Source: Promethearchaeota archaeon
Lineage (GTDB): Archaea > Asgardarchaeota > Lokiarchaeia > Sigyniarchaeales > SOKP01
NCBI GenBank assembly: GCA_048939015.1
Contig: JBHLPW010000006.1
Location: 1-64,000, forward strand
Reading direction: 5' to 3'
Length of the DNA: 64,000 bases
Shown: piece after piece, positions 1 to 64,000 of the stretch
How the letters are laid out: the number at the start of each line of letters is the position of its first letter
Position numbering within the stretch: position 1 is the first letter of the stretch
Made by a program: the position numbers and the translations under genes
Notes under the pieces: model-generated
Told to the model about the DNA's origin: nothing
The model's database searches: none
What the model saw: only the letters and a program-made list of their open reading frames with translations

Positions 1-173
1 TTTAACACAAAAGTCACAAGAATATATTACACTATTTAGTCACAGTAAAAAATGGATTTCCATTATTTATTATATAAAAACATTTGGTTTCCTCACGGAT
101 TAAATATATACAATTCATAAAATGATTGTATTAAAATTAGTATTCATAAATAAGTTAATTAAAATGATTCTAT

Positions 174-434
174 ATGGAAACTGAAAAATTATATAAAACT
201 ATGCATGGGATTTTTCAACCAACAGAACAACCTCATTTCATAGATGTCTCAAAATTGCTTACTCCATTTACGAATATTGGTGGAATTGAGAGACAACCAC
301 TTATATATGATGGAATTGAAAAAATACCTTTTAATGAAAGACATCCCACGTATCAAGAAATCTTTGTTGACGAGTTTTTAACATATAGTAATATTCCACT
401 TGGAAATCATTTAAAAGAATTAGTTGTTCAATAA
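174..434 (+). CDS. Small hypothetical protein, paralog of 951..1178
   Basis: 86-aa ORF sharing an ungapped 45-aa block (VSxLxxPF...IYxGxEKIPFxE...QEIxxxEF) with ORF 951..1178. Confidence 0.6.
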   Translation: METEKLYKTMHGIFQPTEQPHFIDVSKLLTPFTNIGGIERQPLIYDGIEKIPFNERHPTYQEIFVDEFLTYSNIPLGNHLKELVVQ

Positions 435-533
435 ATTAAATATCAGTAGAGCAAAACATCTTCTCTTTCTTGAAAAAATCGCTCTCTTTTTATATGTTCA
501 TGAAGATAATCTATAAAAGAGACATAAATTGAA

Positions 534-845
534 TTGTTTGTAGATTCACAATCTATTGAAAAGAAGGTAGAAGAACTTTTAGACCATATTCTCAAACATG
601 GAAGTTCTTTTGATAGAAAGGAATTTCAACGAGGAAAGTTTTCTTTATTATCGAAGCTTGTAACAGAATTATTTAAAAGTAAAAATTCAAGAATTAGTTT
701 TAATAATATTTCAAGTTTAATAATTTTAATTTTAAACATTTGTAATGAGAAATTTGGATTGGATAATTATCCTCGTGGAGATAATAATTCTCTTAAAACT
801 TTCAATCCAAGATATAAGCATATTTTGAAAGATGAATTTCTATGA
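534..845 (+). CDS. Hypothetical protein
   Basis: 103-aa ORF with TTG start, co-oriented with neighbours; no recognised motif. Confidence 0.5.
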   Translation: MFVDSQSIEKKVEELLDHILKHGSSFDRKEFQRGKFSLLSKLVTELFKSKNSRISFNNISSLIILILNICNEKFGLDNYPRGDNNSLKTFNPRYKHILKDEFL

Positions 846-950
846 GTTAAATTCCACACTTGGGATTTATTACTAAATTTGTCGGGTCTTTTAATTTAAA
901 AGACTAAAATTTCATTGTAAAGTTAATAAGAAGTCAATGTGAGATGAAAG

Positions 951-1178
951 ATGGGATTAGAGGTAATAAATAGCAAAATTCAAATTATTAGAAATGAAAT
1001 TGATGTTTTAGAGGAATCTTATAATGTGTCTAATCTAATAATCCCTTTTTCAATTATATTTAATAAAGATACTCCACTTGATATTTATTCTGGGAAGGAA
1101 AAGATACCTTTTAAGGAAAAAGTTTCAGAATTTCAAGAAATCCTAATATCGGAATTTGGAATAACTAATAAAGACTAA
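951..1178 (+). CDS. Small hypothetical protein, paralog of 174..434
   Basis: Shares the IYSGKEKIPF..QEILISEF motif with ORF 174..434. Confidence 0.6.
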   Translation: MGLEVINSKIQIIRNEIDVLEESYNVSNLIIPFSIIFNKDTPLDIYSGKEKIPFKEKVSEFQEILISEFGITNKD

Positions 1179-1297
1179 GTTTAGGGATTTATATATAATT
1201 TTCCGACTTTTAACTTAGAATGGATATACAAATTTTATATATATAGAGGTATAAAATATAATCCATACATTTAGAATTCAATAAAAAATGAGTAATT

Positions 1298-1930
1298 ATG
1301 AAAAAATTGAACAAAGTCTATGAGAAAATACACGCAAGTTATTTTGGAATTTTTGGAGTGGTTATTTTTCTTATTGGTCTAATCCCTGCTATCGCAGTCC
1401 ACAATAATTTCAGCTTTTTAACTACTTTTGTTAGTGATTTAGCCGTACCTGGATGGAATGACTTAGCTATTTGGTTTAGTATCTTTTGGTTCATCACGGG
1501 GATTTTTATGATATTATTTATATTGGGATTTACTCTGTTTTTACAAGAGAAAGGTTCCTCTAAAAAAAGTACTAATATCACTTGTGTTTTAGGTGTTGTT
1601 TCTGCTATAGGGATCTTAATGTTAGCTTTATTTAATACAAGAGATGCGGATTTCTTACATGGTATTGCACAATACGTTTTTTTCTTCCCTGGGATCTTAT
1701 ACTTATTCAGTTATGCATATCTTGAACATAAACTTTCAGAATTTCCACTTTGGCAAGCTCTATTTAATGTTATTGTAGCATTTTTCTTTATACTATACTT
1801 GATACTTTTCATTGTTAATAGAATAGATGAGACATTACTAGTTGAAGCTAAGGTCGTAGCGGAGTGGTTATTTCTATTTTCAAACATGTTGTGGTTCGTT
1901 GAAACAGGTATATTTATCCTTAGAAAGTAA
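1298..1930 (+). CDS. Multi-pass membrane protein, DUF998 / Frag1-DRAM-Sfk1-like
   Basis: About 6 hydrophobic helices; FVSDL after TM1, His in TM4 (LHGIA), EW in last helix. Confidence 0.65.
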   Translation: MKKLNKVYEKIHASYFGIFGVVIFLIGLIPAIAVHNNFSFLTTFVSDLAVPGWNDLAIWFSIFWFITGIFMILFILGFTLFLQEKGSSKKSTNITCVLGVVSAIGILMLALFNTRDADFLHGIAQYVFFFPGILYLFSYAYLEHKLSEFPLWQALFNVIVAFFFILYLILFIVNRIDETLLVEAKVVAEWLFLFSNMLWFVETGIFILRK

Positions 1931-1956
1931 TAAATCCCCATTTTTTTATTTTTTCT

Positions 1957-2274
1957 TTAAATTTTACGTAAAGGTAAAATCGTATTTGGAAAAAGAAAAA
2001 CATTTTGACACATTGGACAAGCATTATATTTTTGAAGCCAATTTGAAACACATCCTGAATGGTACATACTTTCACAATATGAACATTTGATTGTTTTATG
2101 GGTACTAGGATCGACAATTTTATGACAAATTGTACATTGAACTTTTTTTATTCTCTTTTTCTCATCTCGTTTTAATTTTTTGCCACAAAAAGTACAGAAA
2201 TTTGGCATTCCCTTACTTGATCTAACCAATTTCTTTCCACAATAAGGACAATAATTATAAACTCTTTCTGGCAT
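1957..2274 (-). CDS. Zinc-ribbon + C4HC3 RING finger protein (putative E3 ubiquitin ligase)
   Basis: CPYCG..CTFCG ribbon followed by CxxC...CxxC-x4-HxxC..WL..CPxC. Confidence 0.8.
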   Translation of the reverse strand: MPERVYNYCPYCGKKLVRSSKGMPNFCTFCGKKLKRDEKKRIKKVQCTICHKIVDPSTHKTIKCSYCESMYHSGCVSNWLQKYNACPMCQNVFLFPNTILPLRKI

Positions 2275-2382
2275 AATTTTTGCATTAATCTATTATTGAT
2301 TTTATTTCTAATTAATTATAAATTGAAACTATAGAAAAATGATCTTTAGACCATTTTTTAATTGCAGAAGACGATATGATTT

Positions 2383-3171
2383 CTATTTATGTTTTTGGAT
2401 AAATTCTTTTAGCGCTCTAGTATATTCCTCTCTAAAAGAGAAAATATTATTATGCCCTGCTCCTTCAATTAAAACTAATTTTTTTTCAACACCTTCTGGA
2501 AGGCTATTATATATCAATTTTCCTTCGTCAAATGGAATAATCCAATCTTGAACACCATGAATAACTAATGTTGGCTTTTTAAATCTTAATATTCTTATAT
2601 CATTTGAGAAATCTCTTAGTGCTTCTGGAGTAATACCAGGTCCACTTACTCTAAAAAGTCTCGTCATCATATTGTATACACTTGCGAATCCACTTTCAAA
2701 AATAATGCCTTTTAAACTATCCGGATTATTCGCTCCAATCTCAGAAGCACAAACACTGCCAAGGGAGCGTCCCAATAGAAATAATGAATCCCTCATTCCA
2801 TTTTCATTTATCCATTTATAGAATTTATTATATATGGGAAAGGCATCAGAAATGAGACTACTATATATAGGTTCTCCAGTACTAAATCCATATCCCCGAA
2901 AATCTACTACAGCTAAATTGACTCCGCAATCGAAAAAGAAATCTAGAAAATATTGATAATCTGCTGCAATTTCACCATTTCCATGAAATAATAAAATAGT
3001 TGGAAGTGTAGCATCATTCAAATAGAGAAAACCTCCAATAATAATGTTTTTATTTAGTTCAAATTTTAGCACTTTAACATTTGGTCCCAATTTAGCAGGT
3101 ATTGGTAATTTACGAGGATAAAAAACAATATTAGAAATTGCTGGATTATCAATAAAAGATTTCTTCACCAT
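2383..3171 (-). CDS. Alpha/beta hydrolase (ABHD13/BEM46-like)
   Basis: FHGNGE, DFRGYG, GRSLG nucleophile elbow, IHGxxD, GAGHN. Confidence 0.9.
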   Translation of the reverse strand: MVKKSFIDNPAISNIVFYPRKLPIPAKLGPNVKVLKFELNKNIIIGGFLYLNDATLPTILLFHGNGEIAADYQYFLDFFFDCGVNLAVVDFRGYGFSTGEPIYSSLISDAFPIYNKFYKWINENGMRDSLFLLGRSLGSVCASEIGANNPDSLKGIIFESGFASVYNMMTRLFRVSGPGITPEALRDFSNDIRILRFKKPTLVIHGVQDWIIPFDEGKLIYNSLPEGVEKKLVLIEGAGHNNIFSFREEYTRALKEFIQKHK

Positions 3172-3330
3172 AATTGAAAACCTCTTGTATGCTTTTAAAA
3201 GATTCCTTAATGACTTATAATCTTTTGGTGTTTCTTTTTGACAAAAATGAAAATCCTTAAATAAAATTAAAATAAGAATTTAATTACAGGAAATCCAATC
3301 CTAAAAATTTAAAAGAGGTAATAATGAACT

Positions 3331-3642
3331 ATGGGTGTTTTAATGGTTACTACATGGTATCCTAGCCATAAAGGCATGGATGTTGGCAAGATGTATTTAA
3401 AGCAACCAAGAGAGGTACCATTTGTAACAAAATGGCGTGTATTTAATACTCCCGGAGGAAACAATGGTATGAAACAATACCATTTAATATATACTGAAAG
3501 AGGAAAATTAGAAGATGCAGCCATGGAACTATGGAAGTATTTTACTCCATTTATTATGCAAATAGAGGGTTATAATATAACAGTTGAAATCCTAATTGGA
3601 GTATCAGATACCTATAGATTAGCAGGACTGAAATGGGAATAG
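3331..3642 (+). CDS. Hypothetical protein (small alpha+beta type)
   Basis: 103-aa ORF with GAGGT SD-like motif upstream; no function recognised. Confidence 0.7.
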   Translation: MGVLMVTTWYPSHKGMDVGKMYLKQPREVPFVTKWRVFNTPGGNNGMKQYHLIYTERGKLEDAAMELWKYFTPFIMQIEGYNITVEILIGVSDTYRLAGLKWE

Positions 3643-3655
3643 ATTCTTAATTAAT

Positions 3656-4207
3656 TTATATTTTTTTTTTTACTTTTCTCTTGATTAACAGTATTAAGAA
3701 GCAGTTAACTACACAAAAGAGAATAACAAATGTAGTAATTGAAAAACTAATTATTGGTCTTGGACCATAACTACCAATTGGACATATTTCATATCCTGCA
3801 TTAATCCAAGATGAAATCCCCCCAATCATATTATATATCTTATTAAATCCCGCATCTACAAGAATTTGGCTGGCTGTTGCACTTCTTCCTCCCGATTGAC
3901 AATAAACGATGATTTCCGTGTCATTATATAACTCTAATTCATTAATCCTAGTTGTTAAATCTTCAAGAGGGATAAGATTAGCATTGCAAATATGATATGT
4001 ATCAAATTCTGCATCTGTTCTAACATCCAAAACCATAAGATTCGGATATGCGCTAGTATTAGCTATCATATCATATGCTTCATTGACAGAAATATTGGTA
4101 TATGTCTGAGCTTTTACATTAGGGATTGTTTTCTGAATAGATAATGGAAGAAAAATAACAAGAATTAGCAGAATTACTTTATGTAGATACCTATGGTTAG
4201 ATTTCAT
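3656..4207 (-). CDS. Exported, membrane-anchored rhodanese-domain protein
   Basis: N-terminal hydrophobic signal, LDVR..EF...HI, active loop YCQSGGRS, GG..W, C-terminal TM + KRKVKKK. Confidence 0.9.
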   Translation of the reverse strand: MKSNHRYLHKVILLILVIFLPLSIQKTIPNVKAQTYTNISVNEAYDMIANTSAYPNLMVLDVRTDAEFDTYHICNANLIPLEDLTTRINELELYNDTEIIVYCQSGGRSATASQILVDAGFNKIYNMIGGISSWINAGYEICPIGSYGPRPIISFSITTFVILFCVVNCFLILLIKRKVKKKI

Positions 4208-4219
4208 AAGAATTACTTT

Positions 4220-4975
4220 TTATTTTGATTTTCCTTGAGCAGCAACAGCTTCAATTGCTTTAGAAATTTCTTCAGCATCTCCTAGATAATAGTGAGTGAT
4301 TGGTTTCATCTTATCATCTAACTCGTATATTAAGGGGACTCCCGTAGGTATATTCAGTTTAACCACCTCTTCGTCTGGCATATTATCAAGATATTTAACT
4401 AGCGCCCTTAAGCTGTTTCCATGGGCTGAAATCAGGACACTTTTACCAGATTTTATAGTAGGGATAATTGTTTCATGCCAATAAGGTAATACCCTTGCAA
4501 CTGTGTCTTTCAAACATTCAGTTAAGGGAAGTTCATCAGCAGTTAAATCTTTATATTTTGTCTCATTTCCAGGATATCTAGGATCACTTGTTTTGAGAGG
4601 AGGGGGTGGAACATCATAACTTCTTCTCCAAATAAGCACTTGATCTTCTCCAACCTCTTTTGCCATTTCAGATTTTGAATATCCTTGTAAGGCACCATAA
4701 TGTCTTTCATTTAATCGCCAAGATCTATATACCGGAATCCACATTAAGTCCATCTCATCCAATACAATCCAAAGAGTTCGAATTCCTCTCTTCAATACTG
4801 ATGTATAGGCGATATCAAAAGTATACCGTCCTTCCATTAATAGTTTAGCTGCTTCTATAGCTTCTTGCTCTCCTTTTTCTGAAAGATCCACATCAGTCCA
4901 GCCAGTAAACTTATTTTCCTTATTCCATGTGCTTTCTCCATGTCTTAATAGTACAACTTTATACATTTTAATCAC
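4220..4975 (-). CDS. gpmA: 2,3-bisphosphoglycerate-dependent phosphoglycerate mutase
   Basis: [44 protein letters not shown]; true start probably MYKVV. Confidence 0.97.
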
Positions 4976-5103
4976 ATTTTGAACTTGTTTTTAAAGTATT
5001 ACTTTAATATTTCAAAACTTAATATATAAATTCTTTCTCTAAGAAAAGAATAAAAAAAAAAAGTAAAATTAGAATTGCCAATTCTCTTTTATTATACCGA
5101 TGA

Positions 5104-6522
5104 TTAATCTAAACTTGCTGATCTTTCTAAATCCTGTAATTTTCTTTGTTTTTCATCATGTAGAATAAGTACGTCTTTCTGTAACTTCTGCCAATATTCT
5201 CCTTTTATTGGATATAATTGTAATATAAGAGCTGCTAATATCAATGCTATACCAGGTATTAATCCAATAAAAAGTCTTATTGCGAAAATAGCTGCTGGAG
5301 GTTGTGGAAGAACTGGATCTTCACCGAGACCATGTGGGATAAAATTTGCTAAATCTAATAATGCAGCAGGAATTACTATTGCAAGACTTTGTGCTGGTTT
5401 AGTAAAAAAAGCATTCATGCCAAAAAATGCAGCTTCTCTTCTTACTCCTGTTTTTAATTCATCTTCATCTGATACTTGAGCAAATAATACATTGGTAAAT
5501 ATTAAGGGACCTACAAAACCGAGTGCAGCAATAGCTAATGTAAGGTAAACTAATTCATTAACCCCTAATCCAGTTACAATAAACAGTAAAATCAAACCAG
5601 AACCACCGATTAACAGTAGAAACTGATCACTTCTAACTACTCCCCATTTTTTTATTAATTTTGGAGTAATCCATATACCTGCAAGGAGGGGTATAAAGAC
5701 AAATAATAATAAAATCATTGTAGACTGCTGTACAATATAATCCGCTAAATAAAAGAGAGACCCAACAATTAGTGATTGGATTAAAATACCCATAAAATTA
5801 GCAGCAGTTACGACAAGAAATGATTTACTTTTGACTGTGACTTTAAAAGCATCTATGAATCCTAAAGGTTCTCCAACTTTACTGAATTCAGGTCTCTCTG
5901 TGAATTTAAATGACGTGTAAAGGACTAATGCAGCCCCGAAGATTCCAACCAAAACCATAGACATCAGAAGTAAGAATCTAGATTGATTTCGGAATAAATC
6001 AGGGATAATGAAACCAAATATTGTACCGATCATACTTAGGAATTGCCACCACATATTAAGACTATTTCTTTCTTGTTCATCTTCAGTAAGTTCAGGTAAA
6101 AGAGCAGAGTACACGAGAAAAATAATCGTATAAGCAGTATCATAAAGACATGTAGTTATCACCATCCACCAGAATACATTCCAATTTCCAGCAGTCGGTT
6201 CTGGGGCAAACCAAACTAACACGAAAGTTAATGCTAAAAAGGGAGCAGTATATCTTATGAAAGGAATTCTCCTTCCTTTTTTAGCTTTTGATTTATCTGA
6301 ATAAAAACCGAAGAGTGGATCATTTAACATGTTAACTATAACATAGATGATTTGGATATAATAGATGATCGCAGCATTTTCTACTAGACCTAAATAATCT
6401 ACATAAAAAATAGGTAGTAGTGATGCATAAATCCCTTGAATAACCGCTCCACCTAAACTAGCTAATCCCCATTGTACTTTTCGTGTTGTAGAAAACTTAG
6501 GTGGTGTTCTATCAACTGACAT
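5104..6522 (-). CDS. GPH-family (MelB-like) MFS transporter
   Basis: NDPLFG.YSD, GRRIPF, LPELT...ER, DEDELKTGVRREA; about 12 TM. Confidence 0.9.
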   Translation of the reverse strand: MSVDRTPPKFSTTRKVQWGLASLGGAVIQGIYASLLPIFYVDYLGLVENAAIIYYIQIIYVIVNMLNDPLFGFYSDKSKAKKGRRIPFIRYTAPFLALTFVLVWFAPEPTAGNWNVFWWMVITTCLYDTAYTIIFLVYSALLPELTEDEQERNSLNMWWQFLSMIGTIFGFIIPDLFRNQSRFLLLMSMVLVGIFGAALVLYTSFKFTERPEFSKVGEPLGFIDAFKVTVKSKSFLVVTAANFMGILIQSLIVGSLFYLADYIVQQSTMILLLFVFIPLLAGIWITPKLIKKWGVVRSDQFLLLIGGSGLILLFIVTGLGVNELVYLTLAIAALGFVGPLIFTNVLFAQVSDEDELKTGVRREAAFFGMNAFFTKPAQSLAIVIPAALLDLANFIPHGLGEDPVLPQPPAAIFAIRLFIGLIPGIALILAALILQLYPIKGEYWQKLQKDVLILHDEKQRKLQDLERSASLD

Positions 6523-6635
6523 TTTAAATCAATTTATTTTTTTTATATTGATTGAATTTTTATTAATAAAGATATTTCAACCATATTCTTTATTAAAATT
6601 TACATAAAAAGATTCAAATTTACCTAAATGTTATC

Positions 6636-7517
6636 TCATTTTTGATTTGAAAACTGGTTAATATCAAATTCAATTCTTTCACCAGTATCCACAAGCCTTC
6701 TCATTGGTTGCTTCTTACTATCTACTATTGCTTTTTGAGTGGGTTCGTATTTTTGAGCGGGATTTCCAACATAAATCCAATCAGGATCCAAAATCTGATT
6801 TATGTGTGTTACAGTCCATACTCCTAAAGTTGCTCCTTTTCCTACAATGGTCCCTGGAGATACAATTGAATATGCACCTAGGACAACATGATCTCCAATT
6901 ACTACTTTTTTTATTAATAGATAATCTGTATTTTCAATTCTAACAATTATACTTGATAAAATTTGAGCACCTTGCCCAATCATGATATTATTTCCATATT
7001 CAATAAATTCTACATCACTCCAGCCATCAAACATTGTACTTTTTAAATCTGTTTTGATGTCACACATTTTAAAGGCAAAATTATTTGCCCAAGGGAAACA
7101 AAAATTATTCCAAATCCAAAAGATATATTTTTTTACAGATACTCTAAGACAAAAATAAGAATAGTCTCTATCCCCTCTCTCAATTTTAAAAAGCCCTTCA
7201 CAAGGACGGTGAATTAGTTTTAATATAACTAATATTAATTTTGCAAGTAGCAAACTAATAAGAAGATATGCACCCCACCATGCTAAAACATCTATAAAAA
7301 AGAAAATAAATCTCCAATGAAAAAAGTTTGAATCCATGGCAAAACTAAAGAAGGTTAAAATCATTACTGTTGGCATAACGAGAGAAAAAGCATGCAAAAA
7401 AAGAAAAAGCAAATTTGAAGTAAGGCTCCATTTAAAACCATTAGTGGTTATAGGGATACGTTTGGTCTCCCTAAATTTATCCTTTCCAGACTCCTTTGTG
7501 AAAGTTTCATTCTCCAT
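6636..7517 (-). CDS. Membrane protein with left-handed beta-helix (acyltransferase-like) domain
   Basis: 2 TM, HRPCEG..DYSYF motif, hexapeptide repeats (IGDHVVLGAYSIVSPG), VGNPA. Confidence 0.75.
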   Translation of the reverse strand: MENETFTKESGKDKFRETKRIPITTNGFKWSLTSNLLFLFLHAFSLVMPTVMILTFFSFAMDSNFFHWRFIFFFIDVLAWWGAYLLISLLLAKLILVILKLIHRPCEGLFKIERGDRDYSYFCLRVSVKKYIFWIWNNFCFPWANNFAFKMCDIKTDLKSTMFDGWSDVEFIEYGNNIMIGQGAQILSSIIVRIENTDYLLIKKVVIGDHVVLGAYSIVSPGTIVGKGATLGVWTVTHINQILDPDWIYVGNPAQKYEPTQKAIVDSKKQPMRRLVDTGERIEFDINQFSNQK

Positions 7518-9069
7518 TCAAGTCACCACCGATAAGTTTATTTATTTCTTCCTTTGTTAGTTTTTTTGCAGGAAACTTACCATAAATCCCATTGTTACCT
7601 AATTTATCATATTTTACTGTTGCGCAGATAGGTAAAACTGTGGAGTTATCGCCCATTTGTAACCCTGGCATTGCTCCATTTGATAGACTAAAGACACAAT
7701 TATTTCCAATGTCTGCTCCAAAAAAAGTTAAATTTTCCTCCCCATATACCCCATCGACTAAATGGTTACTAATATGTGCAGCTGTTCCAAGGTAACAATT
7801 TTTGCCGAAATTAATATGGCTATGAAAAAAGCTTTCTTCAAAGACTGTTCCCCTTCCCACCTTATTTGAGCCTATAAATCTTAATTCCCAATTGAGAAGC
7901 CATGGAAATGGAGAACGACTAAAAGCAAAGATTGGGTATTTAAATAAGAATGATCTAAAATGATAATAATCCAGAGCCTTTGAAGTTTCATCTAAATTAC
8001 GATCAAAAACTCCTTGATTGGGACCTCTCTCATCCGCCATCTTATAAAACCAACGAGTAAATAGTGCTACAAAGAATAAATGTAGTAGATATATGCTAAT
8101 GAGAATTATTGGTGTTGATGTTAAAAGTACTATAAATTTTAAATTTAAAAGCATATTAAATGAGAAAGTAATTGAAAATAACTGTGGTATTAATAATCCA
8201 AAGAGAAATACGAAAAATAAAAATCCTGGCAACATAAATGAAACACCAATAATCATCCACCCACATATAAGATAAAAATGAAATGGAACAGACAGTTCTT
8301 TTGAATGAGTTCTTAAATTCTCTTCATTATATTCTCCAAATTTATTTTTTTCAAAAATAAAATCTTTAAAAATGCTTTCTTCCTTGAGTAATTCTCCCTT
8401 CTGCATTTTTCTAGCTGGATATCCACGGTAAATGGTATTACTTTCTAATTTTTGATTTGTTGTTGTTGCAGATAACACATCTAGAATTGTATTATTCTCA
8501 ATAATTGTTCCAGGTAATACAACTGAATGAGCACTGATAATAACATTATCTTTTATGATCACTTTTTTCAAAATTAACTTGTCTTGGATAATCATATTAG
8601 AAACTATTAAGCTTCCTTGCCCAACTTTTACATTTTTTCCCAATTCAATAAATTCACAATCAATCCATCCCTCATTCAATGAATCGGAGAATGAACATTT
8701 AACGCCAAGAATCTTTAAGATAAGTATTTCAAACATAGGTAAATACAATTGTCGTGCTAACCAAGTTGGCCATTTTCTCACAATAGCCCTCAAACTCCAA
8801 TAACAATAATCCTTATCGTTTTTACTTCTTAAAAAAACTCCTTCTTTAGGTTTATGCATAATATTTATAAATATTAAGAAAATTTTGGCTACGATCCCAG
8901 AACTTATTATTAATAGGATAATCCCTACAAATAATACAAATGGGAAAAGTATATAGAACATCAGATTAAGTACTGGAAAAAATTGCCAAAAAAACCATAA
9001 CCATAATATCGAAGGTTGAGCGCTTATTATCATTGTTAAAAAATATACAATCAAATACCTTTTCTTCAC
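7507..9069 (-). CDS. Membrane protein with two TM+LbH acyltransferase-like modules
   Basis: Two repeats of TM pair + PxEG/PNQG motif + hexapeptide repeats ending G(Y/F)PA; frame stays open to an ATT at 9118-9120. Confidence 0.75.
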   Translation of the reverse strand: MKKRYLIVYFLTMIISAQPSILWLWFFWQFFPVLNLMFYILFPFVLFVGIILLIISSGIVAKIFLIFINIMHKPKEGVFLRSKNDKDYCYWSLRAIVRKWPTWLARQLYLPMFEILILKILGVKCSFSDSLNEGWIDCEFIELGKNVKVGQGSLIVSNMIIQDKLILKKVIIKDNVIISAHSVVLPGTIIENNTILDVLSATTTNQKLESNTIYRGYPARKMQKGELLKEESIFKDFIFEKNKFGEYNEENLRTHSKELSVPFHFYLICGWMIIGVSFMLPGFLFFVFLFGLLIPQLFSITFSFNMLLNLKFIVLLTSTPIILISIYLLHLFFVALFTRWFYKMADERGPNQGVFDRNLDETSKALDYYHFRSFLFKYPIFAFSRSPFPWLLNWELRFIGSNKVGRGTVFEESFFHSHINFGKNCYLGTAAHISNHLVDGVYGEENLTFFGADIGNNCVFSLSNGAMPGLQMGDNSTVLPICATVKYDKLGNNGIYGKFPAKKLTKEEINKLIGGDLNGE

Positions 9070-9386
9070 TAATGTATTTGTAGTTCTTGGGCCAACTCTA
9101 AATGATGATGGAACTGAAATTTTAAAATCACATCAATTTAGCTACTTTTCAAGTAAATTATGAAGAATTTAGCTATCTTTTTTTATATAAAAGAATAATT
9201 TTGTATTAACTTTATATTTTTATCCATTCAAAAGAATGAGTTGGTCTATTTAGTATCATTAATCCGTTTCAAATAAGGTAAATTAGGGAATCCTTTTTAA
9301 AAGAAATTTGATATTCTAATTACATCAATCCAAAAATAATTAAATAAAAACAAAAGGAAATGCGAAGTAACTAGAGGTAATATGAA

Positions 9387-10919
9387 ATGAGTGAAACTTT
9401 TTTTTGGTGGACGAAAGAGCAATTGGATCTTCATGAAAAAGTAAAGGAATTTGTTGAAAATCATGTTGAAGAAGCCGAGTATTATTATTGGAAGAAAAAA
9501 TTTCCCTGGCCATTAGTAAAAAAAGTCGCTAAGGAAGGATATTTTGGAGCTGGAATTCCTAAAGAATATGGAGGATTAGAACTAGGAGCAACAGGAGCTT
9601 GTATTGCAGGTGAACAGTTGGGACGACTCTATTCAGTTGGACAAGTATTCACTGTAAGTCTCTTGGCAGGATTAGAACAAATTTTAAGATATGCCTCAGA
9701 AGAACAAAAACATAAGTGGCTTCCGAAAATAGCTAAAGGTGAAGAGTTGGGTGCAATTTGTATAACCGAACCATTTGCAGGTTCTGATGCTGCAAATGTT
9801 TACACTACAGCCGAAAAGGAAGGAGATGAATGGATTATTAACGGTAAAAAGAGATTTATAACTGGTGCTGGCGTGGCAGATAGATATTTTATTTATGCTA
9901 AAACAAGTGATGATCCTGCTGTTCGCAAACAATCTGGTCATTTGACTTCATTTATTGTTGAAAAAGGGACTCCAGGTTTTACGTTAGAAAAAATTAATCC
10001 ATTAATTGGAATCGAAAATGTTCCAAATGGATATTTAGATTTCAATAATGTAAGAATTTCTGATGAGAACCGTATAGGAGCAGTAGGAAAAGGTTGGAAT
10101 GTAATGATGGTAGGATTAAATTATGAAAGATTGATTGGATCTACTGCCTTATTAGGAATGTTCGATGACACTATTAGGTTACTCTTTCATCATACTAAAA
10201 GGAGAGTCCAATTTAATAGAACAACAAACCAATTTCCTGGGATTCAAAATGGGATTGCTGAAATTATAACTAAATTTCAAATAGTGAGAACATTTGTCTA
10301 TTACTGTGCTAAACTAATTGATGAGGGAAAAGAACCCATGATTGAAGCTTCAATTGCAAAGTTGGTAATCACGGAGTTTGGAAGAGATTGTGCGCTGAAA
10401 GCTATTCAAATGTTGGGAGGTGATGGTTTAACAAGGTTTTATCCCACAGAGCGCTTTTTGCGGGATGCAAAAATAGGTGAGATAGTCGGAGGGACTAATG
10501 AAGTTCAGAAAATGATAATTTATAGATTTAGTGCCATGCTTCCTGGATCTAATGTTAATGTAAGATTAAGATGGAATGACGAAATTAACGCCCCATTAAT
10601 ATCAAAGAAAGACTCTAGATTCAAAGGTCTTGAATTAAATGAAGAAAATATTCTAAAAGTAATTGCACATGATTTTAAAGTCAATCCTGGCTTATATATG
10701 ACCCCCGATGATGTGAGGGAAGATATTGGAGGAGGAAGTCGTTCTACTATTAGAAAAATTTTCGAAACCTTAGAAAATCAAAAATTAATAGTAATCCATA
10801 GAGATAGACAAAAAAAGATAGCATTAGTAAAAGCCACTTACAAAGGTTTACAAAAAGCGTTTCCAAAAGAATACTATAAATGGTTTCCTGAATGGTATGA
10901 TGATTCAGATAAATTTTAG
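9387..10919 (+). CDS. Acyl-CoA dehydrogenase with C-terminal wHTH-like extension
   Basis: ITEPFAGSD, NGKKRFIT, RRVQF, QMLGGDG, RDAK...GGTNEVQK, plus about 125 extra residues. Confidence 0.92.
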   Translation: MSETFFWWTKEQLDLHEKVKEFVENHVEEAEYYYWKKKFPWPLVKKVAKEGYFGAGIPKEYGGLELGATGACIAGEQLGRLYSVGQVFTVSLLAGLEQILRYASEEQKHKWLPKIAKGEELGAICITEPFAGSDAANVYTTAEKEGDEWIINGKKRFITGAGVADRYFIYAKTSDDPAVRKQSGHLTSFIVEKGTPGFTLEKINPLIGIENVPNGYLDFNNVRISDENRIGAVGKGWNVMMVGLNYERLIGSTALLGMFDDTIRLLFHHTKRRVQFNRTTNQFPGIQNGIAEIITKFQIVRTFVYYCAKLIDEGKEPMIEASIAKLVITEFGRDCALKAIQMLGGDGLTRFYPTERFLRDAKIGEIVGGTNEVQKMIIYRFSAMLPGSNVNVRLRWNDEINAPLISKKDSRFKGLELNEENILKVIAHDFKVNPGLYMTPDDVREDIGGGSRSTIRKIFETLENQKLIVIHRDRQKKIALVKATYKGLQKAFPKEYYKWFPEWYDDSDKF

Positions 10920-10988
10920 ATAATGAAATAATTAAAATCTTTTTTTTTCAGTTTTCTTTAATTTAAAAAATTGATTAAAATTCAATAC

Positions 10989-11342
10989 TTATTCTATTTC
11001 AAAATCTTCAATTAAATCAATTTTTTTATTTAAATCAATGGTTATAGCATTCAATTTCACTTCCTCCCCTATACTATCCTCTTCATCAATCATAACAAAA
11101 TAAAATGTTTCTCCTCCTGTATCATACCCGACTTCCATTTCTCCACAATCCTCGGGTAATAAAACCTTAATGTTTTCAGGAGCATTTTCTTTTAAGATTT
11201 CAAAAATTGTATCTTCGATCTCCTTCTGACCTTTTCTTATTTTTTTAATAGTCTCGAAATCAAAGTTTCCCATTGATTCTTGAGCTTTAGAATTCAATTC
11301 ATTCCATTTTTGGAACATTTCTTTCAAATTTTGTTCTGACAT
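10989..11342 (-). CDS. Acidic hypothetical protein
   Basis: 117-aa ORF filling the gap between genes. Confidence 0.65.
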   Translation of the reverse strand: MSEQNLKEMFQKWNELNSKAQESMGNFDFETIKKIRKGQKEIEDTIFEILKENAPENIKVLLPEDCGEMEVGYDTGGETFYFVMIDEEDSIGEEVKLNAITIDLNKKIDLIEDFEIE

Positions 11343-11449
11343 AAAATTGCATTATTATTAACTAAAATAAAATTTCTTATTTTCAGAAAAACAAATATTA
11401 AGAAATTTTGCTGTAATATCTTATAATCGTATAAAAAAAAGAAGGTAAA

Positions 11450-12028
11450 ATGATGGATCTTCAACTTCCAAAACCAATCTTAAAAGGACACAAAAGTTTA
11501 GAAGAATGTATCTATATACGAGAAAGTGTTAGAAGTTATAGTGATAAAAGAATTGAGATAGAGAAGATATCACAAATATTATGGGCGTCTCAAGGGAAAA
11601 AGGGGACTAAAAGGACTGTTCCATCTGCAGGGGCCACATATCCTCTAGAAATTTATATTACTATAAAAAATACGGGATATTTCTACTATAATTATGTAAA
11701 GCATGAGTTAGAATTAATCACAGATAGAGACATAACTAAGCAACTTGCTCAAGCTTCATGGGACCAATATTTTATTTATGAAGCATATCTTAACATTATA
11801 ATTTGTGCTATTTATGGAAGGACAACCCAAAGATATGGTCAAAGAGGTGTAAGATATGTTTATATCGAAGTTGGACATTGTGCTCAAAATATTCATTTAG
11901 AAGCTGTAGCATTAGGGTTGTGTTCAGTACCTATTGGAGCATTTGATGATAACGCTGTTAAAAGAGTATTAGATCTTAAAAAACAAGTTGAACCTCTATA
12001 TATTATTCCGATTGGTTATCCAAAATGA
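11450..12028 (+). CDS. SagB/ThcOx-family nitroreductase-like flavoprotein
   Basis: RESVRSY, RTVPSAGATYPLE, EVGHCAQN, IGAFDD. Confidence 0.92.
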   Translation: MMDLQLPKPILKGHKSLEECIYIRESVRSYSDKRIEIEKISQILWASQGKKGTKRTVPSAGATYPLEIYITIKNTGYFYYNYVKHELELITDRDITKQLAQASWDQYFIYEAYLNIIICAIYGRTTQRYGQRGVRYVYIEVGHCAQNIHLEAVALGLCSVPIGAFDDNAVKRVLDLKKQVEPLYIIPIGYPK

Positions 12029-12038
12029 GTTAAATGCT

Positions 12039-12587
12039 TTAATAATCTCCTTGAGAATCAAATTCTGCTTTATCTATAGAAAAATACATCATTTTAGATA
12101 ATTTGTCTTTATGAGTCATTTGACCTAGATATTTCATTCCTACTCTTTCAGCAACTTTCCACCCTCGTGAGTTTGTTGGATGGATAAATAACAAAATTCT
12201 TGCGAAATTTAATTCTTTAAATGCATATTCAAAAAGCTTCTTCATCGCTTCAATTGCATAACCATTACCACGATACAGGGGTAGTATAGTATAGAAACAT
12301 TCTGCTCTATAATCATCTTCAGAAGGTAATAATCCACATAATCCAATATAATTACCACTTTCTTTATTAAAGATAATTAATGCAATTATAGGAGTATTAG
12401 AATTATAAGATTCAATAATAGACATAAATAAATCATTTGCATTCATTTCTGTTCTTCCATTCGAGATGAATTTTAAGTTTTTAATTACGTCAGTATCATC
12501 TATCATTTTTGTAAAAGCCTCAAAATCATTTTGATTTATTAGCTTAAGAATAAGTCTTCTTGTGATTAGTTTCTGAGTTAAATTCAT
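12039..12587 (-). CDS. GNAT acetyltransferase (RimJ/RimL-like)
   Basis: TRRLIL, YRGNGYAIEA, NxxxxKVAERVGM. Confidence 0.88.
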   Translation of the reverse strand: MNLTQKLITRRLILKLINQNDFEAFTKMIDDTDVIKNLKFISNGRTEMNANDLFMSIIESYNSNTPIIALIIFNKESGNYIGLCGLLPSEDDYRAECFYTILPLYRGNGYAIEAMKKLFEYAFKELNFARILLFIHPTNSRGWKVAERVGMKYLGQMTHKDKLSKMMYFSIDKAEFDSQGDY

Positions 12588-12749
12588 ATGAATATTTATA
12601 GAAATAATTTATATGATAATAAGTTTTAAAGTCCATTTATTTTAGTGTTAAAGATTGTGACATCGTCACGATTTTTACTCTTTATAAAATCTTATATATT
12701 TCTTTGATAATTTAAATTATTAATAATAGATACCATTTTTTTTAGAAAA

Positions 12750-13865
12750 ATGCAGCGGATAAAGAGTGTCGATATAATAAGAGGTATATCTATTTGGATT
12801 ATGGTATATGGGCATATGCTACAGTTCTGGATAAGACCTGAAGATATTTGGCTTAAATATTGGTTGTTTGCATTTCTTGCTCCTATTGGTGCTACAGGCT
12901 TCCTCTTTATCTCAGGAGTTAGTGCAACATTAGCTTATAAGAACAATCTACAAACACAGAAATTGCAAATAAAAACTATGAGAAATGCTTATCTATTAAG
13001 GGCGCTTTTTATATTAGCAATTGCACTTTTTTTCAACTTTGGTGTTGCCATGGTATTTGGTGGGGGTGATATCACGGATATATGGAGTTGGAATGCCTTA
13101 CAAACCATAGCAATATCACTTATATTAGCATGGCCATTTCTAAAAACTTCCAAAATAATTAGGTTATGTCTGGGTTCATTAGCAATTATTTTGAATCAAG
13201 TCTTATTAACATTACTTTCACCCTTTAATGGGCAGTTTAATTTTTATGGGATTACATATCATGTATTATTTAATCCTATAGATACATATGTTCTCTTAAA
13301 CTATTATGGTATTGTACTAATTGGTTCTGTCATGGGAGATTATATTTTTGACTTAAGAAATGTTGATAATCAGATAAAAAAAGATTTTTTATTAACAAAT
13401 AGAGCAATACTTTATTCTTTCTTTATCGGTATATCGATATTGATTTTTGGAATTGTATTCTTATTCCCTAGTTTTATAATTTTTAACTCTATATCGTCCG
13501 TCCTATATGCATTAGGCATAATAATAACTCTGTTAGCGGTACTTATTGTGATTGAAATATTAGAGCTCATTAAAACAAAACAGAGTCATAGATTTTTCTA
13601 CTTCTATTCATATTACTCATTTACTCTTTTTCTAGGACATAATGTTCTACTTTTAATTTTCTTACAGCAATTAAATGCATACTTTACTATCTGGGCTGCT
13701 GTAGTAGCATTTAATATTATCTTAGGGTGGGGGCTTAAAATTATGCACGATAAATTAGGAATCCGAGCTTCGTTGAAGGCAGGAATTAGTATATTAAGTG
13801 GATTTCTAGCGTTGAAGATTGAAAAAAGAAATATACTGAATATAGTGGAAGTTAATAAAGGATGA
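12750..13865 (+). CDS. DUF1624 / HGSNAT-like membrane acyltransferase
   Basis: RIKSVDIIRG..I..MVYGH, FLFISGVS, multiple TM. Confidence 0.85.
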   Translation: MQRIKSVDIIRGISIWIMVYGHMLQFWIRPEDIWLKYWLFAFLAPIGATGFLFISGVSATLAYKNNLQTQKLQIKTMRNAYLLRALFILAIALFFNFGVAMVFGGGDITDIWSWNALQTIAISLILAWPFLKTSKIIRLCLGSLAIILNQVLLTLLSPFNGQFNFYGITYHVLFNPIDTYVLLNYYGIVLIGSVMGDYIFDLRNVDNQIKKDFLLTNRAILYSFFIGISILIFGIVFLFPSFIIFNSISSVLYALGIIITLLAVLIVIEILELIKTKQSHRFFYFYSYYSFTLFLGHNVLLLIFLQQLNAYFTIWAAVVAFNIILGWGLKIMHDKLGIRASLKAGISILSGFLALKIEKRNILNIVEVNKG

Positions 13866-13973
13866 AATTCCTAATGAAGAAACATCTAGACATTTTAAAA
13901 TATAAAATATATATTCTTAAGTTACATTAATTATATCTTTCTTACTAAATTACTAGAAATTTGAATTGCTTTA

Positions 13974-14780
13974 ATGTCTTATAACGAAAATCTCATAAAA
14001 ATCCGGATAAAAAACAGTTTGATTTATAATATTATAATTTTCTTGATTTTCGTATTTTGGTATTTTTACTCTTCATTTTATAATGTTTTAATTCTACTCT
14101 TGATATGTTTAACTATTCTAATAGTTATATTCATTAAATTTGTTACTGAACTGAGATCGGGGTTTACTCTAAAAGATAAGGTTTTGTATATATTACTTTT
14201 TTTCATACCTTTTGCTTTAATTGGTAATACCATCTTATTTTATAACACGTCTATAACATTTTTTATTCCATTTAATAAGTTAGTTGGTATGACGCATCAT
14301 CATAATATCTTTTTATTTCTGCTCTATTTTTCGATAATCTTATTAAAACTAATTGGGATTAAGGTTTATTTCTCAAAAAATGTCAGGATTCTTGAGGAAG
14401 GAGGAGGAGATGAAATATTTCAATTTTTTACTAAGGACATTTCATATAAGAAAATATTACTTATGTTAATTCTATTTCCACTTGTAGCTTTTATTGAAGA
14501 ATTGATTTATCGAACACTTCTAATTAGTGTTTTAACCTATTATTTAAATTGGAACTTTACTTTAAGTATTTTTTTTATTTCAGTTATATTTGGATTAGTT
14601 CACTATTCTTCATCCCAAAATTGGGGTCATGTAATTTCTACACTTATATCTTCCGTTATATATTCGCTTGCGTTAGTCCAATTAGGTATCTTGTATCCTT
14701 GGATCTTTCATTTAGCAACTAATTTATTCGTTCTCTTATTCTATTATCAATTAAAAAAGAATTTTAAAGATGAAGAATAG
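13974..14780 (+). CDS. CPBP (CAAX/Abi) intramembrane metalloprotease
   Basis: EELIYR, FGLVH, HLATN motifs. Confidence 0.9.
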   Translation: MSYNENLIKIRIKNSLIYNIIIFLIFVFWYFYSSFYNVLILLLICLTILIVIFIKFVTELRSGFTLKDKVLYILLFFIPFALIGNTILFYNTSITFFIPFNKLVGMTHHHNIFLFLLYFSIILLKLIGIKVYFSKNVRILEEGGGDEIFQFFTKDISYKKILLMLILFPLVAFIEELIYRTLLISVLTYYLNWNFTLSIFFISVIFGLVHYSSSQNWGHVISTLISSVIYSLALVQLGILYPWIFHLATNLFVLLFYYQLKKNFKDEE

Positions 14781-14804
14781 TATTAATTTTAATTTGTGAT
14801 TTTT

Positions 14805-15812
14805 TTATTCGATTACATTTACTAATAGCAAGGGCCATCCATTATTTCCATTATATATATCAAGATCATTTTCAGGTTGAGTATTATTGAATATATCAGT
14901 TGCTTTAGTAAATATCTTAAATATTCCTGAATTATTAAATACTACTGATATTTTCCAAAATACCCACACGTGATCCAAATCTAGACTTTTTATAATAGGT
15001 GCTTGAGTCCAATTTGTAATTCCATCAATCATATATTCAATTTTAGCAATTCTTGTACCTCCAAATGCAGCTCCTCCAATTTCGAGTGTTTCAGCTACTT
15101 TTACTTCTATACCAGCTTTGGGGAAAAAAATGGTAGAGTCAACAGCCATAGGTGGAGAAGTATCCCACCCTCTATCATCCCAATAATCTTCAAGTGGTCT
15201 ATCAATTACTTCTATTTCTATTACCCACGCTGGTTGTTTTGCACCATATGAGCCAGGAGTTACAATTCTGAGGGGAAATCCTTGAACAGGAGGTAATATT
15301 TCACCATTCATAAAGAGAACTCCTATTGTTCCATTATCTCGAATTTGATCAAGCGTTTGAGAGACGTAATATCCGTCTGCAGCTAAATACCTTACTCCTG
15401 TTGCATTTTCTTTTAATCCAAGCGAAATTAGTAAATCATATATTAAAAATCCTTTCCATACAGCAGTAGATAGAAGAGGTCCTTTTGGAGGATTACCAAT
15501 GCATTCTGTTGTTAATGTTCTCTCTGTAAGATTTAATTTTAAGAGTTCATTTAGAGTAAAGTTTTTTGGATTGTCTATTTGTCCCCAAATCAATAAGTTA
15601 TATGAATCTGCATTAATCTCTGGAATATCTCCTATCCTTATAGTAAAATATTCATCATTTTTTGTTATAAAATCTGGAAATGCATCAAGATTATCTGAAG
15701 AATTTTGACTATTTATAACAAATCCAATTATAACTGATGTTCCAAACAAAATTAGAATTACAAATAAAATTAAAAAAAATTTTTTATTTAAAAATCGTTC
15801 TATAAGCTTCAA
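14805..15812 (-). CDS. Membrane-anchored sulfite-oxidase-family molybdopterin oxidoreductase
   Basis: N-terminal TM, Mo-ligand TECIGN, GFPLR..PG.YGAK, YWDDRGW, C-terminal Ig-like dimerisation domain. Confidence 0.88.
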   Translation of the reverse strand: MKLIERFLNKKFFLILFVILILFGTSVIIGFVINSQNSSDNLDAFPDFITKNDEYFTIRIGDIPEINADSYNLLIWGQIDNPKNFTLNELLKLNLTERTLTTECIGNPPKGPLLSTAVWKGFLIYDLLISLGLKENATGVRYLAADGYYVSQTLDQIRDNGTIGVLFMNGEILPPVQGFPLRIVTPGSYGAKQPAWVIEIEVIDRPLEDYWDDRGWDTSPPMAVDSTIFFPKAGIEVKVAETLEIGGAAFGGTRIAKIEYMIDGITNWTQAPIIKSLDLDHVWVFWKISVVFNNSGIFKIFTKATDIFNNTQPENDLDIYNGNNGWPLLLVNVIE

Positions 15813-15962
15813 ATCATTATATTTAGAACAAGCTTAAATTTTAAGATTATTTGTTAAGATTGTAAACTATTTAATTTATATATTGGAAAAAAATTAGCAA
15901 TATCACAATTAATCGAAATAATCTGATTATTATTTAGTACTGTTGATAAACTTTTAAAACCC

Positions 15963-16628
15963 TTGTTTAAAAGTATTCTTATGAGTAAAAAAATATTAAT
16001 CCTAACAGGAGACTATGTTGATGATTATGAATTAATGGTACCGTATTCTGTTCTCAAAATGTTTGAATGTGATGTTAAAGTTATTTGTCCTGGAAGAGGA
16101 AAGGGAGAATTTATTAAAACCGCTATCCACTATATTTCTATTGATGACTGGGACTTAGCATTAAATGGGAAACCAATTACTTATTCAGAATCACTTGGAC
16201 ATCCTTATAGACTAATGGATGATTTTGATTGGGAAAATGTGGAAAAGGAAGTTGAAAGTTATGATGGCCTTATTATTCCCGGTGGACGGGCTCCAGAATA
16301 CTTATCCTCTATCCCTGAAGTTCATAAATTAGTTTTTCATTTTATGGAGACTAATAAACCTATTGGAGCAATTTGCCATGGACCTCAAGTGTTAGCACAT
16401 AGTGATGCTGCTTTTAAGAAGGTTAATTATTTGAATGGTAAAAAGATTTATCCCTACCCATCAGTCGCTTTAGCCTGTTCATTACAAGGTGCAATAATAG
16501 AGGATGAATATCCAGGAAACATTGCATATACTCAAGATAATTTAGTAACAGCTCCATCTTGGGATGCATTACCAGAATTTATGAAACAATTTATTAAGCT
16601 TCTTGACCTAAATACATTACCCCCATAG
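15963..16628 (+). CDS. DJ-1/PfpI family protein
   Basis: TGDYVDDYE, IPGGRAPEYL, AICHGPQ; true start likely ATG at 15981. Confidence 0.92.
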   Translation: MFKSILMSKKILILTGDYVDDYELMVPYSVLKMFECDVKVICPGRGKGEFIKTAIHYISIDDWDLALNGKPITYSESLGHPYRLMDDFDWENVEKEVESYDGLIIPGGRAPEYLSSIPEVHKLVFHFMETNKPIGAICHGPQVLAHSDAAFKKVNYLNGKKIYPYPSVALACSLQGAIIEDEYPGNIAYTQDNLVTAPSWDALPEFMKQFIKLLDLNTLPP

Positions 16629-16638
16629 ACTAAAAAAA

Positions 16639-17454
16639 ATGAAAATAGAATTTCGAGAAGCTAAAAGCATTATAACAAAGAGTAATATCCCTTCAATTGA
16701 TTATGTTATTAATCCATATACTGGATGTCAGCATGGATGTATTTATTGTTATGCGGAATTTATGATTAGATTTACAGGACATAAAGGGGAGAAATGGAGT
16801 CAGTTTTTAGATATAAAAACTTTTGATGTAGATAAAATCAAACCACAGCGTTATGATGGAAAGCGATTATTATTCAGTTCAGTTACTGATCCTTATATAC
16901 CACTTGAATTAAAATATCAAAATACAAGAAGAATTCTGGAAAAACTCGTTAGTACAACCGCTCATGTTTCAATATTAACAAAGTCGAAATTTGTTGTAAG
17001 AGACATTGATTTATTTAAAAAATTTGATGATTTAGAAGTTGGAATTTCAATTAGTAGCCTAGATGAAAATTTTGCTAAATTAGTTGAAAAAGGTGCTTCC
17101 CGTCCTCTTGAAAGATTAGATGCTTTAAAAGAGATTCATGAAAATGGAATAAAAACATATACTTTTATTTCTCCTTTTTTCCCAAATATAACAAATTACA
17201 AAGATATTGTTGAAACGTCAATAGATTATACAGATTCTTATATGTTTGAGAATTTAAATTTTAGACCTCATAATATTCCAAGAATTCTAAGAATAATTGA
17301 AGACTATTATCCTGAATTATTACATATTTATCAGAAGTTTAGAATGGACAATAGTCAATGGGAAAAGATAGAATCTGAAATAGATACTTACTGTAATGAT
17401 TTGAATCTTGATTATAGCATAGAATTTCACCATGGTGGATTTTCAAAAAGTTAA
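16639..17454 (+). CDS. Radical SAM protein (SPL-like / Rv2578c-like)
   Basis: NPYTGCQHGCIYCYA, SSVTDPY, ILTKS. Confidence 0.9.
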   Translation: MKIEFREAKSIITKSNIPSIDYVINPYTGCQHGCIYCYAEFMIRFTGHKGEKWSQFLDIKTFDVDKIKPQRYDGKRLLFSSVTDPYIPLELKYQNTRRILEKLVSTTAHVSILTKSKFVVRDIDLFKKFDDLEVGISISSLDENFAKLVEKGASRPLERLDALKEIHENGIKTYTFISPFFPNITNYKDIVETSIDYTDSYMFENLNFRPHNIPRILRIIEDYYPELLHIYQKFRMDNSQWEKIESEIDTYCNDLNLDYSIEFHHGGFSKS

Positions 17455-17499
17455 AACTCTATTTATCTTTATTACACTCATTAAATAACTTTTAGTCAA

Positions 17500-18147
17500 A
17501 TGCCTAGTGGAGTAATTAGTCATCAAGCACCTGGATTGGCATTAAAGATAAAATATCCTAGAAAGTTTGATGGAACTGCTCTTTGTATCAGTACATTTGT
17601 CCCTGATTTAAATGTATTAGTTGACCCCTTTTTACCATTTTCATTTAGAGATTTTACTCATAGTTTATTAGGATTATTAATTTATACGATACCTTTAACG
17701 ATATTATTAACAATTATCTTCGGCAGAATTATTAGTCCATACATAGCTAGCATTGCGAAGAGAGACAACTTAATATATAAACCCTTGAAATATTTTGGTG
17801 TTGATGAATGGGATAATTTAAAGAATAAAAAATACAATAAGAGATTTTTTATAGTCGCATGTTATTCTGCACTTATTGGAGGGTTAACCCATCTTTTGCT
17901 TGATCTCCCCGCTCACGAATATGTAGAAATATTTTTTCCAATAATATTTCAAAATCCCGATTTCCTATTATACTCTATTGTAGATTTTGGCCCGATATCT
18001 ATTGGTTCAATGCAGTTTGACCGTAATTTAACTATTTATCAACTAATATGGATTATTGAAACATTAATTACATTCATATTAGCCTTGTACCTTCTGAGAT
18101 TTATTAAAAAGCATAATTTAATTAGCAAATGGTATGAAGAAACATAA
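17500..18147 (+). CDS. DUF4184-like membrane protein
   Basis: SH, PD, THS and THLLLD motifs of the metal-binding membrane hydrolase-like family. Confidence 0.75.
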   Translation: MPSGVISHQAPGLALKIKYPRKFDGTALCISTFVPDLNVLVDPFLPFSFRDFTHSLLGLLIYTIPLTILLTIIFGRIISPYIASIAKRDNLIYKPLKYFGVDEWDNLKNKKYNKRFFIVACYSALIGGLTHLLLDLPAHEYVEIFFPIIFQNPDFLLYSIVDFGPISIGSMQFDRNLTIYQLIWIIETLITFILALYLLRFIKKHNLISKWYEET

Positions 18148-18385
18148 TATAAGTATAATACAAGATATTATTCTGAAAATACTTGTCCTAACCCAACTAT
18201 TAGATAGCCCTTCTCGTTTTTAGTATAATTGCGATCTCCCCCTAACATATTAGTTTCGGGATCTCTTATCGCATTTAGTATGTACTGGTCTACTAAACCG
18301 CGTGATCACAAGTTAGATCATTTGTGGATCAAACAGATTGAATCAGAGGGAAAAATGAAAAAAAAATTGGCTCTATGAGCCGTTA

Positions 18386-20569
18386 TTAGATTAAAAAATA
18401 GTATGACGTAATGATATCCGAAGACTGCTGCTCCCCGCCACTATAGAAAGTTAATTCCCATTGAAATTCATTCCAACCTTGTGGAAATCCTGATTCAAGA
18501 AGTGTATAAGGTGGGATTATTAAATAGAACAGGTGGTACCACATTGGCTCCCCATACGGATTTTCTTCCACGAAAAACGAAATAGTCCCATTGAAGTAAA
18601 CCTCAATTCCGTAAAACCATAGTTGGCAGGTATATGGAGGACCATAAATATCTTGAACTCTTTCTGAAAATGCGTGTCCCATTCCAACCATTAAATACGT
18701 CGTTTTATTATTGTATACCGTTCGACCGGCGCCTAATCTATTAAAATCAGGATAAAACCACGCATCTAGTAATTCGTCTTCTAAAGGCGTAGTAATTTCC
18801 CAACCATTTTCATCCATGAATGGATATGCATCATACCTTTCTTCTGGCCATGGTGATTCGCCGATCCCATCTCCGTCGCTATCCGTACCTGTGTAATCAG
18901 ACCAGTAATTACCTTCTAAGATATAGATATTGTACCAGTTATTAAGTCCTGGAGATAAGTCAAATACTTGCATGTCGTTATCTACAATGTTGTTCTGATA
19001 TATCATATTAACATAACATTCTCGATGCATGAATATTCCGTGAGTGTTATATTTGATGTCGTTCCTGAACGCGTCGTTATTACTTACATAGGAGAAGTAG
19101 ATACCGCCCCAATTATATACAAGTTCGTTTTTGTAGATTATGTTGTTTTCTGCCCCGTTCAAGAGTGCAATACCCGCCCATATGTTTTCGCTACAGAAAT
19201 TATCCATTATAATGTTTCCACTCGATTCTAAAACCACAATTCCTGAATCGAGATTTCTACTGCAGTCATTATCCGTTATTGTATTATAGTGTGAGTAATC
19301 TTTTATGAAAATGCCTTGCTCGCCGTTATCGTTGCATGTATTATCGGTTATACTGTTTCCTTCTGAGTATTGTACCGAAATACCTGATAATCCGTTTCCC
19401 GAGAAATCGTTTTGATCAATAACATTGTAATTCGCACTAAAAATCAATATAATACCGTTCTCGTAATTATTAGTACAAGTATTTTCTTTTATTCTGTTAT
19501 ATGTGGCATCTTCTTGGATAACAATTCCCTCTCCGTTTTCAATACAGTCATTTTCGGTTACTTCGTTATTATTTGACCACCTAATGACAATACCCCATGG
19601 GCCCCCAGTACACAAATTCTGTGTTATTAAATTATCATTAGAGTATTTAAGATAAATAGCTGGTCCTTCATTTTCTCTACAGTAATTTTCAGATATAAAG
19701 TTTCCATTTGAATTTTCCACCAAGATGCCGTTGGTATTTCGCCGGATTGTGTTTCTAATAATTTTATTGTGATTTACATTATTCATATAAATACCATTAG
19801 TGTTTCTTGTGACTACATTTTCATAAATAAGGTTGTCTTCCGCACCATAATAAAACCAATCAACAATTGTTATACCATTTTGATCATTTCTTCTACAGAA
19901 ATTCTCAGTTATATAATTACCAGAAGATGATCCCACCACAATCCCTGCCACAGAATTTCTTGAACAAACATTCTTGCTAACAGTATTATAGTTTGAATTT
20001 AACCAAACCATAATACCCCATGAATTATCTGTACAATAATTTCTGGTTATGATATTATCACCAGATTCTTCAAGATATATACCAGGTCCTGCGTTTCCAT
20101 AACAAAGATTTTGAGTTACTTCATTGTTATATGAATATAGTAAGGCGATTCCACTACCTTGTTCGGAATCCGGCCATCCATTATTAAACATTAGATTATT
20201 AATGATAACACCATTGGATGTAGCGACTAGTACAAGCCCCGCATTTCGTTCTCCAGGTGGTGGTTTAGTATTGTAAAACCAACAATTTTTTATGATAAAG
20301 AATGCAGTAGAATACATAATCATCATACAAAAAGTTGATTCCTCCCCATTAATTACTACATTCTTTATCATGTATGGATCTTCCTCAGTACCAGAACCCC
20401 TACACCACGGTTTTTTTGCCGCTTCCGCCCAAGTAATGCTGCTTTCTAATCCTGACATCCCTGCATCATCTATAATAATAGGATCAAAGTGATGAGATTT
20501 TCTTCTTGGTCTACATCCTACTACAGCTGCTACAGGAAATGTAATCGTAAGTGTAATCAAAATTACCAA
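18386..20569 (-). CDS. Secreted NosD/CASH parallel beta-helix protein without C-terminal TM anchor
   Basis: WCRGSGTEEDPY cap, many GIxL..S..N.I..N repeats, GNYWSDY..DGDGIG end-cap; frame extends to an ATT at 20597-20599. Confidence 0.88.
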   Translation of the reverse strand: MVILITLTITFPVAAVVGCRPRRKSHHFDPIIIDDAGMSGLESSITWAEAAKKPWCRGSGTEEDPYMIKNVVINGEESTFCMMIMYSTAFFIIKNCWFYNTKPPPGERNAGLVLVATSNGVIINNLMFNNGWPDSEQGSGIALLYSYNNEVTQNLCYGNAGPGIYLEESGDNIITRNYCTDNSWGIMVWLNSNYNTVSKNVCSRNSVAGIVVGSSSGNYITENFCRRNDQNGITIVDWFYYGAEDNLIYENVVTRNTNGIYMNNVNHNKIIRNTIRRNTNGILVENSNGNFISENYCRENEGPAIYLKYSNDNLITQNLCTGGPWGIVIRWSNNNEVTENDCIENGEGIVIQEDATYNRIKENTCTNNYENGIILIFSANYNVIDQNDFSGNGLSGISVQYSEGNSITDNTCNDNGEQGIFIKDYSHYNTITDNDCSRNLDSGIVVLESSGNIIMDNFCSENIWAGIALLNGAENNIIYKNELVYNWGGIYFSYVSNNDAFRNDIKYNTHGIFMHRECYVNMIYQNNIVDNDMQVFDLSPGLNNWYNIYILEGNYWSDYTGTDSDGDGIGESPWPEERYDAYPFMDENGWEITTPLEDELLDAWFYPDFNRLGAGRTVYNNKTTYLMVGMGHAFSERVQDIYGPPYTCQLWFYGIEVYFNGTISFFVEENPYGEPMWYHLFYLIIPPYTLLESGFPQGWNEFQWELTFYSGGEQQSSDIITSYYFLI

Positions 20570-20971
20570 AAGACTTACTTTAATAGCTTTTCTTTGAATT
20601 TTTTTTCCACCTTTTTTTTAAAGATTTCTTGATCATTATTGATCAAAATTTAGATATTCCAAATAATATTAAAAAGATTATGTAGAATATTACCAATAAA
20701 TTAAGAAAGATTAGTAGTAAATATTATATTTTAGTGGTAATAATTTACAGATTACTAGCAAATTCAAACGAGCTTACTACTTTTATTCTAATCCATTCAT
20801 AAGAAGTACTGATTAGTTTTTAGCAGTTAAATTGAATAAATCTAACTATTTTCTTTTAATTTTAATACATTGTTGATAATCGTATAAAAAAAGTAAATAT
20901 ATATAAAGAATTTTAACCATTTAGGATCTGAGCTATAGGTATTTTTCTAATTAAGGAGAAAGTTAATAATA

Positions 20972-22201
20972 TTGAAGGTGAGAGTTTTTTTGACTTCCTT
21001 AAATGTGAAATTAGAAGAGTCTGAAAAAAAATATAGAGATTTATTTAATAATAACCCATATGCAATTTGGCTTGTAGATCTACATGGTAAAATTATTGAC
21101 TGCAATAAAACCATGGATAAATTCATGTCAGTATTTAAACATACTGATTTAATAGGAAAATCTTTTAATGATGTACTTAAAATGTTTTCTCGTGAAGGAG
21201 ATCCAAGGTTTGAAAATTTAGAACAAATATTCAAAGACAGATTTAAGATTTTAGTTAAAAACGGGCGTTTAGAGCCTATAGAATTTGAGATATCTAGAGG
21301 TGATGGTAAGACATATTGGATAACTTTAGAAAGTGCTTTCGTAACAATTGGAAATGAACAACTCATTCAGCTTTTTATTAAAGATATTACAGAAAGAAAA
21401 TTGGCAGAAATCGAATTAAAAAAATTAAGGAAGGATTTAGAAACTCGAGTAAAAGAAAGAACTATCAAATTGGAAAATTCAGAAAAGAGATATAAGACAG
21501 TATATAGTAGAGCAGAATCATATAAAGGATTATTTACACATGATATTTCAAATATTCTGCACACAATTGGAAATTCGATAGAATTAAGCCAAATTCTTTT
21601 AGAAGAGGGTTCAGGTGAAAACGAGATAATTGAAAACCATGAAGTTATTATCCAACAAATTAAACGAGGGAAAGATCTTGTAAATAACATTAGAAAACTC
21701 TCTGAAATTGAAGAATTTGAAATACCATTAACCCCTACGGAAATAAATGAGAAATTGAATAGTGCTATTCAATTTGTTCGTGTAAGCTTTCAAGAACGAG
21801 AAGTTAGTTTTAATCTAAAAAGTAATGAAAATGAAATTTATGTAAAAGCAAACGAATTAATACTAGATGTTTTTGAGAATATTCTTATTAATGCTACTCG
21901 TTATAATAAAAATTATTGTGTTGAAATTGAAATTGATATATCAAAATGGTTAGAGAATGACAAGGCATATATTAAATTAGAATTTAAAGATAATGGAATT
22001 GGTATTGATGATACTCGAAAAAATTTAATATTCAAAAAAGAGAATAACAAAAATGCAGGATCTAAAGGGATGGGGCTTGGACTTTCGCTTGTTGCAAAAA
22101 TTTTAGATTTATATGAGGGTAAAATCTGGATTGAAGATAGAATTAAGGGTGATTATACTCAAGGAAGTAATTTTGTTCTATTAATACCAGAAGCAGAATA
22201 A
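20972..22201 (+). CDS. PAS-domain sensor histidine kinase
   Basis: PAS/PAC (DITERK), H-box THDISN, N-box ENILINA, DNGIGI, GMGLGLSLV. Confidence 0.93.
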   Translation: MKVRVFLTSLNVKLEESEKKYRDLFNNNPYAIWLVDLHGKIIDCNKTMDKFMSVFKHTDLIGKSFNDVLKMFSREGDPRFENLEQIFKDRFKILVKNGRLEPIEFEISRGDGKTYWITLESAFVTIGNEQLIQLFIKDITERKLAEIELKKLRKDLETRVKERTIKLENSEKRYKTVYSRAESYKGLFTHDISNILHTIGNSIELSQILLEEGSGENEIIENHEVIIQQIKRGKDLVNNIRKLSEIEEFEIPLTPTEINEKLNSAIQFVRVSFQEREVSFNLKSNENEIYVKANELILDVFENILINATRYNKNYCVEIEIDISKWLENDKAYIKLEFKDNGIGIDDTRKNLIFKKENNKNAGSKGMGLGLSLVAKILDLYEGKIWIEDRIKGDYTQGSNFVLLIPEAE

Positions 22202-22238
22202 TTACTCAATCAAAATTAAACTAATAATATAGTTAATT

Positions 22239-23066
22239 ATGAAAGAAGAAAATCCTAAAAATAAAAAATCAAAAAAGGATGTAAAATGGTATACTTATGT
22301 AGATTCAGAACTAGACCATAAATTAAAAGAATTCATGGAGGAGCACAGTCTTAAAAAGCAAGCACAAATAATAAGAGATTGTGTAAATTACTACATAGAT
22401 TATGTAAAATATGTTATGCAAAAACCCTTTGAGAAAAGAGAATATGATAACATATACATCAACAATTATATTAAAGAAGCCATTGATCTTCATGAGATTA
22501 ATAAGACGCTCTATGAAGAGCTAAAACAGAAACTTTCACCCCTTAAAGTATCAATTCTCATGTTGAATAATCTTTTAGAGGATCCAGATAAATTAAAAGA
22601 AGGTATAGAGAATATAAAACTCGCTTTACAACAATTAGAAGACTCAATAAAAAGACGTTTTGAGGAGCCAAAAATAATTAGGCATCTTAAAAAATTCGAT
22701 ATTTTATATATTGAAGATAATGAATTAGAACGAAAAACAATTGAGACTTATTTCAAAAGAAAGAAGGGTTTAGATGTTAAAGCAATAGAAACTTCTGAAG
22801 AGGGACTCGAAATTTTAAAGGATTTTACTCCCAGAGCATTTTTGATAGATATAGATTTAAAAACAAGCAATATCAATGGAGATAGATTATGTCAGATTTT
22901 GAAATCTAATGCTCAATACAAGTCAATTCCAACAATTTTAATATCTGCTCTTGTTTCGGAAAATGAAAAAAAGGACATATTAAAATCTACTGGTGCTGAT
23001 GATATAATTATTAAACCTATTGATAAATTGGCTGATTTAGACATTTTACTTGAATATCTCAAATAG
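22239..23066 (+). CDS. Response regulator with N-terminal RHH-like domain
   Basis: REC: YIEDN, LIDIDL, ISA, IKPI; N-terminal beta-alpha-alpha pattern. Confidence 0.85.
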   Translation: MKEENPKNKKSKKDVKWYTYVDSELDHKLKEFMEEHSLKKQAQIIRDCVNYYIDYVKYVMQKPFEKREYDNIYINNYIKEAIDLHEINKTLYEELKQKLSPLKVSILMLNNLLEDPDKLKEGIENIKLALQQLEDSIKRRFEEPKIIRHLKKFDILYIEDNELERKTIETYFKRKKGLDVKAIETSEEGLEILKDFTPRAFLIDIDLKTSNINGDRLCQILKSNAQYKSIPTILISALVSENEKKDILKSTGADDIIIKPIDKLADLDILLEYLK

Positions 23067-23173
23067 AATATACTTCTTTTTTATGATACTTTGATTAGTT
23101 CTAATATCAAATAGAGCAGACTTTCTTTAGGAAAGCTTTTAAAGGATTAAAAAGTTTTAAGAAAAGAGAAACT

Positions 23174-24490
23174 ATGTTAGACACAAATTCAAATTCTCAA
23201 ATAGTAAGTCCTACAATATTAAAACTTCAGGAAGAAATTAAAACAAATAAGATAGAAGCAATTTTGAAGTTTTGGGAAAAGATTGAAAACATTGGTACTC
23301 CACTCTTTGAAACTATTGAAGAAGATAGTAAATATGAAATCATTACTTTTGTTTTTAGGAAAGATGAAGAGGTGGAAAATGTTGTTTGTAATAGTTTCTT
23401 TGTTAAAGAAAATATAAAAGAGGGTTTGCTCGAAACAATAAAAGATACAAATATTTATTACAAATCATATAAAATTCTTAAAGGTATAAGAGACACATAT
23501 TGTTTAAGTAAAAATAATCCATTAGAACCAAAAGATCCTTCTGAAAATACTTTTAAACATGTAGATTTGATATTTCATGATCCATTAAACTCCAAAAAGT
23601 CCTTCTTGAAAGTAGATGGAATTAGTATTCCAATTAATAATTTTGAATCCCCTGATGCTCCTCCTCAACCTTATTATGGTGAGCGTGTTGATATAGATCA
23701 TGGAGAAATACAAGAATATATATCTTATAGTGAAATTTTAGATATCAAACGAAAGATATTAGTTTATACACCCCCTAATTATTTAAAAACGCATTCTCCT
23801 TATCATTTTCTTTTATTATTTGATGGTTTTTTATTTGAAGAGGATGCTAAAGTTTCTTCCACTTTAGATAATCTCATTGCTGATGAAAAGATTCCTCCCC
23901 TGGTAGCAATTATGGTCGAGAATTTCATTCCGACGAATACAACTATAAGATCTTACGAATTACCTCCTAATCCCAGATTCAAGGACTATATAATAAAAGA
24001 ATTATTACCTTGGGTGCTTGAAAATTTTAACATTACTAAGAATCCGTCTCATTCTGTTATTGCCGGAGCTAGTTATGGAGCTATTGCGTCTACTTATATA
24101 GCATTTAAGCACCCAGATATCTTTGGCAATGTATTATCAATGTCTGGAGCTTATTCTTGGTATCCTGGTGATGAAAATTGGAAAAAAACTGTAAAAAATC
24201 TTGAACAGTTCGAGCGGTGGTGGACAATTGAGGATGAAGAAGATCCAAGATGGCTCGCTCGTCAGTTTAATCAAAACGCAAAATTACCGTTAAAATTTTA
24301 CATTGATGTAGGAGTACTTGAGGTTGATGACCCCACAGGATTATATCAATCTAATCGTCATTTCTATACAATATTACAATCTAAGGGATATGCTGTTTAT
24401 TATACTGAATTTCTTGGAGGACACGATTTTGTTTGTTGGAGAAGTTCAATAGCAGATGGACTTATTTATCTTATAGGAAAAGGAATGTGA
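23174..24490 (+). CDS. Enterochelin esterase (Fes)-like esterase
   Basis: N-terminal DUF3327-like region (DPLN), VYTPP, FDG, GASYGA, GGHD. Confidence 0.88.
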   Translation: MLDTNSNSQIVSPTILKLQEEIKTNKIEAILKFWEKIENIGTPLFETIEEDSKYEIITFVFRKDEEVENVVCNSFFVKENIKEGLLETIKDTNIYYKSYKILKGIRDTYCLSKNNPLEPKDPSENTFKHVDLIFHDPLNSKKSFLKVDGISIPINNFESPDAPPQPYYGERVDIDHGEIQEYISYSEILDIKRKILVYTPPNYLKTHSPYHFLLLFDGFLFEEDAKVSSTLDNLIADEKIPPLVAIMVENFIPTNTTIRSYELPPNPRFKDYIIKELLPWVLENFNITKNPSHSVIAGASYGAIASTYIAFKHPDIFGNVLSMSGAYSWYPGDENWKKTVKNLEQFERWWTIEDEEDPRWLARQFNQNAKLPLKFYIDVGVLEVDDPTGLYQSNRHFYTILQSKGYAVYYTEFLGGHDFVCWRSSIADGLIYLIGKGM

Positions 24491-24497
24491 GTTAATC

Positions 24498-25481
24498 ATG
24501 AGTCTCAACTTAAAAGTAAATAGAAAACAGGATATTATCGCTTATTTGTTATTAATACTAACTATGGTGATTTGGGGAGGTACATGGCCATTAGGTCGAT
24601 GGTTGGTATCTGTAGAAGTAGGAGGAGCAACAATTCCTCCATTTATGATTGCTGCAATTCGTTATTTCTTAGCGATAATTTGCTTTTTTATCATTCTTAA
24701 AGTTAAAGAAGGAACTTTAAATTGGCAGTTTGCTAAAGAAAACTGGAAAATTTTAGTAGTTATGGGACTGTTGTCTGTAACCATATATCAATCAGGTTAT
24801 CTCTTAGGTGAAATATTTACAGCGGCAAGCGACGCCAGTATAGTGGTTGCTACAAATGCCTTTTGGGTTGTAATTCTTTCGAGTATTTTTCTAAAAACGG
24901 AGAGTTTTACTTGGAAAAAAGGTATTGGAACACTACTGGCATTCATAGCAGTTATCATTGTTGTAGGGTTTTCTCCAAACGTAGATGTCTTGAATCGCAT
25001 TCTTGGAGATGTTTTAATATTAGCAGCGGCATTTGCTTATGCGACATACACAGTTATTTCACGCTATTTTTTGAATAAATTTAAAAATGAACCAGAGAAT
25101 TATCAACCAAGCTCTATTTGGATAATGACATGGGTATCTTTTTTTGGATTCTTAACAACTACTCCGATAGCTTTAATTATCAGTCCAGAGTTTCTTAATC
25201 CGCTAGAATATATTTCAATTCCTCCACGAGTATGGATAGGAATTGCATACTTAGCATTTTTATCAACAGTGGGTGCATATACTTTTTATTTAGAGGGTGT
25301 AAAACGTTTGGATGCTAGTAGAGCAGCAATTTTTCAAGCTTTAGTTCCTTTATTCGGTGTTCTATTTTCTGCAATATTCCTTTTTGAAAACTTTGATATT
25401 TTGATTTATCCAATTTCTTTATTACTAGTCATTTTAGGAATAACTCTTGTGAATCTTAAAAAAAGCAAGAAACAAGAGTAA
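24498..25481 (+). CDS. DMT/EamA family transporter
   Basis: IWGGTW, two EamA repeats, about 10 TM. Confidence 0.9.
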   Translation: MSLNLKVNRKQDIIAYLLLILTMVIWGGTWPLGRWLVSVEVGGATIPPFMIAAIRYFLAIICFFIILKVKEGTLNWQFAKENWKILVVMGLLSVTIYQSGYLLGEIFTAASDASIVVATNAFWVVILSSIFLKTESFTWKKGIGTLLAFIAVIIVVGFSPNVDVLNRILGDVLILAAAFAYATYTVISRYFLNKFKNEPENYQPSSIWIMTWVSFFGFLTTTPIALIISPEFLNPLEYISIPPRVWIGIAYLAFLSTVGAYTFYLEGVKRLDASRAAIFQALVPLFGVLFSAIFLFENFDILIYPISLLLVILGITLVNLKKSKKQE

Positions 25482-25538
25482 CAACTACTTTTTAAAATAA
25501 AAAAAAAAAATTAAAACATAAAAAAATAAATAATAATT

Positions 25539-25664
25539 ATGACAGAAGCTACTCAAGAAATGGGGAATTGCGAAGATTGCGGGTTAGAAATCAATCTAGC
25601 TGATGCATGGAGAGTAGATGAGAAATATTATTGCCAAAATTGCTTCGAGAAATTGAACCTCTAA
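25539..25664 (+). CDS. 41-aa zinc-finger microprotein (not in ORF track)
   Basis: Hand translation MTEATQEMGNCEDCGLEINLADAWRVDEKYYCQNCFEKLNL*; CxxC-x17-CxxC in a GC-richer island within AT-rich spacer. Confidence 0.7.
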   Translation: MTEATQEMGNCEDCGLEINLADAWRVDEKYYCQNCFEKLNL

Positions 25665-25918
25665 CTTAAACGCTTTAAATTATATTACTTTTTATTATCC
25701 TTTTATCTCTTGAAAATCTCGAAAGTTTAGCTTATTTTGAGATAGAAATTTAATAAAAAATATTATGTTTAAATTTATTTTATCTTATTTTTAGTTAATA
25801 GATAATACTTCAAAAGAGAAAATTTCAAACTTCAATTATTTCAAATTAATTCTTTTTCACTTCAATAAAACATTAACTATATGTTTTTATATCTAAATTT
25901 TTTTATACCAAATAGAAA

Positions 25919-26266
25919 ATGAATGAAAATAAAGATTATTATAGTCTTTTGGAAATTAAAAAAGACGCTTCAGAAAAGGATATTAAAATAGCGTATAGGA
26001 AATTAGCTAAAAAATATCATCCTGATCTTAATAAAAATGATCCTCGCGCAAAAGAGAAATTTATAGAAATAAAGGAAGCCTATGACACATTGAAAGATCC
26101 GGTTAAACGTAAAACCTATGACCAATTAAAAAATAACCCCCAAACTTTCGATTGGAGTGATCTTTTTAGAACTACAGATTATAGAACATTTAGAGAGATT
26201 CTGAGGGAAATTTATAGAAATAGTAATCCTTATTATAAACCTCCTCCTGAGGGTATGTATATCTAA
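25919..26266 (+). CDS. Small J-domain (DnaJ-type) protein
   Basis: [30 protein letters not shown]; lacks zinc finger and C-terminal domain. Confidence 0.92.
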
Positions 26267-26288
26267 TATCTTAAGATTTTACTATAAC

Positions 26289-27089
26289 TCAATTTTTCGA
26301 TTGAGTTTGAATGAAATCTATAATTAAGTTATAATAGAGTTTAAAATTTTTGACAGGAAAGGAGTGATTTGAATTTGGTGCAATAGCAAGAGCAGAATTT
26401 GGAATTAAGTGATGGATTTCCAAAGCTTCTTCTATAGGTGTCACATCATGATCTCCATGAACAATTAGGACTGGTAAACTAATAATTTTTACTTCTTCAT
26501 TAGGAAATTCTTCCGGATTCAACCACACTTTTGAAATTTCTAGAACAAATGTTTTCCAGTAATCAGGTCCATAAATGGCTGAAAACCTATCTTTAATGAT
26601 TGGGAGAAAATCTTTCAAAGTTTCTTCCATTTTTTCGAAATTTACATCACCCATTTTTTCAAAACCCAAACTATTTAATTCTTTTATATATTCTTCTGAT
26701 ATTTTAATTAATACTCCCGACACCACAATGGCTTTTATCAGATCAGGATGGTGTATAGCAAGTTCAAGTGCAATCTGTCCACCATCACTATGACCACATA
26801 TAATTGGTTTTTCTAATTTCAATGTTTTGATTAATCCGATAATGTCATCTGCCATTAATTTATAACTGAAATTATTAGTTGGGTTATCAGATTTCCCATG
26901 CCCTCGACAATCGGGAGCAATAACATGAAAATTTTTAGAAAGCTTGGGAATTTAATTTTCCCAATTCGAGCTTGCGGTACTAACTCCTCCATGAAGTAAA
27001 ATAATAGGATAACCTTTCCCCTGCTCAAGATAATACATCTTTATTCCATTTGTTAATACATAACTCTCTTTTAAATCATTTTCTGTAAT
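26289..27089 (-). pseudogene. Alpha/beta hydrolase interrupted by an in-frame TAA
   Basis: Frame upstream of the 188-aa ORF reads ..MYYLEQGKGYPIILLHGG..NWEN*IPKLSKNFHVIAPDCRGHGKS; stop at 26952-26954; downstream GHSDGG and HGDHD. Confidence 0.8.
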
Positions 27090-27269
27090 AATTAATCACG
27101 AAAATAATGAATTTCAATTATTCATTTAAAATAAATGATATTTTTAAATACTTTGGATTTCTTTTTCTCAAGATTAAATTTAACATTTATAAAAAGTTAT
27201 TAAATTGATTTAATTTACAACAAATAACGTATTTTATTAATAAAAAACAATGAGTAAGGAGAGATTGTA

Positions 27270-28352
27270 TTGACAGTTAATATTTACCACGAAAAAGACG
27301 CAGATATTTCAATTTTAAAAGATTCTGTAATAAGCGTAATTGGATATGGAAATCAGGGTAGATCGCAAGCATTAAACATGCGAGATTCTGGTCTAAATAT
27401 AATTGTAGGGAATGTGGAAGATAATTATAAAAAGAATGCAATTAAAGATGGTTTTGAAGCATTAAGTATTGAAGATGCGGTAAAAAAGAGTGATATTTCA
27501 TTTATATTAATCCCAGATGAAATCATGAAGGAAGTATTCGCAAAGATTATTAAGCCTAATTTGAAACAGGGAGATGCTATTATCTTTGCAAGTGGTTATA
27601 ATGTGGGGTTCAATTTATTAGATCTTCCAGATGATATTGATGTTTTAATGATAGCGCCTCGAATGATCGGAGTGGGTGTACGTGAAACTTTTCTAACTGG
27701 TGAAGGCTTCTTTAGTTTCATTGCTGTAGAGCAAGATTATACAGGTAAAGCCATGAATATACTATTAGCATTATCCAAAGCAGTAGGTACTCTCAAGAAA
27801 GGAGCAATAAAAATGTCATGCAAAGATGAAGCGGTTCTAGATTTATTCAATGAACAAGCATTCGGACCTGCTTTTGGTAGAATTCTCCTTACATCTATAA
27901 ATACCCTCGTCGATGCGGGTTACCCTCCTGAGGCCGTCTTAATAGAAATGTATATGAGTGGGGAGATGAGCTATACTTATCAAAAGATGGCTAAAATCGG
28001 GTTAGTAAAGCAAACTTATTTTCATTCCCACACTAGCCAATATGGTTCAATGAGTAGAGGGATAAGGTATATGAAACTTCCTATACGCCCTATTATGGAG
28101 CGAACTCTGAAGGAAATCGAATCAGGAGAATTTACAAAAGAATGGGAAAAAAAATCGAGTAAAGCTAAGTTTAAACTTATCAGATTCTTTGCCACTAAAC
28201 AAAGAATAAATAGATTAGAAAAGCAAGTACGGAAAAATCTTAAAATCAAGGAATATGATATTTATGAAGAAGAACCTCCTACGGAAGAGGAGATGAAAGA
28301 ACTGGAGAAAATTTCTGATGAAATAAAACAATTTGAAGAACTCTATAAATAA
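27270..28352 (+). CDS. ilvC: Ketol-acid reductoisomerase family protein
   Basis: IGYGNQG.SQALNMRDSG, LIPDE, DLFNEQ, SHTSQYG. Confidence 0.88.
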   Translation: MTVNIYHEKDADISILKDSVISVIGYGNQGRSQALNMRDSGLNIIVGNVEDNYKKNAIKDGFEALSIEDAVKKSDISFILIPDEIMKEVFAKIIKPNLKQGDAIIFASGYNVGFNLLDLPDDIDVLMIAPRMIGVGVRETFLTGEGFFSFIAVEQDYTGKAMNILLALSKAVGTLKKGAIKMSCKDEAVLDLFNEQAFGPAFGRILLTSINTLVDAGYPPEAVLIEMYMSGEMSYTYQKMAKIGLVKQTYFHSHTSQYGSMSRGIRYMKLPIRPIMERTLKEIESGEFTKEWEKKSSKAKFKLIRFFATKQRINRLEKQVRKNLKIKEYDIYEEEPPTEEEMKELEKISDEIKQFEELYK

Positions 28353-28392
28353 TTCTAATTTTAAAAAAAAAAGAAAGAAATTATTATTTATA

Positions 28393-31300
28393 TTATTCTG
28401 GAGTAGCTCTTTTTTTTATGAAGATATATACACCAGCGATCACCACAATTCCCGCGACTATAGACACAACAACTATAACTATGATTATAGTTGGATCCAA
28501 TCCACCAGGGGGAATTTCTTTAGTTATCGTTATTTCTTCAAATGATAGATTTCCCAAGGTATCATTAGCATAGAATGTAATAGTTATTAAGCCTTCGGAT
28601 AATACTGCCCAAGCTGCTTGGTTAATACTAGTGTTTGTAGTAATAGTATAGTTGGTTAAACCTCCATCGAGAGAATACCAGATTGAGTCTAGATGAATGT
28701 CCGTAACTGTTATTAGGAAAGCGGGCGCACTAACTCCAAATTCACTTCCGGGAGCAGGTGAATTAATAACAATAATTGGTCCTGTAGCATCTTTTTCAAT
28801 ACTGACTTCAGCAGACCCAATATTTCCTGGTTTATCAGAAGCATAAAAGGTTAAAGTGATAATACCATCAGATATAGCATCCCACACGAGTTGATCGATA
28901 TTTCCAGTGAACTCGGTAAAGGTATAATTATGAAAACCACCATCAAAACTATACCACATCTCAAATAAATAAGCATCTGTTATGGTTACACTGAAAGTTG
29001 GTGCTTCCTTGCCAAATAAATCATTGTGATCGGGTGAATCGATAGTAACAGATGGTTCTTCATCATCAGCTATAGGAAAATGATCTATGCTTCCTGCAGA
29101 ACCGCTTATATTATATTGGATATCCACAATTCCATATGGGGGGGTGGTATCCGGACTAGTATGATTATCCCAGTAGTTACCAATTGTAGTACTATTCCAT
29201 TGGTTATTAGTTCCATCATCAATGGCATGTTTCACATTATTTCGAAAGAAATTCAAATAGAATGAGTTATAGCTCCCTGAGGTTAGTTCTATACCAATAT
29301 TATTATTATCTAAGACATTTTCAGTAAAGTAATTATAATCACAACTTTCTGCGAAGTATATACCAGAATCTCCGTTATTTTGTATTTTATTATCTATAAT
29401 TGTGTTATTTTCACATCCTGATTCTAATTCTATACCATAATAAATATTATTGGTAATTGTATTTTCCAAAATGGTGTTATTATAACAATTCAAGAAAAGA
29501 GACATCCCATATTCATTATTATTTACGATATTGTTGGAGATTAAATTGAAACTCGAACCTTCCTCTATACCTATTCCTTGATAGTTATAATTAACGACAT
29601 TATCTAATACTTCATTGTAGTTAGAGTCATCACCAAGTATTATTCCATATTCGTTATAATATATAATATTGTGGGATATAACATTATTATTGCAGGTTAA
29701 ATCGAAGTCTATTCCCTTTTCATCATTATTATTTATCTCGTTTTCTGAGATTATATTATAATCACAATCCTCTAAGTATATTCCATCATACTCATTGTTA
29801 TTTATTATATTCTTGGTGATAATATTATTATCACATTCATAATAGATATACATTCCACAGTCGGTATTGTTGTTTATAGTGTTTTCTGCGATAATATTAT
29901 TCTCACAATCAGTGTCAAGATATATCCCTTCATAGTTGTTGTTAAAATAGTTTCCAGTGATATTTATGTAATCACCCTCATACACATATAACCCCGCAAA
30001 ATTATCATTGTTTTCAAAAATATTTCTAAAAATAACATGGTTATTGCTATATTCTAAATATATTCCTTGATCGTTGTTAGAAAAATTATTATCAATTATT
30101 CGGGAATTATTTACGTTTTCAAAGCGAATACCTTCAGCTGAATTATATATTATGCAATTTCTAATGATAAAGTAAACATTCGAATTCCATATTTCAATAC
30201 CATTATCAATCGTGAAACCATTCATTTTAAGATTTTCAATAATATATGGATCTTGTTCTGTTCCTGATCCAGAGCACCATGGTTGGCTTTTTGCCCATGT
30301 CCAATTATTTGCACCTATACCCGTAGCAAGACCATCAATAAATATTGGAGTTTGTACCATTGGTGATGTACAATCATTATTTATTATAATATTTCCAACA
30401 CAGTCCTTCTCATAAATGCACCAATCATTATTATACAGTGTATTTTCTGAAACATTATTATAATCACTACTTTCAAGAGCAATACCTAAATCATTTCTAT
30501 TTATCATGTTTTTCTCAATATTATTATTATCACAATTATACCGTATATACATCCCAATTAGCGTATTATCCTCTACAGTATTTCCTATGATTTTATTCCA
30601 ATTGGAGTATGTAAACAAATATATCCCGAACTGTTTATTATCATTTACAACGTTTCCTGTAATATTGTTATAATTACTATAGTAATATACACGTATACCC
30701 GACAGTGTATTACCATTTGCAATATTTCCCGTGACATTATTGTAATTACAATTATCATAGATATAAATTCCAATGTTTTGCTCTATACTTTCACCCATAT
30801 TACAAGCTGTATTGTTTAAAATGACATTATGGTCGCAATGATCATCCAAATATATGCCCCAATCGCGATTATTATTGAAAGTATTATTGAAGATGTAGTT
30901 ATAATCACAATCATTGGTCAATTGTATCCCTTCTTGTTGCAGGAAAAAAGCAGAAGTCTCACTTCCATTATTGTTAATAATTTTGTTATTATCGCAGTTA
31001 TTACTTAAATAAATAGAGAAAGTTCCAGCATCACTAAAATTATTATTTATTATATTAGTACCATTGATATTATTATTTAGCCAAATTCCATAAAAATAAC
31101 ATTGAGTAGCAATGTTATTCTTGACTGTAATGTTATATGATGAATCTCCAATTAAAATTCCAGAACGTTGATTTATTTGAAAATGATTTCTTTCTATCGT
31201 AATATTATGGCATCTATTATACAAGAAAAGACCTGCTCCATTAAAACCGCCGTTAGTACACGTGTTATTAAAAATGATTCCTTTTGAACTATTTATGAGT

Positions 31301-31689
31301 TTAATTCCTCCCGCAAAATCAGGGTATAATCCCGCACCATTAGCGTTCAATATTGTGCAATTTCTTATGATAAAATAGTCATTTTTAGAATTATTAATTA
31401 GAATTCCACTTCCAGTCCCTAAACAGTCAATCGTAACATTTTCGATGATATAAGGATTATCCCATGATCCATCACCAGAACACCAACTTTTGGCAGAAGC
31501 GGTCGCTGACCAATTACCTGGAATACTCCCGTCAATATGAATAAAAAATTCATTATAACCTTTTGAACTTTCTAAATCATTCAGCGCTTTATTTTGTCCG
31601 CTGCCGAAATTGAAATAGTTATTGAAATATATTGGTAAAAGCAGACCAATGATTAATAAGCTAGCCAATTTTTTTGTTTTGAATTTCAT
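28393..31689 (-). CDS. Membrane-anchored NosD/CASH beta-helix surface protein (two beta-helix modules, two Ig-like domains)
   Basis: Signal peptide, two WC.G.G...PYIIEN caps, Asn-rich repeats, GNYWDN, two WYSxDGG domains, GGLDPT-TM-KKRATPE. Confidence 0.9.
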   Translation of the reverse strand: MKFKTKKLASLLIIGLLLPIYFNNYFNFGSGQNKALNDLESSKGYNEFFIHIDGSIPGNWSATASAKSWCSGDGSWDNPYIIENVTIDCLGTGSGILINNSKNDYFIIRNCTILNANGAGLYPDFAGGIKLINSSKGIIFNNTCTNGGFNGAGLFLYNRCHNITIERNHFQINQRSGILIGDSSYNITVKNNIATQCYFYGIWLNNNINGTNIINNNFSDAGTFSIYLSNNCDNNKIINNNGSETSAFFLQQEGIQLTNDCDYNYIFNNTFNNNRDWGIYLDDHCDHNVILNNTACNMGESIEQNIGIYIYDNCNYNNVTGNIANGNTLSGIRVYYYSNYNNITGNVVNDNKQFGIYLFTYSNWNKIIGNTVEDNTLIGMYIRYNCDNNNIEKNMINRNDLGIALESSDYNNVSENTLYNNDWCIYEKDCVGNIIINNDCTSPMVQTPIFIDGLATGIGANNWTWAKSQPWCSGSGTEQDPYIIENLKMNGFTIDNGIEIWNSNVYFIIRNCIIYNSAEGIRFENVNNSRIIDNNFSNNDQGIYLEYSNNHVIFRNIFENNDNFAGLYVYEGDYINITGNYFNNNYEGIYLDTDCENNIIAENTINNNTDCGMYIYYECDNNIITKNIINNNEYDGIYLEDCDYNIISENEINNNDEKGIDFDLTCNNNVISHNIIYYNEYGIILGDDSNYNEVLDNVVNYNYQGIGIEEGSSFNLISNNIVNNNEYGMSLFLNCYNNTILENTITNNIYYGIELESGCENNTIIDNKIQNNGDSGIYFAESCDYNYFTENVLDNNNIGIELTSGSYNSFYLNFFRNNVKHAIDDGTNNQWNSTTIGNYWDNHTSPDTTPPYGIVDIQYNISGSAGSIDHFPIADDEEPSVTIDSPDHNDLFGKEAPTFSVTITDAYLFEMWYSFDGGFHNYTFTEFTGNIDQLVWDAISDGIITLTFYASDKPGNIGSAEVSIEKDATGPIIVINSPAPGSEFGVSAPAFLITVTDIHLDSIWYSLDGGLTNYTITTNTSINQAAWAVLSEGLITITFYANDTLGNLSFEEITITKEIPPGGLDPTIIIVIVVVSIVAGIVVIAGVYIFIKKRATPE

Positions 31690-31877
31690 TTTTCCTAATC
31701 TAAAGTGTTATTAGAATATGTATTGGTAAGATACCCTCTTATATAATGATATAGGATATAACTTTCTCCAAATAAATTAATTCAAAACTTATTGTTTTTT
31801 TACTTTAAGGATTAAGCAAATAAAATATGGTTATCTAATTATACTACTATAAAAAAAAGAAATAATTTAGATAATAT

Positions 31878-34124
31878 TTATTCAGTAGATGTCCGTTTCT
31901 TCATGAAAATGTAGATGCCAGCAATTACCGCAACGGCTCCAACAATAGATACAACAACTATAATTGTAATAGTCGTAGGATCTATACCACCAGTAGGAAT
32001 TTCTTTTGTTATCGTTACCTCTTCAAAAGAGAGATTTCCTAATGTATCATTTGCATAAAAAGTAATGGTTACTGAACCCTCAGATAATACCGCCCACGCT
32101 GCCTGGTTAATGGTAGCATTCGTAGTAATTGTATAATTTGTTTCACCGCCATCAAGAGAATACCAGATCGCATCTAAGTTGTCATCTGTTACCTTAATAA
32201 TGAAAGCAGGGGCTGTAACGCCGAACTCAGCTCCAGAAGAAGGAGAATCGATTACGATAATTGGTCCTGCTGTATCTTTGAAAATTGTCACGACAGCAGT
32301 ACCAATATTTCCGGGTTTATCGGATGCATGAAACATAAGAGTAATAATTCCATCAGATGTAGCATCCCAAGTAGATTGATCGATAGATCCACTAGATCCT
32401 GTAAATGTATAGTTATGCATCCCTCCATCAAGTGAGTACCACATTTCGTGAAGATAGGTGTCTGTTATAGTCACATCGTATGCCGGAGCTTCAGTTCCGA
32501 ATACATCGCTTGAGCTAGGGGAATTAACCATGATAGATGGTTCTACATCGTCTGCAATTGGTAATAAATCCTTACTCCCTGATGACCCGCTAATATTGTA
32601 GGAGATATCGACAATTCCATCCTGTGGACTAACATCTGGACCTGTATGATTATCCCAATAATTACCAATAGTAGTACTATTCCACAAGTTTCCAGTTCCC
32701 TCATCATATGCATGTTTTCCATTTCTCAAATAGAAATTTTTAAACATTAAGTTAAAATCGTTCAATCCTAGTATATTCATTCCTATGGCGTTATTAAGTA
32801 TGATATTTTCAGTAATTTCTTGGTAATCAGAATCTTGTTCAAAATAAATCCCATTCGAACCGCTATTACAGATGGTATTACCAGTGATGCTATTGTTATT
32901 AGCATCATAGAGATACAATCCAACCTCGTTATCATTTATAGTGTTTCCTGATATGGTATTATAATTAGACGTTTCTGTCAAACGTATCCCAATCTGAGAG
33001 TTATTGCTAGCTTGATTTCCTGAAATTGTGTTATTTAAACTTTGTTCTAATGTTATTCCATAAAAATCATTATTAAAAATATTGTTCTCTACAATAGTAT
33101 TGAAATCGCTATAATATAGTTCTATTCCAATATCATTATCATAAAAAACATTATTTCTGATAAAATTATTATCGCATCCATCTTCCAAGAAAATTCCGTT
33201 ATTATTACCACTACCTGTATTTTCATCAATTTTATTATCCTCACTGAAATTTAAATATACTACTGCAACAACATTTCCATCTCCTGTATTTCCTGAAATA
33301 GTATTATTATGTGAGTAATCGAGTTCAATGCCGTTGCTTGTGTTATCGTTCAAAATATTATTTGTGACTGTATTATTATTGCTATACCATATCAGTATTC
33401 CATTGTCGTTATTATTATTGGCTTTGTTTTCATAGATCTCATTAAAATCGCTATTGCTTAATTGTATCCCATTCGAATTACTATAAAAAGTGTTGTTATA
33501 GATGAAGTTATTGTCACTTAGTGATAAGCCAACCCCATATTCGGAATTATATACGGTATTATCATATATTTCAATGGATTCGCTTTGGGAAATATAAATT
33601 GCGCCCATAGTACCATAAATTGTATTTTTAGTAAGAATAATATCCTCACATTGAGTTAACTCGATACCTATAGGCATACCATGAATAAGATTATCATTTA
33701 TTAATCCATTAGTTACATTCACTAAACTTATAGCTGATTCAAAGCCAATTGAAATGAATCCATCCCAAAAAAATGTACAATTTTCAATTATAAAATATAT
33801 ATCTTCTGAATTTTGTATATCAATTCCATCAAAGATTGAATCTATTCCTAATGTGTGCCCTTGAATTATATAAGGATTTTGTAATGTTCCTAAACCGGTG
33901 CACCACTCTTGGTTTTCTGCCCATTCCCAATTATTCCAGCTTCCAGGAAGATTATCAATTGTTATATTTTCATATGTGCCTGAAATTTTAATATTTGTAC
34001 CTATCTCAGTTTGTATAGAAATTTTAGCCTCAAAATAACCTATTGGAACAATCATGAAGCAAATTGCCATAATCAAAATCAATTCAATTATGACGATCTT
34101 CATTTTTCGTAGATTTAGTTTCAT
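31878..34124 (-). CDS. Membrane-anchored NosD/CASH beta-helix surface protein
   Basis: Same architecture with one beta-helix module; GGIDPT-TM-KKRTSTE. Confidence 0.9.
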   Translation of the reverse strand: MKLNLRKMKIVIIELILIMAICFMIVPIGYFEAKISIQTEIGTNIKISGTYENITIDNLPGSWNNWEWAENQEWCTGLGTLQNPYIIQGHTLGIDSIFDGIDIQNSEDIYFIIENCTFFWDGFISIGFESAISLVNVTNGLINDNLIHGMPIGIELTQCEDIILTKNTIYGTMGAIYISQSESIEIYDNTVYNSEYGVGLSLSDNNFIYNNTFYSNSNGIQLSNSDFNEIYENKANNNNDNGILIWYSNNNTVTNNILNDNTSNGIELDYSHNNTISGNTGDGNVVAVVYLNFSEDNKIDENTGSGNNNGIFLEDGCDNNFIRNNVFYDNDIGIELYYSDFNTIVENNIFNNDFYGITLEQSLNNTISGNQASNNSQIGIRLTETSNYNTISGNTINDNEVGLYLYDANNNSITGNTICNSGSNGIYFEQDSDYQEITENIILNNAIGMNILGLNDFNLMFKNFYLRNGKHAYDEGTGNLWNSTTIGNYWDNHTGPDVSPQDGIVDISYNISGSSGSKDLLPIADDVEPSIMVNSPSSSDVFGTEAPAYDVTITDTYLHEMWYSLDGGMHNYTFTGSSGSIDQSTWDATSDGIITLMFHASDKPGNIGTAVVTIFKDTAGPIIVIDSPSSGAEFGVTAPAFIIKVTDDNLDAIWYSLDGGETNYTITTNATINQAAWAVLSEGSVTITFYANDTLGNLSFEEVTITKEIPTGGIDPTTITIIVVVSIVGAVAVIAGIYIFMKKRTSTE

Positions 34125-34305
34125 TCTTATAACCTAAATTTAAAAGTATGTAAGCAGATATGCTTCGTTTAATTTAAATGTTGTTGGATTAATGGACTTT
34201 TAAGTAAAGACAAATTTGTACATGGAAAAAGGAAAGTGAAAAAGCTCAGTCCAAGATAAGATTTAAATAAAAGTAGATTTCATTGATAGAAAATTTAAAA
34301 ATAAT

Positions 34306-35874
34306 TTAATTTTTAATTTTATATCGGGCATTCCCATCCATTATGGCTCTATTCAGGATCAAATCGTTTACCTGCATACCAGCAAGTAATGTTGCGAAAA
34401 CACTATGGATGAATTTTGGTTGGAATAATCCTTTAATTGGCGTTCTCATTTTTAAACGAGTTCGTCCAAAGTTATCAGGATAAGGTGCCATATCATATAT
34501 AGCTCCTGAAGGTGAACCTGAGTAACGCGCATACGTTGCTGGCGTAGAGATATCCACAACTTTAATATGCTTTCTTAATTCTGGGATTAAATATTTTTCT
34601 GTTTTCTCAATGAAGAAATCCGCCCATCTTTGTTTTTTTTCATTATATTTCTCTGGATTATTTTCTCTCAATTCCGTCCAATCTTCAATCCCCATCGGTA
34701 CTATTCTCAGAGCAATATTAGGTTTGCCACCGGTGGTTAGAGAAGGGCAGATTACCCCCAGTCGGAATTTATCATCCGAATATCCTATTATACCCTTTTC
34801 CATGTCATCAAATAATCGATCATAGATATCTCCTCCTGTTGTTATTACACTATATCCACAATCTAACCCTAATGCACTTAAATCGATTTGATTGTCAAGC
34901 CCTATACTAACATTCATAGAAGAGGTTGACATCTTAACTGATTCAACTTTTTCTGCATATTTTTTATCCAAATTTCGGATGACTTCTAAATCAACCATCT
35001 CCTTCATAGCAACATTGGGATCCACCGTGGTAACTACTATATCGGAATATATTTCTTTACCATCCTTAAGTCGCACTCCTTTAGCTACTCCATTTTCTAC
35101 AAGAATTTTATCAACTTTAGTATTAAGCATTAATTCTCCTCCTAACTGAAGATATTTTTCTTCAAACTTCTTTGGAAACTCAATAAATCCCCCTTTAGGA
35201 CGGAATGCTCCATCTAATAATGAATTCATGGCAGATATTGGAACTGGTGCAGAAACCCTGTCAGCAGGTAATCCACTAAATTCAGCAAAAATGGTAAAAA
35301 TCTCGATAACATCAGGTTCAGTAATATTGAACTGAGAAAAATACTCACTGAACGTCTTTGAACCGTTTTTCACGATTTTTTTACAAGTGAATAACATCTT
35401 AAGAATTTCTGTAAATTTAGGTTCCAATTTTAACTTAAATAATTCTAAGTACATCGCTCTTGAGTAATCTAAAAAGTTTTCAATCTCAGCAGCATTATTC
35501 GGATATTTTTCCATCAAACTTTGCTTAAAATTTTCAAACCCTGATGGTAATTCAATCGTTTTCACTTCATTGGTTTTAGTATTTACTAAAAATATTCTCA
35601 TGTAATAGCCTTTATATTCCCTAAGATCGATATCAACTTTAAAGAAGTCTAATAACTCAGAAATATTAGGGATCATTTGACACGTATCGAAAATATAACC
35701 TTGTCGTTCATAAGAGGTTACATAACCACCTGTTTTCGGCTCTTTTTCTATAATTAGAACAGGTTCTTTTTTCACGTCATGATACATAGCCCATGTCAAA
35801 CCAGCACTTAAACCGGTAATCCCTCCACCAATTACTATTAATGATTTCTTATCTTTATCAACATTCACAGCCAT
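34306..35874 (-). CDS. FAD-dependent oxidoreductase, phytoene desaturase/retinol saturase-like
   Basis: IGGGITGL, EKEPKTGGY, PKGG, TPATYARY..GAIY. Confidence 0.85.
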   Translation of the reverse strand: MAVNVDKDKKSLIVIGGGITGLSAGLTWAMYHDVKKEPVLIIEKEPKTGGYVTSYERQGYIFDTCQMIPNISELLDFFKVDIDLREYKGYYMRIFLVNTKTNEVKTIELPSGFENFKQSLMEKYPNNAAEIENFLDYSRAMYLELFKLKLEPKFTEILKMLFTCKKIVKNGSKTFSEYFSQFNITEPDVIEIFTIFAEFSGLPADRVSAPVPISAMNSLLDGAFRPKGGFIEFPKKFEEKYLQLGGELMLNTKVDKILVENGVAKGVRLKDGKEIYSDIVVTTVDPNVAMKEMVDLEVIRNLDKKYAEKVESVKMSTSSMNVSIGLDNQIDLSALGLDCGYSVITTGGDIYDRLFDDMEKGIIGYSDDKFRLGVICPSLTTGGKPNIALRIVPMGIEDWTELRENNPEKYNEKKQRWADFFIEKTEKYLIPELRKHIKVVDISTPATYARYSGSPSGAIYDMAPYPDNFGRTRLKMRTPIKGLFQPKFIHSVFATLLAGMQVNDLILNRAIMDGNARYKIKN

Positions 35875-36136
35875 ATTTCACACCTATATTAATATTAAAA
35901 TATATTGTGTTATCCTTCTATAAAAGTGTTGTCAGTTTTGTATAGTGAAATTAGTTAGAGAAAAAGCTTTAGATTTCATATTGATATCTCTAAAATTTGT
36001 TTTTATATTATTTGTTAGGATAAACATGTATAGAATACGATAGATCTATTTCTGTTATGATATTATTTTTAAATTATTCTAAGGATTCACTTAAATACTA
36101 TTATTTTCTTTATTATAATGGAAAAGGGGGTGTATT

Positions 36137-36958
36137 ATGTTGAATCAAACCAAATTTAATAAGATTGATAATGAAAGTTTGGAACGAATTTGGAAAATTC
36201 GTGATTACATCCTGGAACTCGAGGATGTAAAAGATGAAATGATTGAATTTATAGGCTCTGATGTTGATATTGATAATGGAACGAGCAATATTTGGGTTTC
36301 AGACGCAAAGGAATTCTATTTTAATACAGTGACCGCGTGGGAAATGCTCCACTTTACTGTGAGGGGAATGAAAAACCATATAGATGATTCTAAAGGTTTT
36401 TTATATCGCGCAAAATCTAAACTAGCACAATCAATTAGTGAATTAAAAATATTTGAGGAAGAAAAAAAACTCACTAAATTGATAATGAAAGCAGAAAAAG
36501 CTTTTGAAAAATGTTGGGATGCTTTTCAAAGCGAGTATAAGTTAATGGAACCAGAGATAAGGATAAAAGGGCCTATTCCACGAGTAATAAAAAAAGCCAA
36601 TGATGAATACCAGCTTCCATGTTTTATTTGTGGTGAAATTGCCGTCGATTATAAAATAGGTATTGGTCAATTTGATAAAGAAAAAAAACTCCTGTATAGA
36701 GGGATTATTTGTGGTACTTCGCTTAATAAAAGATTAGCTGATAATTTGTTTAAGATTTTAGAAAATGAAGATATAGCTGGAGCTCATGAATTTATGAGGA
36801 AATACCATTCATATGAAGGCATTGATGCATACTGTCCAGAGTGCGATAAAATTTATTGTTGGAACCACTACAAATTAGAAGAAGAATGGGAAGAGGGTTT
36901 TTATGATTGTACTTATGGAGAGTGCCCAGAAGGGCATAAAAGAATGATAGATGATTAA
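36137..36958 (+). CDS. Hypothetical protein with C-terminal Cys/His-rich domain
   Basis: Helical N-terminus; CFIC, YCPECDKIYCWNH, CPEGH. Confidence 0.75.
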   Translation: MLNQTKFNKIDNESLERIWKIRDYILELEDVKDEMIEFIGSDVDIDNGTSNIWVSDAKEFYFNTVTAWEMLHFTVRGMKNHIDDSKGFLYRAKSKLAQSISELKIFEEEKKLTKLIMKAEKAFEKCWDAFQSEYKLMEPEIRIKGPIPRVIKKANDEYQLPCFICGEIAVDYKIGIGQFDKEKKLLYRGIICGTSLNKRLADNLFKILENEDIAGAHEFMRKYHSYEGIDAYCPECDKIYCWNHYKLEEEWEEGFYDCTYGECPEGHKRMIDD

Positions 36959-36989
36959 GTAATCTTCTTTTCATAAAATTTTTTTTTAA

Positions 36990-37433
36990 TTAAATATAAC
37001 CTAATTTTTTTTGAATCTCTTTTAACATCTGGAACATAAACCGATTAAGAACTTGTCTAGAGGGCCACTCCTCTTCACTCCGAAGATCAAACCAACCTAC
37101 TTCTGATATCTCATACACTTCATTAGCTTCTGGTTCTGGTTCATATCCAGGCTTTGCATTATTTGTTAGTGGTTTACATAAATAAGTCTTATATGAACAG
37201 TAAACGGTATTAGATTGTCCAGCTCTATCTAATAGTAAACGCTCAACGACTATATCGAGATTTGTTTCTTCTTTTATCTCCCTCTTTACACATTCCTCTT
37301 CAGTTTCTCCTTCTTCTCGTCCTCCACCAGGTAACAACCAATATTCAAGTCCATCTTTAAAGTGTCTATGCTTAATCAATAATATTTGGTCATCAAGGAT
37401 TACAGCACCTTGATAACGAGTAGTACGACTCAT
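36990..37433 (-). CDS. NUDIX hydrolase
   Basis: Nudix box GGGREEGETEEECVKREIKEET. Confidence 0.93.
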   Translation of the reverse strand: MSRTTRYQGAVILDDQILLIKHRHFKDGLEYWLLPGGGREEGETEEECVKREIKEETNLDIVVERLLLDRAGQSNTVYCSYKTYLCKPLTNNAKPGYEPEPEANEVYEISEVGWFDLRSEEEWPSRQVLNRFMFQMLKEIQKKLGYI

Positions 37434-37577
37434 TATAAATCTACATAAATCTAATAATTAATTTATATTTAATCATATTATATTGCTTTTAATAATCACG
37501 CATATTGATTTAATTAAAAAAGTAAGAGTATTGATAAAATTTAATAATTTAAATTTAATATTACTTCATATTATATT

Positions 37578-37850
37578 ATGTCTGACTCATCTAAAGCGGA
37601 ATCGGCAAATAAAATAAAAGCAGAGTATAACAAGAAATTGAAAAATTTAGAAGCTCAAATAGCAAGATTACATTCAGAATTAAAAAAAATTGATAGTGTC
37701 TTTACTCACGAACCTAAAAGAGTAGATCATCTGAATCTTTCTCAAGCAAAGGTAAAAAGAGCAGAATTAAACTCAATGATTAGCCAGTTAAGAAAAGAAT
37801 TAAAAAAAATCAGTAAAGAAAAAGTTAAAAAACTAAAAAATTTGAAGTAA
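37578..37850 (+). CDS. Small basic coiled-coil protein
   Basis: Lys-rich heptad pattern. Confidence 0.6.
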   Translation: MSDSSKAESANKIKAEYNKKLKNLEAQIARLHSELKKIDSVFTHEPKRVDHLNLSQAKVKRAELNSMISQLRKELKKISKEKVKKLKNLK

Positions 37851-37910
37851 TATTAGCTTAGTCAATAAGTCTTTTTCTGTTGGTTTTCTAAGCTAAGGTA
37901 ATTATACTAC

Positions 37911-38144
37911 CTAAATTAGCTTTTTCTTCTTCCTGCGGTAAATGATGAAAAATGGCAACCCAATCAATAATAAAGAGCTTGATATACTGCCCATTATAAT
38001 TCCGATATACAACCTAATCAATGGCCCATTGTAAACAATTTCGTCTTGCTCATAAGCAATATAATTTGGAAAGAAATTTCGAAGTAAAATTACTTTTATG
38101 ACCACGAGGAAAATTCCAGTTATTGTTAAAACTAACCCAAACAT
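37911..38144 (-). CDS. Small two-TM membrane protein
   Basis: Two hydrophobic helices and a basic tail. Confidence 0.5.
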   Translation of the reverse strand: MFGLVLTITGIFLVVIKVILLRNFFPNYIAYEQDEIVYNGPLIRLYIGIIMGSISSSLLLIGLPFFIIYRRKKKKLI

Positions 38145-38428
38145 GTATTTCTTTCTTATGAAATACTATCCTATTAATTGATCAAGGTCTCGCTCTAATT
38201 CATTCAATTTGATCTTATTAATATTTAAATTAAGTTTATATGGATGCTATTATTGTATAGGCAACAAGTTATAAAAAAGTTTTATTAGAATAATTCAAAT
38301 CCTACTTTTTTCTTTTCTTCCTTAACGTTATATTAAGTATAAATAGGAGTTTATACTACCATAATATTAACGATTTTCACACAAATCACACAAAAGATGA
38401 AAAATTAACCACAGGAAAAATGTAGTAA

Positions 38429-40168
38429 ATGATATTACATGAAAACATTGATAAAACTAAAGTATTAAAACTAAGTATAGTATTTGTACTAGTAATTTTA
38501 ATACTAGGCAACTTACCTACATTTAATTCTCAACTTGATAGGAACCACAAAACGCACTCTAACATCAGAGTGGCATCAGTAAACACTGAGATGGAGTTAT
38601 TTTTAAATGGTGTGGCAAAAAATGATGGGGATTCTATTCAAGCTGAGATTGATGATCTCATTAATGTCACCGTATATTATAGAGATAATATTACAAAAGA
38701 ACACATCCCTAATGCGACAGTAGAATTGGTGGGATGGGGGTTTTTAAATGAAACTAATAATCAATATTATAACATTATGATAAATGCTGCTGATTTAAAT
38801 CAAGGAGTAAATATCTTGACAATCTATGCTCAAAAAAGTGATTATGACCCCCAATCTATTCAGTTTTTAGTTATAATTGTTGAGAGAGCCACAAATCTAC
38901 AATTATTCTTGAATGGTGAGGATAAAACCCTTGATCCTACTTTTAGTCTTACAATTGGCCAAATTCTGAATATAACTGTAAAATATACTGATAATCAAAC
39001 TGGGAATCATATTACTACAGGAATCATTCAAATTATTGGAGAAGGAAGTACCTATAATTTGACTAGAAATGATATTTTGGAACAATATTCTATAATTCTC
39101 GATACTAAAGATTTGGGTATCGGAGTTAAATTATTTTCGATTGTAGCACACGCTAATAATTATCAGATTAAAACAATTGAACTAAGAATCACAGTAAGTC
39201 GAATTATTGCAGAGATAAGAACCTTATCAGGAGTTGCTCAAATTGAGGCTGAAATTGGGGATGAAGTATTACTACAAATAGTATTAAATGATAAAAGTTT
39301 TGGTGGTAATATAACTGGAGCGATTGTTACATATATCTGGGCTTATGGTCAAGGAGAACTTGAAGATCCTGATAATAACGGAATCTATGAGGTTCTTTTG
39401 GAGAATGTACGGGAAGGTTTCCACATTATAACGATAATTGCTTTTGCAGGGGAAGATTATGATTTTGAACCATATGAATTAACTTTGATAGTAATTACCC
39501 CTTCTTCATTCACGCTTATTTCCGATGCAACCATTCCGGATACCGATGGTTCATTTATCCTCATGTGGAATAATTCCATTGGAGCAGATAATTATTCAGT
39601 ATATCAATACGATAAGTATATTACAGAAATTAATGAAAGTGTAATCTCTTTAGCAAATGAAATTACCAATCTTACACTTCCTCTGAGTAATTATACAACA
39701 GGTACTTATTATTTTATAATTATTGCTTATAATAAGGGGAGGAATACTCTATCCAACTGTATTGAGATCAACGTATCGCTTCCTCTTCCAGGTTATTTTA
39801 TGTTATGGTCTAATGCAGACATTCCAGATACCGATGGCTTATTTATCCTCATGTGGAATAGTTCCAATGGAGCGGTTTATTATTCAGTATATCAATATGA
39901 TAGATATATCACAGAAATTAATGGGAGTTTAACCCCTCTAACAGAAGAGATCACCAATTTAAGTATATTTTTAAATAACTATTTGAGTGGAACTTATTAT
40001 TTTATTGTTGTTGCACATGGTGATTACGGAGATACACTTTCAAATTGTATTCTAGTTTCTGTGTTAAGGATAAAAAATGTTCCTCAAATTTCAGGTTACA
40101 ACTTATTCTTCGTAATTGTAATGTTAAGTGTTATTCTATTGATAGGGTTTAAAAAAAAGATAAAATAA
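38429..40168 (+). CDS. Surface glycoprotein with Ig-like/FN3-like repeats and a Loki-CTERM-like tail
   Basis: Signal peptide; repeated LFLNG..NITV.Y.DN units; two IPDTDG.FILMWN..GTYYFI units; ISGYN-TM-KKKIK. Confidence 0.85.
   Translation: MILHENIDKTKVLKLSIVFVLVILILGNLPTFNSQLDRNHKTHSNIRVASVNTEMELFLNGVAKNDGDSIQAEIDDLINVTVYYRDNITKEHIPNATVELVGWGFLNETNNQYYNIMINAADLNQGVNILTIYAQKSDYDPQSIQFLVIIVERATNLQLFLNGEDKTLDPTFSLTIGQILNITVKYTDNQTGNHITTGIIQIIGEGSTYNLTRNDILEQYSIILDTKDLGIGVKLFSIVAHANNYQIKTIELRITVSRIIAEIRTLSGVAQIEAEIGDEVLLQIVLNDKSFGGNITGAIVTYIWAYGQGELEDPDNNGIYEVLLENVREGFHIITIIAFAGEDYDFEPYELTLIVITPSSFTLISDATIPDTDGSFILMWNNSIGADNYSVYQYDKYITEINESVISLANEITNLTLPLSNYTTGTYYFIIIAYNKGRNTLSNCIEINVSLPLPGYFMLWSNADIPDTDGLFILMWNSSNGAVYYSVYQYDRYITEINGSLTPLTEEITNLSIFLNNYLSGTYYFIVVAHGDYGDTLSNCILVSVLRIKNVPQISGYNLFFVIVMLSVILLIGFKKKIK
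39505..40060 (+). repeat. Tandem duplication of an FN3-like domain within 38429..40168
   Basis: Near-identical DNA (gataccgatgg.t.atttatcctcatgtggaat; tattcagtatatcaata) repeated about 290 bp apart. Confidence 0.8.
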
Positions 40169-40317
40169 AATATTAAACTTAATAAGTATTCTATTTAGAA
40201 AATTATCTCTCTTGTAAAAAGAGATTAAATCTCATATTACCAGTAAAAAGAATTATCTTCTATAAAAAAGGAGAATCAAGTTCTTATACAATAAGAACGA
40301 ATAAAATCCCTTAATTT

Positions 40318-40567
40318 TTATTCTGGTATAATAATCGAGTGATCTTCTTTAATGCGATCTAAAACAATCTCAGTTTTAACTTCCTCAACTCCAGGAAGGT
40401 TGCGAAGTGTTTCTATAAGACCCATGGAGTCTGAATGATCTAGACATTTTGCCATAATGAACAAGGGATATTCTCCAGTGACCACATAAGCATATTTGAT
40501 TTTTTCCATCTTTTCAATCTCGTTTTTAACATCCTCTAAGGGATTTGTTGCATTTACTCTCAGTGAT
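40318..40567 (-). pseudogene. Orphan 3' half of the lrp gene (direct repeat of 43416..43665)
   Basis: 250 bp encoding the same peptide as the lrp C-terminus; 14 differences by hand alignment, all at third codon positions; no HTH half. Confidence 0.93.
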
Positions 40568-40655
40568 CCTATTACTTTTATAAATATCTACCACAAATTT
40601 ATACTATATTGATAATTCTTAAATCCAAAAAAAAGAATAAGATTTAAATTAGAAT

Positions 40656-43130
40656 TTATTCTGGAGTTCCTCGTTTTTTCATAAAGATATAGATACCAGC
40701 GATTACTGCGACTCCTCCGACTATAGACATAACGACTATAACTATAATAATGGTTGGATCTATTCCACCAGCAGGGATACTTTTAGTAATTGTTACTTCT
40801 TCAAACGTGAGATTTCCTAACGTATCATTCGCATAAAACGTAATGGTTATTGAACCTTCAGATAAAGCAGCCCATGCTGCTTGATCAATAGTACTATTCG
40901 TAGTAATATCAAATGTTGTTAAACCTCCATCAAGAGAATACCATATTGAGTCCAAGTGGTCATCTGTAACTGTAATTACGAAATCGGGGGCAGTAGTACC
41001 AAATTCGCTTCCAGCAGAAGGTGAATTGATTGTAATAGTTGGAGCTTGAGTGTCTTTTTCTATGCTTAACTCAGCAGATCCAATATTTCCTATTAGATCT
41101 GAAGCATAAACTGTGAAAGTAATACTACCGTCAGATATAGCATCCCACACAGATTGATCAATAGTTCCAGTAAATTCGGTAAATATGTAGTTATGTAATC
41201 CTCCATCTAGAGAATACCACGTTTCAACCAAATATACATCAGTTATTATAACATCGTAGCTTGGCGCATTGCTTTCAAATAAATCATCATCATTTGGCGA
41301 ATTAATCGTTATCTGGGGGGCACCGTCTTCTGCTATGGGTAAATAATCTATACTTCCAGCAGAACCACCGATATAGATATAGGGATCATCGACAATTCCA
41401 TCTTGTGGGGGATCATCTGGACTAGTCCAATTATCCCAGTAATTACCAATTGACGTGCTATTCCAAGTGTTATCAGTTCCATCATCAATCGCATGTATTC
41501 CATTTTCCAGAAAGAAATTTTTATAAATTGAGTTGTTATCACACCCTGAAGCAATGTGTATTCCCTGAGTATTATTATAGAAGATATTATCAATGATGTC
41601 ACTGTAATCGCAATTATTTTCTAGATAAATCCCGTCTTCTTCATTGTAATTTGCGGTGTTTCCCGTGATGTTAGTGTATTGGGATTGATGTAAATATATC
41701 CCATACCAAGTATTATAGTTAGCGGTGTTATCCGAGATCGTGTTATCATCGCAATTAGAAGCTAAATGTATTCCTCTTAAATTTTTATTTACGGTGTTTC
41801 CCGAGAGGGTGTTATTATCGCAATCAAGATATAATGCTATCCCATAATAATTGGTATTTTCACTTGCGGTGTTTTCCGAGAGGATGTTATTATCGCAATT
41901 ATTTTCTAGATATATCCCGTCTTCTTCATTGTAATTTGCGGTGTTTCCCGTGATGTTAGTGTAATGGGATTGATGTAAATATATCCCGAACTGAGTATTA
42001 TTGTTTGCGGTATTTCCTGAGATCGTGTTATCATCGCAATAATCTGAATGTATTCCTCTTAAATTTTTGTTTACGGTGTTTCCCGAGAGGGTGTTATTAT
42101 CGCAATCATGATATAATTCTATCCCATAATAATTAGTATTTTCACTTGCGGTGTTTCCCGAGATGGTGTTATCATCGCAGTTGGTTTCTAAACGGATTCC
42201 GTCATCTTCATTGTAGTTTGCAGTGTTATCCGAGATCGTGTTATTATTGCAATTAGTAGATAACCATATCCCATGATCGTCATTGTAGTTTGCGATGTTT
42301 CCCATGATGTTAGTGTAATTGGAGTGACTTAAATATATCCCGAAATGAGTATTATCGTTTGCGGTGTTTCCCGAGATCGTGTTATCATCGCAATAATTTA
42401 AAGTTATCCCATACCCAGTATTATCGTTTGCGGTGTTTCCCGAGAGGGTGTTTCTAGAGCAATAAGAATCTAAAGTTATTCCATAATTGTTGAGGCTTGC
42501 GTTATTTTCCGAGATGGTGTTATCATCGCAGTTGGTATCTAAATATATACCTGTATCATCATTATTATTTGCGGTGTTTCCCGAGAGGGTGTTATTACTG
42601 CAATCAGTAGATAACCATATCCCAATATTGTTGAGGCTTGCGTTGTTTCCCGCGATTATATTATCTTGACCACCGTTCAAATATATTCCAAAATAATTGT
42701 TATATATTTGATTATCTATTATTTGTCCATTAGTCACATTATCTAATCTAAGCCCTCCGAAGCCACCTAGCAGCATATCTTTTAATGTACAATTCCTGAC
42801 GGCAAAATATTTTCTTGAATTGGATATCATCAGGCAATCACCTAGCCCTGGTGAGAGAAAAGTTGAATCTTTTATCACATAGGGGTATTCCTTTGTACCG
42901 TCCCCTTCAGTGCACCAAGGTTGAGTTCTTGCCCATGCCCAATTGCCAAAGTTTGATCCATTAAACGGAAGGGTATCATCAATCCATATCCCAATATAAG
43001 TACCTGAAGTCTTTGGATTCTCAATGATAGGTTGATAATTACTACTTAAATTAAAGTTAAAATTAATAATTAAAGGAAAAACAAGCCCAATTATTAATAA
43101 AATCACTAACTTTTTTATATTGGATTTCAA
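40656..43130 (-). CDS. Membrane-anchored NosD/CASH beta-helix surface protein with recent internal repeats
   Basis: WCTEGDGTKEYPY cap, highly regular repeats, two WYSLDGG domains, GGIDPT-TM-KKRGTPE. Confidence 0.9.
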   Translation of the reverse strand: MKSNIKKLVILLIIGLVFPLIINFNFNLSSNYQPIIENPKTSGTYIGIWIDDTLPFNGSNFGNWAWARTQPWCTEGDGTKEYPYVIKDSTFLSPGLGDCLMISNSRKYFAVRNCTLKDMLLGGFGGLRLDNVTNGQIIDNQIYNNYFGIYLNGGQDNIIAGNNASLNNIGIWLSTDCSNNTLSGNTANNNDDTGIYLDTNCDDNTISENNASLNNYGITLDSYCSRNTLSGNTANDNTGYGITLNYCDDNTISGNTANDNTHFGIYLSHSNYTNIMGNIANYNDDHGIWLSTNCNNNTISDNTANYNEDDGIRLETNCDDNTISGNTASENTNYYGIELYHDCDNNTLSGNTVNKNLRGIHSDYCDDNTISGNTANNNTQFGIYLHQSHYTNITGNTANYNEEDGIYLENNCDNNILSENTASENTNYYGIALYLDCDNNTLSGNTVNKNLRGIHLASNCDDNTISDNTANYNTWYGIYLHQSQYTNITGNTANYNEEDGIYLENNCDYSDIIDNIFYNNTQGIHIASGCDNNSIYKNFFLENGIHAIDDGTDNTWNSTSIGNYWDNWTSPDDPPQDGIVDDPYIYIGGSAGSIDYLPIAEDGAPQITINSPNDDDLFESNAPSYDVIITDVYLVETWYSLDGGLHNYIFTEFTGTIDQSVWDAISDGSITFTVYASDLIGNIGSAELSIEKDTQAPTITINSPSAGSEFGTTAPDFVITVTDDHLDSIWYSLDGGLTTFDITTNSTIDQAAWAALSEGSITITFYANDTLGNLTFEEVTITKSIPAGGIDPTIIIVIVVMSIVGGVAVIAGIYIFMKKRGTPE
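41608..42650 (-). repeat. Intragenic tandem repeats (higher-order period about 282-285 bp, subunits about 69-75 bp)
   Basis: ctagata.atcccgtcttcttcattg at 41621 and 41906, related copy at 42188; recurring gcggtgtttcccgag. Confidence 0.85.
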
Positions 43131-43415
43131 ATTGTTGTACCTAAATTTTGTTTAGATATGTATTGTTAATGTAAACCAATATATAACGATATATGTTTTC
43201 TTTTTATCAATACTCTTTGTGGATAAAAAAAATATAATATGATTCAATCATTTTGCAACATTTTTTTAAGATTTTCTTTTCGAAATCCACTAAAAAGTGT
43301 AAAAAAAAAGTAAAAAGAAAGAAATTTTGACACTAATGTTCGAATTTGATCGTTGACATCTTTAATTTATTTGTGTTTAATTTTAAAAATCAAAAACACT
43401 TTTAGATTTGATTAA

Positions 43416-43883
43416 CTACTCAGGAATAATAATCGAGTGATCTTCTTTTATTCGGTCTAAGACAATCTCTGTCTTGACTTCCTCAACTCCAGGAAGGTTG
43501 CGAAGTGTTTCTATAAGACCCATGGAGTCTGAATGATCTAGACATTTAGCCATTATGAACAAGGGATATTCTCCAGTGACCACATAAGCATACTTGATTT
43601 TTTCCATCTTTTCAATCTCGTTTTTAACATCCTCTAAGGGATTTGTTGCATTTACTCTCAGTGATGCCATTACCATTTCACGATATCCCAATTGGCGACA
43701 ATCAATCAACGCAACATACTTTTTAATCAATTCTTTCTCAAGTCGTTGAATACGTGCTCTTATCGCAGTAGCACTCTTATTAGTTTGGTGAGCAATTTCT
43801 CGGATAGTTATTTTTGCATCTTCCTGCAACAATTCGAGAATTTGTCTGTCTATATCATCTATAGTTCCATTTGTTATAACCAT
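43416..43883 (-). CDS. Lrp/AsnC family transcriptional regulator
   Basis: IDDIDRQILELLQEDAK..REIA HTH, RIQRLE, VTGEY RAM domain; divergent from the tus/hdr operon. Confidence 0.93.
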   Translation of the reverse strand: MVITNGTIDDIDRQILELLQEDAKITIREIAHQTNKSATAIRARIQRLEKELIKKYVALIDCRQLGYREMVMASLRVNATNPLEDVKNEIEKMEKIKYAYVVTGEYPLFIMAKCLDHSDSMGLIETLRNLPGVEEVKTEIVLDRIKEDHSIIIPE

Positions 43884-44025
43884 TAGAATAAACCTTTTTT
43901 TCCATATAGTAGCAATTTATAATTTATTAGTTTTTTATTAGTTTCTAACTCTCAAATAAAAAAGATTTTTCTTTACTTTTCTATAAGAATTACAAGCTTA
44001 TAATTTTTTTCACTACAATTTTATA

Positions 44026-44090
44026 TTTCTATAGTTTTGTTTGTTTAATAAATCATATGTTTATAGAAAAAAAAACTATAGTTTATATAT
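44026..44090. promoter_or_regulatory. Candidate operator palindromes next to a TATA box in the lrp/tusA divergent region
   Basis: Perfect palindrome AAACTATAGTTT (44073-44084) overlapping TTTATATA (44082-44089); related CTATAGTTTT at 44029-44038. Confidence 0.4.
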
Positions 44091-44178
44091 CACTTTGTAT
44101 TTTTTATCTATAACTGATATTGTTCATAATTAAATGAAATATCAAGTGAAAAAAAAATAAATAAAAAAACTAAAAAAA

Positions 44179-44412
44179 GTGAAAAAAATGGCTGTTAAAA
44201 CACTTGATTATACTGGATTGAAATGTCCGATGCCAGTGTTGAAAACTAAAAAGGAATTAAGAAGTTTGGTTTCTGGAGATGTAATAGAAGTTATCGCTGA
44301 TGATGTCGGCGCCAAAAAAGATATTCCAGCTCTTCTTAACAAGATTGGTGACGAATTAGTAGAGCTTCGAGAAGATAATGGAAATTTAACTTTTGTCATT
44401 AAAAAAGCGTAA
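44179..44412 (+). CDS. tusA: TusA-family sulfurtransferase
   Basis: LDYTGLKCPMP, ADD.GA..DI; likely start at 44188. Confidence 0.93.
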   Translation: MKKMAVKTLDYTGLKCPMPVLKTKKELRSLVSGDVIEVIADDVGAKKDIPALLNKIGDELVELREDNGNLTFVIKKA

Positions 44413-44429
44413 AATACGTTATACGGAGT

Positions 44430-44810
44430 ATGGATATTAATATGTCTAAATATGTTTTCTTTATTAGCACAGAGCCTTATAAATATCAAGCAGTAGATTC
44501 TCTGATAGAAATAGGTAAAGCTGCAATAAAAAAGGGGCATGAAATTACGGGTATATTTTTCTTTGGAACTGGTGTCTATAATCTTAAAAAGGATATTAGT
44601 TGCGGAAGTACTCTAAGAAACATTCCTGAAAAAATTGAGAAATTTTCTAAAGAGAATAATATTCGCGTTGCTGGATGTAGTACATGGGTAAGTATAACAG
44701 GGCTGAAAGAACCAGAATTCATTGAAGGAGCATCTGAAGAAGGTTTAGGGGACTTTTCAAATTGGGCGATTGGGGCTGATAAACTAATAGTATTTGGAGC
44801 AGGAGGTTAG
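44430..44810 (+). CDS. DsrE/TusD-like sulfur relay protein
   Basis: TEPY, GHEI..IFFF..GVYN, Cys in GCSTW, GLGDF. Confidence 0.85.
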   Translation: MDINMSKYVFFISTEPYKYQAVDSLIEIGKAAIKKGHEITGIFFFGTGVYNLKKDISCGSTLRNIPEKIEKFSKENNIRVAGCSTWVSITGLKEPEFIEGASEEGLGDFSNWAIGADKLIVFGAGG

Positions 44811-44815
44811 GTATT

Positions 44816-45184
44816 ATGGTAGAATCTGTGGTAATAATAAGTGATCAATCTCCTATTGGACGAAATTCTGCTGTTGAAGTTATTAGAATTGGTTCAGGAT
44901 TCACTGCACTTGGAGAATTCATTGATTGTAAAATTGTATTTATGGGGGATGCTGTGTATCTATTCAATAAAAATTGCGATCCTGAGGTGGTAGGAATGGA
45001 TTCTTTAGCAGAAGTATTAGAAATGGCTGATTTATCAGATTTAGAAGTAAATATTATTGAATCTGCTTTACAAGATGCGGGATTAACAAAAGAAGATATG
45101 ATTGACTATGAAAATTTGAAATTCATTGGATACGATGAACTAACAGATTTGATTGCTAATGCAGATGTGTCTTTTAGATATTAG
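44816..45184 (+). CDS. DsrF/TusC-like sulfur relay protein
   Basis: SP.G....E, FMGDAVY, C-terminal IANADVSFRY; position between DsrE and DsrH homologs. Confidence 0.8.
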   Translation: MVESVVIISDQSPIGRNSAVEVIRIGSGFTALGEFIDCKIVFMGDAVYLFNKNCDPEVVGMDSLAEVLEMADLSDLEVNIIESALQDAGLTKEDMIDYENLKFIGYDELTDLIANADVSFRY

Positions 45185-45200
45185 AGGAGGTTAGAAAAAG

Positions 45201-45542
45201 ATGTCAGAAAATCTTGATATGATATATTTGTTTGGATATAGCGGATTAACAGGAAGTCAATTAGAGAGATTATTACCTATTTTAAAAAGTCAAATTAAAA
45301 AGAACACAAAACTTGGATTAGTTTTAATTCATGATGGCGTTATCGGGATTACAACAAAGGGAAAGATGCCAAAAGAACTGGAAGAAATTCTCAGTTTAGA
45401 TGTTGAATTATTTGCTATGAAATCAGATATGAAAGCACGTGGTATTGCTCCTGAATATGTACATGACAAAATTAAAGCAATAGATTATGATGACCTTATA
45501 GATGTCATTGATACTACACCAAAAGTGATATCTTGGATGTAG
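45201..45542 (+). CDS. DsrH/TusB-like sulfur relay protein
   Basis: LIHDGV, DMKARG, IDYDDLID...VISW. Confidence 0.88.
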   Translation: MSENLDMIYLFGYSGLTGSQLERLLPILKSQIKKNTKLGLVLIHDGVIGITTKGKMPKELEEILSLDVELFAMKSDMKARGIAPEYVHDKIKAIDYDDLIDVIDTTPKVISWM

Positions 45543-45653
45543 GAGGACAAGAAAACAAAATTCAAAAAATTTTTTTGAAAAATCCTGGGTTAAACCAGAA
45601 AAATTAAACTATATATAACAAAAAAAAGGAAATTTCCAAAAAAAAACAAAAAA

Positions 45654-46088
45654 GTGGTAAATATGGCTGAAGATGCTGAAACAATAAACTTTATTGTAAA
45701 GGATAAGTCATTTGAGAAGTTTGCGATGATGGCTATCCTTGGTTCAACTGGTGACGCAATGGATATGAAAATGAATTTTTTCTTTACCTTTTGGGGTTTG
45801 AACTTATTAACCAAAAAGTTTAAACCTAAAGTTGCTGGAATGCCTACTCCTATGAAAGGTATGGGAGCAAAAATTTTCACAAAAAGGATGAAAAAGTTTG
45901 GAATTGAAGATCCATGGGCTTTAATTAAAGATGGTGTTGAAAACGGTAATTTAAAATTATATCCATGTCAAATGACAATGGATTTAATGGGTATTAAAGC
46001 TGAAGATATAATTGATTTCGCAGAACCACCGGTTGGAGCAGCTTCATTCTTAGAAATGAGCAATGGAGGCAGAATAGTCTCATTATAA
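45654..46088 (+). CDS. DsrE2 (DrsE_2)-family sulfurtransferase
   Basis: FFTFWGL, YPCQMTMDLMG, VGAASFL. Confidence 0.9.
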   Translation: MVNMAEDAETINFIVKDKSFEKFAMMAILGSTGDAMDMKMNFFFTFWGLNLLTKKFKPKVAGMPTPMKGMGAKIFTKRMKKFGIEDPWALIKDGVENGNLKLYPCQMTMDLMGIKAEDIIDFAEPPVGAASFLEMSNGGRIVSL

Positions 46089-46131
46089 ATTAAATTTTAA
46101 TAAATTTTTTTTTTATTTTTTAACAAAAAAA

Positions 46132-46698
46132 GTGATGATAATGTCTGATGTAAAAGAAGAACACCGTGAATTTAAAACGGATGATGATTTTGATCAAGAA
46201 TTTTTTAAAAGTATAGAGAGAAGATCAAATATCTGGCAGTGCATCCAATGTGGTACATGCACAGCGAGCTGTGAAAGTGGAAGATGGACTGCTTTAAAAA
46301 CTCGTTCAATTGTAAGAAAAGTGGTATTAGGAGACCTTTCAGTGCTAAGGGACCCTGATATTTGGTTATGTACAACATGTTATCAATGTTATGAGCGATG
46401 TCCACGTGATGTAAGACCTACTGATGTAATTATGGAGTTAAGAAATTACGCTACTAAATTAGGTAATATTTCTCCTAACCATAGAGCGGTTGTAGGTTAT
46501 TTAAAGAATTTTGGACATGCTGTACCAATTAATGATGAAGTAAGAAAAAGAAGAGTCGATTTAGGACTAGAAGAATTACCTCCTACTGCGTTTAAATTTA
46601 AGCAAGAGGGGGATGATAAAGATTTAAAGAATATTGAAGAATATATGTTTAATTTACCTCCAGTTAAGGAGGATAAAAAAGAAAAGGAGGAGGCATAA
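46132..46698 (+). CDS. hdrC: Heterodisulfide reductase subunit C
   Basis: CIQCGTCTASC, IWLCTTCYQCYERCPR, GHAVPIN, LGLEELPPT. Confidence 0.95.
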   Translation: MMIMSDVKEEHREFKTDDDFDQEFFKSIERRSNIWQCIQCGTCTASCESGRWTALKTRSIVRKVVLGDLSVLRDPDIWLCTTCYQCYERCPRDVRPTDVIMELRNYATKLGNISPNHRAVVGYLKNFGHAVPINDEVRKRRVDLGLEELPPTAFKFKQEGDDKDLKNIEEYMFNLPPVKEDKKEKEEA

Positions 46699-46700
46699 AA

Positions 46701-47618
46701 TTGGTTAAAGAAAACACATTTGCGTTCTTTTTAGGGTGTATAATGCCTAATCGATATCCTGCGATCGAGAAATCAACGAAATTTGTCATGGATAAATTAG
46801 GATATGAACTCTTAGATATGGAAAGAGCAACTTGTTGTCCTGCTCCAGGAGTTTTCCGTTCTTTCAATAAATTTGATTGGATGGTGGCAGCTGCAAGAAA
46901 TCTTTGTATTGCTGAAAAATTAGATGCTGATATTTTAACAGTTTGTAATGGCTGTTTTGGCACACTTCAAGAAGTAAATAAACACCTTAAAGAAAACGAA
47001 GAACATCGTGAAATGGTAAACGAAAAACTCAAATTACTGGGAGACTATGAATTTAAAGGAACGATTAATGTACGCCATGTAGCTGAAGTTTTGGGTTATG
47101 AAATTGGACCATGGGGAATTGAAGATCATATTGTTAGAAAATTAAATCTTAAAGCGGCGATTCATTATGGGTGTCATTTCTTAAAGCCTACCAGAATTAG
47201 GGAAATTGAAAGTTCTGAAGGTCCAACAATAATTGAAGATTTTATTGAAGTATTAGGAGTTGAATCGGTACGATTTAAAGAACAGCTTACATGCTGTGGT
47301 GCAGGTGGAGGGGTAAAAGCATATTCTGGTGATGCAAGTATGACAATTTTCGGTGAGAAAATGAAAAACATCGATGAAGTAAAACCAGATATAATCTTAG
47401 ATATCTGTCCATTTTGTCATTTACAATTTGAAACAGGCCAAGATTATTTAAATAAAAACAAAGGCTGTAATTATGATTATCCTGTAATTCATATCTCACA
47501 ACTCGTTGCCTATTGTATGGGAATGGATCAAGAATTTATTGGTCTTCAATATCAGTTAATGGGACAGGAGTTTATATTTGGAGGAGAAGAATTAAATAAA
47601 GAGGAGGAGGTTGCTTAA
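46701..47618 (+). CDS. hdrB: Heterodisulfide reductase subunit B
   Basis: FLGCIMPNRYP, TCCPAPG, CNGC, HYGCH, CCGAGGG, CPFCHLQ (two intact CCG domains). Confidence 0.96.
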   Translation: MVKENTFAFFLGCIMPNRYPAIEKSTKFVMDKLGYELLDMERATCCPAPGVFRSFNKFDWMVAAARNLCIAEKLDADILTVCNGCFGTLQEVNKHLKENEEHREMVNEKLKLLGDYEFKGTINVRHVAEVLGYEIGPWGIEDHIVRKLNLKAAIHYGCHFLKPTRIREIESSEGPTIIEDFIEVLGVESVRFKEQLTCCGAGGGVKAYSGDASMTIFGEKMKNIDEVKPDIILDICPFCHLQFETGQDYLNKNKGCNYDYPVIHISQLVAYCMGMDQEFIGLQYQLMGQEFIFGGEELNKEEEVA

Positions 47619-49646
47619 ATGACAGTAAAAGATGAAAAAGTAACCGATTCAAGTAATATTAGTGATAATGAAAAAGAAGAAGAACCTAAAATAGGCGTTT
47701 TTATATGTCATTGTGGTCATAATATCGCAGGGACAGTTGATGTGGCTAAAGTCGCAGATTATGCTAAAAATTTGCCTAATGTGGTTAAAGCGGAGCATTA
47801 TATGTTTATGTGTTCTAAACCAGGAGTTCAAATGCTCAAAGATTCTATTGAAGAATTAGGAGTTAATCGTAGTGTAGTAGCCAGTTGCTCGAAAAACCAA
47901 CATGGCAGAACTTTTGCTAAAGCAATTGAAGAGATGGGACTTAATAAGCACAGACATCAACAAGTAAATATTAGAGAATTTAATAGTTGGGTACATCAGA
48001 AAGAGAAAGATAAAGCAACCAATAAAGCAATGAAGTTAGTGGAAGCTGGAGTAAATAGGGCAAGGAAACTAGAGGATGTTGAAACTCGAAGAGTCCCAAC
48101 TACTAAAGCCGCGTTAGTTATTGGTGCTGGAATTGCTGGACTTCGTGCTTCTTATGATCTAGCCGAATTAGGGATACCAGTTTATTTAATTGAGAGACTT
48201 TCAACTATCGGAGGGCATATGACTCAATTAAATAAGACATTTCCAACACTTGAGTGTCCACAGTGTTCAATAAGTCCTTTGACTAATGGAGTTGCAAATC
48301 ACCCACTTGTTGAGCTTTATACAAACGCTCAGATAAAAAACGTACAAGGATCGATGGGTAATTTTGAAGTTGAGGTTGAAATAAAACCTCGATACGTTAA
48401 AGATAATTGTACATCTTGTGGTGAATGTGCTGCTCATTGTCCTGTGGAAGTCCCTAGTGAATGGGACAGTGGAATGTCAATGAGAAACGCAATTTATAAA
48501 GCTTATCCGCAAGCAATTCCCGCTACGTATGTGAGAGACAAGAAAAATTGTATTGAATGTAATACGTGTGTTAATGTTTGTCCCGTTCAGGCTGTAGATT
48601 TTTCAATGCAAGCAGAAACTAAAACTTTTAAAGTTGGTTCTATTGTTGTTGCTGCAGGTTATGATGAGTATGACCCATCAGAAATAGAACCATACCATTA
48701 TGGTCAAGAAGGATTTGAAGATGTTATAACTCAACTCAAATTAGAAAGGATGTTAGCTCCAGGTTCTCTTACTAACAGTCAAGTACTTCGTCCTTCTGAT
48801 GGTAAAATCCCCAAAAGTGTCGTAATGATACAATGTGTAGGAAGTAGAAATGATCAAGTAGGAAATCAATATTGTACAGGAGTTTGTTGTAAATTTGCAA
48901 TTAAGAATGCTCGAATTGTAAAAGAAATGTATCCAGATACAGATGTTACAATTTGCTATATTGATGTGAGAACTCCTGGTTTAAACTTTGAAGAATTATA
49001 TAAATCTGCACAAGAAGTGGGTGTAAGATTCATTAGAGGACGTCCATCAGAGATCCTAAGAGATCCTGTGTCTGGAGAATTAAAGGTAATTGTTGAAGAT
49101 ACATTAAGTCAAACTCCTTTAAAACTAAAAGCAGATATGGTAGTATTATCAGCAGCGATGGTACCTCCCGAAGGTATCGGTCCATTAGGATCAAAGTTAC
49201 AGGTTCTACGCTCAAAAGAAGGATTTTTAAAAGAATTCCATATTAAAATGAATCCGACTTTAAGCAGTAAAGGAGGAATATTTTTAGCGGGAGCAATTCA
49301 AGGTCCTAAAGATATTTCTGAAAGTGTTGCTCAAGCAGGTAATGCTGCAGCTATAGCTGCTGCTCCATTAGTTAAGGGCTATATTGAAAAGGAAATGTTA
49401 ATTCCTTCAGTAGATTTTGAATTATGCGTAAGATGTAGTTTATGTAAAACTGTATGTGCTCCAGCAGCGATAGAAATAAATGATGATGGAACGCCTATGA
49501 TTAATGAAGTTGCTTGTAAATCATGTGGTATGTGCATGCCTGTATGTCCTACGGGAGCAATTCAATTATTAAATTTTAGTGATGATCAATTGTTAGATGA
49601 AATAATCGCAATATCAGGAGGAGGTGCTGTATGCGAAAATGAGTGA
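47619..49646 (+). CDS. hdrA: Heterodisulfide reductase subunit A
   Basis: ICHCG.NI, GAGIAG, KTFPTLEC..C, inserted ferredoxin, LERM, QCVGSR, C..CC..AIK, GPKDI, C-terminal ferredoxin. Confidence 0.96.
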   Translation: MTVKDEKVTDSSNISDNEKEEEPKIGVFICHCGHNIAGTVDVAKVADYAKNLPNVVKAEHYMFMCSKPGVQMLKDSIEELGVNRSVVASCSKNQHGRTFAKAIEEMGLNKHRHQQVNIREFNSWVHQKEKDKATNKAMKLVEAGVNRARKLEDVETRRVPTTKAALVIGAGIAGLRASYDLAELGIPVYLIERLSTIGGHMTQLNKTFPTLECPQCSISPLTNGVANHPLVELYTNAQIKNVQGSMGNFEVEVEIKPRYVKDNCTSCGECAAHCPVEVPSEWDSGMSMRNAIYKAYPQAIPATYVRDKKNCIECNTCVNVCPVQAVDFSMQAETKTFKVGSIVVAAGYDEYDPSEIEPYHYGQEGFEDVITQLKLERMLAPGSLTNSQVLRPSDGKIPKSVVMIQCVGSRNDQVGNQYCTGVCCKFAIKNARIVKEMYPDTDVTICYIDVRTPGLNFEELYKSAQEVGVRFIRGRPSEILRDPVSGELKVIVEDTLSQTPLKLKADMVVLSAAMVPPEGIGPLGSKLQVLRSKEGFLKEFHIKMNPTLSSKGGIFLAGAIQGPKDISESVAQAGNAAAIAAAPLVKGYIEKEMLIPSVDFELCVRCSLCKTVCAPAAIEINDDGTPMINEVACKSCGMCMPVCPTGAIQLLNFSDDQLLDEIIAISGGGAVCENE

Positions 49647-50091
49647 ATGTGAATATATTGAACCAGAAGTACTTGAAAAGATGGAAAATATTGTAGTTTT
49701 TATGTGTAATGAATGTGGACAAGGTTCAGCAAACACAGCAGGAGTGGCTCGAATGGCATATAATCCAGCAATTCGAATAGTTCGAGTCCAATGTACAGGT
49801 CAAGTTGGTCCTATTCAGATTATGGATGCTTTAAGTAACGGAGCGGATTCTGTTGCGTGTGTTGGTTGTTGTTTAGGAGCTTGTCATTTCTTTAATGGCA
49901 ATATTTTATCCATGCATAGAATAAAATTAATGAAAAAGTTATTTAAGGAGTTAGGTTATAGTGATCAGTTTGTTAATCAATATACTTCGAGAGCTGCTGA
50001 AGGAGAAACGGCAGTCGGAGATTTTGAAGATATTGTGGAGCGATTAGCAACTGCAATTAGAGAGGAGGGGACTTTCAAAGATGGATGTTAG
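49624..50091 (+). CDS. mvhD: MvhD-family [2Fe-2S] protein
   Basis: CNEC, RIVRVQCTG, GAD, GC..G.CHF.NGN; likely start at 49639. Confidence 0.9.
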   Translation: MLYAKMSECEYIEPEVLEKMENIVVFMCNECGQGSANTAGVARMAYNPAIRIVRVQCTGQVGPIQIMDALSNGADSVACVGCCLGACHFFNGNILSMHRIKLMKKLFKELGYSDQFVNQYTSRAAEGETAVGDFEDIVERLATAIREEGTFKDGC

Positions 50092-51322
50092 AGTATTTCA
50101 GTTTAATGGATGTAATAAATGCTTTAATGAGACGATACTTTTAAAAGGAGAATCCAAATATAAAGTAGAATTTATACAAGATCCTCAAAACTGGAAAGAA
50201 CAAAAGACTGAGGTATCAATTATCACTGGATTTTTACTACCAGAGAATAAAGAAATTTTAAATAAGATTAAAGCAAATTCAGAAAAAGTAATTGCATATG
50301 GAAATTGTACTACAACAGGAGGGATTTTTGCTCTTGCTAATCAAAAAAGTCATGATGTAACTCCATTAAAAAACATAATCGAAGATTCAATTAATATTAA
50401 TGGATGTTTAGGGGAAATTGAGGAATTAAAGCTAGAGATTGAAGATAATGATCTCCCAAAATTAAAGAATCTATGTATAGTATGTGGAAGACGGAAAACA
50501 TGTGATTACTTAGACGATGTAAAACGTCAAATTGAATTAGGAGATACTGAGACATGTTTTAATGATCTTGGGTATCTTTGTAATGGTTTTATATCAAAAG
50601 AATGCAAAGAACGATGTATTGATTATAATGCCCCATGTAGAGGTTGTAAACCAATTATAGAACGTTCTGGAATCAGAATGTTAGGAATGTTTGGAACTCT
50701 TATGGGAAATATTGAAGTAGCGACTGAACACTCTGAAAAGGGAGCAACTGATAAATTAGCAGATAGGGATGATGATATAACGGAAAGATTGCCAGATATA
50801 GTAGGAAATTTCTTTAGATTTACTTTACCAACATCAGGATTACCAAAAGGCAGAATTCCTTCAAATGGTAATATTTTAGATGACGTTTTTACTGGAAGAC
50901 TTATTGAAGAATTACCTTTGATTTCAGGATTATTAGGAGGAGATCATTCAATCTCACTAACATTAAAAATAATTGAAACTTACGAGGAAGCAAATGAAAT
51001 TGAAGTAAGCGAAAAAACAAAAAATTATCGAAGTCAATTGCTAAAATTGGAAGATCAACTCCAAAAGGCGATTCAAAGTAAAGATCTGGAAGAATATAAG
51101 AAAATTACTGAAGAAATTCGTAAAATTGCGGGAAATATGAATTTATCTAATTTAACTTATGGAGGATTCAGGTCTCAAATTGATGATAATGATGATTTTG
51201 AAGAATATAAAGCCCACGTTTTTGAAGTGGTCGAAGGAACATATAAAAATGGTTCTGTTGAATTTACAATTGATCCAGTTGGCATTGTAAAACAAATTAA
51301 AATTAAAGAGGGATATGCATGA
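50081..51322 (+). CDS. MvhG-like Fe-S subunit fused to a degenerate [NiFe]-hydrogenase large-subunit remnant
   Basis: GCNKC, AYGNC..GG, NGC, CIVC, CF..GYLC.G...C..C...PCRGC; C-terminal ~150 aa resembles MvhA segments but has no Cys. Confidence 0.75.
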   Translation: MDVRVFQFNGCNKCFNETILLKGESKYKVEFIQDPQNWKEQKTEVSIITGFLLPENKEILNKIKANSEKVIAYGNCTTTGGIFALANQKSHDVTPLKNIIEDSININGCLGEIEELKLEIEDNDLPKLKNLCIVCGRRKTCDYLDDVKRQIELGDTETCFNDLGYLCNGFISKECKERCIDYNAPCRGCKPIIERSGIRMLGMFGTLMGNIEVATEHSEKGATDKLADRDDDITERLPDIVGNFFRFTLPTSGLPKGRIPSNGNILDDVFTGRLIEELPLISGLLGGDHSISLTLKIIETYEEANEIEVSEKTKNYRSQLLKLEDQLQKAIQSKDLEEYKKITEEIRKIAGNMNLSNLTYGGFRSQIDDNDDFEEYKAHVFEVVEGTYKNGSVEFTIDPVGIVKQIKIKEGYA

Positions 51323-53787
51323 GTTTTGAATTATTAAGAGAAGAAATAGTGGATGCTGGTCTTTGTCAAGGATGTGGTTTATGTGCTGGTTCATGTAAAC
51401 ATATTGAAATGGATCTAAGGCGTCCAACTTTAAAAGATTATTGTATATTGGAAAGAGATGGAAAAGATTGTGGCAAATGCTATCAAAATTGTCCTCAAGT
51501 AATCCAGAAAAAATTTAAAGAAAAGCAGCCTCTTGCGATTTACTCATTAAGAAGTAAAGACCCAGCTATTTTGAATAAAGCTTCAAGTGGAGGCTTTGTA
51601 ACTACTTTTGCTAAAGAATTGTTGGAGAATGAATCTCTTAAAGAAATAGTAATGGTTCAAGAAGAAGACGAGAAACCTACAGCTGAAATAGTTTCTGATC
51701 CTAATGACGTAGTTCAAAAGGCTGGGGTTATTTATGGTAGGTCTGGAGTACTGCAGAAATTAGTAGAACTTACCGGTGAAACATTTGAGCCGATTGGCAT
51801 AGTTGGTGTACCCTGTGAAATGCGTGGTGCTGCTGAACTTGAAGAAGATATGAATCGAGAAATTTTAAAAATTGGATTGTTTTGTAGTTCCCAAATGAGA
51901 ACTGAACAAACAGACAAGGGTTTAGTATGTTCTCCATGTTGTAATGGTTGTCCCTCTGGGGTCAATGCTCAAGGATATATATCATTGATACGTCAAGGAA
52001 AGTATCAAGATGCTGTTGATTTAATTAGAGAAAGTAATCCCCTTCCGTCTATATGTGGAAGAATTTGTACAAATGAGTGCGAGCATGGTTGTACTCTAAT
52101 TGGAGACGACCATCCTGTCGCGATTCGTGAATTAAAGAAATTTGTTACTGAATGGGAAATTGAAAGAGCTAAAAACACTTCAAAACAAAAAGCTAAATTA
52201 CCCAAAAATGCTAAAAAAGTAGCAATTATAGGATCTGGACCAGCAGGATTAACAGCGGCATATTATTTAAGGAGAATGGGTTATGCACCAACAATTTTTG
52301 AGAAGACAGATCAAACAGGAGGAATGCTAAGATTTGGTGTACCGCAGTTTCGATTACCTAATTATGTATTAGATTATGATGTAGGTAGGATCGTAGATTC
52401 TGGAGTTAAGGTTGTACTTAATAAGCCTTTAGGGCCTGAAATGTCTATTGATGATTTAAAGAATGATGGATTTGAAGCCATATTTATTGCAACTGGACAA
52501 TATAAACCCCGTACCTTACACTTAGAAGGAGAAGATTTACCAAATGTGCATGTAGCAATTCATTTTCTTATGGATAGAAAGTATCGATACTGGGAAAATA
52601 AAGAAGAATTTAAAGGCAAAACTTTAGGAATAATCGGAGGTGGACCAGTCGCAGTTGATGTTGCACAAACAGCTCTTAGATTAGGTGCAGATAAAGTTCA
52701 CCTTGTAGATATAATGTCAAAAGAACAACTCGAATTAGTACTACGAGAAATACCTGAAAATGAAATGGAATTTATGGAATATCACTTTACGACCTCAACT
52801 TCTAAAATCACTCAGAATAAAGATATAAAATTAGTTCTAAATTCTTATAAGATTGAATGGGGTAAACCTGATAAAAGTGGGAGGAAACCATTAATTAAAA
52901 TTGAAGAATCCGATTATCAGATACCAGTAGATTCCATTGTAATTGCAGTTGGTCAAGCAGTAGATTTTGAACAAATAGATGCTGCTACCAATAATATATT
53001 GGAAAAAGAACGAAATAGAATCAAAGTAAACGAGGTTACATTTGAAACAAATATACCTGGTGTTTTTGCTGGTGGAGATATAATCAGTAATTCTAAGGCT
53101 GTAGCCATTGCTGCTATAGCTCATGGAAAAGAAGCGGCAATTTCAATAGACAGATACTTAAAGGGAGAGAACTTAATGGAAGGAAGATACAAGATAAAGA
53201 ATTCCTTTTTCACTGGACCTAAAAAACCTCCAAAAGACTATTCCTTGAAACCAGATACTTTAGAAGAAGCAACTGAAGAAATTAATTGGAGTTTTGAGGA
53301 AATTGATCAAATGTTCAATGAAGATATGGCTTTACAGGAGGCTAGAAGATGTCTAAGTTGTAATCACTTCTGTTCTCATTGTCAAGATTTCCCTGCAATA
53401 TATTCAGATCTGACAGCGGGTGAAGTAGGATCACAAGAAGGCTATACTACAGTGGTAGTTTGGACAGAAAGAGGAAAAAATTTTGTTGAAGAAGCGATTA
53501 AAAAGGGATTATTCGAACAAGGAAAAGTCGATGATGAAGCATTGAAAAATGCTATAAATCTAAAATCAAAACGTGAATTGATGAATTTTGAAAAAACCCC
53601 AAGACAACAAGTATTAAACTATGTATCACTTCAAGGACCTAGTACTATTACAGATATCGTAAACCGAACAGGTCTTGAACCTAAAAAAGCAAGATATGAA
53701 GCGCTCCGATTAGTTCAATTAATGCAATTAGAGATGAAAGCTGAACCTGATATGGAGGAGCCAATATTTTCTATTATATGTGATTAA
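51319..53787 (+). CDS. FrhB-like protein with inserted GltD/NfnB-type NAD(P)H oxidoreductase and C-terminal wHTH
   Basis: 2x[4Fe-4S]; FrhB motifs SSGGFVT, VGVPC, IGLFC; GltD motifs CP, NPLP.ICGRIC, IIGSGPAG, GGMLRFG, VFAGGD, EARRCLSC; FrhB resumes at CSHCQDF..DLTAG.VGS..GYTTV. Confidence 0.85.
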   Translation: MSFELLREEIVDAGLCQGCGLCAGSCKHIEMDLRRPTLKDYCILERDGKDCGKCYQNCPQVIQKKFKEKQPLAIYSLRSKDPAILNKASSGGFVTTFAKELLENESLKEIVMVQEEDEKPTAEIVSDPNDVVQKAGVIYGRSGVLQKLVELTGETFEPIGIVGVPCEMRGAAELEEDMNREILKIGLFCSSQMRTEQTDKGLVCSPCCNGCPSGVNAQGYISLIRQGKYQDAVDLIRESNPLPSICGRICTNECEHGCTLIGDDHPVAIRELKKFVTEWEIERAKNTSKQKAKLPKNAKKVAIIGSGPAGLTAAYYLRRMGYAPTIFEKTDQTGGMLRFGVPQFRLPNYVLDYDVGRIVDSGVKVVLNKPLGPEMSIDDLKNDGFEAIFIATGQYKPRTLHLEGEDLPNVHVAIHFLMDRKYRYWENKEEFKGKTLGIIGGGPVAVDVAQTALRLGADKVHLVDIMSKEQLELVLREIPENEMEFMEYHFTTSTSKITQNKDIKLVLNSYKIEWGKPDKSGRKPLIKIEESDYQIPVDSIVIAVGQAVDFEQIDAATNNILEKERNRIKVNEVTFETNIPGVFAGGDIISNSKAVAIAAIAHGKEAAISIDRYLKGENLMEGRYKIKNSFFTGPKKPPKDYSLKPDTLEEATEEINWSFEEIDQMFNEDMALQEARRCLSCNHFCSHCQDFPAIYSDLTAGEVGSQEGYTTVVVWTERGKNFVEEAIKKGLFEQGKVDDEALKNAINLKSKRELMNFEKTPRQQVLNYVSLQGPSTITDIVNRTGLEPKKARYEALRLVQLMQLEMKAEPDMEEPIFSIICD

Positions 53788-53826
53788 ATAATAAATAAAT
53801 TTAATAAATACCAAGAGGTAAAGATA

Positions 53827-54066
53827 ATGAAATACGATATGGAATTAAACGTCTGCGGGTTAGTATGTCCTGTCCCAGCTTTAAAAACTAAAAAACAGCT
53901 CATGAAAATGAGACCTGGCACAGTTTTAAAAGTTATAACAGACTATAAACCTGCTAGTGAATCTGTTCCCCGTGATTTAGCAAAACAAACTAAGCATAAA
54001 CACTTAGGAACGGAATTTCTCGAAGACGATGAACAATGGTATATCTATTTTGAAGCTGTAAAATAA
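53827..54066 (+). CDS. tusA: Second TusA-family sulfurtransferase
   Basis: LNVCGLVCPVP, LKVITDY. Confidence 0.9.
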   Translation: MKYDMELNVCGLVCPVPALKTKKQLMKMRPGTVLKVITDYKPASESVPRDLAKQTKHKHLGTEFLEDDEQWYIYFEAVK

Positions 54067-54073
54067 CTAGATA

Positions 54074-54108
54074 CTTCTTTTTTTATTCTTTTTTTTTTAG
54101 TTTTATTT
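54074..54108 (+). terminator. Oligo-T archaeal terminator candidate after the tus/hdr operon
   Basis: Long T tracts immediately after the last tusA stop codon. Confidence 0.45.
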
Positions 54109-54231
54109 GATTAGTAGGTCGAATCTAAAATTTATCCAAGAGTCCATTTATAGTTCTAGATTGTAAACTATAAATGAATTGCATTCTGATTATAATTTAA
54201 TAAAATTACTAAACAAAACATATAAAGAAAT

Positions 54232-54984
54232 ATGCAGGAAGTAGAAAATATATATCAAGATGCTTATTACAGAACAAAAAACTTCAAAGGGTTATTCATT
54301 CACGATATTTCAAATTTATTTCAGATAATCAGCAATTCTATTGAGTTTTGTGAATCAATGTTAAAAAATGAAGTAAAAACAGATGAAATTTTAGAGTTTT
54401 TTTATATGATTGCGAAACAGATAGACCGTGGTAAGAAATTGATTAGAAATGTTAGAAATCTTTCAGAAATGGAAGAATATGAAATGCCTTTAGTACCTGT
54501 TGAAATATTTTCTACTTTGGAGAATGTTTTTAGTTTTACTTATGCAAGTTTTCCTAAAAAGGAAATTGAAATTAATATGTACCCTAATCATGGAAACCTT
54601 TATATTATGGCAAATGAGCTACTGAGTGAAGTATTTGAAAATATAATTATAAATTCTATTTATTACAACAGAAATAGAGTTGTTAAAATTGAAGTTGTAG
54701 CTTCTATCATTGAAATTCATCATAAGAATTATGTAAAGATCGAGTTTAAGGATAATGGTATTGGTATCGATAATAATCGAAAACAGGTGATATTTCAAGA
54801 AACTCATCTAAAGAACAAGCAATCTAATGGTATGGGAATTGGTCTATCATTGGTTGCTAGAGTAATTGAATTATACGGTGGAGAAATTAGGGTAAAAGAT
54901 CATATAGAGGGAGATTCCACGAAAGGGAGCAATTTCATAATCTTGATTCCATTAATTAAAAAAAAAAAAGAAGGTAATGTGTAA
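54232..54984 (+). CDS. Histidine kinase lacking a sensor domain
   Basis: IHDISN H-box about 24 aa from the start, ENIIINS, DNGIGI, GMGIGLSLV; paralog of the 20972 kinase core. Confidence 0.9.
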   Translation: MQEVENIYQDAYYRTKNFKGLFIHDISNLFQIISNSIEFCESMLKNEVKTDEILEFFYMIAKQIDRGKKLIRNVRNLSEMEEYEMPLVPVEIFSTLENVFSFTYASFPKKEIEINMYPNHGNLYIMANELLSEVFENIIINSIYYNRNRVVKIEVVASIIEIHHKNYVKIEFKDNGIGIDNNRKQVIFQETHLKNKQSNGMGIGLSLVARVIELYGGEIRVKDHIEGDSTKGSNFIILIPLIKKKKEGNV

Positions 54985-55829
54985 TGACAATTAGTTATCA
55001 AAATACAAAACCACTAAAATTGAAGAAAAATATTAAATGGTATACTTATGTAGATTCTTCTCTTGACTTAAAACTAAAAGTCTTTATGGAAGAATATCGC
55101 TTGAATAACCAAGCGAGAATTATAAGAGATTTTGTAAATCATTGCATTGATTATTTCGAAGCAATGTTTAAGAAGAAATCTTATAATGATCCTCAGGTCT
55201 ATGATGAGAAAGAACTTGATAATTTAATAAAAAAAGCAATTACAACATATGAAAATGGTAATAATTTTCATGGAGAATTAAAGCAAAAACTTTCACCGCT
55301 TAAATTATCACTGTTAATGCTTAATAACTATATCGAAGAAAAAAATATGCTCAAAGAGGGCATTCAAAATGCAATAGACGCCTTAAACGAGTTAGAGATT
55401 TCTGTAAAACGACATTTTGAGGAACCTAGTATTGTAAGGTTTATAAAAAAAATAGATCTCTTATATGTTGAAGACAATGAATTGGAACGGAAAACCATAG
55501 AGCATTTTTTTAGAGCAAATGAAGTAAATATTAAATCCGTAGAAACTTCTGACGAGGCTTTATACATTCTTAAGAGCTTAACTCCTAAAGTCATATTACT
55601 TGATATTAATTTAAAGACTAGTAATATAAATGGAGATCGCCTTTGCCAGATGTTAAAATCAAGTTCTCAGTACAATTCAATTCCAATAGTATTAATATCA
55701 GCTGTTTTCTTCAATAATACCAAAGAACAAATTTTAACTGAAACAGGAGCCGATGAAGTCATTTTTAAACCTATTGACAGATTAAAAGATTTAAACGTTC
55801 TATTTAAATACTTTAAAGAAAAATATTGA
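54984..55829 (+). CDS. Response regulator with N-terminal RHH-like domain (paralog of 22239..23066)
   Basis: KWYTYVDS.LD.KLK, ELKQKLSPLK, YVEDN, LLDINL, FKPI. Confidence 0.85.
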   Translation: MTISYQNTKPLKLKKNIKWYTYVDSSLDLKLKVFMEEYRLNNQARIIRDFVNHCIDYFEAMFKKKSYNDPQVYDEKELDNLIKKAITTYENGNNFHGELKQKLSPLKLSLLMLNNYIEEKNMLKEGIQNAIDALNELEISVKRHFEEPSIVRFIKKIDLLYVEDNELERKTIEHFFRANEVNIKSVETSDEALYILKSLTPKVILLDINLKTSNINGDRLCQMLKSSSQYNSIPIVLISAVFFNNTKEQILTETGADEVIFKPIDRLKDLNVLFKYFKEKY

Positions 55830-55978
55830 AAACCTAAAAAATAACTTGTTTTTTTTACATTTTTTTAAATTAACTAATTTTAAGACGAAATCTATAGAAG
55901 GATACTATTGAAAATTATTATTAAATTTAAAACACTATAAATATCTAACACTCATTAATTATGAGAAGGGATAAATAA

Positions 55979-57370
55979 GTGAGAATAACTGTCTTAAATG
56001 GAAGTCCTAAAGGGATTGAAAGCACTACAATGCAATATATTTTATATATCCAGAAGAAATTTCCTCAGCATGAACTCAAAATCTTAAATATTGGTCAACA
56101 AATCAAAAAACTTGAAAAGAATGAAGAGAAATTTCGAGAATTTATTGAAGATGTTAAGAATTCTGAGGGGATTATCTGGGCTACTCCCTTATACGTAATG
56201 CTTGTACCATATCAATATAAGAGATTCATTGAATTAATTTGGGAAAGAAATGTAGAGGGAATTTTTAAAGATAAATATGCTGCTGTGTTAACTACATCAA
56301 TTCATTTCTATGACCACACAGCTGTAAATTATATGAATGCCATTTGTGATGATTTGGAAATGAGATTTGTTGGATTTTTTTCACCAGATATGTTTGATCT
56401 TATGATTCCAGATAAGAGAAGGCAACTAGTATTATTTGCGGAGAATTTCTTTCATACTATTGAAAAAAGACTCCCAACCTCAAGAAAGAATCCCTCAATT
56501 AAACCTCAACAATTCGAATACCTTCCTAATTTGGATATAAAAGATGAAGAAAAAATAGAAGTTGAAGATAAGAAAATCTTGATTCTTTCAGATTCCACAG
56601 ATGGGAATACAAATTTAGGGAAGATGATTGAGAGATTTAAAAATTGTTTTAGAGATAATATCAAAATAATTAATATTTATGATATTGATATTAAAGGGGG
56701 TTGTTTAGGTTGTATACAATGTGGATATGATAATAATTGTGTATATAAAGATAAGGATGAGTTCACTGAGTTCTGGAAATCAATCCCAGAATATGACATT
56801 ATTATTTTTGCAGGAAATATTGTAGATAGATATTTAACATCAAGATGGAAATTAGTTTTGGATAGGTCTTTCTTTATGGGACATATACCTACATTAGATA
56901 AAAAACAGTTTGGTTTTATTATTTCTGGTCCATTAGGTCAGATCTCTAATTTAAGAGAAATCTTTGAAGCATATATAGAGATTCAAGATAGTAATTTAGT
57001 TGATATAATCACAGATGAATATCAAAATTCTGCTGAAATTGATCTATTACTACTTAATTTAGCTAAGAAATCGATTCAATTTTCAAAATCTGAGTATATT
57101 AAACCTCATACATTCCTCACTGAAGGTGGGATGAAAATATTTCGTGATGCAGTTTTTGGAAGGATGAGATTTGTTTTTCAAGCAGATCATAGATATTATG
57201 AAAAGCATGGATTATATGATTTCCCCCAAAACGATAAGTTTGCAAAAAAAATGAATGATAAATTCATGCCTTTAACTCAAAATGAGAAGTTTAGAAAAAC
57301 ATTCTATTCTGTATTAAAAACTGAAATGATAAAACCTCTAAAACGTGTTATTGAAAATCCAGATAAATAA
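55979..57370 (+). CDS. Tandem flavodoxin-like / iron-sulfur flavoprotein
   Basis: LNGSPKG...T, ATPLY; second domain with CLGCIQC.....C. Confidence 0.85.
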   Translation: MRITVLNGSPKGIESTTMQYILYIQKKFPQHELKILNIGQQIKKLEKNEEKFREFIEDVKNSEGIIWATPLYVMLVPYQYKRFIELIWERNVEGIFKDKYAAVLTTSIHFYDHTAVNYMNAICDDLEMRFVGFFSPDMFDLMIPDKRRQLVLFAENFFHTIEKRLPTSRKNPSIKPQQFEYLPNLDIKDEEKIEVEDKKILILSDSTDGNTNLGKMIERFKNCFRDNIKIINIYDIDIKGGCLGCIQCGYDNNCVYKDKDEFTEFWKSIPEYDIIIFAGNIVDRYLTSRWKLVLDRSFFMGHIPTLDKKQFGFIISGPLGQISNLREIFEAYIEIQDSNLVDIITDEYQNSAEIDLLLLNLAKKSIQFSKSEYIKPHTFLTEGGMKIFRDAVFGRMRFVFQADHRYYEKHGLYDFPQNDKFAKKMNDKFMPLTQNEKFRKTFYSVLKTEMIKPLKRVIENPDK

Positions 57371-57387
57371 TAGTCATTCTTGGATAT

Positions 57388-58122
57388 ATGGAATTATTAA
57401 AAAATAATTTTGAAGAAATCAAAAAAACCAATGATCCAGAAATAATAAATGATTTCTTAATAAATTTAAGTAAAGATCCAGATAAAGGGTATCTTAGGTA
57501 TGTAGAATACTTCAAGAATAATTTAGATCCACGAATTTTTGAAAAAGTTAAGCTAAATATGATTTATTTGTTAGGAGAGATTGGTAAATTAACCAATATA
57601 GAAAAAAAGTTCATAAATTTATTAAAGGATACATATTACTCATCAGATCGATGGATTAGAAATGAGATAATTCAAGCGATTGGAAAAATTTCGACTAATT
57701 TAGATATAACAGAAGATATTATTAATTTATTGGGATACGCGGTAAATGATGACTATTTTCCGATTAAAGTTAATGCTCTTCAAGTAATTCTAAATTTAAA
57801 TGAACTTCCTGCTATATTAAGCAAAAATATTTTTCAAGCATTAAGTGTAAAAAATACTGAGTTAGAATCACTCTGTATAAAGATATTAGACAAATTTATA
57901 CCTGATTATAATCAATTGTTTTTTGCTCTTAACTTTCAAGATAATTACAAAATTTTAAAAAAACACGCTATTAGAGCTTTATTATTAACATATTTCAGGT
58001 CAGTACTGAATTTAGAATCATTTCGGCAAAAAATCTCTAACTCAAATTGGGAAAATGAATATATAGAAAATTTCCTTAAAGAAATAGATATATATGAAAA
58101 AATTATTATGAAAAAATTATGA
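57388..58122 (+). CDS. HEAT/ARM-repeat-like protein
   Basis: VKLNMIYLLGEIG, WIRNEIIQAIGKI, IKVNALQVI helical repeats. Confidence 0.7.
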   Translation: MELLKNNFEEIKKTNDPEIINDFLINLSKDPDKGYLRYVEYFKNNLDPRIFEKVKLNMIYLLGEIGKLTNIEKKFINLLKDTYYSSDRWIRNEIIQAIGKISTNLDITEDIINLLGYAVNDDYFPIKVNALQVILNLNELPAILSKNIFQALSVKNTELESLCIKILDKFIPDYNQLFFALNFQDNYKILKKHAIRALLLTYFRSVLNLESFRQKISNSNWENEYIENFLKEIDIYEKIIMKKL

Positions 58123-58132
58123 CGAGGTTTAA

Positions 58133-59362
58133 TTATTCATAATTTTTAAGTATATCTTCTAAATCTTCATAAGATAATAAAATGTCATTAAAGATTTTTA
58201 TTAAAAACTTTATAATTTCTCTAGGATTACCTTTTGTTTGATTAAATATAGATTTCAAAATATTTTCATTTAAAGGATAAAGTGAATCAGAAAAATCCTT
58301 ATTATAGTCAAGAGAATTAATATGAGCAAAAAAAAACTCTAAATTCTTCTTATAAAACTGAAAAAGATCTTCTTCAACGAAATTTGATAAAACTATTGGT
58401 TTTTTTACAAGATTTAGAAGATTACTATTTTTACGTTCAATCTCACTTATGATCTCTTTATAAAATTCCATCGACTTCAATGTGATGATGATTCTAAGAC
58501 CATCAATTTTAGTTAATTTTAAGATTTTATCTAAGATTTTCTCTGCTCTCCTTTTATCAGGTGATTGTCTAGTTCCATAAAGCCAGCTTCGATCGAATAC
58601 TTCTTCTTCCTCTTCTCCTTCTTCCTCGATTTGTATAGGACTTATCATTGAAACAATTTTTTCAAAATCATCAATAAATAAAACACTATTGACCATGGCA
58701 TTTTCAACTAATACCTTAAGCATTGTATATGAATTATTCCTTTCTCTTAAGTCATGCTTTAGATTTAATCTTGAAAGATCTCTTATATCGATTACTTCGC
58801 CTAAAAACCATCTTTCCACATCCATTTTTTTATATGGATCTAATTGATGTGTTGTAATAGCAGTTATGATATCAGTTATCGCTTTTTTGTTTTCGAATTT
58901 TTGAGCCCACTTCTCAAATGCTTTATTTTTAACTTTTTCAATATCTCCTATATGAAAAAAACCAAATTTTCTTTCTAATGCGCCCCATTCATTACAAAGT
59001 CTTCTTGCTATATTTCTTAATACTTCTATACCCATATTCTCTATAAATTCTGCATAAGTATTGTTATAAAATTTCTTTATAACATTCTCTAGAGATATAT
59101 AAACAATATTATAATAGTATAATTCATGTTTTAATGCCCAATATAAATGTGTTTTTCCAGTTCCTACATCTCCAATAATAGGTAAGATGAAATTCTCTTC
59201 TTTTTCAGTAATATTGATGATATTTTGAATAAAATCTTGCCTTGAATGCACTAATCCAATATCTTCTTCAATTTCTCCTGTAGAAACAAATTTTTTAAAA
59301 GGAGATCCCGTAAATCTTAAAAGATTTAACAATTTTTGTTCTTTATTTTCAAAAAGAAGCAT
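58133..59362 (-). CDS. P-loop ATPase (AAA+/STAND-like, BrxD-like features)
   Basis: Walker A GDVGTGKT, RWFLGE, Walker B VLFIDDFE, GNPRE. Confidence 0.8.
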   Translation of the reverse strand: MLLFENKEQKLLNLLRFTGSPFKKFVSTGEIEEDIGLVHSRQDFIQNIINITEKEENFILPIIGDVGTGKTHLYWALKHELYYYNIVYISLENVIKKFYNNTYAEFIENMGIEVLRNIARRLCNEWGALERKFGFFHIGDIEKVKNKAFEKWAQKFENKKAITDIITAITTHQLDPYKKMDVERWFLGEVIDIRDLSRLNLKHDLRERNNSYTMLKVLVENAMVNSVLFIDDFEKIVSMISPIQIEEEGEEEEEVFDRSWLYGTRQSPDKRRAEKILDKILKLTKIDGLRIIITLKSMEFYKEIISEIERKNSNLLNLVKKPIVLSNFVEEDLFQFYKKNLEFFFAHINSLDYNKDFSDSLYPLNENILKSIFNQTKGNPREIIKFLIKIFNDILLSYEDLEDILKNYE

Positions 59363-59379
59363 TTTAAATCAGATTATTA

Positions 59380-60003
59380 TCAAATTTTTAATTCCTCTAT
59401 TCCTAATACTGCAATATATTCAACTACTTTATCATCAACGTTAACTATTGGTTCATAACTTATATTTAGATCTTCATTTTCATCCCTTCCCACAATTAAA
59501 CAATCATAGAAAACAGGATTACCATTATCATCAATTACAACTCTGTCAGCAACAATGATACCATTTCTTATCATCGAGATTGGATTTTTGAGTATTTCTC
59601 CTTTAAAAAAATCTAAATGATTAACACCATATTTGGGATCATTCACTATAAGCGCAGCAGTGTGTAGTAAGTTTATAGTAAATGGAAAATCATTTGAGAA
59701 TTGCCCCTGATCATATTGTTCCATCGTGTCTTCTGGTATTAAAACTGAATATTCCAACGGAATTTCGTCTAAATCCCATTTAAAATCAACTTTTCTTGAA
59801 AATGCATTTAATTTTTTTCCTTTCTCTTCAAACCCAGTAATTAGGCCTTCAGATATACTAATTCCTTCAGAATCTGAAATTTCAATATTATCTGAAAAGA
59901 TGATTTTATCTTGATATTTAGATATAATCGATCCTTTAAACTTTCCATTAATTTTAACTTCTTTTAAAGAATCAAATAATACTAAACTGTCTACATCATT
60001 CAT
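59380..60003 (-). CDS. Hypothetical protein
   Basis: 207-aa acidic ORF, probably co-transcribed with the ATPase. Confidence 0.7.
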   Translation of the reverse strand: MNDVDSLVLFDSLKEVKINGKFKGSIISKYQDKIIFSDNIEISDSEGISISEGLITGFEEKGKKLNAFSRKVDFKWDLDEIPLEYSVLIPEDTMEQYDQGQFSNDFPFTINLLHTAALIVNDPKYGVNHLDFFKGEILKNPISMIRNGIIVADRVVIDDNGNPVFYDCLIVGRDENEDLNISYEPIVNVDDKVVEYIAVLGIEELKI

Positions 60004-60138
60004 GGTAACTAAATTTTCATCAATATTTTAGAGTCTTCCTTTCCGTGTATTTCAAGGTAATATCATTAATATTATATATATAATCTTTCCATATAATTTT
60101 AGATACAGTATAATACTTGCATCAGTATATTTAGCAAA

Positions 60139-61383
60139 ATGGGTTCTTCCATCCTTTCTCCACAAATTTCAGAACTTTCAAGATTAGATTTATTAAATAG
60201 ATCAAGTCAGTTCATTTTTTCAACTGGTCTAAATGATGGAACATCAAAATTATGCCAAGCAAACATGAAGTATGGTCTAGCTATGTTCCATCTTATTCAA
60301 GAAAAGTATGGATTTGAACCTAAAGCAACTTTTATTTCTTCTCCTGATGAAACTATCTCGAGAAATAAGTTTAGATGGAATTCTGGTTTGGGATATGGAG
60401 GAAGATTGAATTGGGGTGATGGGAAAGAAAAATTGGTCTTTCTAAATACTAAACCTAATTGTTGTGGAATTTTAGTCGGTGGTTTAGAAGAATTACCTGA
60501 TCCTTATGACCTGATAAAAAAAATTGACACTATTAAATCAAAAGAACTTTATCATGATGAAGTCTTAATTGATTGGGATTATGGAATCTCTAATCATTTT
60601 ATTAATTGCTTTGAATTAAAGAATCTCTCTGATATCGAACTTCCACCTTATATTTTTCTTATTCATGGGTCAGCTCCAGAATATAGAAGTGATAAATATG
60701 GTATTGGACTGTATATTGATAAATCAGAAGCATTACAAGATGTCGCAATCGAAGAGAAATGTAAATTAGGCACACAATATATATTATTGGATTCTGATGC
60801 TAAAGATTATCTTAAATTCAGCAAAGAAGCTTTAGAGTTTTCGAGTGTAAAAAGAGAGATAATAGCTAAGAATCTTTTCGATTATGGATATGAAATTATA
60901 TGTAATCAACCTCATCAGTTTTTAAAAGATTTTAATAATATGTATCTAGGAAGTAACTGTACTGACCTTAAATGTGATTTAATTACTTCAGAAATATTTC
61001 CTACCACTCTTAGAGCAGATATTGCAGCATATCTATTCAGAGGTAAAACTAATTTTTCTGAGACAACTCTTAGAAATCAAAAACTTTTAGAAAGAGCAGA
61101 AAACCTAGAGTTATTAGAATTATTAAAGAATGCTTGTATTCTTCCACATGGAGGAGGATATGAGTTTACAGACGTTGAAGACGTTTTAGATATATTAGAA
61201 TATAAGAATCAAAGATATTTTGTTACTTCGTTGAAGACTAATATCAGTAGATTAAAAATAGTAAGAAACGTGAGTGAGTTACAATTTGGTTACCGAGGCC
61301 GTGATATCATCCTTAAAACTATTCAATTGGATCTTGGAGATATTATAGCTCGCTTAAATCCATTGTTTTCCTTGAAACTTTAA
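60139..61383 (+). CDS. Divergent RtcB-like (RNA ligase fold) protein
   Basis: Collinear RtcB motifs: SPD, GYGG, NCCG, SNHF, IHGS, PHQ, PHGGG, C-terminal RLNPLFSLK. Confidence 0.7.
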   Translation: MGSSILSPQISELSRLDLLNRSSQFIFSTGLNDGTSKLCQANMKYGLAMFHLIQEKYGFEPKATFISSPDETISRNKFRWNSGLGYGGRLNWGDGKEKLVFLNTKPNCCGILVGGLEELPDPYDLIKKIDTIKSKELYHDEVLIDWDYGISNHFINCFELKNLSDIELPPYIFLIHGSAPEYRSDKYGIGLYIDKSEALQDVAIEEKCKLGTQYILLDSDAKDYLKFSKEALEFSSVKREIIAKNLFDYGYEIICNQPHQFLKDFNNMYLGSNCTDLKCDLITSEIFPTTLRADIAAYLFRGKTNFSETTLRNQKLLERAENLELLELLKNACILPHGGGYEFTDVEDVLDILEYKNQRYFVTSLKTNISRLKIVRNVSELQFGYRGRDIILKTIQLDLGDIIARLNPLFSLKL

Positions 61384-61384
61384 T

Positions 61385-63448
61385 TCATTCTATTCTTGCT
61401 CCTAAAGGAAGATCTTTATCAGGTACTAAAACAGATACATTATCACCCTCAACAGCAGCAAGAAGCATACCTTCACTTAATATTCCTCTCAATTTACGAG
61501 GTTCTAAATTCGTTAAAACTATGATTTTTTTTCCTTTTAGATCTTCTGCTTTATAATACTCTGCTAATCCAGCAACCAAAGTTCTTTTTTCAGATCCCAA
61601 ATCAATTAAAAGCTTATAAAGTTTATTTGCTTTAGGAACTTTTTCTACTTTTTCAACTAAAGCTACTCGAATATCTAATTTTTTAAATTCGTCATAAGAT
61701 ACCAAATCTTTCTCACCTTCTTTTTTAGTTCCTTCTTTTATTTTTTTATAATTTTCTTTAATTTCATCAATATCTAATTTTTGAAATAGAGGTTCCGGTT
61801 TCTTAATTGCTTGTCCTGCTTTCAAAGAATTTTCATTAATACTATCCCATGCTAATTCTGATAATTTTGGACAACTTAAATATGATAAAATCTTTTCTGA
61901 GGTTTCTGGGATGAATGGACTTAGTAATATTGCCAAGGCATATGATGCTTGAGCACACAAATTAAAAACATATCCTGCCGCAGCTTTATTTTTCTTAATC
62001 AAGTGCCATGGTGCTTTTTCATTTAAATAAACATTACCATCCCTTCCAAAATTCACAATTTCTCTCAATGCTTTTCTAATTTCAAATCTTTGCAATAAAT
62101 CTCCTACTATCACAGAAATAGAGTTTATTTTTAATACAAAAGCTTTATCTACTTCATCTGGCTCAACCTTTCCAGGTATTTTATTATTAAATTGCCTATT
62201 GATAAAAGTCATAGAGCGATGAATAAAATTACCAATTACATCATTTAACATCTTATTAGTATTCTCAAATTCAGACCATAAGAATGATGTATCACTTGTT
62301 TCAGGTCTATTATATAATAGATTAAAACGCCAATAGTCTAATGGAGCTAGCTTCAAAGCTTCATCAATCCATATCCCTATTCTTCTTGATTTTGAGAATT
62401 TTTGATTCTCATACATTAACCATTCTGTAGATGATACATTATATGGTAATACAAGTTCTTGACCCTTTTCCTTGTTGTCATTATAAGCTAATAATAATCC
62501 TGGAAATACAATTAAATGAAAAATAATATTATCTTTTCCAATAAAATAGACTGTTTTTGTATTAGGATCGTTCCAAAAGTATTCAAATTTGGTTGGATCA
62601 TTAATCAAATTTACAGCCCATTCCTTTACAGCCGTTATATAGCCAATTACAGCTTCAAACCACACATAAATAGTTTTATCCTCAGCGTTCTCGAATGGTG
62701 CGGGAATTCCCCACTTTAGATCTCGTGTGATTGCTCTTTCAGGTAGTCCCTCTGCAATACTATTCAAACACATTTGCCGCGCATTAACGGGTATAATTTC
62801 ATTTTGTTCAATTAACTTTTCTAATCGATCTTGCAATTTCGGAAGATCTAAATACCAGTGTTTGGTTTTTTTAACGGTAGGAGTATGTCCACACACCGCA
62901 CATTTAGGGTTAATTAGTTCTAAAGGAGTTAGTAATTTCTGACATTTATCACATTGATCTCCTCTTGCATCTTCAAAATTGCAATGCGGGCATGTTCCTT
63001 CCACAAACCTATCAGGAAGAAATAAATTATCCTTTTTACAATAAAGTGACTCAATCTCTTTTTCTAAGATATACCCATTTTTCTGTATATCTAAATACAT
63101 TTTCTGTACAAATTCAATATGGGTAGGATTATGAGTTATCGTATAGTTGTCAAAAGAAATTTGCCATTTCTCATGCAAATCTTTGATAATCTTATGATAT
63201 TTAAAGGCTAAATCTTCAGCAGAAACTTGTAATTTTTTAGCTTCTATAGATACTGGGGTTCCATGAGAGTCAGAACCTGAGACAAACACTACTTCTTCTC
63301 CTTTCATTCTCAAGAATCTTGCGAATACATCTGCTGAAAGTGTACTGCCAATTAAATTACCTAAATGTGGAGTAGCATTCACATAGGGCCACGCTGAAGT
63401 TACAACCCATTTATTTCTTTTTTGAGTATCTAATTTAATCAACCTCAT
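61385..63448 (-). CDS. metG: Methionyl-tRNA synthetase with C-terminal tRNA-binding domain
   Basis: AWPYVNATPHLGN, double zinc knuckle, ITRD..WGI, YVWFEA, KFSKS, OB-fold NLEPRKLRGILSEGM. Confidence 0.97.
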   Translation of the reverse strand: MRLIKLDTQKRNKWVVTSAWPYVNATPHLGNLIGSTLSADVFARFLRMKGEEVVFVSGSDSHGTPVSIEAKKLQVSAEDLAFKYHKIIKDLHEKWQISFDNYTITHNPTHIEFVQKMYLDIQKNGYILEKEIESLYCKKDNLFLPDRFVEGTCPHCNFEDARGDQCDKCQKLLTPLELINPKCAVCGHTPTVKKTKHWYLDLPKLQDRLEKLIEQNEIIPVNARQMCLNSIAEGLPERAITRDLKWGIPAPFENAEDKTIYVWFEAVIGYITAVKEWAVNLINDPTKFEYFWNDPNTKTVYFIGKDNIIFHLIVFPGLLLAYNDNKEKGQELVLPYNVSSTEWLMYENQKFSKSRRIGIWIDEALKLAPLDYWRFNLLYNRPETSDTSFLWSEFENTNKMLNDVIGNFIHRSMTFINRQFNNKIPGKVEPDEVDKAFVLKINSISVIVGDLLQRFEIRKALREIVNFGRDGNVYLNEKAPWHLIKKNKAAAGYVFNLCAQASYALAILLSPFIPETSEKILSYLSCPKLSELAWDSINENSLKAGQAIKKPEPLFQKLDIDEIKENYKKIKEGTKKEGEKDLVSYDEFKKLDIRVALVEKVEKVPKANKLYKLLIDLGSEKRTLVAGLAEYYKAEDLKGKKIIVLTNLEPRKLRGILSEGMLLAAVEGDNVSVLVPDKDLPLGARIE

Positions 63449-63516
63449 AAATTGAATTTAATAATAAAAAGAATGCCATGCTTAAATAATTTAAACATCT
63501 ATGATTAAATAATTGG

Positions 63517-64000
63517 TTATTTTAAGATAATTTTTGCTCCGCAATATCTACATGCTTTAATTTCCTTATACATCTTTTGAAAACATGGTTCGTGATAATA
63601 AGATTTACAATTTTCACATTGATATACTTTAAAATCTCCTAAAAAGATATTATGGCAATAAGAACAAGATGCATCGATTTCATCAATCTTTTCATCTGGG
63701 ATTAGTGAGAATTCTGTCTCAAAGATTTCATCTTCTTCTATGATCTTTATCTCTGATAGTTCCTCTGTTTTTTCCTTAACAAGCTTTAATGCAGCTCTAG
63801 GAAGCTCTAAAAGGAAGAAACAAAAAGGGCATCGAAATACATTTTCTTTATATTCCGTCTTTTTAGCCCACATTGCAGCACATGATAAATGCATTGCTCT
63901 ATCACAACTAGGACAGTAACGTCCCTCACTGAAAAAATCAGCTCCAGTAACTACAGCTTTAATAGAATGACATATCTGACATTTTTGTTGCCCTCTACTG
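63517..64000 (-). CDS. Tandem C4HC3 RING/PHD-finger protein, 5'-truncated by the window edge
   Basis: Frame open to the window end: CQICH..YCPSCDRAMHLSC..W..CPFC then CSYC..CENCKSYYHEPC..CRYC. Confidence 0.8.
   Translation of the reverse strand, partial: SRGQQKCQICHSIKAVVTGADFFSEGRYCPSCDRAMHLSCAAMWAKKTEYKENVFRCPFCFFLLELPRAALKLVKEKTEELSEIKIIEEDEIFETEFSLIPDEKIDEIDASCSYCHNIFLGDFKVYQCENCKSYYHEPCFQKMYKEIKACRYCGAKIILK

Follow-up and report, generated by a model that had tools for sequence, protein, structure and literature searches.

A disulfide or trisulfide on a sulfur-carrier protein is the supposed substrate of FlxABCD-HdrABC in sulfate reducers and of DsrK (the DsrC trisulfide), although we know of no proven substrate for Flx-Hdr. 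Flx-Hdr has been mentioned for Asgard archaea (PMC7015854). The sulfur-oxidizing sHdr-LbpA system includes a TusA/DsrE3 transfer cascade (PMC11094781, PMC6067878). The ElpABC-HdrABC complex of Methanothermobacter marburgensis has been solved (PDB 8RVU); it is hydrogenase-free, contains a relic scaffold and has FrhB-type input to HdrABC (PMC12350162). For Asgard archaea, the Hdr half of the operon described below is listed in the supplement of Imachi et al. 2020, who treat Asgard Mvh-Hdr as confurcating, and a preprint (10.1101/2025.07.22.663070) proposes that an Asgard Hdr, that of Nerearchaeum, reduces TusA- or DsrE-bound persulfides with H2. A preliminary description of the locus had raised the possibility that the system is undescribed. 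This does not apply to the Hdr half or to the persulfide idea, whereas our literature search found no paper joining the hydrogenase-less operon to a sulfur relay.

The window, a stretch of 64,000 nucleotides, contains a cluster of 13 genes (43416–54066), 12 of which are co-oriented on the + strand, with neighbours that overlap or are separated by at most 111 bp. This spacing suggests that the 12 genes form an operon. The divergent gene on the - strand (43416–43883) encodes an Lrp/AsnC-family regulator (Pfam HTH_AsnC-type and AsnC_trans_reg), which accompanies the cluster in loci of the Loki order and of Thorarchaeota, either divergently or between dsrE2 and hdrC. The positions and identities that the preliminary description had assigned to the 13 genes were borne out by Pfam and NCBIfam models, with four corrections, and its placement of the host among the Asgard archaea (Promethearchaeum/Loki order) also held. 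The DNA occurs in records labelled as sediment metagenomes.

The + strand genes start with TusA1 (44179–44412; Pfam TusA, 86 bits), a sulfur carrier whose active-site motif reads CPMP, the Cys-Pro-x-Pro pattern being invariant among orthologues. It is followed by the subunits DsrE (TusD-like, 44430–44810; Pfam DsrE, TIGR03012 below cut-off), DsrF (TusC-like, 44816–45184; Pfam DsrE, TIGR03010 weak) and DsrH (TusB-like, 45201–45542; Pfam DsrH, TIGR03011 at 53.5 bits with a cut-off of 49.2). All three genes of a DsrEFH/TusBCD complex are present, as is the DsrE active-site cysteine; Cys83 of DsrE is kept in 15 of 15 orthologues and Cys38 of DsrF in 14 of 15, and the DsrH sequence has no cysteine. 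The next gene (45654–46088), initially called dsrE2, encodes a soluble carrier of the PF13686 family (Pfam DrsE_2, 82 bits) with a single conserved cysteine, Cys105, in 13 of 13 orthologues. However, it reached only 52 bits in the NCBIfam DsrE2 model, far below the cut-off of 210, and DsrE2/E3-like carrier is therefore a better name. TusA2 (53827–54066; Pfam TusA, 64 bits) ends the cluster; its CPxP motif does not vary, and there is another cysteine either at position 10 or close to the C-terminus. A TusA and DsrEFH relay in which TusA would load the DsrE cysteine is shared with YTD/DsrEFH type II systems, but the relay in the window has no yeeE and contains the DsrE2/E3-like carrier and a second TusA in addition. 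The DsrEFH acceptor, DsrC/TusE, was not found, as PF04358 had no match in the genome (95% complete); the E. coli control was positive.

Between the relay genes lies the Hdr core. HdrC (46132–46698; TIGR03290, 174 bits with a cut-off of 160) has two [4Fe-4S] motifs with eight conserved cysteines. HdrB (46701–47618; TIGR03288, 374 bits with a cut-off of 345) is present in the cluster as a single copy with two complete CCG domains, as previously noted: Pfam CCG matched twice, and the ten CCG cysteines were kept across the 21 sequences compared, with one column at 20 of 21. HdrA (47619–49646; 675 aa) is of the full-length bifurcating type, and residues 22–666 aligned with the methanogen chains 9sfi_A, 8rvu_a and 5odc_A at about 638 bits, covering the N-terminal Fe-S domain, the FAD domain and the inserted and C-terminal ferredoxin domains. 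As pointed out earlier, HdrA has LERM and AIK stretches, whose aligned counterparts in a solved methanogen HdrA are VERM and ALK. The protein does not reach the strict equivalog cut-offs of NCBIfam (740 versus 1100 and 632 versus 1400 bits), and it uses Cys, not Sec. MvhD (49624–50091; Pfam FlpD, 111 bits), the [2Fe-2S] connector to HdrA, has conserved cysteines at C28, C31, C57, C82, C83 and C87. The TIGR models, the alignments of HdrA and HdrB, the cofactor motifs of HdrB and HdrC and the full-length domain set of HdrA agree with the original assignment to the methanogen type and not to sHdr. HdrA, HdrB, HdrC, MvhD and MvhG are homologous to their counterparts in methanogen Mvh-Hdr, with the cofactor ligands kept.

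As in sHdr, the genes for an Hdr-type enzyme are linked to those for TusA/DsrE-family carriers that deliver sulfane sulfur. The sHdr systems differ in their gene order, hdrC1B1A-hyp-C2B2, in an HdrA of about 350 aa without ferredoxin domains and in their obligatory LbpA and lipoate-ligase genes. An sHdr identity was ruled out, since the cluster contains one hdrC-hdrB-hdrA set and the match to sHdrA (6tjr_A) reached only 135 bits over residues 340–584. Lipoate-linked genes (LbpA, lipoate-protein ligase) were not found between positions 38 and 58 kb of the window, consistent with the claim that the cluster contains no lipoate-binding gene; two GCV_H homologues are both located on other contigs.

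HdrB is presumed to be the site of thiol/disulfide chemistry. It matches methanogen HdrB (PDB 9sfi_C, 5odc_B) with 315 bits and is about half identical to the HdrB that reduces CoM-S-S-CoB, which makes a small-molecule disulfide a possible substrate; judged from the sequence, the HdrB pocket may take a small disulfide instead of a protein. Accordingly, one alternative is that HdrB reduces a low-molecular-weight (hetero)disulfide or polysulfide, and that the carriers supply or recycle its sulfur or are merely co-regulated neighbours. Both HdrB and HdrC pass the TIGR models for CoB-CoM heterodisulfide reductase, and the abundance of Hdr genes that stand apart from sulfur carriers would also fit. 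We nevertheless consider this unlikely, because ComA, for CoM synthesis, was not found in the genome (95% complete), the carriers have remained with Hdr of this subtype in two classes despite rearrangement, and another Hdr set of the genome likewise adjoins a sulfur relay. The genome encodes about 35 HdrA paralogues, many with an in-frame TGA, and several HdrBC pairs, and most of its hdr sets have no sulfur carriers close by.

The locus departs from methanogen Mvh-Hdr in its electron-input arm. The gene at 50081–51322 (413 aa) had been described as an mvhG derivative, which is correct for residues 1–256, spanning whole MvhG chains (9sw2_E, 5odc_E), but the protein is better described as a fusion of MvhG with a metal-free [NiFe] large-subunit relic. 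The extension (residues ~257–413) is a relic of about 155 aa from the N-terminal part of MvhA, the C-terminal half of which is missing. Its profile matched [NiFe] large subunits best, at the L1 region, and hhalign aligned it with residues 41–106 of the genome's own MvhA (E = 8e-4). With an AF2 model of the extension (pLDDT 82) as query, the top Foldseek matches were nearly all large subunits and NuoD, and they were weak (E 0.01 at best). The CGIC nickel ligands are replaced by GG-D. A functional MvhADG [NiFe] hydrogenase was thus ruled out by the loss of the nickel ligands and of the C-terminal half, and the cluster is without a hydrogenase active site, as had been proposed. The family of MvhG with this extension is tiny, with 30 representatives among 1.84 billion at E <= 1e-10. 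The earlier statement that no intact mvhA is present is true within the cluster, but an intact mvhA is located on another contig (C95) of the same genome, where a true mvhGA-hdrCB set is found separately.

The position where MvhA would be is occupied by an NAD(P)H/F420-type flavoprotein, as the preliminary description had recognized. This FrhB::GltD fusion (51319–53787; 822 aa; Pfam FrhB_FdhB_N, Fer4_20, Pyr_redox_2 and FrhB_FdhB_C) carries an NfnB/GltD-type NAD(P)H-FAD-[4Fe-4S] unit nested within an FrhB (F420/FAD) domain. Residues 201–617 matched NfnA (9n5u_A) with 320 bits, and the ends matched FrhB and the N-terminal domain of Fsr. In Thorarchaeota, a plain FrhB of 347–356 aa is found in place of the fusion. 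FrhB::GltD is presumed to be the electron-input subunit. CofH scored above the cut-off in the genome, making F420 plausible in this organism.

In this design the locus resembles Elp-Hdr: both combine a methanogen-type HdrABC with an FrhB/FdhB-type flavoprotein, an MvhD-type connector and a cofactor-less relic. However, the relic derives from a [NiFe] large subunit fused to MvhG in the window and from FdhA in Elp-Hdr, and the resemblance is therefore an analogy of design and not orthology. Further differences from Elp-Hdr are the nested NfnB/GltD NAD(P)H module in the FrhB of the Loki order, an Asgard host that is not a methanogen and in which ComA was not found, and the presence of sulfur-carrier genes in the operon. 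The locus is also similar to FlxABCD-HdrABC and DsrK, in that an NADH-linked Hdr, or a CCG protein like HdrB/D, is thought to target a disulfide or trisulfide on a sulfur-carrier protein; it differs from Flx-Hdr in its input, FrhB::GltD and the MvhG-relic protein instead of FlxABC, and in that DsrC was not found.

Our preferred reading, which we hold with about even confidence, is that the operon would encode a soluble Hdr-type complex for flavin-based bifurcation or confurcation, with sulfur carriers as clients, HdrB acting on carrier-borne sulfur. The complex and its electron path are modelled on the solved Mvh-Hdr and Elp-Hdr complexes, and we likewise infer the substrate of HdrB and the direction of the reaction. 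FrhB::GltD would oxidize NAD(P)H, and possibly F420H2, and pass electrons to the Fe-S clusters in the MvhG portion, with the MvhA relic serving as a scaffold only, and from there through the [2Fe-2S] cluster of MvhD to HdrA and its bifurcating FAD. One branch would lead through the ferredoxin domains of HdrA to ferredoxin, and the other, by way of HdrC, to the pair of non-cubane clusters in HdrB, which would cleave an S-S bond on or between TusA2, the DsrE2/E3-like carrier, DsrEFH and TusA1, or form it in the reverse direction. The Lrp-type regulator would control the operon.

The standard potentials bear on the direction. They are about -320 mV for NAD(P)H, -340 to -360 mV for F420H2 and -450 to -500 mV for ferredoxin, as compared to about -260 to -270 mV for S0 or polysulfide/HS- and -140 mV for CoM-S-S-CoB. 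Bifurcation driven by NAD(P)H or F420H2 onto a persulfide- or S0-type couple together with ferredoxin is thus doubtful, as it would be uphill, so that either the acceptor would be a disulfide of higher potential or the complex would run in reverse. In the latter case, reduced ferredoxin, with sulfide and a carrier thiol, would reduce NAD(P)+ or F420, and a carrier persulfide would be formed as activated sulfane sulfur in a sulfidic habitat. The potentials favour this direction with NAD(P)+ or F420 as the mid-potential partner, the persulfide cysteines are retained in the carriers, and neither DsrC nor sulfite reductase, both oxidative consumers of sulfane sulfur, was found in the genome; the view of Asgard Mvh-Hdr held by Imachi et al. 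points the same way. We still regard confurcation as unlikely, because the cluster contains no pathway that would accept the product, and because the genome has cysteine desulfurases, including a separate cysteine desulfurase-TusA pair for biosynthesis, so that another persulfide route is not obviously needed.

Contig C95 holds a second, independent Hdr/sulfur-relay neighbourhood, in which tusA-yeeE-dsrEFH is divergent from mvhG-mvhA-hdrC-hdrB. The tusA-yeeE-dsrEFH genes form a relay cluster of the yeeE type, here adjoining mvh-hdr, and yeeE and mvhA are also neighbours in MK-D1 and in G003, G012, G028 and G036. The YeeE-type gene (Sulf_transp) on C95 is the sole copy in the genome. An importer next to TusA-DsrEFH would suit a role in sulfur assimilation or detoxification and not in energy metabolism, with imported S0, polysulfide or thiosulfate-derived sulfane sulfur being reduced to sulfide for biosynthesis. 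Siroheme sulfite reductase was not found in the genome, the cluster in the window is accessory in its distribution, and the preprint on the H2-linked Hdr of Nerearchaeum (10.1101/2025.07.22.663070) puts forward the same model. For the operon in the window we judge such a role improbable, since no importer is encoded in this cluster and a bifurcating HdrA with ferredoxin domains exceeds the needs of simple assimilation. Moreover, free sulfide would presumably be available in most such sediments.

The preferred reading, with HdrB acting on carrier-borne sulfur, draws on the conservation of the gene neighbourhood. All 71 MvhG-like loci found in species genomes belong to Asgard archaea. Complete clusters are also found elsewhere in the genus, in two further families of the order and in Thorarchaeota, where the order differs (hdrCBA-mvhD-mvhGx-frhB-tusA2-dsrEFH), with protein identities down to 30–60% among the conserved clusters. 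The genes dsrE, dsrF and dsrH are all present in 35 of 36 species-level Asgard loci with sufficient flanks (7 kb or more of sequence before the MvhG-like gene and 4 kb or more after it), and tusA2 is present in 60 of the 61 loci with enough downstream flank. Among the sulfur-carrier genes next to the Hdr core, tusA2 is the most constant, and the linkage between sulfur carriers and Hdr is far beyond chance. The synteny check that had been suggested therefore came out in favour of the sulfur-relay genes as constant members of the unit in two Asgard classes, despite reordering. This constant linkage makes carrier-bound sulfur a testable candidate substrate of a hydrogenase-less Hdr.

The same data bear on the view that the tus/dsr genes work in the 2-thiolation of tRNA or the thiolation of other cofactors, or supply selenium to selenoprotein HdrAs, their position next to hdr being incidental. 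Homologues of TusA, TusBCD and DsrEFH act in tRNA thiolation in bacteria. TusA1 also weakly matches NCBIfam models of YedF, involved in selenium metabolism, many of the HdrA paralogues have the in-frame TGA codons mentioned above, and TusAD transcripts of Methanococcus respond to selenium (PMC11097638). However, the synteny in 35 of 36 loci outlasts rearrangement, which is not expected of incidental neighbours. TusE/DsrC was not found, the MnmA family gave only weak partial PP-loop matches, and the HdrA of the operon is not a selenoprotein. We thus consider this explanation extremely unlikely.

The cluster is accessory in the genus: among 53 genomes, 22 yielded no copy, and two of these 22 are closed. 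It is present in the cultured Promethearchaeum syntrophicum MK-D1 (DSAG12_01139-01151), where it is transcribed at RPKM values of 182–348, an unremarkable level similar to that of the adjacent genes.

Analysis of the open reading frames, together with Pfam and NCBIfam scans, confirmed the presence and positions of all genes named in the preliminary description. An Lrp/AsnC regulator (43416-43883, minus strand) is divergent from twelve co-oriented genes in the order tusA1, dsrE, dsrF, dsrH, a DsrE2/E3-like gene, hdrC, hdrB, hdrA, mvhD, an MvhG-like gene, FrhB::GltD and tusA2. Neighbours among the twelve genes either overlap or are separated by at most 111 bp; with lrp, the cluster spans 43416-54066. 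The carrier encoded between dsrH and hdrC was assigned by Pfam to PF13686, the DsrE2/E3-like family. The tusA1 reading frame starts with a GTG codon at 44179 (MKKMAV...), and an in-frame ATG at 44188, three codons on, is an equally plausible start (44179-44190).

The Hdr subunits resemble those of methanogens. HdrB and HdrC exceeded the cut-offs of TIGR03288 and TIGR03290, respectively, and HdrB aligned with methanogen HdrB at 315 bits, with roughly half of the residues identical. Residues 22-666 of HdrA aligned with the solved methanogen HdrA chains at approximately 638 bits; the short sHdrA of sulfur oxidisers (6tjr) matched a single domain of it at 135 bits. The LERM and AIK stretches of HdrA, earlier taken to adjoin the bifurcating FAD, align to VERM and ALK in the solved enzyme. 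The operon HdrA has a cysteine where the solved structure has X, a non-standard residue that is probably selenocysteine. About 35 HdrA-like matches were obtained per genome, in the window's own genome and in its relatives, and many contain two to four in-frame TGA codons (two or three in the window's own genome), a pattern consistent with selenocysteine forms, unlike the Cys-form HdrA of the operon. The possibility that the operon is of the sHdr type was rejected based on its gene order, the length of HdrA and the absence of LbpA, in agreement with the distinction drawn previously.

Every Fe-S cysteine of HdrB, HdrC and MvhD is conserved among the orthologues. The same holds for the carrier cysteines, namely C83 in DsrE, C105 in the DsrE2-like protein and, in each of the two TusA proteins, the cysteine of the CPxP motif. 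No cysteine occurs in DsrH. An alignment of TusA2 (53827-54066) with its orthologues revealed a second cysteine in every sequence, at one of two alternative sites. Within the window's genus it is located at position 10, four residues ahead of the active cysteine (CxxxCP), and in the Thorarchaeota and the relatives of Promethearchaeum syntrophicum MK-D1 it lies near the C-terminus (FECVK); some orthologues have both sites.

The linkage of sulfur carriers to Hdr genes was examined by tblastn searches with the window proteins against orthologous regions. Six congeneric species, two further families within the order, MK-D1 and a closed genome of 6,035,313 bp all have the complete cluster. The gene set recurs with a different order in the Thorarchaeota, where lrp is followed by hdrCBA-mvhD-mvhGx-frhB-tusA2-dsrEFH (mvhGx being the MvhG-like gene) and tusA1 is located nearby. 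The Thorarchaeota proteins are 57-59% (HdrA) and 30-46% (carriers) identical to those of the window, and no HdrA paralogue within the window's own genome exceeds approximately 45% identity to the operon HdrA. With each species represented by a single genome, 71 loci encoding the MvhG-like protein were found, all of them in Asgard archaea. Where at least 7 kb of upstream and 4 kb of downstream sequence were available, dsrE, dsrF and dsrH were all present in 35 of 36 loci, and the single exception retains a DsrE2-like gene together with two copies of tusA. Similarly, tusA2 was identified in 60 of the 61 loci with enough downstream flank. The linkage between the sulfur carriers and Hdr is not due to chance. 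The operon is an accessory unit: 31 of the 53 genus genomes and 79 of the 400 phylum genomes were found to carry it, and the search did not find it in two closed genomes of the genus.

The MvhG-like protein (413 aa) is a composite. Its residues 1-256 span entire MvhG chains (9sw2_E, 5odc_E) with the cluster cysteines kept, and are followed by a conserved C-terminal extension of approximately 155 residues. The best solved relatives of the extension profile are [NiFe] large subunits, namely FrhA (E = 0.005), followed by sulfhydrogenase alpha, HyhL and MvhA, and all of these matches fall at the stretch with the first nickel-ligand motif. In an hhalign comparison with the MvhA encoded elsewhere in the genome, the extension aligned to residues 41-106 of that protein (E = 8e-4; probability 24%). 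When the extension was modelled by itself with AlphaFold (pLDDT 82), the top Foldseek matches of the model were almost only large subunits and NuoD, the homologue of these in complex I; the matches agree in family, although their E-values are weak (0.01 at best). The whole MvhG-like model retrieved small subunits only, such that the relic is seen only when the extension is folded alone. The RICGIC motif of MvhA is replaced by GLLGGD, and the C-terminal nickel-ligand motif is missing altogether from the MvhG-like protein. Based on these four lines of evidence, we conclude that the extension is a metal-free fossil of a [NiFe] large subunit. BLASTP against the true 438-aa MvhG of the same genome aligned the Fe-S part only, at 27% identity. 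The family with the extension is very small: a search among 1.84 billion recovered 30 representatives at E <= 1e-10. Its most divergent members, P0008 and P0010, are 37-39% identical to the Thorarchaeota proteins. In both, the L1 motif known from large subunits still has its arginine (IASRVFGVRS), apparently a less decayed state of the relic.

The presumed electron-input subunit is an 822-aa fusion protein, in which a complete NfnB/GltD-type unit (Fer4_20 and Pyr_redox_2) with both dinucleotide-binding glycine motifs interrupts an FrhB domain (FrhB_FdhB_N, FrhB_FdhB_C); the fusion matched NfnA (9n5u_A) at 320 bits. Among 61 loci, the input subunit was FrhB::GltD in 51, plain FrhB in nine and neither in one. 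Since the corresponding gene of the Thorarchaeota encodes plain FrhB, the NAD(P)H module seems to have been inserted later. A CofH match above the cut-off in the window genome makes F420 plausible. In some loci of the Loki order (L071, L080 and L092), plain FrhB replaces the fusion, and next come tusA2 and a further pair of hdrC and hdrB. The nearest solved design to this input arm is ElpABC-HdrABC of Methanothermobacter, which feeds electrons from F420H2 to HdrABC under nickel limitation; in its input arm, ElpA is a relic of FdhA that lacks molybdopterin, ElpB is homologous to FdhB/FrhB, and ElpC is homologous to MvhD (PMC12350162). The operon is a second, independent case after Elp-Hdr in which a catalytic subunit decays to a cofactor-free scaffold when the Hdr donor is changed.

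The window contig is part of a 4.86-Mb genome in 125 contigs, estimated to be 95% complete. Its relatives include MK-D1 (NZ_CP042905.2) and Candidatus Harpocratesius repetitus, which places it among the Asgard archaea in the order of Loki/Promethearchaeum. Another of its contigs, C95, carries tusA-yeeE/yedE(Sulf_transp)-dsrE-dsrF-dsrH divergent from mvhG-mvhA-hdrC-hdrB (22483-29704), with true hydrogenase genes for MvhG (438 aa) and MvhA (435 aa). The previously noted MvhG derivative without an intact mvhA is therefore a correct description of the cluster but not of the genome. A spacing of 2-6 kb between yeeE and mvhA was also observed in MK-D1 (G038) and in the relatives G003, G012, G028 and G036. 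A third dsrE-dsrF-dsrH set (contig C89, 2718-3815), 43-48% identical to that of the window, is not linked to Hdr and has as neighbours a 233-aa protein without a Pfam match and a Methyltransf_31 methyltransferase. On contig C8, a separate cysteine desulfurase adjoins another tusA, a pair that probably serves biosynthesis. Neither DsrC/TusE, the usual acceptor of DsrEFH, nor ComA or siroheme sulfite reductase domains were found in this genome. A role of the operon carriers in tRNA thiolation only was rejected because neither TusE/DsrC nor a real match to MnmA was found in the genome and because the synteny is conserved.

By analogy to the solved Mvh-Hdr and Elp-Hdr complexes, electrons would pass from the flavins of FrhB::GltD through the MvhG clusters and the [2Fe-2S] cluster of MvhD to the FAD of HdrA. 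There the path would divide, with ferredoxin at the end of one branch and HdrB, reached by way of HdrC, at the end of the second. Genomic association suggests that HdrB may then cleave or form an S-S bond on TusA/DsrE carriers. The carriers probably matter to Hdr, given the synteny, the association on C95 and the lack of DsrC/TusE, ComA and sulfite reductase. Complex predictions of HdrB with TusA2, run without controls, gave ipSAE values of 0.00, 0.42 and 0.00 and were given no weight for or against. On the other hand, HdrB is very close to the CoM-S-S-CoB enzyme, which calls for caution about a carrier substrate. By standard potentials, NAD(P)H or F420H2 can hardly drive the reduction of ferredoxin and a persulfide- or S0-type couple together. 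This suggests either that the acceptor is a disulfide of higher potential, for example between carriers, or that the complex works in a confurcating, sulfide-activating direction; the second cysteine of TusA2 may be relevant to the choice between the two. The bifurcating persulfide or polysulfide reductase proposed in the preliminary description is supported in part, in its architecture and linkage; its substrate and direction are putative.

Tentatively, and as a reading that we hold to be somewhat less than probable, the physiological substrate of Asgard HdrB would be an S-S bond or sulfane sulfur on TusA/DsrE-family carriers. If so, the enzyme encoded by the operon would be soluble and flavin-based, would bifurcate (or confurcate) electrons with protein-bound sulfur as substrate, and would not depend on DsrC. 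A single genome would have it in two input versions, an H2-linked one with a YeeE importer and an NAD(P)H/F420-linked one with a fossil hydrogenase. Asgard archaea have dozens of Hdr paralogues but do not produce methane or, as far as tested here, coenzyme M, so what these paralogues reduce is a question central to models of energy metabolism and of hydrogen/sulfur syntrophy. Carrier-bound sulfur is a concrete and conserved candidate.

The main text of Imachi et al. 2020 describes MvhADG-HdrABC and FlxABCD-HdrABC only; its supplement lists the Hdr half of the operon, and the carriers are not among the visible entries (PMC7015854). A preprint on Nerearchaeum (10.1101/2025.07.22.663070) names a group 3c hydrogenase-Hdr as the proposed reductase of persulfides bound to TusA or DsrE, and a yeeE-tusA-dsrEFH type II cluster is described in bacteria and some archaea. 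A full-text search, with coverage outside the subscription journals, returned no literature that links the hydrogenase-less operon to a sulfur relay or describes an MvhG-MvhA relic. As read from its genes, the operon would encode a variant Hdr complex that has sulfur carriers as clients and receives its electrons through an alternative input arm.

For the orthologues in MK-D1 (DSAG12_01139-01151), Supplementary Table 3 of PMC7015854 gives RPKM values of 182-348, in the range of neighbouring genes, which demonstrates transcription but neither regulation nor co-transcription. Since the operon is present and transcribed in this cultured organism, the hypothesis is directly testable. In MK-D1, a second operon, hdrC-hdrB-hdrA-mvhD-ferredoxin (DSAG12_01134-01138; 672-4570 of locus L014), is divergent from tusA1, such that the sulfur-relay genes are flanked by two Hdr operons.

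The sequencing runs listed as containing this DNA are DNA metagenomes from sediment, mangrove and marsh only, with no RNA run among them. Directly downstream of tusA2 in the window are a histidine kinase (HATPase_c) and a response regulator (54232-55829). The pair was not found at the matching place in the orthologous loci; it was therefore rejected as part of the operon and is probably a local insertion. At the other end, a 257-nt direct repeat with 94% identity (40319-40575 and 43417-43673) duplicates the 3' end of lrp. Its two copies bracket a gene for an 824-aa NosD/beta-helix surface protein (40656-43130), suggesting that this gene was inserted beside lrp.

Follow-up and report, generated by a model that had tools for sequence, protein, structure and literature searches.

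In the Elp-Hdr and Fdh-Hdr complexes, an FrhB-family subunit (ElpB/FdhB) hands electrons from F420H2 to heterodisulfide reductase (Hdr) via MvhD/ElpC (PMC12350162). N-terminal ferredoxin domains have been described for Fsr and for the zeta subunits of Ca. Ethanoperedens (PMC10229431; PMC11493965), and the cluster-1 motif of Fsr was given as PCX40CX54CX2C (PMC10229431). In regard to NAD(P)H inputs, a whole NfnB-like flavoprotein nested in HdrA was proposed to serve the Hdr complex in ANME-1 (PMC9012536), while in NfnABC the equivalent of the module discussed below is a non-bifurcating input, through which electrons pass from NADPH to FAD and on to clusters A7 and A6 (PMC11829005; PMC12018979).

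The gene examined here lies in a window of 64,000 nucleotides (the whole stretch of DNA that was analysed) from a Lokiarchaeial genome. Its 822-aa product is probably an electron input, drawing on two cofactors, for a heterodisulfide reductase complex that has no hydrogenase. The protein is laid out as follows:

51319..53787, + strand: whole gene, 822 aa, ferredoxin domain, FrhB-type domain with nested GltD module, winged helix (ORF listing)
51319..51513, + strand: ferredoxin domain, residues 1-65, two predicted [4Fe-4S] clusters (Cys positions)
51541..51885, + strand: first FrhB part, residues 75-189, FrhB_N and then the start of FrhB_C (Pfam, PDB alignments)
51931..53370, + strand: NfnA/StnC-type GltD module, residues 205-684 (Pfam, NCBIfam, phmmer, VIA)
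52636..52716, + strand: second dinucleotide-binding motif, residues 440-466, GGGPVAVD...KVHLVDIM (alignment A1, motif census)
53281..53370, + strand: C-terminal segment of the insert, residues 655-684, with E674, R677, C678 and C681 (Fer4_20 match, alignment A1)
53371..53592, + strand: second FrhB part, residues 685-758, CSHCQDF and SDLTAGEVGS (Pfam, alignments, VIA)
53596..53784, + strand: acidic tail predicted as a winged helix, residues 760-822 (predicted models, Foldseek, VIA)

The order is thus ferredoxin domain, FrhB-type half, GltD/NfnB-like module, second FrhB half and winged helix. A sequence-only reading of this DNA had proposed the nested FrhB::GltD architecture, and Pfam (FrhB_FdhB_N, FrhB_FdhB_C in two stretches, Fer4_20 and Pyr_redox_2, all above gathering scores), alignments and superposition of the predicted structure bear it out; the reading frame and all quoted motifs are present exactly as given there (IGLFC 185-189, CSHCQDF 685-691, GGGPVAVD 440-447, HLVDIM 461-466, tail from PRQQV 761). 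With the architecture common to over 118 homologs of full length (817-825 aa each) and the predicted structure superposing as one rigid body, chance alignment does not account for the nesting. Confidence in the AlphaFold model is low at linkers 191-204 and 634-656. The protein as a whole stays below every NCBIfam equivalog cut-off, including those for FrhB (TIGR03289, 66 bits, cut-off 331.5) and FpoF (NF040616, 76.6 bits, cut-off 475).

The ferredoxin domain holds eight Cys (16, 19, 22, 26, 42, 51, 54 and 58) and aligns with its N-terminal counterparts in Fsr (7np8) and in the Ethanoperedens zeta subunits (8rja/8riu). Together with the FrhB-type flavin domain and its single [4Fe-4S] cluster, it makes up a predicted unit of the FpoF/Fsr/zeta type. 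In the FrhB part, FrhB_FdhB_N (PF04422) covers residues 75-145 with 48.0 bits (cut-off 22), and the better of the two FrhB_FdhB_C (PF04432) stretches covers residues 667-739 (profile 79-149) with 68.9 bits (cut-off 23.3). The cluster ligands, C166 (VPCEMRG), C189 (IGLFC), and C685 and C688 (CSHCQDF), form the non-canonical [4Fe-4S] motif PC166-X22-C189-X495-C685-X2-C688, in which P165-C166, C189, C685 and C688 are invariant in alignment A2. The second part aligns to 8rja_E, 8riu_B and 3zfs_C. Taken as a single body, the two halves of the AlphaFold model superpose on FrhB-type domains of known structure with Z of 25-29 (8riu_E, Z 28.6, 278 aligned, model 1..758; 9r51_B, Z 25.1, rmsd 2.5, 211/282 aligned, model 65..758; both VIA), and 7np8_A matches at Z 24.3 (VIA). 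The superposition spans model residues 1/65..758 as one domain, so that in the predicted structure the two sequence halves build a single FrhB fold.

Classical FrhB carries a segment of about 54 residues from its second Cys ligand to its third, which is absent from the whole subfamily, with only 17 residues there in insert-free relatives, and the F420 pocket may for this reason differ. Family members with non-F420 partners also exist, such as the ferredoxin-dependent HCAR, which matches at Z 21.0 (5dqr). On these grounds the FrhB part could have ceased to handle F420 and be a flavin/Fe-S scaffold or act on another substrate, leaving the protein as an input for NAD(P)H only. We consider this improbable, as enzymes with demonstrated F420 oxidoreductase function give the best matches in both sequence and structure, namely the 8riu/8rja zeta subunits (sequence E 1e-26, fold Z 27.7-28.6), Fsr and FrhB, and SGGFVTT, VPCE, LFC, CxHCxDF and D..aG..GS are conserved, with invariant columns in alignment A2. 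Furthermore, F420 biosynthesis is encoded in the genome (CofG, 377.6 bits, cut-off 213), and natural forms that have lost the inserted flavoprotein, discussed below, would have no substrate site left.

The inserted module follows the second Cys ligand of the FrhB cluster, precedes the third, and comprises Fer4_20 (residues 190-283, 81.3 bits), an FAD fold (GSGPAG 305-310) and an NAD(P)H fold (GGGPVAVD 440-447), both glycine-rich motifs being intact within the Pyr_redox_2 match (residues 299-603, 103.6 bits), and lastly a permuted EAxRCLxC segment. PRK12771 covers residues 195-688 with 397.3 bits (cut-off 516), and the gltA model TIGR01316 reaches 302.4 bits (cut-off 471.75), both below cut-off. 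Its closest solved relatives are of the NfnA/StnC type (phmmer against 9n5u_A, 4e-94; 9n5v_A, Z 40.0, rmsd 2.8, 441 aligned, model 191..686; 8oh5_C, Z 38.8). Residues 655-684 on their own match Fer4_20 profile positions 4-35 (E 3e-5) and equal the N-terminal start of canonical Fer4_20, which indicates that the module is circularly permuted; the canonical order is seen in the same-genome paralogs L004 and L005. A complete GltD/NfnB module nested in FrhB, as previously proposed, was thus recovered, its type being the permuted NfnA/StnC one rather than a canonical GltD; the limits also shifted slightly, from 51928-53363 (residues 204-682) to an estimated 205-684.

In alignment A1, E674, R677, C678 and C681 are invariant, and the module Cys C207, C211, C250, C254, C258, C678 and C681 are invariant or nearly so; with C246, present in the query, these eight would fit two predicted [4Fe-4S] clusters in permuted order. 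As a consequence of the permutation, the two ends of the module meet. The last insert Cys, C681, lies four residues ahead of the FrhB ligand C685, and this short spacing suggests that one insert cluster is kept near enough to the FrhB cluster for electron transfer.

In two-dinucleotide-binding flavoproteins, NAD use is classically determined by an acidic residue closing beta-2. The second motif had previously been noted as altered, and this was confirmed: D464 sits where NADPH-type members carry YRR, the YRR...MPA motif after beta-2 is absent from the query (which has VHLVDIMSKEQLELV there), and GGG[PAS]VA[VI]D...HLV[D/E]I is conserved in about 118 homologs, with D or E at the beta-2 end (VHLVD in the query). 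YRR is present in 9n5u_A, P0122, L004 and L005. Under the general Rossmann rule, a preference for NADH would be a reasonable reading, as the acidic end is conserved across the clade while same-genome paralogs keep YRR. Alternatively, the module may still use NADPH or both nucleotides, or may have lost nucleotide binding and only relay electrons as an extra flavin/Fe-S element. The closest solved relatives are all NADPH-dependent, P0122, the most distant full-length homolog, retains YRR, and one motif cannot give specificity with certainty; we hold this to be the less probable course, though one of some weight, as GGGxxAxD is intact, the [VI]HLV[DE]I stretch with its acidic NAD determinant is clearly conserved in the clade, and paralog L002 shows the same change while two other paralogs in the genome retain YRR.

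The long form occurs as a single copy and is found almost exclusively in one Lokiarchaeial order. Of the genomes searched in that order, about half have no such gene at E<=1e-40, and its function is hence not a core one. In some relatives this operon position is taken by orthologs of about 380 aa that have lost the flavoprotein core and nest inside the long-form clade. Such natural forms speak against an essential role for the insert, and the NAD(P)H module appears, from these comparisons, to be an optional accessory.

The genes surrounding the 822-aa gene are the following:

44179..46088, + strand: sulfur-relay genes TusA, DsrE, DsrE, DsrH and DrsE_2 at the operon head (Pfam)
46132-46698, + strand: HdrC (Pfam; TIGR03290, 174.3 bits, cut-off 160)
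46701-47618, + strand: HdrB (Pfam; TIGR03288, 373.9 bits, cut-off 345)
47619-49646, + strand: HdrA (Pfam; HdrA2 model, 740 bits, below its cut-off)
49624-50091, + strand: MvhD (Pfam)
50081..51322, + strand: MvhG-like Fe-S protein, 413 aa, candidate upstream partner (Pfam Oxidored_q6, phmmer)
53827..54066, + strand: second TusA gene, directly downstream of the 822-aa gene (Pfam TusA, 64.1 bits)

The genes from HdrC to the MvhG-like protein lie directly 5' of the 822-aa gene with overlapping or abutting reading frames, and the ATG of the latter overlaps the MvhG-like stop by 4 bases. Residues 93-256 of the MvhG-like protein match MvhG (5odc_E and 9sw2_E, phmmer). Identical synteny was found in G273 (52% identical), G237 (73%) and G065, and these three as well as G288 carry the second TusA gene 3' of the ortholog. 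A hydrogenase large subunit is absent from the operon, the sole NiFe large-subunit match in the genome being on contig C95. The tight linkage and the same order in distant relatives favour the role in electron input suggested by the sequence-only reading.

With moderate confidence, we take the protein to be the electron donor/acceptor arm of a hydrogenase-less, Elp-like HdrABC-MvhD-(MvhG-like) complex encoded in a sulfur-relay operon, with F420H2 and NADH as inputs. Hydride from F420H2 would enter at the FrhB flavin and that from NADH, rather than NADPH, at the inserted FAD, and both electron streams would merge at the FrhB cluster. From there electrons would exit by way of the N-terminal ferredoxin clusters, pass to the MvhG-like protein and MvhD, and arrive at HdrA's bifurcating FAD, a route that would parallel the one ElpB provides in Elp-Hdr; a reversed flow is also conceivable. 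The midpoint potentials of F420 and NAD(P) are similar, and the chain has two hydride-transfer flavin sites connected by clusters, both of which would suit a stand-alone F420H2:NAD(P)+ oxidoreductase, a transhydrogenase working through its internal Fe-S chain and merely co-regulated with Hdr. The tandem FrhB-GltD protein L004 of the same genome, with no Hdr context seen in its fetched locus, could be cited in favour. Such an enzyme would, on the other hand, have no internal need of the N-terminal 2x[4Fe-4S] domain, which in Fsr, FpoF and the zeta subunits serves as the exit wire. The gene is also tightly coupled to the MvhG-like gene, and the core-deleted orthologs keep the operon position, so that the NAD(P)H site is not required for what has been conserved in function. 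We thus judge a stand-alone enzyme to be unlikely and retain the Hdr arm as the preferred explanation.

The tail had been read as a winged helix that possibly binds DNA, and the first part held up as a prediction. Folded alone, it gives a winged helix (pLDDT 90.7) of the H1-(S1)-H2-H3-S2-wing-S3 topology, with H1 at 761-772, H2 at 777-784, H3 at 788-800 and a beta-hairpin at 804-819 in the model. Foldseek places it beside MarR, Z-alpha and AspA (TM 0.72-0.77, rmsd 1.2-2.1), and its best 50 VIA matches are all winged-helix domains (Z 8.7-10.4). The tail is also found in relatives of 343-355 aa that never carried the insert, which speaks against a link between the two; by this comparison the tail is older than the insert.

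DNA binding fared worse. If the tail bound DNA, the enzyme might also sense redox state and regulate transcription of the operon to which it belongs, and this would agree with the tail's best matches to MarR/ArsR-type regulators, with the words "predicted transcriptional regulator" appended in some source annotations, and with K790, K791, R793 and R797 in helix 3. Yet non-DNA-binding winged helices (ESCRT-II, SelB) are also among the matches, no Pfam HTH family was found at E<=10 (the sole match being DUF7646, E 0.17), and insert-free relatives show PDDIIYHLLVLQ in helix 3. Binding is unlikely because the tail is acidic (net charge -2, pI 5.0, wing AEPDMEEP; mostly pI 4.5-5.7 in the family, and pI 4.5-5.7 in the insert-free relatives), and a gene for an Lrp/AsnC regulator adjoins the operon divergently. 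A regulatory enzyme of this kind seems to us very improbable, and the tail may instead be a protein-docking or dimerisation element.

A further possibility, which we put forward tentatively and consider less probable than the complex itself, is that hydride from F420H2 and NADH would be merged by one polypeptide onto a single Fe-S wire driving flavin-based bifurcation in HdrABC, with a protein-bound persulfide or polysulfide handled by TusA/DsrE/DsrH as the thiol substrate instead of CoM-S-S-CoB. If true, Lokiarchaeia would have an energy-coupling system not described before, and the permuted NfnA-type flavoprotein would be a portable plug-in cassette inserted into and removed from hosts in Hdr systems: FrhB in the present gene, an HdrC/HdrB-like fusion elsewhere in this genome, the HdrA of ANME-1, and bacterial BfuA.

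Among known systems, the insert most resembles the N-terminal GltD/NfnB-like module of NfnA/StnC (9n5u/9n5v, 9bov, 8oh5), with which it shares the permuted order (PCxxxCP first, EAxRCLxC last), FAD and two [4Fe-4S] clusters at 33-37% identity and Z of 38.8-40.0. In NfnABC (Bfu-type) and StnABC, the module is likewise a non-bifurcating hydride input embedded in a larger Fe-S protein, but it comes after a [2Fe-2S] domain within a subunit resembling BfuA/FdhA, uses NADPH and carries VYRRS, whereas here it lies inside FrhB and carries VHLVDIM. The nested NfnB of ANME-1, set beside the insert by its published description, has HdrA as host and belongs to a lineage outside Asgard.

As in Elp-Hdr and Fdh-Hdr (8rvu, 7bkc; PMC12350162), HdrABC and an MvhD-type connector are encoded with an FrhB-family subunit, and 8rvu_E is a structural match (Z 22.2). 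Unlike the 822-aa protein, ElpB has neither the NAD(P)H module nor a winged helix, and the Elp scaffold is a truncated FdhA (ElpA), while the operon here lacks an FdhA/ElpA-type scaffold and has the 413-aa MvhG-like protein in its place. The CODH/Fwd zeta subunits of Ca. Ethanoperedens (8riu, 8rja; PMC11493965) and the N-terminal half of Fsr (7np8) share the layout of a ferredoxin domain carrying 2x[4Fe-4S], an F420 oxidoreductase domain that holds [4Fe-4S] plus FAD, and an extension at the C-terminus, but lack the inserted flavoprotein, and their extension is not a winged helix; the Cys2-Cys3 spacing is about 54 in these proteins, 495 here and 17 in insert-free Asgard forms. In the same genome, L004 (G000:C111, L004:58-2784, 909 aa), about 35% identical, has a ferredoxin domain followed by members of both enzyme families on a single chain, but arranged end-to-end instead of nested, with the canonical Fer4_20 order and the canonical VVYRRSESEMPA motif, and it gave no match to the tail in the own-genome search.

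The open reading frame at 51319-53787 on the forward strand encodes a protein of 822 aa according to the ORF listing, in which the following domains could be recognized.

Domains of the 822-aa protein (residue numbering, + strand; Pfam matches all score above the gathering score)
1-65: ferredoxin domain, eight Cys in a 2x[4Fe-4S] pattern
75-145: FrhB_FdhB_N (Pfam)
190-283: Fer4_20 (Pfam)
299-603: Pyr_redox_2 (Pfam)
667-739: FrhB_FdhB_C (Pfam), the better of two separate stretches, on profile positions 79-149

By alignment, residues 1-65 correspond to the ferredoxin domain at the N terminus of Fsr and of Ethanoperedens F420-reductase zeta subunits. A sequence-only reading of this DNA had proposed that a complete GltD-type flavoprotein module is nested inside an FrhB domain; all motifs it quoted were found where it had placed them, while the bounds of the insert, put there at residues 204-682, move slightly to 205-684 in our estimate. 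In regard to the cluster of the host domain, the FrhB-type motif is PCX40CX54CX2C according to the structure of Fsr (PMC10229431). In our protein the motif reads P165-C166, X22, C189, X495, C685, X2, C688, and C166, C189, C685 and C688 are invariant in the family alignment, so the foreign module sits between ligands 2 and 3 of a single cluster. The AlphaFold2 model, built from an alignment of 48 sequences (mean pLDDT 81.9, pTM 0.69), is poorly predicted only in the linkers 191-204 and 634-656. In an exhaustive structural similarity search (VIA), the insert matched NfnA of the T. sibiricus NfnABC complex (Z 40.0, rmsd 2.8, 441 aligned residues, model 191..686) and StnC (Z 38.8). The part outside the insert was matched in single superpositions by 8riu_E (Z 28.6, 278 aligned, model 1..758), 8rja_K (Z 27.7), FrhB 9r51_B (Z 25.1, rmsd 2.5, 211/282 aligned, model 65..758) and Fsr (Z 24.3). 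These superpositions span both FrhB halves, which in the predicted model form one domain. The nested architecture is confirmed, and the functional interpretation attached to it by the sequence-only reading is partly supported.

Matches of the protein outside its own family are confined to residues ~200-690 and terminate, in the alignment, at the invariant E674..R677-C678..C681. The start of the insert corresponds to Fer4_20 profile positions 13-111 (Pfam), and its C-terminal segment alone resembles the beginning of the same profile (positions 4-35, E 3e-5), while in canonical paralogs from the same genome both segments are contiguous (ESIRCLQCGNPQCVLGCP in the paralog L004, and similarly in the paralog L005). 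Compared with GltD, NfnB and DPD, the insert is therefore a circular permutant, and NfnA and StnC show the same permuted order. As a consequence of this order, the two ends of the module meet at a shared cluster, allowing easy insertion into a loop, which offers a structural reason for nesting in several unrelated hosts. C681 is four residues from C685, and judged by this spacing alone, one of the insert clusters should adjoin the FrhB cluster. In NfnABC, the equivalent module passes the hydride of NADPH to FAD, from where electrons go through clusters A7 and A6, and is not the bifurcation site (PMC11829005, PMC12018979).

The second dinucleotide motif of the insert bears on its cofactor. NADPH-type relatives have GGGNxAxD...V(Y)RRS..(M/L)PA, where our protein has GGGPVAVD...KVHLVDIMSKEQLELV, and about 118 full-length homologs conserve the pattern GGG[PAS]VA[VI]D...[VI]HLV[DE]I. 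Of two distant full-length homologs, P0121 (56% identical) has VEIR instead, and P0122 (44-46% identical) retains YRR, as do L004 and L005. The most similar module in the same genome, in the paralog L002 (55% identical), reads VDLVDIL. In flavoproteins of this class, use of NAD is classically determined by a conserved acidic residue with which beta-2 ends, and from these residues it is fair to infer that the insert may prefer NADH.

The C-terminal tail had been read as a winged helix, possibly binding DNA. No HTH family was matched in Pfam by either the whole protein or the tail alone. Folded alone from a 31-row alignment, the tail gave a model (pLDDT 90.7) with its elements arranged as H-(E)-H-H-hairpin; Foldseek returned MarR, Z-alpha and AspA domains (TM 0.72-0.77), and the 50 best VIA matches were all winged helices (Z 8.7-10.4). 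The fold therefore holds as a prediction. DNA binding is unlikely on this evidence: like its counterparts in most relatives (pI 4.5-5.7), the tail has an acidic composition (net charge -2, pI 5.0) and an acidic wing. It is also present in 343-355-aa relatives without the insert, and thus goes back a long way in this FrhB subfamily. Moreover, a bona fide Lrp/AsnC-family regulator is encoded divergently upstream of the operon (43416-43883, - strand), and is more likely than the tail to bind the intergenic region 43884-44178.

The gene lies in an operon of the order TusA-DsrE-DsrE-DsrH-DrsE_2-HdrC-HdrB-HdrA-MvhD-MvhG-like-[FrhB::GltD gene]-TusA, bracketed by two TusA genes (the first in the TusA-to-DrsE_2 stretch 44179-46088, the second at 53827-54066), with HdrB and HdrC above the TIGRFAM equivalog cut-offs. 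Its ATG overlaps the stop codon of a 413-aa MvhG-like protein (50081-51322), whose residues 93-256 match MvhG and whose last ~160 aa had no Pfam match; relaxing the threshold to E<=10 gave no NiFeSe_Hases hit either. No hydrogenase large subunit is encoded near the gene, the sole match in the genome being on another contig. A scan of 43300-54400 for sigma-70 promoters and terminators, whose consensus is unsuited to archaea, gave 51 and 3 hits, no different from the 50.4 and 4.2 in shuffled sequences, and was set aside. Directly 3′ of the operon, 54232-55829 holds genes for a protein with a histidine-kinase-like ATPase domain and a response-regulator receiver protein. The same gene order was found in the related genomes G273, G237 and G065, the three loci holding the whole operon, with the upstream TusA detected in G237 and G065 and not in the G273 stretch. 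G237 and G273 carry long forms of the protein (73% and 52% identical, respectively), while the operon of G065 contains a short form, together with HdrA (92% identical) and MvhD (98% identical).

Among the 120 best matches listed from a collection of 5.8 billion proteins, identities were 72-92%, nearly all sequences were full-length (817-825 aa), and the source names were Lokiarchaeota/Promethearchaeota and other Asgard labels. The 1.84 billion 50%-identity representatives contained just two more full-length clusters, P0121 and P0122. Within the order to which the window belongs, exactly one ortholog occurs in 57 of 121 species genomes; about 48 are open frames of 809-839 aa, three have 367-384 aa, one has 528 aa and five are cut by contig ends. 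An 83%-identical long form was also found in a genome of a different family, f24 (G295:C137:2056-4533), with no comparable match from other f24 genomes; it may have arrived by lateral transfer or belong to the contamination of the bin, listed as 9%.

Short forms in the protein collection (366-399 aa) are 68-72% identical to our protein outside the insert. They could be taken for the ancestral state; however, they carry relics of the insert, RCGCTL(I/L)G..HPV.I.ELK and (E/D)GK.C.(S/T)C, with exactly four linker Cys in each of the 20 examined. In addition, a tree computed from the FrhB core plus tail after removal of the insert columns, and rooted on insert-free forms with a 17-residue linker (a quick method with SH-aLRT support only), placed long forms basally and short forms nested among them, with at least two changes needed for the short label. 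An ancestral short form was rejected on account of these relics, the four Cys included, and of the nesting within the long clade. Relics, tree and synteny instead indicate a single insertion of the module into an ancestor of the ferredoxin-FrhB-winged-helix type, and that the flavoprotein core was later deleted in some lineages, leaving the four-Cys relic. In this history, the NAD(P)H site would be an accessory, and the FrhB part would carry out the conserved function alone.

Electron bifurcation by Hdr systems has a central place in anaerobic energy conservation, where donor modules such as Mvh, Fdh and Elp set the usable substrates. In the Elp-Hdr complex, known from a solved structure, an FrhB-family subunit replaces the Mvh hydrogenase: it oxidises F420H2, and the electrons travel via clusters and an MvhD homolog to the bifurcating FAD in HdrA (PMC12350162). 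CofG is encoded in our genome, above cut-off, so F420 is available. Based on the Elp-Hdr precedent, the operon context and the F420 supply, our protein would by analogy be a donor arm of the Elp kind that has gained a second entry point for hydride, of NADH type, in line with the earlier proposal that one chain links F420, NAD(H) and Hdr. Both flavins would be wired to the cluster of the FrhB domain, with the two clusters of the insert as the link for the inserted FAD. Electrons would then pass to the N-terminal ferredoxin clusters, and from these to the MvhG-like protein and MvhD, and finally to HdrA, or possibly along this path in reverse. Given the flanking genes for TusA, DsrE and DsrH, the Hdr substrate may be a sulfur species bound to a protein or carrier. 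Such a protein would add a donor arm taking two hydride carriers in one chain, and the short orthologs in an otherwise identical operon represent a natural control for the contribution of the NAD(P)H module.

The host belongs to the archaeal lineage closest to eukaryotes, which has many Hdr paralogs. At least 12 HdrA-like loci are present in the same genome; in four of them (L024-L027, on contigs C76, C21, C70 and C32) the reading frame continues across 2-4 in-frame TGA codons, as selenocysteine candidates, and the HdrA of the window has none.

The paralogs in the same genome fit the idea of a portable GltD module. L004 (positions 58-2784, contig C111) is a 909-aa end-to-end ferredoxin-FrhB-GltD fusion with canonical Fer4_20 order and the canonical NADPH-type motif VVYRRSESEMPA, a non-nested counterpart of our protein. 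L002 (979-3741, contig C21; 921 aa) joins an HdrC-like 4Fe-4S dicluster, a permuted GltD and two CCG (HdrB-like) domains, and about 30 related genomes have ORFs similar to it (919-937 aa, 54-58% identity). In genera g1, g4 and g6 (G121:C13, G204:C17, G141:C7 and others), a GltD module with about 40% identity to that of our protein lies within open frames of 1637-1665 aa. The logic of the permuted module could be useful for annotation and for redox-chain engineering. In an incomplete literature search, which is not proof of novelty, no description was found of an FrhB hosting such a nested GltD module, or of the Asgard TusA/DsrE-Hdr operon. The nearest known module to the insert is that of NfnA/StnC, while the nearest known host domains are those of the zeta subunits, Fsr-N and ElpB.
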